A DNA stretch of 64,000 bases from Balanoglossus misakiensis (taxonomy: Eukaryota; Animalia; Hemichordata), in assembly GCA_040954595.2 (NCBI GenBank), contig CM082579.2, positions 7,305,625 through 7,369,624 on the forward strand, read 5' to 3'. The stretch's first letter is position 1, and the number at the start of each line of letters is the position of its first letter. A program made the position numbers and the translations under genes. Below, in pieces: positions 1 through 64,000 of this stretch. The notes under the pieces were generated by a model, which saw only the letters and a program-made list of their open reading frames with translations, did not search any database and had not been told where the DNA came from.

Positions 1-3000
1 AATCATGGGTTATAGCTCATGAAACTCTTCTAAAAATGACAATTTTTCGACATTGCGAAATCTCAAAATTTCTTCATTTTTTGATAAAAATCATGGGTTA
101 TAGCTCATGAAAATCTTCAAAAAATGACAATTTTTCGACATTGCGAAATCTCAAAATTTCTTCATTTTTTGATAAAAATCAGGGGTTATAGCTCATGAAA
201 ATCATCAAAAAATGACAATTTTTCGACTTTGCGAAATCTCGAAATTTCGTCGATTTTTGAAAAAAATCATGGGTTATAGCTCATGAAAATCATCAAAAAA
301 TGACAATTTTTCGACTTTTCGAAATCTCGAAATTTCGTCGATTTTAGAAAAAATCATGGGTTATAGCTCATGAAAATCATCAAAAAATGACAATTTTTCG
401 ACTTTGCGAAATCTCTAAATTTCTTCAATTTTTGAAAAAAATCATGGGTTATAGCTCATGAAAATCATCAAAACATGACAATTTTTCGACTTTGCGAAAT
501 CTCTAAATTTCTTCAATTTTTGAAAAAAATCATGGGTTATAGCTCATGAAAATCATCAAAATATGACCATTTTTCGACTTTGCGAAATCTCGAAATTTCG
601 TCGATTTTTGAAAAAAATCATGGGTTATAGCTCATGAAAATCATCAAAAAATGACAATTTTTCGACTTTGCGAAATCTCGAAATTTCGTCGATTTTTGAA
701 AAAATCATGGGTTATAGCTCATGAAAATCATCAAAATATGACAATTTTTCGACTTTGCGAAATCTCGAAATTTCGTCGATTTTTGAAAAAAATCATGTGT
801 TATAGCTCATGAAAATCTTCAAAAAATGACAATTTTTCGACATTGCGAAATCGCAAAATTTCTTCATTTTTTGATAAAAATCATGGGTTATAGCTCATGA
901 AAATCATCAAAAAATGACAATTTTTCGACTTTGCGAAATCTCGAAATTTCTTCAATTTTTGAAAAAATCATGGGTTATAGCTCATGAAAATCATCAAAAT
1001 ATGACAATTTTTCGACTTTGCGAAATCTCGAAATTTCGTCGATTTTTGAAAAAAATCATGGGTTATAGCTCATGAAACTCTTCTAAAAATGACAATTTTT
1101 CGACATTGCGAAATCTCAAAATTTCTTCATTTTTTGATAAAAATCATGGGTTATAGCTCATGAAAATCATCAAAAATGACAATTTTCCGACTTTGCGAAA
1201 TCTCTAAATTTCTTCAATTTTTGAAAAAAAGTCATGGGTTATAGCTCATGAAAATCATCAAAATATGACCATTTTTCGACTTTGCGAAATCTCGAAATTT
1301 CGTCGATTTTTGAAAAAAATCATGGGTTATAGCTCATGAAAATCTTCAAAAAATGACAATTTTTCGACATTGCGAAATCTCAAAATTTCTTCATTTTTTG
1401 ATAAAAATCAGGGGTTATAGCTCATGAAAATCATCAAAAAATGACAATTTTTCGACTTTCGAAATCTCTAAATTTCTTCAATTTTTGAAAAAAATCATGG
1501 GTTATAGCTCATGAAAATCATCAAAATATGACAATTTTTCGACTTTGCGAAATCTCGAAATTTCGTCGATTTTTGAAAAAAATCATGGGTTATAGCTCAT
1601 GAAACTCTTCTAAAAATGACAATTTTTCGACATTGCGAAATCTCAAAATTTCTTCATTTTTTGATAAAAATCATGGGTTATAGCTCATGAAAATCTTCAA
1701 AAAATGACAATTTTTCGACATTGCGAAATCTCAAAATTTCTTCATTTTTTGATAAAAATCAGGGGTTATAGCTCATGAAAATCATCAAAAAATGACAATT
1801 TTTCGACTTTGCGAAATCTCGAAATTTCGTCGATTTTTGAAAAAAATCATGGGTTATAGCTCATGAAAATCATCAAAAAATGACAATTTTTCGACTTTTC
1901 GAAATCTCGAAATTTCGTCGATTTTAGAAAAAATCATGGGTTATAGCTCATGAAAATCATCAAAATATGACAATTTTTCGACCTTGCGAAATCTCGAAAT
2001 TTCTTCATTTTTTGATAAAAATCATGGGTTATAGCTAATGGAAATCATCAAAAAATGACAATTTTTCGACTTTGCGAAATCTCTAAATTTCTTCAATTTT
2101 TGAAAAAAATCATGGGTTATAGCTCATGAAAATCATCAAAACATGACAATTTTTCGACTTTGCGAAATCTCTAAATTTCTTCAATTTTTGAAAAAAATCA
2201 TGGGTTATAGCTCATGAAAATCATCAAAATATGACCATTTTTCGACTTTGCGAAATCTCGAAATTTCGTCGATTTTTGAAAAAAATCATGGGTTATAGCT
2301 CATGAAAATCTTCAAAAAATGACAATTTTTCGACATTGCGAAATCTCAAAATTTCTTCATTTTTTGATAAAAATCAGGGGTTATAGCTCATGAAAATCAT
2401 CAAAAAATGACAATTTTTCGACTTTCGAAATCTCTAAATTTCTTCAATTTTTGAAAAAAATCATGGGTTATAGCTCATGAAAATCATCAAAAAATGACAA
2501 TTTTTCGACTTTGCGAAATCTCGAAATTTCGTCGATTTTTGAAAAAATCATGGGTTATAGCTCATGAAAATCATCAAAATATGACAATTTTTCGATTTTG
2601 CGAAATCTCGAAATTTCGTCGATTTTTGAAAAAAATCATGGGTTATAGCTCATGAAAATCATTAAAAAATGACAATTTTTCGACTTTGCGAAATCTCGAA
2701 ATTTCGTCGATTTTTGAAAAAAATCATGGGTTATAGCTCATGAAAATCATCAAAATATGACAATTTTTCGACTTTGCGAAATCTCGAAATTTCGTCGATT
2801 TTTGAAAAAAATCATGGGTTATAGCTCATGAAAATCATCAAAAAATGACAATTTTTCGACTTTGCGAAATCTCAAAATTTCTTCATTTTTTGATAAAAAT
2901 CATGGGTTATAGCTCATGAAAATCATCAAAAAATGACAATTTTTCGACTTTGCGAAATCTCGAAATTTCTTCAATTTTCGAAAAAATCATGGGTTATAGC

Positions 3001-6000
3001 TCATGAAAATCATCAAAATATGACAATTTTTCGACTTTGCGAAATCTCGAAATTTCGTCGATTTTTGAAAAAAATCATGGGTTATAGCTCATGAAACTCT
3101 TCTAAAAATGACAATTTTTCGACATTGCGAAATCTCAAAATTTCTTCATTTTTTGATAAAAATCATGGGTTATAGCTCATGAAAATCATCAAAAATGACA
3201 ATTTTCCGACTTTGCGAAATCTCTAAATTTCTTCAATTTTTGAAAAAAATCATGGGTTATAGCTCATGAAAATCATCAAAAAATGACAATTTTTCGACTT
3301 TGCGAAATCTCGAAATTTCGTCGATTTTTGAAAAAATCATGGGTTATAGCTCATGAAAATCATCAAAATATGACCATTTTTCGACTTTGCGAAATCTCGA
3401 AATTTCGTCGATTTTTGAAAAAAATCATGGGTTATAGCTCATGAAAATCTTCAAAAAATGACAATTTTTCGACATTGCGAAATCTCAAAATTTCTTCATT
3501 TTTTGATAAAAATCAGGGGTTATAGCTCATGAAAATCATCAAAAAATGACAATTTTTCGACTTTGCGAAATCTCGAAATTTCGTCGATTTTTGAAAAAAA
3601 TCATGGGTTATAGCTCATGAAAATCATCAAAATATGACATTTTTCGACTTTCGAAATCTCTAAATTTCTTCAATTTTTGAAAAAAATCATGGGTTATAGC
3701 TCATGAAAATCATCAAAAAATGACAATTTTTCGACTTTGCGAAATCTCGAAATTTCGTCGATTTTTGAAAAAATCATGGGTTATAGCTCATGAAAATCTT
3801 CAAAAAATGACAATTTTTCGACATTGCGAAATCTCAAAATTTCTTCATTTTTGATAAAAATCATGGGTTATAGCTCATGAAAATCGTCAAAAAATGACAA
3901 TTTTTCGACTTTGCGAAATCTCGAAATTTCGTCGATTTTTGAAAAAAATCATGGGTTATAGCTCATGAAAATCATGAAAAAATGACAATTTTTCGATTTT
4001 GCACGATCTCCAAATTTCGTCAATTTTTGAAAAAAATCATGGGTTATAGCTCATGAAAATCATCAAAATATGACAATTTTTCGACTTTCGAAATCTCTAA
4101 ATTTCTTCAATTTTTGAAAAAAATCATGGGTTATAGCTCATGAAAATCATCAAAAAATGACAATTTTTCGACTTTGCGAAATCTCGAAATTTCGTCGATT
4201 TTTGAAATAATCACAAGTTATAGCATATGAAAATCGTCAAAATATGACAATTTTTCGACTTTGCGAAATCTCGAAATTTCGTCGATTTTTGAAAAAATCA
4301 TGGGTTATAGCTCATGAAAATCATCAAAATATGACAATTTTTCGATTTTGCGAAATCTCGAAATTTCGTCGATTTTTGAAAAAATCACAGGTTATAGCTC
4401 ATGAAAATCATCAAAATATGACAATTTTTCGACTTTCGAAATCTCTAAATTTCTTCAATTTTTGAAAAAAATCATGGGTTATAGCCATGAAAATCATCAA
4501 AAAATGACAATTTTTCGATTTTGCGAAATATCGAAATTTCGTCGATTTTTGAAAAAATCACGGGTTATAGCTCATGAAAATCATCAAAATATGACAATTT
4601 TTCGACTTTGCGAAATCTCGAAATTTCGTCGATTTTTGAAAAAATCATGGGTTATAGCTCATGAAAATCATCAAAATATGACAATTTTTCGACTTTGCGA
4701 AATCTCGAAATTTCGTCGATTTTTGAAAAAAATCATGGGTTATAGCTCATGAAAATCATCAAAAAATGACAATTTTCCGACTTTGCGAAATCTCGAAATT
4801 TCTTCATTTTTGATAAAAATCATGGGTTATAGCTCATGAAAATCGTCAAAAAATGACAATTTTTCGACTTTGCGAAATCTCGAAATTTCGTCGATTTTTG
4901 AAAAAAATCATGGGTTATAGCTCATGAAAATCATCAAAAAATGACAATTTTTCGATTTTGCACGATCTCCAAATTTCGTCAATTTTTGAAAAAAATCATG
5001 GGTTATAGCTCATGAAAATCATCAAAAAAATACAATTTTTCGACTTTGCGAAATCTCGAAATTTCGTCGATTTTTGAAAAAATCATGGGTTATAGCTCAT
5101 GAAAATCATCAAAATATGACAATTTTTCGATTTTGCGAAATCTCGAAATTTCGTCGATTTTTGAAAAAATCATGGGTTATAGCTCATGAAAATCATTAAA
5201 AAATGACAATTTTTCGACTTTGCGAAATCTCGAAATTTCGTCGATTTTTGAAAAAAATCATGGGTTATAGCTCATGAAAATCATCAAAAAATGACAATTT
5301 TTCGATTTTGCGAAATATCGAAATTTCGTCGAATTTTGAAAAAATCACGGGTTATAGCTCATGAAAATCATCAAAATATGACAATTTTTCGACTTTGCGA
5401 AATCTCGAAATTTCGTCGATTTTTGAAAAAATCATGGGTTATAGCTCATGAAAATCATCAAAATATGACAATTTTTCGATTTTGCGAAATCTCGAAATTT
5501 CGTCGATTTTTGAAAAAAATCATGGGTTATAGCTCATGAAAATCATTAAAAAATGACAATTTTTCGACTTTGCGAAATCTCGAAATTTCGTCGATTTTTG
5601 AAAAAAATCATGGGTTATAGCTCATGAAAATCATCAAAAAATGACAATTTTTCGATTTTGCGAAATATCGAAATTTCGTCGATTTTTGAAAAAATCACGG
5701 GTTATAGCTCATGAAAATCATCAAAATATGACAATTTTTCGACTTTGCGAAATCTCGAAATTTCGTCGATTTTTGAAAAAAATCATGGGTTATAGCTCAT
5801 GAAAATCATCAAAAAATGACCATTTTTCGATTTTGCGAAATATCGAAATTTCGTCGATTTTTGAAAAAAATCATGGGTTATAGCTCATGAAAATCATCAA
5901 AATATGACAATTTTTCGACTTTCGAAATCTCTAAATTTCTTCATTTTTTGAAAAAAATCATGGGTTATAGCTCATGAAAATCATCAAAAAATGACAATTT

Positions 6001-9000
6001 TTCGATTTTGCGAAATATCGAAATTTCGTCGATTTTAAAAAAAAATCATGGGTTATAGCTCATGAAAATCATCAAAATATGACAATTTTTCGACTTTCGA
6101 AATCTCTAAATTTCTTCAATTTTTGAAAAAAATCATGGGTTATAGCTCATGAAAATCATCAAAAAATGACAATTTTTCGACTTTGCGAAATCTCGAAATT
6201 TCTTCAATTTCTGAAAAAAATCATGGGTTATAGCTCATGAAAATCATCAAAAAATGACAATTTTTCGACTTTGCGACATCTCGAAATTTCGTCGATTTTT
6301 GAAAAAATCATGGGTTATAGCTCATGAAAATCATCAAAATATGAAAATTTTTCGACTTTGCGAAATCTCGAAATTTCGTCGATTTTTGAAAAAAATCATG
6401 GGTTATAGCTCATGAAAATCTTCAAAATATGACAATTTTTCGACTTTGCGAAATCTCAAAATTTCTTCATTTTTTGATAAAAATCATGGGTTATAGCTCA
6501 TGAAAATCATCAAAAAATGACAATTTTTCGACTTTGCGAAATCTCGAAATTTCGTCGATTTTTGAAAAAATCATGGGTTATAGCTCATGAAAATCATCAA
6601 AATATGACAATTTTTCGACTTTGCGAAATCTCGAAATTTCGTCGATTTTTGAAAAAAAGTCATGGGTTATAGCTCATGAAAATCTTCAAAAAAATGACAA
6701 TTTTCGACATTGCGAAATCTCAAAATTTCTTCATTTTTTGATAAAAATCATGGGTTATAGCTCATGAAAATCATCAAAAAATGACAATTTTTCGACATTG
6801 CGAAATCTCGAAATTTTGTCTATTTTTGAAAAAAATAATGGGTTATAGCTCATGAAAATCTTCAAAAAATGAAAATTTTTCGACATTGCGAAATCTCAAA
6901 ATTTCTTCATTTTTTGAAAAAAATCATGGGTTATAGCTCATGAAAATCATCAAAAAATGACAATTTTTCGACTTTGCGAAATCTCGAAATTTCGTCGATT
7001 TTTGAAAAAATCATGGGTTATAGCTCATGAAAATCATCAAAAAATGACAATTTTTCGACTTTGCGAAATCTCGAAATTTCGTCGATTTTTGAAAAAAATC
7101 ATGGGTTATAGCTCATGAAAATCTTCAAAAAATGACAATTTTTCGACATTGCGAAATCTCGAAATTTCGTCGATTTTTGAAAAAATCATGGGTTATAGCT
7201 CATGGAAATCATCAAAATATGACAATTTTTCGACTTTGCGCAATCTCGAAATTTCGTCGATTTTTGAAAAAAAATCATGGGTTATAGCTCATGAAAATCT
7301 TCAAAAAATGACAATTTTTCGACTTTGCGAAATCTCAAAATTTCTTAATTTTTTGAAAAAAATCATGGGTTATAGCTCATGAAAATCATCAAAAAATGAC
7401 AATTTTTCGACTTTGCGAAATCTCGAAATTTCGTCGATTTTTGAAAAAAAGTCATGGGTTATAGCTCATGAAAATCATCAAAAAATGACAATTTTTCGAC
7501 TTTGCGAAATCTCGAAATTTCGTCGATTTTTGAAAAAATCATGGGTTATAGCTCATGAAAATCATCAAAAAATGACAATTTTTCGACTTTGCGAAATCTC
7601 GAAATTTCGTCGATTTTTGAAAAAAATCATGGGTTATAGCTCATGAAAATCATCAAAAAATGACAATTTTTCGATTTTGCAAAATATCGAAATTTCGTCG
7701 ATTTTTGAAAAAATCACGGGTTATAGCTCATGAAAATCATCAAAATATGACAATTTTTCGACTTTGCGAAATCTCGAAATTTCGTCGATTTTTGAAAAAA
7801 TCATGGGTTATAGCTCATGAAAATCATCAAAATATGACAATTTTTCGATTTTGCGAAATCTCGAAATTTCGTCGATTTTTGAAAAAAATCATGGGTTATA
7901 GCTCATGAAAATCATCAAAAAATGACAATTTTTCGACTTTGCGAAATCTCGAAATTTCGTCGATTTTTGATAAAAATCATGGGTTATAGCTCATGAAAAT
8001 CATCAAAAAATGACAATTTTTCGACATTGCGAAATCTCGAAATTTTGTCTATTTTTGAAAAAAATAATGGGTTATAGCTCATGAAAATCTTCAAAAAATG
8101 AAAATTTTTCGACATTGCGAAATCTCAAAATTTCTTCATTTTTTGAAAAAAATCATGGGTTATAGCTCATGAAAATCATCAAAAAATGACAATTTTTCGA
8201 CTTTGCGAAATCTCGAAATTTCGTCGATTTTTGAAAAAATCATGGGTTATAGCTCATGAAAATCATCAAAAAATGACAATTTTTCGACTTTGCGAAATCT
8301 CGAAATTTCGTCGATTTTTGAAAAAAATCATGGGTTATAGCTCATGAAAATCTTCAAAAAATGACAATTTTTCGACATTGCGAAATCTCGAAATTTCGTC
8401 GATTTTTGAAAAAATCATGGGTTATAGCTCATGGAAATCATCAAAATATGACAATTTTTCGACTTTGCGCAATCTCGAAATTTCGTCGATTTTTGAAAAA
8501 AATCATGGGTTATAGCTCATGAAAATCTTCAAAAAATGACGATTTGTCGACTTTGCGAAATCTCAAAATTTCTTAATTTTTTGAAAAAAATCATGGGTTA
8601 TAGCTCATGAAAATCATCAAAAAATGACAATTTTTCGACTTTGCGAAATCTCGAAATTTCGTCGATTTTTGAAAAAAAGTCATGGGTTATAGCTCATGAA
8701 AATCATCAAAAAATGACAATTTTTCGACTTTGCGAAATCTCGAAATTTCGTCGATTTTTGAAAAAATCATGGGTTATAGCTCATGAAAATCATCAAAAAA
8801 TGACAATTTTTCGACTTTGCGAAATCTCGAAATTTCGTCGATTTTTGAAAAAAATCATGGGTTATAGCTCATGAAAATCATCAAAAAATGACAATTTTTC
8901 GATTTTGCAAAATATCGAAATTTCGTCGATTTTTGAAAAAATCACGGGTTATAGCTCATGAAAATCATCAAAATATGACAATTTTTCGACTTTGCGAAAT

Positions 9001-12000
9001 CTCGAAATTTCGTCGATTTTTGAAAAAATCATGGGTTATAGCTCATGAAAATCATCAAAATATGACAATTTTTCGATTTTGCGAAATCTCGAAATTTCGT
9101 CGATTTTTGAAAAAAATCATGGGTTATAGCTCATGAAAATCATTAAAAAATGACAATTTTTCGACTTTGCGAAATCTCGAAATTTCGTCGATTTTTGAAA
9201 AAAATCATGGGTTATAGCTCATGAAAATCATCAAAAAATGACAATTTTTCGATTTTGCGAAATATCGAAATTTCGTCGATTTTTGAAAAAATCACGGGTT
9301 ATAGCTCATGAAAATCATCAAAATATGACAATTTTTCGACTTTGCGAAATCTCGAAATTTCGTCGATTTTTGAAAAAAATCATGGGTTATAGCTCATGAA
9401 AATCATCAAAAAATGACAATTTTTCGATTTTGCGAAATATCGAAATTTCGTCGATTTTTGAAAAAAATCATGGGTTATAGCTCATGAAAATCATCAAAAT
9501 ATGACAATTTTTCGACTTTCGAAATCTCTAAATTTCTTCAATTTTTGAAAAAAATCATGGGTTATAGCTCATGAAAATCATCAAAAAATGACAATTTTTC
9601 GATTTTGCGAAATATCGAAATTTCGTCGATTTTAAAAAAAAATCATGGGTTATAGCTCATGAAAATCATCAAAATATGACAATTTTTCGACTTTCGAAAT
9701 CTCTAAATTTCTTCAATTTTTGAAAAAAATCATGGGTTATAGCTCATGAAAATCATCAAAAAATGACAATTTTTCGACTTTGCGAAATCTCGAAATTTCT
9801 TCAATTTTTGAAAAAAATCATGGGTTATAGCTCATGAAAATCATCAAAAAATGACAATTTTTCGACTTTGCGACATCTCGAAATTTCGTCGATTTTTGAA
9901 AAAATCATGGGTTATAGCTCATGAAAATCATCAAAATATGAAAATTTTTCGACTTTGCGAAATCTCGAAATTTCGTCGATTTTTGAAAAAAATCATGGGT
10001 TATAGCTCATGAAAATCATCAAAATATGACAATTTTTCGACATTGCGAAATCTCGAAATTTTGTCTATTTTTGAAAAAAATAATGGGTTATAGCTCATGA
10101 AAATCTTCAAAAAATGAAAATTTTTCGACATTGCGAAATCTCAAAATTTCTTCATTTTTTGAAAAAAATCATGGGTTATAGCTCATGAAAATCATCAAAA
10201 TCATGACAATTTTTCGACTTTGCGCAATCTCGAAATTTCGTCGATTTTTGAAAAAATCATGGGTTATAGCTCATGAAAATCATCAAAAAATGACAATTTT
10301 TCGACTTTGCGAAATCTCGAAATTTCGTCGATTTTTGAAAAAAATCATGGGTTATAGCTCATGAAAATCTTCAAAAAATGACAATTTTTCGACATTGCGA
10401 AATCTCGAAATTTCGTCGATTTTTGAAAAAATCATGGGTTATAGCTCATGGAAATCATCAAAATATGACAATTTTTCGACTTTGCGCAATCTCGAAATTT
10501 CGTCGATTTTTGAAAAAAAATCATGGGTTATAGCTCATGAAAATCTTCAAAAAATGACAATTTTTCGACTTTGCGAAATCTCAAAATTTCTTAATTTTTT
10601 GAAAAAAATCATGGGTTATAGCTCATGAAAATCATCAAAAAATGACAATTTTCGACTTTGCGAAATCTCGAAATTTCGTCGATTTTTGAAAAAAAGTCAT
10701 GGGTTATAGCTCATGAAAATCATCAAAAAATGACAATTTTTCGACTTTGCGAAATCTCGAAATTTCGTCGATTTTTGAAAAATCATGGGTTATAGCTCAT
10801 GAAAATCATCAAAAAATGACAATTTTTCGACTTTGCGAAATCTCGAAATTTCGTCGATTTTTGAAAAAAATCATGGGTTATAGCTCATGAAAATCATCAA
10901 AAAATGACAATTTTTCGATTTTGCAAAATATCGAAATTTCGTCGATTTTTGAAAAAATCACGGGTTATAGCTCATGAAAATCATCAAAATATGACAATTT
11001 TTCGACTTTGCGAAATCTCGAAATTTCGTCGATTTTTGAAAAAATCATGGGTTATAGCTCATGAAAATCATCAAAATATGACAATTTTTCGATTTTGCGA
11101 AATCTCGAAATTTCGTCGATTTTTGAAAAAAATCATGGGTTATAGCTCATGAAAATCATCAAAAAATGACAATTTTTCGACTTTGCGAAATCTCGAAATT
11201 TCGTCGATTTTTGAAAAAAATCATGGGTTATAGCTCATGAAAATCATCAAAATATGACAATTTTTCGACTTTGCGAAATCTCGAAATTTCGTCGATTTTT
11301 GAAAAAATCATGGGTTATAGCTCATGAAAATCATCAAAATATGACAATTTTTCGACTTTGCGAAATCTCGAAATTTCGTCGATTTTTGAAAAAAAGTCAT
11401 GGGTTATAGCTCATGAAAATCTTCAAAAAAATGACAATTTTCGACATTGCGAAATCTCAAAATTTCTTCATTTTTTGATAAAAATCATGGGTTATAGCTC
11501 ATGAAAATCATCAAAAAATGACAATTTTTCGACATTGCGAAATCTCGAAATTTTGTCTATTTTTGAAAAAAATAATGGGTTATAGCTCATGAAAATCTTC
11601 AAAAAATGAAAATTTTTCGACATTGCGAAATCTCAAAATTTCTTCATTTTTGAAAAAAATCATGGGTTATAGCTCATGAAAATCATCAAAAAATGACAAT
11701 TTTTCGACTTTGCGAAATCTCGAAATTTCGTCGATTTTTGAAAAAATCATGGGTTATAGCTCATGAAAATCATCAAAAAATGACAATTTTTCGACTTTGC
11801 GAAATCTCGAAATTTCGTCGATTTTTGAAAAAAATCATGGGTTATAGCTCATGAAAATCTTCAAAAAATGACAATTTTTCGACATTGCGAAATCTCGAAA
11901 TTTCGTCGATTTTTGAAAAAATCATGGGTTATAGCTCATGGAAATCATCAAAATATGACAATTTTTCGACTTTGCGCAATCTCGAAATTTCGTCGATTTT

Positions 12001-14775
12001 TGAAAAAAATCATGGGTTATAGCTCATGAAAATCTTCAAAAAATGACAATTTGTCGACTTTGCGAAATCTCAAAATTTCTTAATTTTTTGAAAAAAATCA
12101 TGGGTTATAGCTCATGAAAATCATCAAAAAATGACAATTTTTCGACTTTGCGAAATCTCGAAATTTCGTCGATTTTTGAAAAAAAGTCATGGGTTATAGC
12201 TCATGAAAATCATCAAAAAATGACAATTTTTCGACTTTGCGAAATCTCGAAATTTCGTCGATTTTTGAAAAAATCATGGGTTATAGCTCATGAAAATCAT
12301 CAAAAAATGACAATTTTTCGACTTTGCGAAATCTCGAAATTTCGTCGATTTTTGAAAAAAATCATGGGTTATAGCTCATGAAAATCATCAAAAAATGACA
12401 ATTTTTCGATTTTGCAAAATATCGAAATTTCGTCGATTTTTGAAAAAATCACGGGTTATAGCTCATGAAAATCATCAAAATATGACAATTTTTCGACTTT
12501 GCTGCGAAATCTCGAAATTTCGTCGATTTTTGAAAAAATCATGGGTTATAGCTCATGAAAATCATCAAAATATGACAATTTTTCGATTTTGCGAAATCTC
12601 GAAATTTCGTCGATTTTTGAAAAAAATCATGGGTTATAGCTCATGAAAATCATTAAAAAATGACAATTTTTCGACTTTGCGAAATCTCGAAATTTCGTCG
12701 ATTTTTGAAAAAAATCATGGGTTATAGCTCATGAAAATCATCAAAAAATGACAATTTTTCGATTTTGCGAAATATCGAAATTTCGTCGATTTTTGAAAAA
12801 ATCACGGGTTATAGCTCATGAAAATCATCAAAATATGACAATTTTTCGACTTTGCGAAATCTCGAAATTTCGTCGATTTTTGAAAAAAATCATGGGTTAT
12901 AGCTCATGAAAATCATCAAAAAATGACAATTTTTCGATTTTGCGAAATATCGAAATTTCGTCGATTTTTGAAAAAAATCATGGGTTATAGCTCATGAAAA
13001 TCATCAAAATATGACAATTTTTCGACTTTCGAAATCTCTAAATTTCTTCAATTTTTGAAAAAAATCATGGGTTATAGCTCATGAAAATCATCAAAAAATG
13101 ACAATTTTTCGATTTTGCGAAAAATCGAAATTTCGTCGATTTTAAAAAAAAATCATGGGTTATAGCTCATGAAAATCATCAAAATATGACAATTTTTCGA
13201 CTTTCGAAATCTCTAAATTTCTTCAATTTTTGAAAAAAATCATGGGTTATAGCTCATGAAAATCATCAAAAAATGACAATTTTTCGACTTTGCGAAATCT
13301 CGAAATTTCTTCAATTTTTGAAAAAAATCATGGGTTATAGCTCATGAAAATCATCAAAAAATGACAATTTTTCGACTTTGCGACATCTCGAAATTTCGTC
13401 GATTTTTGAAAAAATCATGGGTTATAGCTCATGAAAATCATCAAAATATGAAAATTTTTCGACTTTGCGAAATCTCGAAATTTCGTCGATTTTTGAAAAA
13501 AATCATGGGTTATAGCTCATGAAAATCATCAAAATATGACAATTTTTCGACATTGCGAAATCTCGAAATTTTGTCTATTTTTGAAAAAAATAATGGGTTA
13601 TAGCTCATGAAAATCTTCAAAAAATGAAAATTTTTCGACATTGCGAAATCTCAAAATTTCTTCATTTTTTGAAAAAAATCATGGGTTATAGCTCATGAAA
13701 ATCATCAAAATCATGACAATTTTTCGACTTTGCGCAATCTCGAAATTTCGTCGATTTTTGAAAAAAATCATGGGTTATAGCTCATGAAAATCTTCAAAAA
13801 ATGACAATTTTTCGACTTTGCGAAATCTCAAAATTTCTTCATTTTTTGATAAAAATCATGGGTTATAGTTCATGAAAATCATCAAAAAATGACAATTTTT
13901 CGACTTTGCGAAATCTCGAAATTTCGTCGATTTTTGAAAAAAATCATGGGTTATAGCTCATGAAAATCTTCAAAATATGACAATTTTTCGACTTTGCGAA
14001 ATCTCAAAATTTCGTCGATTTTTGAAAAAAAGTCATGGGTTATAGCTCATGAAAATCTTCAAAAAATGACAATTTTTCGACATTGCGAAATCTCAAAATT
14101 TCTTCATTTTTTGATAAAAATCATGGGTTATAGCTCATGAAAATCATCAAAAAATGACAATTTTTCGACTTTGCGAAATCTCGAAATTTCGTCGATTTTT
14201 GAAAAAAATCATGGGTTATAGCTCATGAAAATCATCAAAAAATGACAATTTTTCGACCTTGCGAAATCTCGAAATTTCTTCATTTTTTCTTAAAAATCAT
14301 GGGTTATAGCTCATGAAAATCATCAAAAAATGACTATTTTTCGACTTTGCGAAATCTCTAAATTTCTTCAATTTTTGCAAAAAATCATGAGTTATAGCTC
14401 ATGAAAATCATCAAAAAGTGACAATTTTTCGACTTTGCGAAATCTCGAAATTTCGTCGATTTTTGAAAAAAATCATGGGTTATAGCTCATGAAAATCTCC
14501 AAAAAATGACAATTTTTTGACAGTCCGAAATCTCAAAATTTCTTCATTTTTTGAGCAAAATCATGGGTTATAGCTCATGAAAATCATCAAAAAATGACAA
14601 TTTTTCGATTTTGCGAAATCTCTAAATTTCTTCAGTTTTTGCAAAAAATCATGGGTTATAGCTTATTTGTTCATTTTGTTAAAAAAAATCATGGGTTATA
14701 GCTCATGAAAATCATCAAAAAATGACAAATTTGCGACTTTGCGAATTTTCAAAATGTCTTCATTTTAAAAAAAAT
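1..14775. repeat. AT-rich satellite DNA array, ~88-bp monomer (87-89 bp), roughly 165-170 copies, open at the left window edge
   Basis: Consensus AATCATGGGTTATAGCTCATGAAAATCATCAAAAAATGACAATTTTTCGACTTTGCGAAATCTCGAAATTTCGTCGATTTTTGAAAAA repeats head-to-tail (equivalent bases at 3, 91, 179, 267 = 88-bp period). Monomers degenerate after ~14.25 kb. Confidence 0.98.
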
Positions 14776-14818
14776 CATACATACATACATACATACATAC
14801 ATACATACATACATACAT

Positions 14819-14856
<38 letters not shown>

Positions 14857-15637
14857 CCACACACACACACACACACACCCACACACACACACACACACAC
14901 ACCCACACACACCCACCCACACACACACACACACACACCCACACACCCACACACCCACACACACACCCACACACCCACACACACACACACACCCCCACAC
15001 ACACACACACCCACACACCCACACACACCCACACACACCCACACACACACACACACCCACACACCCACACACCCACACCCACACACCCACACACACCCAC
15101 ACCCACACACACACCCACACACACACACCCACACACCCACACACCCACACACACACCCACACACCCACACACACCCACACACACACACACACACCCACAC
15201 ACACACATACACCCACACACCCACACACACACCCACACACCCACACCCACCCACACACACACCCACACACACACACCCACACCCACACACACACCCACAC
15301 ACACACACCCACACACACACACCCACACACCCACAACCACACCCACACACCCACACACACACACACACCCACACACACACACACCCACACACCCACACAC
15401 ACCCACACACACACACACACACCCACACACACACACCCACACACACCCACACACCCACACCCACACACCCACACACACCCACACACACACACACCCACAC
15501 ACACCCACACACACACACACATACACCCACACACCCACACACACACCACACACCCACACCCACACAAACCACACCCACACCCACACACACCCACACCCAC
15601 ACACACACACCCACACACCCACACACCCACACCCACA

Positions 15638-15668
<31 letters not shown>

Positions 15669-15918
15669 CCACACACACACACACCCACACACACACACAC
15701 ACCCACACACACACACACACCCACACACACACACCCACACACACACCCACATACCCACACACACACCCACACACCCACACACACACACCCACACCCACAC
15801 ACACACCCACACACACACACCCACACACACACCCACACCCACCCACACACCCACACACACCCCCCCACACACCCACACACACACCACACACCCACACACA
15901 CACACACCCACACACACG

Positions 15919-15949
<31 letters not shown>

Positions 15950-15952
15950 CCA

Positions 15953-15988
<36 letters not shown>

Positions 15989-16026
15989 ACACACACACAC
16001 ACCCACACACACACACACACCCACCC

Positions 16027-16090
<64 letters not shown>

Positions 16091-16293
16091 ACCCACACAC
16101 ACACACCCAACACACACACACACACACACACCCACACACCCACACACACACACACACACCCACACACACACACACCCACCCACCCACACACCCACACACC
16201 ACACCCACACACACACCCACACACACAAACCACACACACACACCCACACCCCACACCCACACCCACACATACACCCACACCCACACACCCACC

Positions 16294-16326
<33 letters not shown>

Positions 16327-16490
16327 ACACACCCACACACACACACCCACCCACACACACACACCCACACCCACACACCCACACCCACACACACCCACAC
16401 CCACACACCCACCCACACACCCACACACACACACACCCACACACACACACACACACACACCCACACCACACACACCCACACCCACACACA

Positions 16491-16549
<59 letters not shown>

Positions 16550-16950
16550 ACACCCACACACCCACACACACCCACACACCCACCCACACACACACACCCA
16601 CCCACACACCCACCCACACACCCACACACCCACACACCCACACCCACACACACACACACCCACACACACACCCACACACACACACCCACACCCACACACC
16701 CACACCCACACACACACCCACACCCACACACCCACCCACACACACACACCCACACACACACACCACACACACACCCACACCCACACATCACACACACACC
16801 CACACACCCACACCCACCCACACACACACCCACACACACACCCACACCCACACACCCACACACACACACCCACACACACACCCACACACCCACACACACA
16901 CCCACCCACACACACACACACACACACCCACACACACACCCACAAACCCA

Positions 16951-16987
<37 letters not shown>

Positions 16988-17537
16988 ACACACACACACA
17001 CCCACACCCACACACACACACACCCCACACACACACACACACCCACACACACACACACACACCCACACACCCACACACCCACACACACCCACACACCCAC
17101 CCACACACACACACACACACCCACCCACACACACACCCACACACCACACACACACCCACACCCACACCCACACACACACACCCACACACACACCCACACA
17201 CACACACCCACACCCACACACCCACACCCACACCCACACCCACACACCCACCCACACACACACACCCACACACACACACACACACACCCACACACACACA
17301 CACACACACACCCACACACACACACACCCACACACCCTCACCCACACACCCACACACACACACCCACACACACACACACCCACACACACACACACACCCA
17401 CACACCCACACCCCCCCCACACACACACACCCACACACCTACACACACACACACACCCACACACACCCACACACCCACACACACACACACCCACACACAC
17501 ACCCACACACACACACACACACCCACACCCACACACA

Positions 17538-17605
<68 letters not shown>

Positions 17606-17909
17606 ACACCCACACACACACCCACACACAAACACACACACACACACACACGCACACACACCCACACACCCACACACACACCCACACCCACACACCCACA
17701 CACCCACACCCACCCACACACACACCCACACACACACACCACACCCACACCCACACACCCACACACACACCCACACACACACCCACACCCACACACCCAC
17801 ACACACACACCCACACACCCACACCCACACACACCCACACACCCACACACACCCACCCACACACACACCCACACACACACACCCACACACCCACACACAC
17901 CCACCCACA

Positions 17910-17954
<45 letters not shown>

Positions 17955-18501
17955 ACACCCACACACACACACCCACACACACACACACACCCACACACCC
18001 ACACCCACACACACCCACACCCACACACACCCACACACCCACACACACACACCCACACACCCACACCCACACCCACACACCCACACCCACACACACACAC
18101 ACCCACACACACACCCACACACACACCCACACACACACACACCCACACACCCACACCCACACACACACACATACCCACACACACACACACACACACCCAC
18201 ACACCCACACCCACACACACACCCACACCCACACACACACACACACCCACACACACACCCACACACACACACACACACACACCCACCCACACACACACAC
18301 ACACACACCCACACACACACTCACACCCACACACCCACACTCACACACACACACACACACCCACACACACACCCGCACACACACACCCCCACACCCACAC
18401 CCACACACCCACACCCACACACCCACCCACACACACACACACACCCACACACACACACACACACACCCACACACACACACACACACCCACACACACCCCC
18501 C

Positions 18502-18538
<37 letters not shown>

Positions 18539-18795
18539 ACACACACACACACACCCACACACACACCCACACACACACACCCACACCGACACACACACAC
18601 ACACACCCACATACACACACACACACACACACACACCCCCCCACACACCCACACACCCACACACACACACACACCCACACACACACACCCACACACACAC
18701 ACACCCACACACACACCCACACACACACCCACACACACCCACACACCCACACACACACCCACACCCACACACACCCACACACACACACACACACC

Positions 18796-18826
<31 letters not shown>

Positions 18827-18945
18827 ACATACATACATACATACATACATACATACATACATACATACATACATACATACATACATACATACATACATAC
18901 ATACATACATACATACATACATACATAAATACATACATACATACA
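14776..18945. repeat. Compound microsatellite: (CATA)15 - ~4 kb irregular (CA)n/(CCCA) tract - (CATA)n
   Basis: CATA 14776-14835, CA/CCCA mosaic 14836-18819, CATA 18820-18945, read directly. Confidence 0.97.
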
Positions 18946-19113
18946 GATGTATACACGCTTTTGCGATTTTAAGACAATGCATATTTGCTCAGCAATTGCT
19001 CGATCACAATAACATTAGGCTATTCATTTGAGTACAAAGGGACTCACATCGTCATTCTAGATTAATTTTGTCACCTTAATATCCAGGAATTTCATTCTTC
19101 TTTTGTACATTAG

Positions 19114-22100
19114 AGTTAACTGAAATGGTCCTGTCAACCAAAAGAGACCTAACAGGTGCAATCTTAACAGTGGGCGATTCGAAATCGGTGTGGGAAAACA
19201 GTTTATGTGGAGATACTCTAACAGAAAATGATGAGCTTGAAATGGCCATGTGTTACAGTAATAGAATGGAAGGAAGATACATTGGGATTATTGGAAATGG
19301 TGACAATGGCGATGTCCATGTTTGTAAGATAGTAGTGTACGCAGGTAAGGGAACATTTTCATATAGGCCTGGACTGATTGTTTTGTTGCGGCACCTTTTT
19401 TAGATGTATACAATGCCATCGAAAAAACGTCGGTCTCCACTATATATCATTTCAGCACGGGGAAATGATTTCGCAATAAGGCGCTACTTTTTTTCTCTCT
19501 ATGACAAACACAGACAAGATCCTGACATGTTCAGAGTTCGTGAATGTAACGAACGTAACCCTGCCTGGTTCTAATGTTGGCGTAGCCACGTGGACGACGC
19601 CGGAATCGAGTTCTGCCATTCGGTGTAGCCGTGACTCGGGTGATTTGTTTGACTATGGCATAAATGCGGTCACCTGTGCAGTAAGGAACAGAAAAAGGAA
19701 TTTCGATTGTACCTTCTATGTACATATTATAAGAGGTGAGCTGATGCTTGTTGAGTGAGTGAGTGAGTGAGTGAGTGAGTGAGTGAGCAAGTGATTTTGT
19801 ATGTATGTATGTATGTATGTATGTATGTATGTATGTATGTATGTATGTATGTATGTATGTATGTATGTATGTATACTACATGATGATGTGGTATGTTTAG
19901 TTCAAACTACATATAACGCCACTTGGGCTAAACTAGTATTTTCACTGTGTCTTAGAGTCAACGTCATGTTCAATTCGTTCGCCACCTGGCTTTCAACTGT
20001 GGAGCAGTATTGAGTTATCGACTGCACCGGTCACAGTTGCCTGTGACAGTGGATGGGAATTGGAGTATGGGGATGGTACGATCGACTGCTCTAAGGAATT
20101 AACCCTGGACGATTTGCCGGAGTGCGTGGGTAAGCAGACCATATCCTCAAACTAGATCATGTGCAAAAACACGGTGAAGAATTATTTTGTTGTTGTGTCA
20201 CACTGTTAAAGGTATACGGTCACCTCGACAGGGGTGTGTGAGGTTTAAATTGAAACATCCAGTGTATGACCACTTGATACAAGAACGCATCTAAATATCA
20301 CCGTCGTTCCCAACTCTTCCGAAATGCTTCCTTCCGTCTGTCAAATAGATACAGATGAATGCGCCAAGGGGACGCATTCTTGTGATTCAGCCCAGTATGA
20401 ACAATGCCACAACAGTCCGGGGTCGTACGAATGCCAATGCATACCAGACTATACAAGAAAAGAGGGACTGTGTGTACCCAACACCACACAGGAAACAGTT
20501 GAGACGTGTAACAAAGGTGGGAAATTTGTTTGTCATATCACTTACTGATTTTACGTGTCGTACATGTAGGTTGAATTACATTAAACTGCTTAAATACATA
20601 TGTCTCATAATCGAGGAAATCAATGCGTGTGATTCAACTATCGTTCACGAAAGGAATGCTTTATAGTCCATTTGAAAGAGAAAACGACACAGTATTCTAC
20701 ATCTTAATAAACGCGGGAAAATATTTGTGTGTGTGAATCACCGTCATTTTAGATGGAACATCCTCCTGCCCAAATGAAGTTGATGTCACCGGCATTGTTT
20801 GGCCTGAAACAAAAGCCAACTGTTCAACGGATTGGGTATCCTGTCCTAATGGAACATCTGGCAAGTACATGTTTCAGTAAAATATACAGTTATTATTAGG
20901 CATTGACCGGAATTCGCAAAACTATCACTGACTGTGTCTCTTCACAAATGAAACACAGTTGCCATTTCTTTTGTATGAAACAGTTTATACACTGTGGCTC
21001 TACTATTTATGTCATGCATCGAAGTCGCTGAACAACCAAGTATTTTGTTACAAGAAAAGCAGTATAAAAGAGTGCATTTTGAATGATATCACAAAGGCCT
21101 ACATAAGTCACACGGTATTTATAACTTTGCCTCATTCTGGGTTGATTGAATCCTTGTCCATCTAGTTTCTATTCTTTAACTTTTGTATGTTTAGTTGCCA
21201 TTTTTTTACTTTTTTCTGTTAAAAGGTTTGATGAAAAGGCATTGTGACAGTACTGCAGTGTGGCAAGCTGTGGACACAACGTATTGTGCGTCAGAAACTC
21301 TGCTTGGTTTTGAGCAAAAGGTGTGTAACTATTATGTGACGTCACGACCGTGTTAACGTTGTGTCATTTTTGGATCTGGTGCTTGGAGGATGTTCGAATG
21401 AGATGATTAAATCGTCATTCCAAGAATGTGATGTGAATACATAAGCCGCCCTGACGACAACATTAACCGATGGAATCAAATTCTTCAAAATACAGATCCA
21501 GAATATCACCCGAATAGACGAAGCTACCGATCTGGTGAACGCCACGACTGGTTACTTATCGTCAGTGGAGCAGGTGGTTGGAGGAGATCTCCATGTTGCT
21601 GTGGATATTTTGAACGGAGTTCAGTCGAAGACGCCCGGGGCCATGGATGCTCCTCCACGACAAAAAATGGAATATTTTGAGGTAACATATCCTCTTGGTC
21701 ACCTGAGGCAACTTTCTTGGTATCGAATACATTGATTTCTTGATATTTCCATTTTTAATCTCTTCTTTCAAGAAGTAACTTTGATATGACCACTGACTGA
21801 TGTCACCACTACTCCGCTCTCACAGAACAAAACATATCATAATGAATTTAAAATACCTTTATCGAATAATGATCGCGTACTTTTGGCATTCTTATTAGTC
21901 TTTTGTAGAAATTGCCAGTTTGATGTTAGACCAGGAGTATGGAGACAATTGGAAAAACACCCACAAGGTAATATAATACCAAAACTGATATAGTTTGATT
22001 GCGACAAATTTTGTGTCTCTTTAAGAGTCTAGAGTGTTGACGTGTGATATTTTGTGTCTAGTGTGTATTGGAACGATTGCTATTGAATGTTGATAGATGT

Positions 22101-25100
22101 CGCCGGGAAACAATGTGAGACTTTTTGGAAACGTGGTTGGCAATGATGGTACAATTCACTATGCATGTTACAAATATTTCTTTCATCAGAACAAAGGCGT
22201 GTCTGAAGGATCGGTTCGTGTTCTTCACCTCCTTGACCTGTTCGGGCAGGATGTTTACGAGTTCACTGACAAGGAAGATATTACCTACTACAAGAAAACT
22301 AAAAACATAGGTATATCTATAATTTTATCAACTTGCAAAAAAATCATTTGTAATAATCTTACTGCTTACATATATATAAGAGCGATCAAGTATTTCTTTC
22401 AAAAAATATTTATCAAGTTGAAGAAAATATCCAACCACTACAATTTTCTTTGTCATACGATGATGTAGTACATCCTGTTTAACATTTCACCGACAGAGTA
22501 TGCAGCGTTCAGGCTTAACGGGGTGAGTGACATCATGGAATCCCTAACCCTATCTCCGGTGACCAAGCGCACAAAGAGGGACGTGGACCAGAGCAACAAT
22601 GAGAAAAATGTTGCGTTTGAATTACCCGATTCACTTTTGCGAGGAGAACCAAGTATGTTATACTTACTGCTGGTTTGTTTCAATTGCAGTCATTTCGTGG
22701 AAAGTGTAGTCTCTATATTTCTGCTCAGACTCGACCCAGTTTTGGCAAGATTCGTAAATGCCTGGTGTCAATTGTTCACATTGTTTATTGTAGACATAAC
22801 GGCTGTTGTGTTTGTTGTCCACAACCCGGAGGAAGTTCTGGCTCCGCCGTTGAAAGCGTAAGAGAATACTTTGCTCAACTTAGTTGATTTTACATACCAG
22901 AAGTTAAACTACCTGCACAGGTTAATAGTAGTAGTATCGATCGAATATCATCCAGTTATGCGATAGCAGGTTGCACATATAACCAACAGAATTGCATAGT
23001 TAACGTTTTTAATAGAAAGAGTCTTCACATTGTTAACCGCTGACAATTAGTTTGTGAATCAAACTTCCGGACAGATACCGTATAGTCAGGCTGTTAGATT
23101 TAATGATATTAGACTTTTATTCAATCGTGCAATTTTATGATTAGGCAAACACGCCATAGAGAATAACAATTAACCATATACCCTGGAGGAAGGGTCTGTA
23201 TGAAGTAACGTTGCATAAGAGAGAGAGGCACGAACATTCAAAACAAGACTCCTCTTTTTCACTCCAGTTCCAAACGTGACTGGGTGAAAAGTATAACCGC
23301 ATTGGCGAAGGTGGAGAAAATCAACTCAGCCGTTGCGTCGATAAGATTTTACAGCCGTGGTGTGGAACTTCGGATCGATGACCTGTTAAAAGTCTCAATG
23401 AAACACAAGGAGGTAAAATTGATCATGCAGATTTTAAAAAAATAGTTACAGCAAGGTGTCAAAAACGAAATCTGTTCACTGAATGAACTCATGGAGTCTA
23501 CTGAATGAACTCATGGAGTCTATCTGGCGTCGGTGTATTCGAAATCATCATGCGTCAGTCAGTCAAGCAAAAAAAAAAGTTCAAGCCGAACAAATATATT
23601 GAAAAAAATGGCAAAATTATTATTATTATTAAAAGTCACAGGTAATGACGATTTTGATGAAAATTGTTCGTTGATGTTTACATCATATATTCGTTCTGAC
23701 AGTCTACCATAAGTGTATGCAACCACAGGGAAAACCACACTGCACACATCTTAACTGTATTTTTTTAAAATTCTGAATAGATTGCATATAACCCAACCTG
23801 TCTGTCATTACGATTCCATGACCCGAAAGAGTAAGTAGTCTATGAAAGAGATTAATATGCATTGCATCATAATTCTTTCTTTTCTTGCAAGATTTCGATT
23901 CGGTACGTATCACTGATCAAAACGACAAGCTTGCTAATAAACAACTAGATTGTACGAACAGTATCAACAGATAAATTCCTAGCCATTACATTTGATATGA
24001 TTTTATCCTCTTAATCGATCGGATAGAAAGGGCACTATTTTCTCATGAGTAAATATTGTTCTATCTTTTTCCTTGAGTATTTGGAACACAGACAGTTGTC
24101 AGTTACTCCAGATGGCACCTGGACAGGGCTATTCGTCCTGTATGTGTTCACACGCAGGCGATTTTGCTCTACTGATGGTGATGGGAACAGAACCCGTGGT
24201 AAGTGCATGTCCTAATGTCGAAAGTCGATGCACCATCTGAAATTTGTATATATTCTCTGCACAGATGGACAACAAACCTTCGATATGAACTATTTCATGT
24301 TCACAAAGCATTGGCATATCCAGATGGGATTTAAAAAAACTGGAAACATGCACGGTACTGCTGAAATAACGACTGCGGTGATTAATTATTTACAGGCATT
24401 TCTCACGGCAGCCAGAATACATTTCATGATCATTTTCAACTGTGTGTCCATCACCTTGCTTGCAGTGGCGTTTGTTTTCATCACCTTGTCGGGGTAAGTG
24501 ATTTTTAAATATAAAAGTTGAGATCATTGAATAAACACTACAATGAGTGGTGTGCGTTTCAAGACAATATTTGTAAAATAATTGTGACCATAGCCATCCA
24601 TATTCCAGAGAAATCCTAAGTCAAATATCACATTTACATGGCAAGTTGTAAAGACGAAAACAAAACAATACAGCAAAGTACACTGAACCAATTGATATAC
24701 GTGAAAGAATTATGACATACATAGACCTCCGCAAAAGACCGAGAAATGATATCGGATGGTTCTAAAAGAGTAAGTAGGTCCTGCTCCACAAGTAAGTTGA
24801 TGCATTTCATTCTCTCTTTGATCGTAGAATAAACAGCGACCGTTACAGCATCATGTGGCACTCGACGCTCTCTTTTATGATGACGCAGGTTGTCGTGGTG
24901 ATGGCACTCTCTGTGGACAGCAATAAGGTCAAAGTAGTCCCACTCATTTCGAGATCTCGCGAGACTTGGTCAATTACCGTAGCAACTGGTTGCTTGCCAG
25001 GTTATACAATCAAGCTTTGTATGAAACTAGAATAAGTGCAGAAGTACAATAATTGTAACTTATGTGCTGTTTAATCCACAGAAACTGTGCATGTATTCTT

Positions 25101-27488
25101 CTGTTGGAATTCATTTCGCGTTGGTGAACAACACTGCATGGCTATTGAATCAGTCCATCGAAGCTTACAGGAGGTTGGCCCGTTACAGTTGTGGGGGAAG
25201 GCGCAGCAGGTGAGATAGAAGACTCGCATACTCTTCGTCAAGGAGACAACAATAGTTGTCAGAGAAAGTTCCGCCGCGATCGGAAACGTTGGCAACAGAG
25301 CTGTGTGCATGGAAAAATTGTCAGGTGTTCAGAGGGAACGGTATGTGTGATAGTGGCTGTAAATAGATTTCTTACAGATCCGTTCGTCAATCAACCACTT
25401 GCATGTAAAATGATGGCTTCACCAAGAATCGTGCACCATACTAATCAGTGGTTTTTCTTCGATACACAGGAAGCTTTACATAGTGTTTGGTTGGCTTGGC
25501 ACACTGTTGTTGACAATAACCACTGCCGCCTTATTTCATGGTGTATACAGGAGAAACAGCCCAGGGTAAATAGTACATTTCTGATTATAATGATTTAGGA
25601 AACATCCGGTAGCTTGAGCATAGAATCGAGATTCTCGCTAACTGTGTGCAAACGACATTGATTAACTTTAATTATTACTTTGGACATATGTCTCCAGGTG
25701 TTGGATACCCGACAACACGCCGTTGCTATCGATGGTATGGACTCCAGTCACCGGGATGCTGCTGGTAAGCACAATTACATGACCTGTAACCATGCAAACT
25801 AACAGCATGCTATTGTCAAGAGAAAGGTGGTCTTTATTTTGAGTCGTCCCCTTGACTAATTGTCGTTTTCTCGTGGTTGTCAGGTGACCCTGGGCCTTCT
25901 GACGCATGCCCACAACAAATTTACACAAGACAAAGAGAACTACGAGGTGGAAGAGTGGAAAGACTGCTGGTCAGTTCAAAACGATATTCATTTTTTTTCT
26001 ATTTAAACTCTTTTTTTAAGTGACTAGCATAGGTGCAGGGTTGAACACAATTTTTCTTTTGTTCAACTTTTGTGCCATTTAACACGTGTTGTTTGTCCTG
26101 TGTCGCAGATGAATCTCGTCACATTAAACTGCCTAGTCACGCGATATCTCGCAGGGTCTCGTGGAGTCACGGAAACAGGTCTATTCCTCATGGACCTCTC
26201 TCTTATTATTTTTACCCGCACCAGGTCTGGACTTCTGTCTATTATGATCATCGTGTTCACATTCATCGTGAACTGCTTGACAGGGATGCTAGCGGCAACT
26301 TCTGACCAAGACATCTATGGGTTTGTCTTCGGACTTGCATCGTTTAGTTTTGTAAGTCGCCTGCCCTATTGCATCCATTCATAACCTTGACAGTTAACTT
26401 CGACCCCATTCAAATTGTGACGTAGATGACAGTCCCTCAAATGACGTATTTTGAAATCGGTGACAATCACCACCACTATACTGCCACGAACTGTTGTTGA
26501 TCATGAACCACTATACCACGCACTCACACTAAATTTCCACGTAAATAATTATATCGATGTGTTATGGTTAATTCTAGGGTTCGGTGGTGTTTCTGTCTTT
26601 CTTTGCCACTAACCGTGAGGTAAGCTACAGCATACGAACCTTAGTCAGGTCTGCACATTTGTTACCATTTACTGCTTCCAGTCATACTTGATGAACTTTA
26701 AGATACTCATAAGCATGTCCGCTGATACACTTGACTAATTCAAGTAGACACATCCATCGCATCCGTTTCTATGCATAAACGCTCGGCTGAGACTACCAAT
26801 GAAAAAGTGCAACGACACAGCATCCAAACTAATCCAATTTCAACTTGCATGTCATCACATACCCAGCGTTGTTCTCACAACGCGAGACTCCGTCCACCCT
26901 AGTATCTTCAACACCCCTCCGGCCAACAACCTTTCATTCTCCAACTCCGTCCCCAGCTGTTGGTTGCCCTGGAGATTCGCTACTTTTGCGACGATGAGCA
27001 GAAAGAAGCGTTTAAGGCTGCCCGGGCTGCGGAGAAAGCGCGCTTTGATGCCAGGAAGGAAAACCGGCAAAGAATGAACGACGAGAAACTGCAGCTCAAA
27101 GAGGAGCGTGATCAGCAGAGACTCAGACGTCTTGCCATCAATCAAATTTTCACTGTGGTGAGCAACATCAACTGTTAACTCACTAACTTTTCGTTGGCAC
27201 TACCTTAGAGATTGAATATGATGACGATGGAAACTACAAATGAAAGATACACGTTTCTTCATCAAATGAAGATAGTTCAGTCATGGGAGTACGTTTTCTG
27301 ACAAATAATAGGGTGGAAATAAAAGGGATCCCACCAAAATAACAATGTTCTAGTTTCCCGCCTTTACGGCTTCCACTGGATGTAAGCTTACTGGCTGAAT
27401 TTCATTTAAAATGACCGTCCTCGTTTTTCTTTGACAGGCAAGAGAACGGTCACGTGTCTCGCCAACAACCCGCTTGTGGCGAAGATAA
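19114..27488 (+). CDS. Adhesion GPCR A (5'-partial, ~968 codons seen): fucolectin/FTP-like (C-terminal half) - HYR - sushi-like - Ca-EGF - HormR - GAIN/GPS - 7TM - charged helical tail
   Basis: 24 in-frame exons: 19114-19344, 19514-19735, 19956-20129, 20349-20516, 20753-20860 (GC donor), 21226-21320, 21496-21681, 21899-21967, 22190-22310, 22497-22652, 22794-22857, 23268-23412, 23781-23830, 24078-24198, 24396-24493, 24828-24927, 25082-25209, 25470-25565, 25698-25764, 25884-25969, 26225-26351, 26578-26619, 26957-27157, 27438-27488 (TAA). Motifs: DTDECAKG..NSPGSYECQC (cbEGF); WPETKANC..RHCDSTAVW (HormR); WNTDSC..CMCSHAGDFALLM (GPS); YIVFGW and CWI (TM4/ECL2). No start or signal exon found in the window. 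Confidence 0.9.
19752..19874. repeat. Intronic (TGAG)n and (TATG)n microsatellites
   Basis: TGAG 19752-19787, TATG 19798-19874. Confidence 0.95.
23478..23521. repeat. 22-bp perfect tandem duplication in an intron
   Basis: ACTGAATGAACTCATGGAGTCT x2. Confidence 0.9.
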
Positions 27489-28402
27489 ACATATTTAGTC
27501 CACAGGTGCAACACGCGACGTTGGAAGATAGGACGGATGTCTTCAGCTGAGGTTGGACAGGACATGATATTACATCATAACCGAAAATGAGTCTAGAATG
27601 TTTTTACATTCTGAATACCACGGTGTGTGAATGTCACAAGTAAATCACACATTCTACATAGACTTAGATTTTTTCATCATTTATCACCCTTATTCGAGTT
27701 TTAAAAGTACTATGTACATGTACACAAAGCTGAATTGCATTCTTGCAGATAATTAACATTATATAGCCACATGTAAACCTTCTTAATTACATATTTTAAA
27801 ATCCTTATATGTATTATTTGAAAAGACAACGTCAACTTTACAAATGTCAAGCTTAAACATGATACTATATTCACTTGGTTCTCTCAGTATTTTAAATAAT
27901 TAGACTCTTTTACAATTCATCAAAATTTCACGCTATGCCGTTAGTCTTCAGGCAGAAATAAGTCAACAGTCTAGCTAGTACTACAGATATTGAAATAATC
28001 ATTTTGATCATACACAGAAAGACGCTTACGGAGTTTTTCGTTACACACATTTAACTTGAATAATGATTTACTGTGTGTTTTTCAAAACAGAGACTGTGAA
28101 GTTTATAGAGATTTAAAATTTCTATGATGGCGAAAATTCGTATACAAGTAATCTTTTCTCTTCATTCTACTCTTTAAATAAAAATTCTGCTATGTCTGAA
28201 AATAATTGACTATTCGTACATTGTATTAATCGAACAACTTGAAAATATGTTCCAAATACTCACTATTTACAATCTTCTTAACGTGGGCCTGAAGATTGGG
28301 TCATAAATAATCCTTCATGATGTCAATTGCAAAGTGTTGGCCACGTCATGTGTGGTATCCATGGTGACCAACGCCTGGTCGCAGAGTTCGTTAGATTGAA
28401 CA

Positions 28403-38484
<10,082 letters not shown>

Positions 38485-39983
38485 GCTGAGACCCGCAACA
38501 GCGACGAAGCCAAACTGTCAACTGTCAAATTCGATGGACACTTCACGGATAGTACTTTCCAATCCATCAAATAATTACAAATTGACTGAAGCGTGTCACA
38601 CACTCTGTGTCGTAATTTGCATTAATACTTTAATGAAAGTGTGTTTTGCACTGCTATTCAAAGGCACTTATTAATAAATAAATACTGAAATAAATTAATG
38701 TTAGCTTCTCCCTCCCTTCGATATGACCCTCAATATCCAAACTTGTCACGATCTTTACAACAACTTGTTGTTAACCGTTTTAACGGCATAGTCAACTTCT
38801 CATCTTTCAAAAACCAGAGAGAGAGAGACTTTGTCCCTTTAATGTAGTCGTGTGACAGGATCTTTAGCACGTTACTCCACTGTTTCGTCTGGGTAGATCA
38901 TGCGACTGTCTGATTATGTATGACTTTTCCAATTCATTGACGCAATTTAACCTCCCGTCGGTTCTAATTGTCCTGCCTATCACATGGTTTTAATATTGAA
39001 TTTATTTCGGACACGTTCTATGTAATTGTCGAGCTAAACTATCAATTATAGTGTTAAGTTGAGCGAAAAGACAACGTCACTGAGGTACCAGTGAGTTGTA
39101 ACCTTAAACCTTCAGATTTGCTTTGACTATACATTCATGGCTAAGTAATTAAAAAAAATAAAAAGTGGTTTTACTGCATGGAAAAATTAATTGCGAAATT
39201 AAATTTTAATGTAAATGGGCATATCAACAAGCAGAAGAGGCAATTGTAGGAAATATTATTGGCCTTATAATTTGCGAAAACATGCGCTCATTCAAAAGCC
39301 TTATCGCCACCTCCTATTAAAGGGAGGTTGTCTGAACTGATCGTTTGCAACTTTTCTGTTAATAAAAACACCATCAGCATTGCCAACCAATGCCATATTA
39401 TATTAAGTTAACTTGCAAATGTGAAGTGGTGACTGCCATGATGTATTTGTAATACTAATTAACAACCACAGCCATTATGTTTCCAATGATGCACATAGCA
39501 GTATACACTTTGCGGGTATAATTCGACTGGCTGGCAACTGTGGGGCCGAAAAGGCTTCCGAATACGCGCATGTTTTCGAAAATCACAAGGGCCGATATGG
39601 AACCCATACCCACGGCCGCAAACCCATTAAAGCACAGGCGATAGAGCAAAGGGTCGAAGATTAAAGATAAACGATCACGAATGCGCGAAATGATAGACAT
39701 GTCTTTTACACAAACCAAACCCTCAGCCCTGTAGGCTGCCCCTGGCGACCACATAATTCACGAACGAAATCGTGCACAGGGTAACACGTTTGTGTCATTG
39801 TTAACTGACGAACATTCGACTTTGTCCCTTTCGACATAAGTATGCTATGACAGGCGTTTATGAGGTTGCACCTTTGTGGGCCTGTTACCATTGTATCTTT
39901 GAACCCGGATACGAGGGTAATCCCGTCTTGTCAGTGTCACTGTGACCACACCAAAAGGAACGCTAGCCTACAACAATGCCGAG

Positions 39984-42900
39984 ATGACGACGAATACACG
40001 CCGGGTTGTTCTCATTTTCTACGGTAATTATTGAGACCACTTTCCCACCTTTTCTTGAACCGTGAAAACACATATTGATGATACTAGTATATCGCTGATG
40101 TTGGCTCTGGTGTAGTTCGCGCGGTCGGCATAAAGTTACTGACCTGGTCGAGTAGACATGTTATTATTCGTTCCATAGCGACAACGAATTGCAGTTCAAC
40201 CTATGCTACGTGTCCACGAAACGGGAGTAAAATGTCGTCTCATATTTCTTATTAACGACAGCATAGGCCTAATACGCGTAGACACACCAAGTTAAAAGTT
40301 GGGCTTCAGTTGGACACGGAATTATACATTCGAAAGATTACTTGGCAAGATGATTACCTCGACAACAACGAGGATCGAGGAGACCAGGGATACTTTGTTG
40401 GCTGCATAAATACTAATTATAGACGGTTATCGGTTATCTTCATGATAGATGCACCTCGGCGAGGCGATCTACATCCAGTGCACGCAACTGAAAGGCTGTG
40501 CAGTTGGCGCGGTGATTTCCATCTTAGGTCACAACCTATGAAACTGTACAAAGAAATGGTTGTGGCTATGTACATTCAGTTTTTTGTCCTGTGCATCAAA
40601 TGCAAGTTCTTGTCTTATACTCCAATCAGCATGCTGATATACCCAGCACTCCGCTTGTCAAGACAGTCTGTGTGCAACGACCGTTATCATTGCTGAGAAA
40701 TGAATTCTAGTGCGGGCTTGAACTAAATTGTGCAATGTAACAAATCTAACTAAACATTATAGGTTGTGTTGATAACACTGGGGATAGGCATAAAAACTGC
40801 AGAAGATACATAAGCCAAAATTACAAAGTCAAAAGTTATAGGTAATGCAGCTTTTAACTACTTTAATCCCGGTTCGGGCTGTCGTATAAATTGAAGACTC
40901 TTATCCCCTGTTTTCTAATTCTTCATTTCTGTTTCAGCTCTGCACATTTGTCTGTCGGACGCTTCCACTGTCATCCGGCCTACAGACACAGTGTACGTGC
41001 ACCCCGGGGAATCCGCATCCTTCGTCTGCGAAGTCTCCTGGGGACTGAACTACATGCACTCCATCTTTTGGGGGTGGAGCGACGACGGCGGAGTGTGGAC
41101 ACTGATCGCCGAGTGTTGGGGGGTGGACGGGAAGTGCGACATCGTGGAGGAATTCAAAGACACCTATTACACGGAGAGCGTCTCGTCGCGGAACGATTAC
41201 TTTCAACTGGATGTCCTGTCAGCCACGCTCAAGGAAGACGGACATTATGAATGCTGGCTTTACGCAGTGGACAAACCGACTTCGCCTCACGCCAGGTTGG
41301 TTGTGCTAGGTGAGTGAACTCCATGGCTTTATCGATAGTTTCCCTTTGAGATTACTATTACTATTATGAGATTAGTATTACTGCTGTTGTTAAGCGGGTC
41401 TTAAGTCTCTCTGTACGGTGGTTGGGCTTGGAAATATAAAAATGAAACGAAACGTCGAAACAGCAACATTTATTCAATATAGAACTAGCAAATCACGGGA
41501 TTTGAAGTGCAAATAAATGCATGGAGTCACAAATAGGTTTTATTTGGATACTTAAGACTTGTAGTCATGTTCCCGCGTACTTGAATTCTGTTAATATCCG
41601 CTGCAGCATATTAATTGGCGTAATGTTAAAGGGGACACGTCAAGTATATCGCCCACATCACCAAACACATTTGACCTTTGGTGTTTATCTGATCTAGAGC
41701 TTGAGGTTGGTCGCTAATAAATTATCTCTTTACCACCGGCAAGATCAAATCAATCATCTCGAGATCACGTGCTACGACTACGACGCCGTGGTGACGGTGA
41801 AGGCCGGCGTTCCACACCTGTCCACCTGCGTGGCGATGTGCGGCAACCCGCCGGCGACACTGATGTGGTCGGTGGGCGGCATGGATGTCACGGAGTACAG
41901 TCACGAATCAAGCAGTGAAAATTACGAGGACGGCCAGCAGTACGACACGGGGAGCCAGCTCATGTACCGCTACAATGCCTCCGACGACCAGGTGCACTTG
42001 GAATGCACTGGGTTCCAGCACGAGGATTTGGAAGTCAGAAGTTTCCGCGTTATTCTCAATGTGGAACGTAAGTCCGGGGTGTGCGTGGTAGCTTATACAC
42101 TGTGTGGGCTAATCTCGAATTAGCCATAGATTGCCACAAGTTTAGACTGTTTGTTGTTGTTGTCTTGGTAACATAGATCCAAAAATCCTTTGCATAATTC
42201 ATTACATTACTTAACTATTTCATTATTCAAAGTTTCAAATAAGCATGAAAGGCCCAGGAAATAAAGAACAGACATCTGTGTTCAAAATGAAATTTGTTAT
42301 TTTTTGTGCGTCGAAAATCAAGTCTGAAACTTTCTCTCATATTTTGCTCAAGGTTTTAGGATATAGATTGTCTCCTACAATTGAAAATAATCAGTCCGCA
42401 TTGTGTGAAAAACAGAAAGTGAAAAATAACTCTACTGGGACACAGTATCATTCATGGAATTATGAAACGAAAGAACGAACAAACTGGAAAGTCTGCAGCA
42501 TTCAGGACTTTTCATTGTTATAGAATGAAATGTCTTTGATTATTGCTGAAAATACAGATCGGACGTCAAACTTCAAGGCTTTCTAGTTGTATAGGCCAGT
42601 GAGTATCACATTTAGTTTGATTCGAAAAAACGTCACATTTTGTTTGATTTGAAAATCGTCACAAACAATGTGTTTCTCATTAGACGCACCGATTATTAGT
42701 GAGATAATCGTGATTTCCTGGAGCAGCGATCACATGGTTGAAGTGGAATGTATGGCTACAGCAAATCCCGCCGAAATCACATACGCCTGGACGAGCAGTG
42801 ACGGCCAAACAGGAGAAGGCAAGACATGGATAATGGAAGATGTGGACCAGGATGATCAGGTGACAGTCGCGTGTGTGTCAGCCAATAGCGAAGGAACGGC

Positions 42901-45900
42901 GTCATCGACGGAGACTCTCTACAGGCTGTGTGAGTATAGGTACTCAAGAATGGATTTATACTTCGAAAAAGAAATATGTAGATGCTTACCTTTGCCCGTC
43001 GGCGGCCATCTTGGAACAAGGTGGTTATTAGCAATTTCCCAGAAATCTCTTCACTAGTTACAACTTCTGTCCCTGTATAAGTATGCGATGTTTTAATTTA
43101 AAAAAACTGCTTACCATCTATATACGAGTAAATAAGTTGATGTGATGCGTCTCAACTATCTGTAGATGCTCCCGAGATAGACGAGATCGCTGTGTTGTCA
43201 TGGAGCGCGGACGATGACGTAGAGGTGGAATGCGTTGCCACGGCCAGCCCACCAGATATCGCCTACTCGTGGCGGAGCGACGATGGTCAGACAGGGGGTG
43301 ACTCCAGGACATGGCAGCTGAGAGATACCGACCAGGACAACTTTGTGACCGTCACATGCAATGCCTCCAATACAGAAGGAACGACCTCACACACGCAGAC
43401 GCTGTATGGCAGAGGTGGGAAATAGAATTCATTATGTCTTGTCATACCATATATGTTGAAAAATTAAAAACAAACATAAATGCTGATATATCTCGTCCAT
43501 TTTCGAAGACATGTCAACAGCAGTGAATATGTTTATTGTTACAGTAATCAGCGTATCCAGTAAGCGTGGCATTTCAAAATTACCCAAATGGGGATTGAGT
43601 TATATTCTGGATAACAGAGCGTAACTATTTCAATTAGAAAGAATTCGTCTTGTTGATGAAATTTACTGAGTTCGTTTCCATCATCGATTTTTCAGCTGCC
43701 CCTGTGATCTACGAAATAGCTGAGTTGTCCTGGGGAGACGACCACATGGTGGAGGTCGAGTGCGTTGCTAAGGCGAGGCCTGATGACATTACCTATGCGT
43801 GGAGAAGTACGGGTCAGGCTGGGGGAAATACCCGGATATGGGACGTCGAAGATGTGGACCAAGATGGCGTGGTAACTGTGACCTGCGTGGCATCAAACGT
43901 TGAGGGCGTTAATTCGCTAACAGAGACGTTACATAAACATTGTAAGTGAATGTCGATAGCAATTGTCATATCATTGTGGGCTAAGCCGCTATTTCTTTCA
44001 ACGCGCATGGTGCACAGAGTGGCCTTCCAGAAGAAAAAATATAATAGAAATGTTATTATACATTTTCTCAGGATGGGATTTTGTTTTACGTACGTGTTCT
44101 TGTCCTGTTTATCGCAAGAGTTCCTAACAACTATGACTGGAAACAACGTGTACTGGTTAACTGCCTTTGGGTATGTCTTCATGTGAAATATATGACAGTA
44201 TACAAATATCACAATCTTTCACCAGATGCACCAGTAATTCAGGATATCACCCACAATTCCTGGACTAGTGATCACATGGTTGAAGTGGAATGCACCGCTA
44301 CAGCGTACCCAGCCAACATCACGTACGCCTGGACGAGCAGTGACGGCCAAACAGGAGAAGGCAAGACGTGGATCATGGAGGATGTGGACCAGAATGATCA
44401 GGTGACAGTCACGTGTGTGGCAGCCAATAGCGAAGGGAGTTCATCTCTGACGGAGACGTTACACAACCTGTGTGAGTACATGCGGCCGGTATATTCATGT
44501 ATGCAGATGGTGGTGGTGGTGGTCGTGGTGGTGGTGGTGAAAGCTATTAAAGTCATTTCTCTTCACTAAAACAAGCCTTAAGATTCTTTATGCGGATTTT
44601 GACCAACACGTTGTTTAGAATATCACATATAACTTCAATTAATTTTATATCGATAGACCCTCCAACAATTCACGAAATCGACGTGTTGTCCTGGGGAGAC
44701 GATCACATGGTTGAAGTGGAGTGCGTAGCAACGGCCAACCCTGACAACATCACGTACGCATGGAGGAGTGACTACCAGGTTGGCGGAAATACCCGGATAT
44801 GGATAGTTGAAGACGACGACCAAGACGGGGTGGTAACAGTGACTTGTAAGGCAACCAATCAGGAGGGAGAAGCTGTTGCCATGGAGACACTAAGTAAAGA
44901 GTGTAAGTATAAAAAGGGGTCAATGGCAAGGGATGCTTGGATTTATTCAAGGTATGACGTCATACCCATTGGTGACCTAAACGGATAAAAAAATCACAGT
45001 AATTAACGCTAATTGGAGGTCAGTTTTGTCAAAGACCTGCGTGGCAAGATAATTTTGTTGATCGTTTGAACATCAGTAGTGTCAAGGCAATCGTGGGCAT
45101 CCATAATGATAGCACCCCAGTGTATATATACGGTTGCTTGTAAAATATATTTGCAACGCATTTTTGTATGTGTGGTAATTTCATTGTTGTATATGTCGCT
45201 ACGTGATATAAGCTATAAGTCATCTCAATGTTGCACATTAAAACACATAGAAGTCTCCATACATGTTTGGCGAGTAGTCAACCCCGCATGCGCAATGTCA
45301 TAATATCTTTGAATCATCCGAAACAATGAATTGCGTCGCGTATCGCAAGTCAAAAAAGCAAAAGATTTAATAAAATGGTATAGATTATAGCAATGATCTG
45401 ATTTAAATGTGATTGCGCGAATGAAAGCGTTTGTATTTATTAGTTATTGGGAAATTAAACGTAATAGAAATCCGAATAGCTCAAATTGTAAGTCTACCGT
45501 GGTCTACCTTGTGTTCTGCAAAGTGCCGTGATGTTATAAAAGGCGCCCGCATTTCAGCAAGGACTTGGGTAAAAGCAACGGATATGTGCAGGTAAGCATT
45601 CATACGTCATATGTAGTGTTAAGACAAAACTGTAGTGAAATAGGAAACAAATGCACGTTTAATCGAAAAACGATTATTTCGACAGTAAACGAAGAAAAAA
45701 AGAGAAAGAAAAAACGACAGAAAGAAAGAGGCAACTTTCAAAGGCAAACGTAAAAAAACTTTTAGTTCAAGGCTAACTTGAGTGTGCATCCGCTTAACAA
45801 TCTATAGTATGTAAATGTATAGCATAACTTTATAAGTATTTCACTGTGTGTTATCACTGTTGCGAAGGTTAACTTAGGCGCCCTCCAAATGCCTGACCCC

Positions 45901-47105
45901 CCCCCCCTCCCTGCATAATTTGATGTGTACATGTTGTGTTCTTCAATGTTCTCAATAGAGATGTAATCCAGTGAATACATTATCTTGTATATCTCATAAT
46001 TAAGGATTGCAATGTTTTGTACTTTGCTTCCCACATGCACATGCAGCTCAGTTTCAGAATCTGTAAGCAAAGTTCAAACATAATATTGACAAGTATTGTT
46101 GTAAATTTTAAAGGTGTAACCGACGTTTTCTCTGGTAGATGCGTCTGCCATCGCGTTTGATCAATCTGTGAAGTACCCCACTCAGCTACCAACATTGTCC
46201 TGAGGAATGTGTGTTAAAGAAAATAAAACAACGTACATGGCCATGTTATCCCTCGATAGGTGTTAACTCATTTGACGATATGTCACTTTCATGACCCTTG
46301 AGGGGCCTTACATCATAGGTTATGTTTGGTATGAAAATATTACATCATTCAAAATTACATACAACATCGCCCTTTTATAACAGACAAAATATGGTCGACT
46401 GTTCCGGAGTTTAAACTCAAAGTGGGTACCAAAAATACACCAGATATAAAGGTCACATAGCGGTAATGAAAATTGCCTGAAGATTTCTTTTCTGAAATGT
46501 CTACATTTTGGCTTCTTGTTCTCCTTTCCAGATTTGATGTTGTAACGCCGCTGTCAGCTACTCATTGCCAAACAGTGTCGCTGCATCTCGTACCAGAGCT
46601 GCCAGTCTTCAGGAAAACAACACAGAAGCACTTATGAATCCACCACGGTCAACTGAGAAAAATTCGTGCTTTGTATACTCTGGGCTTCATAATATTATAC
46701 AATGATGAAGATTTGAATACTATTTTATTCTTATATCGCCTTTATGCGTTCAATTCCAATTTTCATTGCATCTTGTGCGTTTGTTGATTTTCTTGTGTTT
46801 TCCAATCTTCAAATCAACTCCTATGCCAAATTTTTGTTTTGTATTATTAATATAAAACACACACGCGGTAAGTTTGAATGGTAAATAAAAGTAGTACTGA
46901 ATCTTTGCACCACTAGAGACCGAAATAATTTACCTACCAGATGCGTGAGGGCCGAAACAGAATATTTCAAAGCTGCAGCTTATTACTAAATTCAAAAACC
47001 ACACCTCTCTATATTCTGCTTCCGACATCCAGGAATCTCACAAACCATATAGTTGGTATATATGTTTCCAGTGCGAACACAGGGAAAGAGGAATCTTGTT
47101 GTTGT

Positions 47106-47201
<96 letters not shown>

Positions 47202-48758
47202 CTGTGATGGCGACAATGATGATGATAATACATTTTAAAAATGTTTAATAATTCCATGCTGTTGTTTGTCAATGTTGTAAATAACTGTAAAAGATCACTA
47301 CAATCGTGACAAAAAACCCGTAGGTCGCCCAACGTCACTCCCGAATCGAGATGTCCCTGATCCTGGCTCATGGGCCACTTTTACCATTGTAGTTATGACT
47401 TTCAGAACATTCCCATACATTCGGTCTCATGATTTTTCAACAGATTCTCCCATCGTCGAGGACATCACTACGCTCTCGTGGATTGACAACTGGGCCAAGG
47501 TCGAGTGTCACGCCACGGCCAACCCCGAAAACATCACGTACTCCTGGGTGAGTGGCGGGAACCAGACCGGAAGTGGCAAGATTTGGTTTGTGGAGGACGT
47601 GGACGGGGTGGGATATGTGTCACTGACCTGCAGGGCGTCAAATCTCATTGGCTCTGATTACCTGATGACAACTCTCTACAATTCTGAAAACGAAATGTGT
47701 AAGTGTAACAGTGTCAGAAGCTATGTATTTTGGCAAACAATAAACAGTGGTGGTCGACCCGGGATCACTAGAAACAAAAGAACGCGCAATGGAATCAGAA
47801 TTAGATTTAATTAATTACCTGTTGCGTTTTAGATCATTCTGTAAACAATGACGCGCGCGATTTCCAGGTTTTACACACAGGTTTAGGGAGTTCGCATGGT
47901 GCGTCTATCCATGGAAACATCTGACATGGAATCAAATCACCCAAAAGAACGTTTTCCTGTTGTTAATGTTTCAGCGAGTGGCGTCAATTCGTCCCAAGTG
48001 CCTGTCAGCGCCCTCAGCATTACGACTTCGTTGGTGTTACTCATCCTCTTGTCAGTCTTCATTTTATTGTGGAGAAGGGCTGTCATAAAAAGGGTAAGTT
48101 GGACGCTCCTTTGATACAAAATTGGCATACCGACTGTGTTGTACACTCTATTCTAATTTATACAAAGCTTGACTTGTATAACAATGTACTTCGCTAGCAG
48201 CCCGTTGCTACGGTAATTATGCAAGACTCGCGCGAGATCTCGCAATTAGCGGAAAATCATCTATTACCAAACACGGCACATCAGTCATGTTATCTTTTGA
48301 CCTTTTTGTGTTTTTCACCCTGTCAACAGCGTGCAGCCACCACAAATCGTCGCCAGAGCATAGTAGACCAAGACATCGATTCTGATCGTAGACTGATGGA
48401 AGGCGATGACGTCAGTGACATGGCGCCCCCTGTACAGGTGAGAAATCGTTTTGTGACGCGATGGATTCTTTTGTGTTTATGTGACGTTTTTGAACGTCAA
48501 CGCGTCTGCATTTTCGAGTAATAATTGCGGTGTTGGCTAGACCTTGAATAGGTGAATTTTGAATACCCTATTTCAGGCCAAATTCCGGAAAACCCATGCA
48601 ACGGGCGAAACGCATACATACTGACAACATAGGAAGTACACCCCCGGGATGTTACCTGCATTACATCTAACTCCATTTCTTTTCTGTTTGTCTGTCTGTC
48701 CGTTCCACAGGTACGAAATCCAACTTATGACGCCGATGAAGTTCACAATCTTTACTAA
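39984..48758 (+). CDS. Ig-superfamily type I membrane protein (~832 aa): signal - V-set - C2-set - 6 short acidic Ig repeats - TM - cytoplasmic NPxY; nectin/CD22-like architecture
   Basis: 12 exons: 39984-40023, 40938-41309, 41744-42067, 42684-42929, 43166-43414, 43696-43941, 44226-44471, 44657-44902, 47444-47698, 47975-48093, 48330-48437, 48711-48758 (TAA); 2499 nt in frame. Signal MTTNTRRVVLIFYALHICLSDA; V-set C..W..EDGHYEC; GNPPATLMW; repeats VEVECxAxAxP..ITYAW..VTVTCxASN.EG; TM ITTSLVLLILLSVFILLW followed by RR; tail VRNPTYDADEVHNLY*. Exon 1 is the least certain. Confidence 0.88.
47107..47201. repeat. (GAT)n microsatellite, intronic
   Basis: About 31 units; source of the poly-D/H/S ORFs. 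Confidence 0.97.
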
Positions 48759-49442
48759 GGAGCCGCAAAAATTCCATAACGAATACTGAATAATGGCATT
48801 ATGTTAAATATGAACATAATAATATCATGCTACCATTCGCTATTCTGATTGGACGAGAGGTCAACCCAGCAATGTTACATTACTCAATAAAGCACAGCTA
48901 AAACTAGTTCCTCAACTAGTACTCAACAGGGAAAATGTGGGGTTAAACCAACGAATAGAGTAAAAAACACTTGAATTTATGGGCGTTTGGTTTTAGAACT
49001 GCTCTATGTGAATATTTGGCACTTTGCCATGCACAATGCCTGTCTTGTCACTGTTGGTCGCCTGCTACATGTTTAATGCTCGTTCCCGGGCGCTCGTATT
49101 TACATTCGTCGACGTGACTTTCGTTCAGTTCGTAACTTCTTTTTCTGACGCTGTTTGACACTGATATGACAGAAAATCAGTTTTTGATATAATCGCAAAA
49201 ACTCCTGTCGTAGTTGGGTATACCGTCTCGATTTGGGTACAATCCGCGCCATAATTATATAGCACTCGCCCAACGGCTTGTACCAAATCGCATGTGGGCC
49301 TATACCTGCCTGCGGCTTGGGTTACTGCTTAGTGTTTGTCAGTTACCAACACCAGTCACGAACTGATTGCTGAAAGCTAAAATAAATTTGAGAAACTCAA
49401 TTGTTTCTATACTAAGCGTTATTCACATTGCTCAAAAAACAC

Positions 49443-49497
49443 ACATTGTACTCCATAATGTACCTGGCTTCGCCTCGTACATTATGTCACACAATGT
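49443..49497. repeat. Long imperfect hairpin, probably the end of an interspersed non-autonomous element
   Basis: ACATTGT..CATAATGTAC..GGC-TTC-GCC..GTACATTATG..ACAATGT, nested complementary arms. Confidence 0.6.
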
Positions 49498-50198
49498 CTG
49501 CTTTCGTCCATTATGGGTCTTCGGGGCGTACACTATTCTCTGAATATACCGAAAAATGAGGTATCTTCTTAAACGGGAAATTGTTTATTACTGAAATGAC
49601 ACGATCGCTACTTTATTCCGTCGTATGCAAATGCAGTAAAAAAGCAACAGAATTTTCAAAAATAAACGTCACCATGCCATTTTAATCCTCAATAGAATTA
49701 CCAGCATTTCTTTTATACTTTTTTATGAAGATCTTTTATAGAACTGCTATTTGTAACTTCGCTTTCGCGAGGTGCCTTGATGCTGGTTTGCGTATGACAA
49801 AGCCCAGATAATGTGAGCTAGATATCTAGATATCTTATAGTCCCTGGCCAAACTAGTTCTTATAGTTGAGACCGGTGTAACCTGTATGAAAGTGAATAGA
49901 TGAAGATGATGGTACTTGGCGATACAGTGATGGAAAAAAATTAAAAGACTTTGAAGAATTTTCTTCATTTTCTCGGTAAAGACTAACACGATGTAAGAAA
50001 TTAAGATGACTAATAATTCCATAACGCGAAAGGACTGTTAATTGTGCACTTTGGAGAGGAAGGTTAAAGGCAACCTCCAGAATGATTGCGAAATATTAAC
50101 ATACAATAGCTTGGATAAGTAATTGGCAAGAAATTGCAAACCTGGTTTTTACAATTGATCAAGTGATCCAAACAAAATCCCACAATATTAGCCTCAAT

Positions 50199-50260
50199 GA
50201 CCCCTCCACGCACCACAGTGGTAAATTTATAAAGTACTGCATATGCGAGCTGCTCCCACA
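50199..50260 (+). promoter_or_regulatory. Conserved upstream block of the secreted-protein genes, contains TATAAA
   Basis: GACCCCTCCACGCACCACAGTGGTAAATTTATAAAG..CTGCATATGCGAGCTGCTCCCACA recurs at ~52318, 55102, 57703, 58213 (diverged) and 62635, about 200-320 bp before the exon-1 ATG where a gene follows (57703 is an orphan). Confidence 0.5.
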
Positions 50261-50434
50261 AATTAATATGGATATCACGACCTCACGTAAAGAGTGTGTA
50301 CAGAAATAATTTGGTTGGCCTGATCATAATAGTTTACGTTTTACATGTATAAAAATATAGTTACCACGCACTTTGTTTCAAGAAAGCGAAGACAAAGCTT
50401 ACAGTGTACAGTCGTTCCCGATACGAACAATATC

Positions 50435-51869
50435 ATGGTAAGTGTATATTTTCAACATGTACGTACAGAAACATGACATTGATGAATATACGGATCAAGT
50501 TGTGCCTAAACAGGTTGTTATGTTTGACTTCACGATAACCGCCCTCTTCAAGATGACACTTTTTGTCGTGTGTGGATTGGATTATTAGTGTAAAGGGCAA
50601 ATGGACTTAAGTTACCATCTTGATTGCGGAACGTTTCTTGCTTGGTTTTCTATCTAGCTTAAAAGCACATGCAATACCAACATTAGTATTAATTCGTATA
50701 ATACACCCTTTCCAACATTTGGGAGACGAATGACAAGTACAGTTGTCTGTTTTCTATCTAGACACTTCCGCGATTGTTAGTCGCAGCAATAGCTGTGTTA
50801 CTCTCGGTGAATGCGAATGGGTTCCTGTTGAAAAGAGACGACAGCGTCAGTGGTGACAACCCTTGCGATAAGTGCAGGATGGACAAAAACGCTTTTGAGG
50901 GAGTGTCTTACTCAGACTGTGATGCATCGCACGAGTGTCCCTCGGATCTGGTGGACAGAGTGAATGCCGCTAAGGACGGGACTGCAGAGGAAATTACTCG
51001 GAGCTCGATTAGGGTCGCTATGAATTTCCCGAGTGGCGTCCACCATTATGTCGTTCTGTTAACTACCGATCACTCTGGAGATTTCGATCTGGTAAGTCAA
51101 GAGCTGTGTAAATCGTTCACTCTTCTAACCCTGATGGTCACGCAGTCTGGACTTCATATACACATACTGTTTTTGTAGGTACACGTTATGGAAGACAGGT
51201 CTGTACCAGAATTGCACCAATGTCCATGTCTCAAAACATATGCATTATACTAAAGGTGACGTTTTTTTGTCTAAATCATGCTCACAAGTCATGCTTAGTA
51301 TAAGATCCAAATTGGTAAAACCGTTTTCGCTAATCTTGCACCTCATGTTTGTTCCATTGAAAATAGGGTTCTGGAGAAGGAAGCGAGTTGATTTCCACCT
51401 GTCTAGATTGCGATGTGATCGAGTATGCCAACGGAATTGGTCAATGGCATTGCGTGGTATGTACATTTGGGACCATGCGTGTCTTCTCTCGTTTTTTTTT
51501 TCTGGACCGTTGGCCGAAACATATCCACGACAGCAACTGAATATCCTAGTACATGTAGGTCGTGGCGACCGCAGTGGGGTTTGCGCTGGTATGAGAGGAC
51601 ATATTCTCGTCAAGGGGGACACCCACGCAGCGCGACGACCGATTCCCTTTAACATAGTCTGTATGTGTATCATATTATGTGCCTGGTAAGTGAACTATTG
51701 TCTTGTTTTGTTTTATTTTCAGGAAGCAGAATGTCACGACGCATTCTCGGGATCCTTTTCCTGGAGGCCTTTCAAACCGGTTACCTCTTCCCTTTCTGAT
51801 GGCTACTGTTTCCAGGAGGTCCCTCGCTTTGGTGAAGTGTCCTTCTGGTGCGATTTCTATCTTGCCTAA
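50435..51869 (+). CDS. Secreted Cys-rich preproprotein, tandem family copy 1 (189 aa, 10 Cys)
   Basis: Exons 50435-50437 (ATG|gt), 50762-51091, 51367-51456, 51723-51869, all phase 0. MTLPRLLVAAIAVLLSVNANG-FLLKR-DDSV..CDKC..CDASHECPSDLV..|GSGEGSELISTCLDCDVIEYANGIGQWHCV|EAECHDAFSGSFSWRPFKP..GYCFQEVPRFGEVSFWCDFYLA*. AATAAA at 51977. Confidence 0.88.
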
Positions 51870-52545
51870 TTTTGACGTAAACACGGATGCTTGAAAATAA
51901 ACATGATTTCTGTCAATCGTCATTAAAGTTGCAAACTGTAACATGTTTCACTTAAATGTTCTCGAAATTAAGGCCCAATAAAAACAAAAGAAGTAGCTAT
52001 CTTTTGGCAAACATATCATTCGTGTGGAATATTTCTTTTTTATTTTCCCATAACGTAATCATACCATCGAGATCGAATTTTTAAAACCGTCATCCGGAAA
52101 AGGTCAGCTCAGTCCTATTATGGAAATGCAGATCTTCAGAGAAGAGTTCACCAGAAAATGTACTGAGATTCACAGGAATGTATACAAAACCACAATAAAA
52201 GCAAATATGTAGTACAAGTAATTTCAAACCTGTTTTTTTTACAATTACGCTTGAATTGTCAAATTGTTCTCCAACATAAATGCTGAGTCAAACAAAAGCC
52301 ATTAATATTAGAAAAATGACCCCTCCACGCACCACTTTGGTAAATTTTTAACGAGCTGCATATGCGAGCTGCTCCCACAGATGTTAAAATATGGTTCTAT
52401 CACGACCTCACATAAAGTCTGTACAAAAATAATTTGGTTGACCTGTTTAGAATTTTACATGACTAATAATAAAGATGCGACACATTTTGTTTCAAGAAAA
52501 CGACGACAAAGCTTACAGTGTGCAGTCGTTCCTGATACGAACAAT

Positions 52546-54664
52546 ATGGTAAGTGTTTATAGCCAGCAGAAACATGGAACATGTATTTAGATATTGATTA
52601 TGTACATGTACTTATGAAATTGAGTTCCAACGAGGTTATACTTTGACTTAAGGGCGATACTTTTTGTCATTTGTGGGTGGGGAAAATTGAACATAAATAA
52701 AGATCTGGATTGCAGAAAAAAATGGATGAAACGTTTCTTGTTTAGCATTCTACCTAGCTTGAACACAATGAAAACCAACATGAGTAAAAAGCCGATACTC
52801 ATACGCAAAATACACCCATTTCCACATGGGGAAGATGAGTGTAAAATTATGTGTTTTTATCTTAGACACTTGCATGGATGTCAGTCGCAGTGGTAGTTGT
52901 GTTGCTGCCGATGCATGCGAGCGGATTCCTGCTGAAACGAGAAGCTGACGTCAGAGATGAACAGTATTGTGATAAATGCAACATTGACGGTAACGGAGGC
53001 GATGGAGTGTATTACGTAGACTGTGACCAAACAAACCCGTGTCCTTCGGAACTGGTTGCCAAAATGACCGACGTTAAGAACGGGCTTGTGGAGGAAAGAA
53101 GTCAGAGCTCGTCGTTGATCGCTTTGAATTACAGGGGTGACACTGGCCATGTAGCCGTTCTATTATCTGACGAGCACTTCTCCGAAGACATCGATCTGGT
53201 AAGTCAACAGCTATATTTATACTTGACTCTGCGAACACTGATGGACGCAAAGTCTGGACTTTTGAAGATACACACATTTGAAGACACATCTGTACCAGAA
53301 TAGCACCAATGTCACTATGTCTCAACACTTAATTCATGTGACGTTTCTGCCTAGGGCCCTGGGGACGGAAATGATTTGATTTCCAGTTGTATACACTGCG
53401 ATGTGATAGACTATGAGAACGGAATTGGTCTTTGGAATTGTAAGGTATGTACCGTACATTTGGAACCTTGTTTGGCTATTGGTGTATTACCCATGCAGGG
53501 TAATACTAGTAAATGGGTGCTCTGGTCTGACAATATATCATGCTTGATGGTCACAGATAGTTGCGTGTGGTTGCTGCCACGTTCCCAAATGTTCACTACT
53601 TAACCGTACTCGTCACTGAGTCGATGCTCTCCTGGACCCCAATTAATGTTCTTATAGATGACCGATCTATTCACAGAGCTGGATTTTTACCTGCTTGACA
53701 CAGTGAGAAATTAGCAAAATCGAAATATTGTTACGACACGCTGGCCGTTCAGTTCCGAAACAGGGCAAATAGACTTACTGAATGGCTCGCTTTGGTGAAC
53801 CAACCAGCGCAGCACGCAACAAAGACGGTAAACAATAGGCACACCACACGTTATTTCCTTGCTTATGGAAACTTTTAATTACTACAACTAAACATTGGTA
53901 AATATAAAAAGATTGTACACTGGGAAGAAAGCACACAAAAATAAATGACTACCTTAAATGTGACCAGGTGTGGGAAATGAAAAACTAAAGTCCAAGCTAC
54001 CGCGAGCGCGACCAACACCACGGCAGTCCCAACAGCGACGTTCAGTCCGAGTAGCGTTCTGGCACAATTCCCCGGTAGACAGACGGCACGGCTTTCGGGC
54101 GAATTCCCCATGAGGTAGCACGACTTCTGGGCGCGGTTTCCAGACCAGGACAGCATGAAATACAGCACAGCTTCTGGGCGCGGTTTCCAGACCAGTGTAT
54201 CAGGAAATAAGGCACATCTTCCAAGCCGGCGAGGAACAGAACAGCTCACACGGGCAAGTCCAAATTAGTAGCTACGCCGCAACACAACGTGCGGGCTTTT
54301 TATATGGGGAAAATAATGAATGCACCACACCTGGTCACGCAAATATTCAAATTGCGAAAGTAAGCGAAAACACACCTGGTCACAAAACAACAGCTACGTA
54401 ACAATATGTAATATAAATATTCTGATCCAATTATCACAAATTATTGACAGGTCTGTATCTATATTCTATTATGTGCCTGAAGAGTGAACATTTGCCACGT
54501 TTTGTTTTGTCTTTCAGGAATCACAATGTCACGACGCATTCTCTGGTCCCTTTTCCTGGGTTCCTTTCAAACCACTGACCACTTCTTTTTCGGGTGGCAC
54601 TTGTCTGCAGGAAATCCCTCGCTTCGGTGTAGCGAACATCTACTGCAATTTCTTTATTGCATAA
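52546..54664 (+). CDS. Secreted Cys-rich preproprotein copy 2 (190 aa, 10 Cys)
   Basis: Exons 52546-52548, 52866-53198, 53355-53444, 54518-54664; intact frame; AATAAA at 54788. Confidence 0.88.
53729..54403 (-). mobile_element. Solo LTR (Gypsy-like, 675 bp) in intron 3 of copy 2
   Basis: Termini TGTTACG...CGTAACA (TG..CA, 7-bp inverted repeat) flanked by 4-bp target duplication ATAT (53725-53728 and 54404-54407); absent from intron 3 of copies 1, 3, 4, 5; internal direct repeats CTTCTGGGCGCGGTTTCCAGACCA x2. Strand assignment is tentative (TATA-like element on minus near 54296-54305). Confidence 0.8.
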
Positions 54665-54856
54665 TTTTGCCGAAAACACGGATGCGTGAAAGTAAACCTG
54701 ATTTCTGTCTCTCAATCACATTTAAAGTTGTCGATGTAAACAAGCTGTAGGCGTACCACCTTTCAACGAAATGTACTAGAAAATCAGAATAAAAAAATAT
54801 CTAATGGCAAATATTTTGTTATCAATATTTCCTTTCTACTTTCATATGATGGGTCT

Positions 54857-55080
54857 AACACAATCGGAACTATTTTGGGATAATTGCATACCGCTAAAAT
54901 GTGTACAAAACTATTTATATCGTTGTACTTGGGGGGAATGTGCTATTTCTGTCATTGTTTGAACAAAACAAAACAAAACAAAACAAAATGATAAATATGT
55001 ATGTAGGCTACATGCAGTGTGCTGAGAGTTTTACAGAGTTTATTACCATGCAATTATCCCAAAATAGTTCCAATCGTGTT
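54857..55080. mobile_element. MITE-like insert with ~33-bp inverted repeats
   Basis: AACACAATCGGAACTATTTTGGGATAATTGCAT (54857-54889) is the reverse complement, with 2 mismatches, of ATGCAATTATCCCAAAATAGTTCCAATCGTGTT (55048-55080). No clear target duplication. Confidence 0.55.
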
Positions 55081-55414
55081 CCATATAATATTTAGAAAAA
55101 TGACCCCTCCCCGCACCACAGGGGTAAATTTATAAAGAGCTGCATATGCGAGCAGCTCTCACAGGTGTCTAAATAGGACTCTATGACATATAGAGTCAGT
55201 ACAAAAATAATTTGGTCGATCTGATTATAATACGCTTCACAATGTATAAAAATACATTAACGACGCATTTTGTTTCAAGAAAACGAGGCCAAACTATTTC
55301 AACAGGGACTATTTTATCTCATTTACATATTGCCTGTGAAAAATACATGTACCACATATACACTTTGATCCAAGAAAACGAGGACAAAGCTTACAGTGTG
55401 CTGTCGTTCCTGAG

Positions 55415-56830
55415 ATGAATATTATGGTAAGTGAAAAATTTCACCTGAAACATAATGCATGTGTTCTTGTCAAATCAAATTGTGCCTAACCAGGTTGTTA
55501 TGTATGACTTTATGACAACTGTCATCTTCAGCATGATGCTTTTTTGTCGTTTGTGGGTGGGAATTATTAATATAGGGTATAATCGACTTAATCAAAATAC
55601 CATGGATTACAGGAAATTTGGGTGAACGTTTCTTGTATTGCTTTCTATCGATATTAAAACACGTGGAATACCAATCTTTTAGAGAAAGAACCTGATATTT
55701 AATACGAAATCGTCAAAGGAAACGAAATGGGTACGCATGGCACCCACATTCCAATATGGCGGACACGAATGTAAAGTTGTCTGTTTTCTATCTTAGACAC
55801 TTGCATGGATGCTAGTCGCGGCGATAGCTGTGTTACTGTCGATGCATTCCAGTGGCGCCCTGCTGAAAAGAGAACTTGGCGTCAATGAAGATCTCCCGTG
55901 TGATCAATGCAAGATTGACTATAATGGAGATGACGGAGTGTATTATATAGACTGTGATAAATCAACTACCCAGTGTTCATCGGAGATGGTGGCCAAAGTG
56001 AATGACGCTAAGAACGGGCTCGTACAGGAAACACATCGGATCTCGGCTTCGGTCGCTTTCGATTTCAAGGGTGACACTCACCATTTGGGCGTTATTTTAT
56101 TAGCTGGCCAGCACTTCTCTGAAGACGTCGATCTGGTAAGTCTGTCAGCTTTGAATCAGCAAAAACTGATGATCAAACTGTCTGGAATTCATCTATACAT
56201 ACTGTACACATTATGGAAGACAGTTCTGTACCAAAATATCACCAATGTCCATGTCTCAGCACATATCCATATTAAAGGTGGCGTTTCTGCCTGAATCATG
56301 TACATGTACACACATTTGTATAAAAAAGACATGCTCAGGATGAGATCCAAATTTGTAATAAAGTTAATCTCACCTTGTATTTCACGGTTCATTCTATTGA
56401 ATATAGGGTCCTGGGGACGGCAGTGCGTTGATTTCAAGCTGTCAACATTGCAATGCGATAGAGTACGCCAACGGAATTGTTCAATGGCACTGTAAGGTAT
56501 GTACATTTGGGACCATGTGTGGCTTCTCATGTTTTTTTTTCTTTGTTTGGACCGTTGGCCGAAACATATAGACAAGAGGTGATATCGGGCGAAGCAACAC
56601 AATATTGGCATGGCCTGTGTCTACATTACATAATGTTCCAGGAGAGTGGCAATTGTCTTGTTTTGTTTTATTTTCAGGAATCAGAATGTCACGACGCATT
56701 CTCGGGTCCCTTCTCTTGGGTTCCATTCAAACTGAATACCACTTCGATTCCTAGTGACGGCTGTCTCCAGGATATCCCACGTTTTGGTGAAGCGTACTTC
56801 TACTGCAGTTTCCCAAAGGCCTTCTTTTGA
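55415..56830 (+). CDS. Secreted Cys-rich preproprotein copy 3 (~197 aa, 10 Cys)
   Basis: Exons 55415-55426 (MNIM), 55797-56135, 56407-56496, 56678-56830; AATAAA at 56933. Confidence 0.88.
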
Positions 56831-57619
56831 CCCAACAAGGAGGCATGAGATCGTCTTTAAAGCCAATCGTCTTCAAAGGTGCCGATTTGAACAATCTGTA
56901 CCATGTCTCACTGAAATGTACTAGAAAACCACAATAAAGCAAAAGAAGAATTTCTCTCTCGGCAAATATTTTGTGTGCAATTGTTTTCTTTGTACTTTCC
57001 CATGATGTCACTACCACAGACATCGAATATTTGCAGAATTTCGTTTCAGAGATTGGAGATAGAACAGCAATATCCGAGAAAGTGAGCGAGATAAATTTTT
57101 ATCTGCCAGGGATTTACATGTCTCTGGCCGCCACTCTTTATTCCACAGTGTATAGTCTAATTTGGTTCTAAAGATGTCCACTAAATGTAGTTTTCTCGTG
57201 GTGTTATTGTTGATGGCTCGCCCGCATATATGAGCTCCTACTGTAAATGGATATATATGTTACCACGTGGTGTATTCGGGTGTCGCTCATCTTTTTGTAG
57301 TATATCACGAATTTTTATGGAGCACTGAAATTGTTTTCCTGAATACAATTATTGTGTGCCGCGCTCATCGTGCATAGACTGGCGCTACAGTTGTGTAGAC
57401 CAGTTGAATGAAAGTTGAATAGACTTTGAGTAATAATGTTCTCCATTTTCTTGGTAAAAACTACAAGACGTAAGAAATCGGGGAACTAAGTTATCCCATG
57501 ATACTTACAGGACCTTATGACAGCTAACTGTATACTTTGCATGAGAGTACGTTGTGAAATATCAATAGTAAAATGGATCGGATACGTAATATAGGCCTAT
57601 ATGTAGTTTCTAAACTACA

Positions 57620-57790
57620 TTTTACAATTACGCTTGAATTGCCAAATTGTTCTCCAACATTTAGGCTGAGTCAAAGGAAAGCCCATATAATATTAGAAAA
57701 ATGACCCCTCCACGCACCACAGGGGTAAATTTATTAAAGAGCTGCATATGTGAGCTGCTGTCACAGATGTTTAAATAGGACTCTATCGCA
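57620..57790 (+). other. Orphan duplicate of the family upstream block with no exons following it
   Basis: Matches 52238-52400 and 55080-55185 but stops before exon 1; a second upstream block follows at ~58130-58330. Confidence 0.65.
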
Positions 57791-58419
57791 AAGCAAGCAC
57801 ATATTTAAATTTGTTAAGTTATTTTGATGAAATGCAGGCATGTAAATTGTCATGCGCTCCTTTGGTTTCAAGGATCACAAAATAATTAAACTGTACTAAT
57901 ATTCACAGGAATGTATATGAAAATCATCATAAACCATGGAGTTTTATCCCGGGGTGGGTTTATCGAGGCAACTTGTATTTCAAACTTTATTATTTATACT
58001 GGTTGATTTCCTTTTTTAGTGATGCAGTAATTACTTTCTCGCGAATAATCGAACACCAAAATTATTTTCCTGAAATACACTCCAATTGTGTTTCCCGCGT
58101 TCATACAGGCCTACCAGTATTTACAAACCTGCTTTTTACAAAAACGCGTGAAATGACAAATTGTTCTCAAACATTAAGGCTGGGTCAAACAAAATCCTAC
58201 AATAGTACAACTGGTCCGTCCACGCGCCTCTGTAGTAAATTTATAAAGAGCAACATATGCAAGCTGCTCCTATATGTGTTTAAATATGGTTCTATCACGA
58301 CCTCACGTAAAGTCAGCACAAAAATAATTTGACCTGTTTACAATACGTTTTAAATGTCTAAACATACGACGCACTTTGTTTCAAGAAAGCGAGGCTTACA
58401 GTGTGCAGTCGTTCCTGAT

Positions 58420-59868
58420 ATGAACAATATGGTAAGTGTTTATGTTCAACAGAGACATAGGCCTAATACATGTATTTACACATCACTTCAAGACGATACT
58501 TTTTGTCGTGTGCTGATAGAGCATAATGCACGTCCATCTTCAACGTTTCTTGGTTACCCTTTTGCCTAACATGTATAACACATGTAAAACCAACACAAGA
58601 CCCTTTTCCGCACGGGGAAGATGAATGTAAACTTATCTGTTTTCTATCTAAGACACTTGCATGGATGCTAGTCGCAGTGGTAGCTGTGTTGCTGCCGATG
58701 CATGCGAGTGGCGCTCTGTTGAAAAGAGAAGTTGAACAGTATTGTGAAAAATGCGAGATTGGCGTTAATAGAGGCGATGGAGTGTATTACGCAGACTGTG
58801 ACAAAGCAAACACGTGTCCGTCGGAGTTGGTGGCCAAAGTGAATGATGTTAAGAACGGGCTTGTTGAGGAAAGAAATTGGCGCTCGGTTTCGTGCGCTGT
58901 GGATTTCAAGGGGGGCACTCACCACTTAGACGTTCTATTATCTGACCAGCACTTCTCCGAAGACATCGATCTGGTAAGTCAACAGCTATGTTTATACTTG
59001 ACTCTGCGAACAATGATGGACACGCAGTCCGGACTTTTGAAGATACACATATTTGAAGACACATCTGTACCAGAATAGCACCAATGTCAATATATATGTC
59101 TCATTAAGGTGACGTTTCTGCCTGAATCTTGCACACAAATTTGTAGATGAAAGATGTGCTCAGTATGACATTCAATTTCGTAGAGAAAGTTTTAGCAAAT
59201 ATTGTACCTCATTGTTTATTCTATTGGAATATACATAGGGCCCTGGGAATGGAAATGGCTTGATTTCCAGTTGTGTGCACTGCGATGGGATAGAGTATGC
59301 CAACGGAATTGGTCTTTGGAATTGTAAGGTATGTATATGAACCTTGTATGGCTTCTCGTGTGTTTTTTTCTGGACCATTGACCGAAACATATAGCTTGCA
59401 AGGTACATGGCATTTGTGCGGGGGGGGGGGGGGAATACACGTGTGCTTTGGCCTGACGTCAATATTGCAAATTTGATGGTCACATTTCGTTGCGTTTTTG
59501 CTGCAACGTTCTCAAATGGTCACTATACTGAGCACCCAGTTTGAAGTATGTAAACTCGAAATATTAATCTTCTGCCGTATTGGATGTTTAGACATTCGAT
59601 TGTGTTCACTTACTCAACACTCTCCAATTATCGCAAAAATATTGGCAGGTCTGTATCTATATTCTGTTATGTGCCTGGAGAGTGAACATTTGCCCTGTTT
59701 TGTTTTTGTTTGTTTTTTCAGGACTCACAATGTCACGACGCATTCTCGGGACCCTTTTCGTGGGTTCCATTCAAACCACTGACCAAATCCATTCATGATG
59801 GCTACTGTCTCGAGGATATCCCTCGCTTTGGTGAAGTGAACGTCTACTGCAATTTCTTTATTGCATAA
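58420..59868 (+). CDS. Secreted Cys-rich preproprotein copy 4 (~189 aa, 11 Cys)
   Basis: Exons 58420-58431 (MNNM), 58653-58973, 59239-59328, 59722-59868; extra Cys in SVSCAV; AATAAA at 59977. Confidence 0.88.
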
Positions 59869-60578
59869 TTTTGCATGAAAGTAAACATGATTTCTGTCTC
59901 TCAATCACCTTTAAAGTTGCCGATGTAAACAAGCTGTAGGCGTATCACGTTTCAGCGAAATGTACTAGAAAATCACAATAAAACAAAAAATTGGCAAATA
60001 GATAAATCATCATAAACCATATAGTTTTGTCCAGGCAACATGTGTTTCAACTTTATTATTTATACTGGTTGATTTACTGGTTGTAGTAATTACTTTCTCG
60101 CGAATAATCGAACACCAAAATTATTTCCTGAAATACACTCCAATTGTGTTTCCCGCGTTCATACAGGCCTACCAGTATTTATAAACCTGCTTTTTACAAT
60201 TTGAATTTGCATAAAGTGCAGTGAATAAACCTCTTTTTTTCTGAACATTACTGCATCTCCAACTGACAAGTTTGTATCGTTCCGATCTCAAATAGGTTGG
60301 AGAAAACTGATGATACGTGTGATGTATGATTGCATTTTTTTATAAGTATTATTCATAATATCGCATATGATTAAAAACAACTCGAAGATTTCTATTTTAA
60401 AACTATTTCAAGAGGGACTATTTTATCTCATTTACATATTGCCTGTGAAAAGTACCACATATATTTAGCCGGCAACACCAAGGTAGCCGGCAGTACATAT
60501 GCAATAACAAAGTTCCCACTGACACACTTTGATCCAAGAAAACGAGGACAAAGCTTACAGTGTGCTGTCGTTCCTGAT

Positions 60579-62090
60579 ATGAACAATATGGTAAGTGGGT
60601 ATTTTCAACAGAAACATAATATTTACTCATAAATTATGCGCGGATCAAATTGTGTCCTATAAGGGTTATTATACTTTGACTTCAAGATGATAATTTTGTC
60701 GTGTGTGGATATGATTATTAGAGCATATGGCACAATGGACCTAAACCTTCTGGACTGCAGAAAAATGAATGAAACTTTAATGGAGTACAAGAACTGATTT
60801 ACGAAACATAATACACCCTTTCCGGCAATATAAAGAAGACTAATATAACGTTGTCTGTTATCTATCTAGACACGTCCACGAATGCTTGTCACAGCAATAG
60901 TTGCGTTACTGTCGATGCATGCGAGTGGATTCCTGCTGAAAAGAGAAATTGACAACTTCTCTTGTGAAAAAGTTGAGAATGGCGTTAATGGAGTTGATGG
61001 AGTGTCTTACGCAGACTGTGATATAGTAAATTCGTGTCCTTCGGACCTGGTGGCCCAAGTGAATGACGTTAAGGACGGGCTTGTTGAGGAAAGCAAACGG
61101 ATCACGGCTTCGGTCGCTTTTGATTTCAAGGGTGACACTCACCATTTGGCCGTTATTTTATTAACTAGCGAGAACTTCTCTGAAGACGTCGATCTGGTAA
61201 GTCTACAGCTGTGCAAAAGTTTTGATTCTGCAAATACTGCACTGCTGCTCACACAAGCTTGACTTCATCTATACATAACGTACATGTGATGAAAAACTGG
61301 TCTGTACCGGAATACCACCAATTTGCATGGCTCAAATTCGTCATAAACGTTAAGCTCATTGTAAAGCTCACTGTTCATTCTATTCAATGTACTAGGGCCC
61401 TGGGGACGGAAGCAAGACGATTTCCGGCTGCCAAAACTGCGATGGGATAGAGTATGCCAACGGAATTATTCAATGGCATTGTAAGGTATGTACATTTGGG
61501 ACCATTCAATGCTATACTCATGTGGGTGTGTTTCTTTTCTGGACCGTTGGCCAAAACATACAGCTTGCAAAGTACATGGCATCCGGTACTGGGTAATAAA
61601 TGGATGCTCTGGCCTGAAAATATTACAAATGGATCGTCACAGATGGTTGCGTCTGTTGCTGCCACGTTGCTTCGATGCTTTCCTGGACCCCAATTAATGT
61701 TCTGATCGATGATCGATCTATTCACAGATCTGAATTGACCTGTTTGTCACATGGGAAATATGTAAAATGAAAATATTGAAAATCAAAATATAAATGTCCT
61801 GCCGTGATGGATGTTCAAACATTGTGTTCGCTTACTCAACGCTCGCCAATAAATCACATCGGCGTGGCCTGCATCCCTCCATATATATATATCATATTAT
61901 GTGCCTGGATAGTGACAATTGTTTTCTTTTGGTTTGTTTTCAGGAAGCAGAATGTCACGACGCATTCTCGGGTCCCTTCTCCTGGGTTCCGTTCAAACCA
62001 GTGACCAAATCCATTCACGATGGCTACTGTCTCGACAAATTCCCTCGCTTTGGCGAAGTGTTCTTCTACTGCAATTTCTTTATTTCCTAA
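60579..62090 (+). CDS. Secreted Cys-rich preproprotein copy 5 (~191 aa, 9 Cys)
   Basis: Exons 60579-60590, 60870-61196, 61396-61485, 61944-62090; CxxC changed to CEKV; AATAAA at 62208. Confidence 0.87.
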
Positions 62091-62859
62091 TTTTGACGAA
62101 AACACGGATGCACGAAACTATACACGATTCCTGTCAGCCAATCGTCTTCAAATGTGCCGATTTGAACAATCTGTACCATGTTTCACTGAAATGTACTAGA
62201 AAACCACAATAAAGCAAAATAGGAATTTCTCTCTCGGCAAATATTTTGTGTGCAATGTTTTCTTTGTACTTGCCCATGATGTAACTACAGACATCAAATA
62301 TTAAAATGTGACAATATTCACAGGCATGTATATATGAAATTCATCATAAACCATGTAGTTATATTCCGGGGTTTTATCTAGTAGGCAACTTATATTTCAA
62401 ATTTTATTACTTATACTGGTTGATTTCTTTTTTTAGTGATGCAGTAATTAATTTCTCGCGAATAATCGAACACCAAAATTATTTCCTGAAATACACTCCC
62501 ATTGTGTTTGCCGCGTTCATACAGGCCTACCAGTATGTACAAACCTGCTTTTTACAAAAACGCGTGAAATGACAAATTGCTCTCAAACATTAAGGCCAGG
62601 TCAACCAAAAGGCTTAGCCCACAATGGTACAACTGACCCGTCCACATACCGCTCTGGTAAATTTATAAAGAGCTGCATATGCGAGCCGTTCCCACAAATG
62701 ATTAAATATGGTTCTATCACGACCTCACGAAAAGAGTTTGTATAAAAATAATTTTGTTGACCTGGTTAAAATATGTTTTACATTTTTAATAATAACGTTC
62801 CGACGCACTTTGTTTCATAAAAGCGAAGACAAAGCTTACAGTGTACAGTCGTTCCCGAA

Positions 62860-63906
62860 ATGAACAATATGGTAAGTGTATACATGTATTTTCAACAGAC
62901 ATATAATACATATTTATCTTCACATCAAACAAGTTATGTTTGACTTTACGATAACCGTCATCCTCAAGGTGATACGTGTTGTCGTGTGTGGATGGGGATT
63001 ATTAGTGAAGGGCCACCTGGACTGCAGAAATGTCGATAGGACGTTTCTTGTTTCGCTTTCTGTCCAGCTTAAAACGTGAAATACCAATCTTTGAGTGTAA
63101 GAACTGATATTTAATACGAAACTGTCAAAGGGAGATGAATACGCGTAATAAACTGTTTCCAACATTGGTGAGATGAATGTAAAGTTGCCTGTCTTCTATC
63201 TAGACTCTTCCACGGTTGCTAGTCGCAGCAATAGCTGTGTTTCTGTCGACGCATGCCAGTGGCGCCCTGTTGAAAAGAGAAGTTGGCGTCAACGATGAAC
63301 AGTATTGTGATAAATGCAACATTGGCGTTAATGGTGATGATGACGGAGTGTTTTACCCAGACTGTGATACCCAAAGCCCGTGTCCCTCGGACCTGGTGGC
63401 CAAAGTGAACGATATTAAGGACGGGCTTGTAGAGGAAAGAAGTCGGAGCACGGCTACGGGAGTTGTGGATTTCAAGGGTGACACTCACCATGTAGCCGTT
63501 ATGATATCTGACCAGGTCCTCTCTGAGGACATCGATCTGGTAAGTCAACAGAACAGCTGTGCAAGTCATTGATTCTGCAAACACCGATGGTAACGCACTC
63601 TGGACTTCATATATACACAAGGAGATTTTAGGTATAGAAGACAGGTCTGTACCAGAATAGCACAAATGTCTCAACACATATTCATAATATAGGTGACGTT
63701 TTTTGTCTGAATCATGTACAATTTTTTTAGAACAAAGAAATGCTCAGTATGATCTAAATTCGTAAAACCAGTTTTAGCTAATCTTGTACCTCATTGTTTA
63801 TTCTATTGGAATATAGGGCCCCGGGGACGGAAATGAGTTGATTTCCGGTTGTCATCATTGCGATGTGATCGAGTATGCCAACGGAATTGGTCTTTGGCAT
63901 TGCAAG
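62860..63906 (+). CDS. Secreted Cys-rich preproprotein copy 6 (3'-partial; exon 4 beyond the window)
   Basis: Exons 62860-62871, 63204-63539, 63817-63906, homologous to copies 1-5. Confidence 0.86.
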
Positions 63907-64000
63907 GTATGTACATTTTGGGGCAGTTCGTGCGTGGCTTCTTATGTTTTTTTTCCACATAGGCCTATAGCTGGCAATGTACATTGAATCACGCGGGGGT

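What the first reader, a model, noticed from the sequence alone, without database searches (positions are those of the whole stretch)
50435..64000. Tandem array of at least six intact genes for an unrecognised secreted 10-Cys preproprotein family
Seen: six same-strand paralogues ~2-3 kb apart with the same all-phase-0 exon structure (exon 4 of copy 6 is off-window) and no stops or frameshifts. Each encodes a signal peptide, a 5-residue (F/A)LLKR propeptide ending in a dibasic site, and an acidic ~160-aa mature chain with the frame CxxC..YxDCD..C(P/S)S..|GxGxG..ISxCxxC..YxNGI..WxC|..CHDAFSGxFSWxPFK..C..PRFG..C.F. The N-terminal half (exon 2) is variable with indels while exons 3-4 are strongly conserved. 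Established: KR is a proprotein-convertase site, and tandem expansion of a fixed Cys scaffold with variable surfaces is typical of toxins, antimicrobial/immune effectors, pheromones and mucus proteins. Inference: a lineage-specific secreted effector family. I match it to no family I know. The ORF track shows only fragments, so it is easy to miss.
Basis: partly seen in the sequence, partly recalled or inferred. Interest (0 to 1): 0.8.

Follow-up and report, generated by a model that had tools for sequence, protein, structure and literature searches.

The report
Fast-evolving orphan secreted protein array
A marine invertebrate, likely an acorn worm, carries a row of at least six intact genes for a small cysteine-rich protein, predicted to be secreted, that matched nothing in our database searches; its core is conserved while a few loop positions change faster than chance, so it is likely a defence or recognition protein aimed at a changing target.

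Summary
Confirmed: six same-strand, four-exon paralogues (copy 6 cut by the window end), all introns GT-AG and phase 0, encoding 186-194-aa precursors with a hydrophobic leader, (F/A)LLKR and an acidic mature chain. Corrections: copy 4 has 11 and copy 5 has 9 cysteines, and the start codon is uncertain.

The genes are under selection. No stop survives (0 of 5000 neutral simulations) and 7 of 7 exon gaps are in frame. Exons 3-4 have dN/dS 0.49, and about 12% of sites are under positive selection (omega 3-4, p about 5e-4; 0.055 if all gap-flanking columns are dropped), mainly in loops between cysteines.

No relative was found in Pfam, NCBIfam, PDB or 1.84 billion protein representatives, but all remote searches were exon by exon and both folds failed (pLDDT 41-42). 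Ricin-B lectin, pacifastin, ApeC and ependymin membership were not met. The host (acorn worm) comes from unreviewed notes. No expression data were available.

Best reading: a lineage-restricted secreted binding protein in host defence at the mucus surface (0.4); a pheromone or gamete cue is the main rival. It is an undescribed family of a familiar kind.

The parts
50435..51869 (+). Copy 1: exons 50435-50437, 50762-51091, 51367-51456, 51723-51869; 189 aa, 10 Cys; most divergent copy
   Evidence: tree
52546..54664 (+). Copy 2: exons 52546-52548, 52866-53198, 53355-53444, 54518-54664; 190 aa, 10 Cys; long intron 3 (1073 nt)
55424..56830 (+). Copy 3: exons 55424-55426, 55797-56135, 56407-56496, 56678-56830; 194 aa, 10 Cys, one N-glycosylation sequon
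58429..59868 (+). Copy 4: exons 58429-58431, 58653-58973, 59239-59328, 59722-59868; 186 aa, 11 Cys (one extra in exon 2)
60588..62090 (+). Copy 5: exons 60588-60590, 60870-61196, 61396-61485, 61944-62090; 188 aa, 9 Cys (second Cys lost); distal upstream block replaced by other sequence
62869..63906 (+). Copy 6: exons 62869-62871, 63204-63539, 63817-63906; exon 4 beyond the window
52866..52940 (+). Predicted signal peptide (residues 1-21, A-x-G at -3/-1) and five-residue propeptide ending in KR (residues 22-26), shown for copy 2; same layout in 6 of 6
   Evidence: best 12-residue hydropathy 2.5-3.1; no 19-residue stretch above 0.85 in the mature chains; SignalP not available
53022..53042 (+). 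Hypervariable loop between Cys3 and Cys4 (shown for copy 2); holds 3 of the best-scoring positively selected columns
   Evidence: posterior 0.80-0.96
50200..50265 (+). Conserved distal upstream block with a CATATG E-box (50240, 52359, 55143, 58254, 62676 in copies 1-4 and 6); candidate secretory-cell enhancer (inferred)
50366..50437 (+). Proximal 63-72 nt block before intron 1, the most conserved part of the unit (mean p 0.12); 5' UTR or optional N-terminal extension, undecided
   Evidence: 6 synonymous and 13 non-synonymous changes, P = 0.30; a stop in copy 6
57620..57787 (+). Orphan duplicate of the distal upstream block (88% identical to that of copy 2 over 168 nt) with no exon behind it
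51977..51982 (+). AATAAA polyadenylation signal of copy 1; equivalents at 54788, 56933, 59977 and 62208

Best explanation
The array holds at least six intact paralogous genes for a predicted secreted, likely disulfide-bonded acidic protein of about 163 residues that likely acts as a defence or recognition molecule at the mucus-covered body surface, binding a changing foreign target through variable loops on a conserved core. Shown: intact genes, purifying selection on exons 3-4 and the leader, accelerated change at a minority of sites. Predicted: the leader is removed by signal peptidase after Gly21; a PC1/3- or PC2-type convertase then trims (F/A)LLKR in secretory granules. Inferred: the ten cysteines form five bonds, as two C-x2-C-x13/15-C-x4/6-C modules plus a C-x13-C hairpin. 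The invariant aromatic and Gly residues of exons 3-4 would form the core. The Cys3-Cys4 loop and neighbouring positions would form the binding face, each paralogue with a slightly different specificity for microbial, parasite or predator molecules (glycans or proteases are the likeliest classes). The array would grow and turn over by unequal crossing-over.
For: Intactness. Region omega: leader 0.48 (p 0.02), exon 3 0.45 (p 0.012), exon 4 0.50 (p 0.013), mature exon 2 1.24 (not different from 1). Site models (my own implementation): M1a vs M2a LRT 14.2, p 8e-4, 12% of sites at omega 3.3; M8a vs M8 p 1.2e-4. With only indel-bearing rows masked (51 of 1090 codons) LRT is 15.4, p 4.5e-4. 0 of 57 null simulations on mosaic trees reached the observed LRT. 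Top columns lie between or beside cysteines. There is no TM segment and no match to HExxH, CxxCH, DxDxDG or amidation patterns. CATATG is invariant in 6 of 6 aligned upstream blocks; DIMM and Mist1 bind CATATG (PMC4344488, passages). The hemichordate epidermis is highly secretory and mucus-rich (PMC13554239, passages). An orphan promoter duplicate and patchy best matches between units fit unequal crossing-over.
Against: No activity, ligand, structure or expression evidence exists. The selection signal drops to p = 0.055 when all columns within 3 of a gap are dropped (151 of 194 kept), and only one column passes posterior 0.95. Overall M0 omega is 0.80 and not distinct from 1 (p 0.065), so relaxed constraint explains much of exon 2. 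The chain is strongly acidic, unlike cationic antimicrobial peptides (established knowledge). Positive selection equally fits pheromones, gamete proteins and toxins. The repeat between the two four-Cys modules is not supported by profile alignment (probability 0.2-0.3%). Copies 4 and 5 have odd Cys counts. Invariant 6-mers also occur in intron 2 (3 overlapping ones), so the E-box may be chance. The host identity comes from unreviewed notes.
Confidence: 0.4

Rival explanations
1. Waterborne conspecific cue or gamete-recognition protein: the paralogues are released as a species-specific blend that signals identity, aggregation or spawning.
For: Genus-restricted clusters of secreted, convertase-processed proteins act as attractants in crown-of-thorns starfish: seven clustered genes, Acanthaster-only (PMC11957666, passages). 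No relative in other annotated acorn-worm proteomes and positive selection fit species-specific signalling.
Against: The attractins are cut into several peptides and the paper's main text has no occurrence of 'cysteine' or 'disulfide'. Here 5 of 6 copies have one dibasic site only. No expression data.
Confidence: 0.2
2. Canonical protease inhibitor: the hypervariable Cys3-Cys4 loop is the reactive-site loop, as in pacifastins, and paralogues block different proteases.
For: The selected sites cluster in a 5-6 residue loop between two Cys. Pacifastins carry a variable P1 between their last two Cys and come from signal-plus-dibasic precursors in clustered paralogues (PMC2689174, passages). The four-Cys module resembles a pacifastin lacking the Cys1-Cys4 pair (my inference).
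Against: The six-Cys pacifastin pattern matches 0 of 6 copies and Pfam gives no inhibitor hit. The loop is one residue longer and has invariant Asp where pacifastins have Thr. The conserved 80-residue C-terminal half is left unexplained.
Confidence: 0.12
3. Predator-deterrent or otherwise toxic mucus protein.
For: Signal peptide, short KR-ended propeptide, cysteine scaffold, tandem expansion and positive selection are common in marine toxins (established knowledge).
Against: No match to any Pfam or PDB toxin family. The chain is acidic and has no long hydrophobic stretch. The only enteropneust defence reference seen concerns bromophenols (a cited title in PMC4280546).
Confidence: 0.1
4. Structural or mineral-associated extracellular protein (mucus cross-linker, burrow lining, ossicle matrix).
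For: Acidic and secreted (D+E 15-18% in the five complete copies). Acorn worms have epidermal CaCO3 ossicles with no proteomic data (PMC9490348, passages). Unpaired Cys in copies 4 and 5 could cross-link.
Against: No low-complexity acidic tract and no DxDxDG loop. Positive selection is not expected of a purely structural role.
Confidence: 0.08
5. Highly divergent ricin-B/CBM13 beta-trefoil lectin whose repeats are no longer recognisable.
For: By eye: Cys-closed hairpins at about 44-residue spacing, a G-x-C-L motif in exon 4 and an N-G...W-x-C motif in exon 3. Five of 6 copies score above most of their shuffles against a CBM13 profile (8-73 of 500 shuffles reach the score).
Against: Scores are -1.5 to 1.8 bits against 77-118 bits for 8 held-out true domains; hhalign probability is 0.5%. 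QxW/F occurs in 2 of 6 copies, once each. Both models place a helix in exon 2 (low confidence). The motif was chosen after the fact.
Confidence: 0.05
6. Secreted enzyme using the invariant C-H-D of exon 4, or relaxed duplicates on the way to decay.
For: His-Asp is invariant in 5 of 5 exon-4 copies. Overall omega is high (0.61-0.80).
Against: No enzyme family hit and no metal motif. Decay is excluded by 0 of 5000 neutral simulations and significant purifying selection.
Confidence: 0.05

Closest known systems
Acanthaster attractins (PMC11957666, passages)
   Same: Genus-restricted cluster of about seven secreted paralogues with predicted convertase sites in an ambulacrarian
   Different: Cut into several peptides; no cysteine scaffold mentioned in the main text. 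Sequences were not compared, so this is an analogy only.
Pacifastin inhibitors (PF05375; PMC2689174 and PMC13388995, passages)
   Same: Signal peptide, dibasic processing, clustered paralogues, variable loop between two cysteines
   Different: The six-Cys pattern is absent in 6 of 6 copies; here four-Cys modules sit in one 163-residue chain
Short-form ApeC proteins (PMC9585378, passages)
   Same: Secreted, about 200 aa, Cys-rich, marine invertebrate pattern-recognition role; present in hemichordates
   Different: ApeC has eight Cys and three DXED motifs; here 9-11 Cys, no DxED or DExD, no Pfam hit
Ependymin-related proteins (PMC6280359, passages)
   Same: Secreted, about 200 aa, tandemly expanded in marine invertebrates
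   Different: 4-6 widely spaced conserved Cys; here ten in clustered modules; no Pfam hit
Ricin-B/CBM13 beta-trefoil lectins (PF00652)
   Same: Superficially similar Cys-closed hairpins at about 44-residue spacing
   Different: Profile scores at noise level, QxW repeats missing, predicted helix

Membership tests
Secreted preproprotein | N-terminal hydrophobic leader with small residues at -3/-1 and no TM segment | tested here: met
   6 of 6 by hydropathy and motif; no SignalP run
Secreted preproprotein | Dibasic convertase site after the leader | tested here: met
   KR at 25-26 in 6 of 6; no furin R-x-[KR]-R
Secreted preproprotein | Actual secretion and cleavage after KR | not testable with these tools
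   needs proteomics
Birth-and-death effector array | Tandem intact paralogues with purifying selection on a core and positive selection at some sites | tested here: met
   one of three alignment treatments gave only p = 0.055
Ricin-B/CBM13 lectin | Three QxW repeats and a profile match | tested here: not met
   (at most 1.8 bits for the whole-domain and 4.7 for the single-repeat profile, full-length mature chains)
Ricin-B/CBM13 lectin | Beta-trefoil fold | tested here: inconclusive
   only exon 2 was folded, pLDDT 41-42; no fold match
Pacifastin | C-x9-12-C-N-x-C-x-C-x2-3-G-x3-6-C-T-x3-C (first gap widened to 20) | tested here: not met
   0 of 6; pattern from PMC2689174
Pacifastin | Protease inhibition through the loop between the last two Cys | not testable with these tools
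   needs an assay
ApeC | Eight conserved Cys and three DXED motifs | tested here: not met
   0 DxED or DExD in 6 of 6; definition from PMC9585378
Ependymin-related proteins | 4-6 conserved Cys at the family's positions; Pfam match | tested here: not met
   Cys spacing against PMC6280359; no Pfam hit on exons
Any Pfam family spanning the exons | Whole-protein profile match | not testable with these tools
   the spliced chain could not be scanned remotely; only exon pieces of 30-113 aa were
Neuropeptide precursor | Several basic sites releasing short, often amidated peptides | tested here: not met
   one dibasic site in 5 of 6 copies, two in copy 5; no G-[KR][KR]

The most novel reading that the evidence does not exclude
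A new disulfide-rich fold, built from repeated cysteine-closed hairpins and born within one acorn-worm lineage, serves as a diversifying secreted recognition or inhibitor repertoire in mucus. It would be the first protein-based defence family described for hemichordates, with a natural variable-loop scaffold.
Probability: 0.2. Interest if true: 0.7.

Novelty: new member of a known kind. Interest (0 to 1): 0.42.

Why it matters
Acorn worms produce much mucus, yet my paper searches listed no study of their secreted defence or signalling proteins. This array gives a concrete, selected and testable candidate: predicted mature N-termini for proteomics, and named variable loops for binding assays. 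If the fold is new, it adds a disulfide scaffold with naturally variable loops. As a kind, a fast-evolving orphan secreted cluster is familiar in animal genomes, so without a function or structure it is a good lead, not a surprise.

Tried and rejected
Homologue searches. Exon-2 alignment: 0 of 6333 candidates (58-198 aa). Exon-4 alignment: 0 of 82. Exon-2 profile against 1.84 billion representatives: one hit at E 1.9e-4 over profile positions 41-66 only, a 723-aa Thr/Asp-rich repeat protein with 7 stretches, rejected as compositional. Exon 3 was not searched in these two protein collections.

Family and structure libraries. Pfam and NCBIfam: best E 0.1. PDB sequences: best E 0.17.

Contig scans. 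Metagenomes: 0 of 219 and 0 of 195 pattern matches confirmed. Prokaryote genomes: 3 of 36 passed tblastn within the candidate set, but they match little beyond the seed motif (10-12 bits) and were rejected.

Folding. AlphaFold of exon 2 failed twice (pLDDT 41.1 and 42.2), so the blank Foldseek and VIA-align searches carry no weight. The ESM Atlas was unavailable. No RNA holder was listed, and no whole genome is held.

Ricin-B test. One search had 5 of 20 rows read on the wrong strand and was discarded for this test. One search used 21 of the 30 fetched loci (those giving a stop-free stretch of 100 aa or more) and found no support.

Internal repeat: not supported. Coding status of the block upstream of intron 1: not supported (P = 0.30). 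Earlier scan notes on this family: none. The neighbour search for the host was not discriminating. The search on acorn-worm luminescence gave nothing usable (listing only). Supplementary files were not read; the marker tables of PMC13554239 could bear on expression.
Full report
1. Observation. The region 50435-64000 holds six same-strand genes. Each has a minimal exon 1 ending in ATG, an exon 2 of 321-339 nt, an exon 3 of 90 nt and an exon 4 of 147-153 nt; exon 4 of copy 6 is off-window. All 17 introns in view are GT-AG and phase 0. The five complete precursors are 186-194 aa and 51-75% identical. Residues 1-21 form a hydrophobic leader ending in A/S-x-G, residues 22-26 are (F/A)LLKR, and the mature chain is 160-168 aa with pI 4.2-4.6. 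Cysteine spacing in the ten-Cys copies is 2, 14, 5-6, 62-64, 2, 13, 4, 24, 13. Copy 5 lacks the second Cys and copy 4 has an eleventh. No other copy lies in the window.

2. The genes are functional by sequence criteria. None of 5000 neutral simulations kept six stop-free frames; the simulation used a full-length root for all six tips, slightly more than is visible for copy 6. All 7 internal exon gaps are in frame, against 17 of 59 in introns 1-2. AATAAA follows the stop at 103-124 nt in 5 of 5 copies. Counting estimates of dN/dS are 0.31 for exon 3, 0.54 for exon 4, 0.88 for mature exon 2 and 0.61 for five whole genes. Likelihood estimates are 0.45, 0.50, 1.24 and 0.80; exons 3-4 together differ from 1 (p = 6e-4), the whole gene does not (p = 0.065).

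3. Positive selection. M1a vs M2a gives p = 8e-4 and M8a vs M8 p = 1.2e-4. Masking only the indel-bearing rows gives p = 4.5e-4. None of 57 null simulations on exon-specific trees reached the observed statistic. Against this, dropping every column within three of a gap leaves p = 0.055; that treatment removes the Cys3-Cys4 loop itself. Only one column passes posterior 0.95. The best columns are in the N-terminal four-Cys module (43, 53, 57, 59, 61), just after Cys5 (128) and before Cys9 (167, 170).

4. Regulation and start. A distal upstream block is shared by copies 1-4 and 6 and by an orphan duplicate at 57620-57787 that has no exon behind it. CATATG is one of two invariant runs of six or more bases in it. 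DIMM and Mist1, regulators of secretory cells, bind CATATG (PMC4344488, passages). This is a weak hint, since intron 2 also holds an invariant run. The 63-72 nt before intron 1 are the best-conserved part of the unit (p 0.12). Copies 3-6 have an in-frame ATG 9 nt upstream. Copies 1, 2 and 4 have one 75-90 nt upstream that would add a basic N-terminal extension, but the block shows no coding signature (P = 0.30) and copy 6 has a stop in it. The start is therefore unsettled.

5. Host and neighbours. No genome is held. Unreviewed notes on other pieces of this assembly call the host an acorn worm. My own test is weak: a WSC-type exon of a neighbouring gene matches Lingula (67%), amphioxus (55-65%), Ptychodera (58-61%), Saccoglossus (60%) and Glandiceps (58-59%) about equally. 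That search does show that proteomes of three acorn worms are in the collection. Left of the array lie an Ig-superfamily receptor gene on the + strand, ending at about 48760, and an adhesion-GPCR-like gene on the - strand. Nothing links them to the array.

6. Relatives. None was found: proteins; families; PDB; contigs. The single hit is a compositional match. For sensitivity, each exon 2 scores 119-176 bits against a profile of the other five. Simulated relatives keeping all Cys plus 30% of other residues pass the estimated cut-off of 35 bits in 150 of 200 cases, and in 72 of 200 at 25% (no indels, so optimistic). Annotated relatives above about 35% identity in exon 2 are thus unlikely. More distant ones, and unannotated genomic copies, are not excluded. 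All remote searches used single exons, and the exhaustive profile search used the most variable one.

7. Structure. AlphaFold failed on exon 2 (pLDDT 41-42). Both models show a helix after Cys4 and a strand pair after it, at low confidence. Fold searches were blank and uninformative. The pattern C-x2-C-x13/15-C-x4/6-C occurs twice in 4 of 5 complete copies and a third C-x13-C closes the chain. This suggests repeated cysteine-closed hairpins, but profile alignment does not support the repeat. A ricin-B reading, recalled from motif likeness, was tested with 21 bacterial CBM13 domains against the full mature chains and failed.

8. Mechanism. Most likely (0.4) the proteins are secreted from gland cells, trimmed at KR by a PC1/3- or PC2-type convertase, and act as soluble binders in defence or recognition at the mucus surface, with paralogues differing in loop specificity. 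Shown: integrity and selection pattern. Predicted: secretion and trimming. Inferred: disulfide pairing, tissue and target. The hemichordate epidermis is highly secretory (PMC13554239, passages). Rivals are a conspecific or gamete cue (0.2; analogy PMC11957666, passages), a protease inhibitor (0.12; PMC2689174 and PMC13388995, passages), a deterrent toxin (0.1), a structural or mineral matrix protein (0.08; PMC9490348, passages), a divergent trefoil lectin (0.05) and an enzyme (0.05). Nothing tested here separates the first two.

9. Comparison and novelty. Membership of pacifastin, ApeC (PMC9585378, passages), ependymin-related (PMC6280359, passages), ricin-B and neuropeptide-precursor families was tested and not met. 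Ten paper searches (listings only, apart from the passages cited) showed no description of such a family; a word search cannot find an unnamed gene, and no supplements were read. PMC4280546 and PMC10662023 (passages) added nothing on acorn-worm proteins. Verdict: a real, selected, apparently undescribed family of a familiar kind, the fast-evolving orphan secreted cluster. Interest 0.42; 0.7 if it proves a new fold serving as a defence repertoire (probability about 0.2).

Noticed in passing
window 40919-48760 (+): Ig-superfamily type I receptor gene: one V-like exon, one C2-like exon, six similar acidic Ig exons (about 42685, 43167, 43695, 44225, 44657, 47443), a TM exon near 47975-48090 and a short tail ending with an NPxY-type and a second Tyr motif. 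It ends about 1.4 kb before the array.
   Followed up: partly
window 28500-38000 (-): Adhesion-GPCR-like gene: C-type lectin, WSC-type, two Sushi, EGF-Ca, hormone-binding-like, GAIN/GPS-like and 7TM-like exons (the GPS and 7TM labels are by eye).
   Followed up: partly
window 1-14663: 88-bp AT-rich satellite, 167 copies, 93% matches.
   Followed up: no
window 14779-18945: 4.1-kb degenerate AC-rich microsatellite tract that gives spurious long His-Thr-Pro and Cys-Val ORFs.
   Followed up: no
window 53700-54420: Extra sequence in intron 3 of copy 2 with a 47-bp tandem repeat (54117-54221) and, by eye, 13-bp inverted repeats near 53960 and 54327/54371; possibly a small mobile element.
   Followed up: no
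window 54857-54889 and 55048-55080: 33-nt inverted repeat pair (94% identical) between copies 2 and 3.
   Followed up: no
window 55291-55342 and 60400-60451: 52-nt segment, 98% identical, shared by the upstream regions of copies 3 and 5 only; suggests recent conversion or unequal exchange.
   Followed up: partly
window 19080-22860 (+): Several short exon-like ORFs of a further gene with no Pfam hit for the one tested.
   Followed up: no
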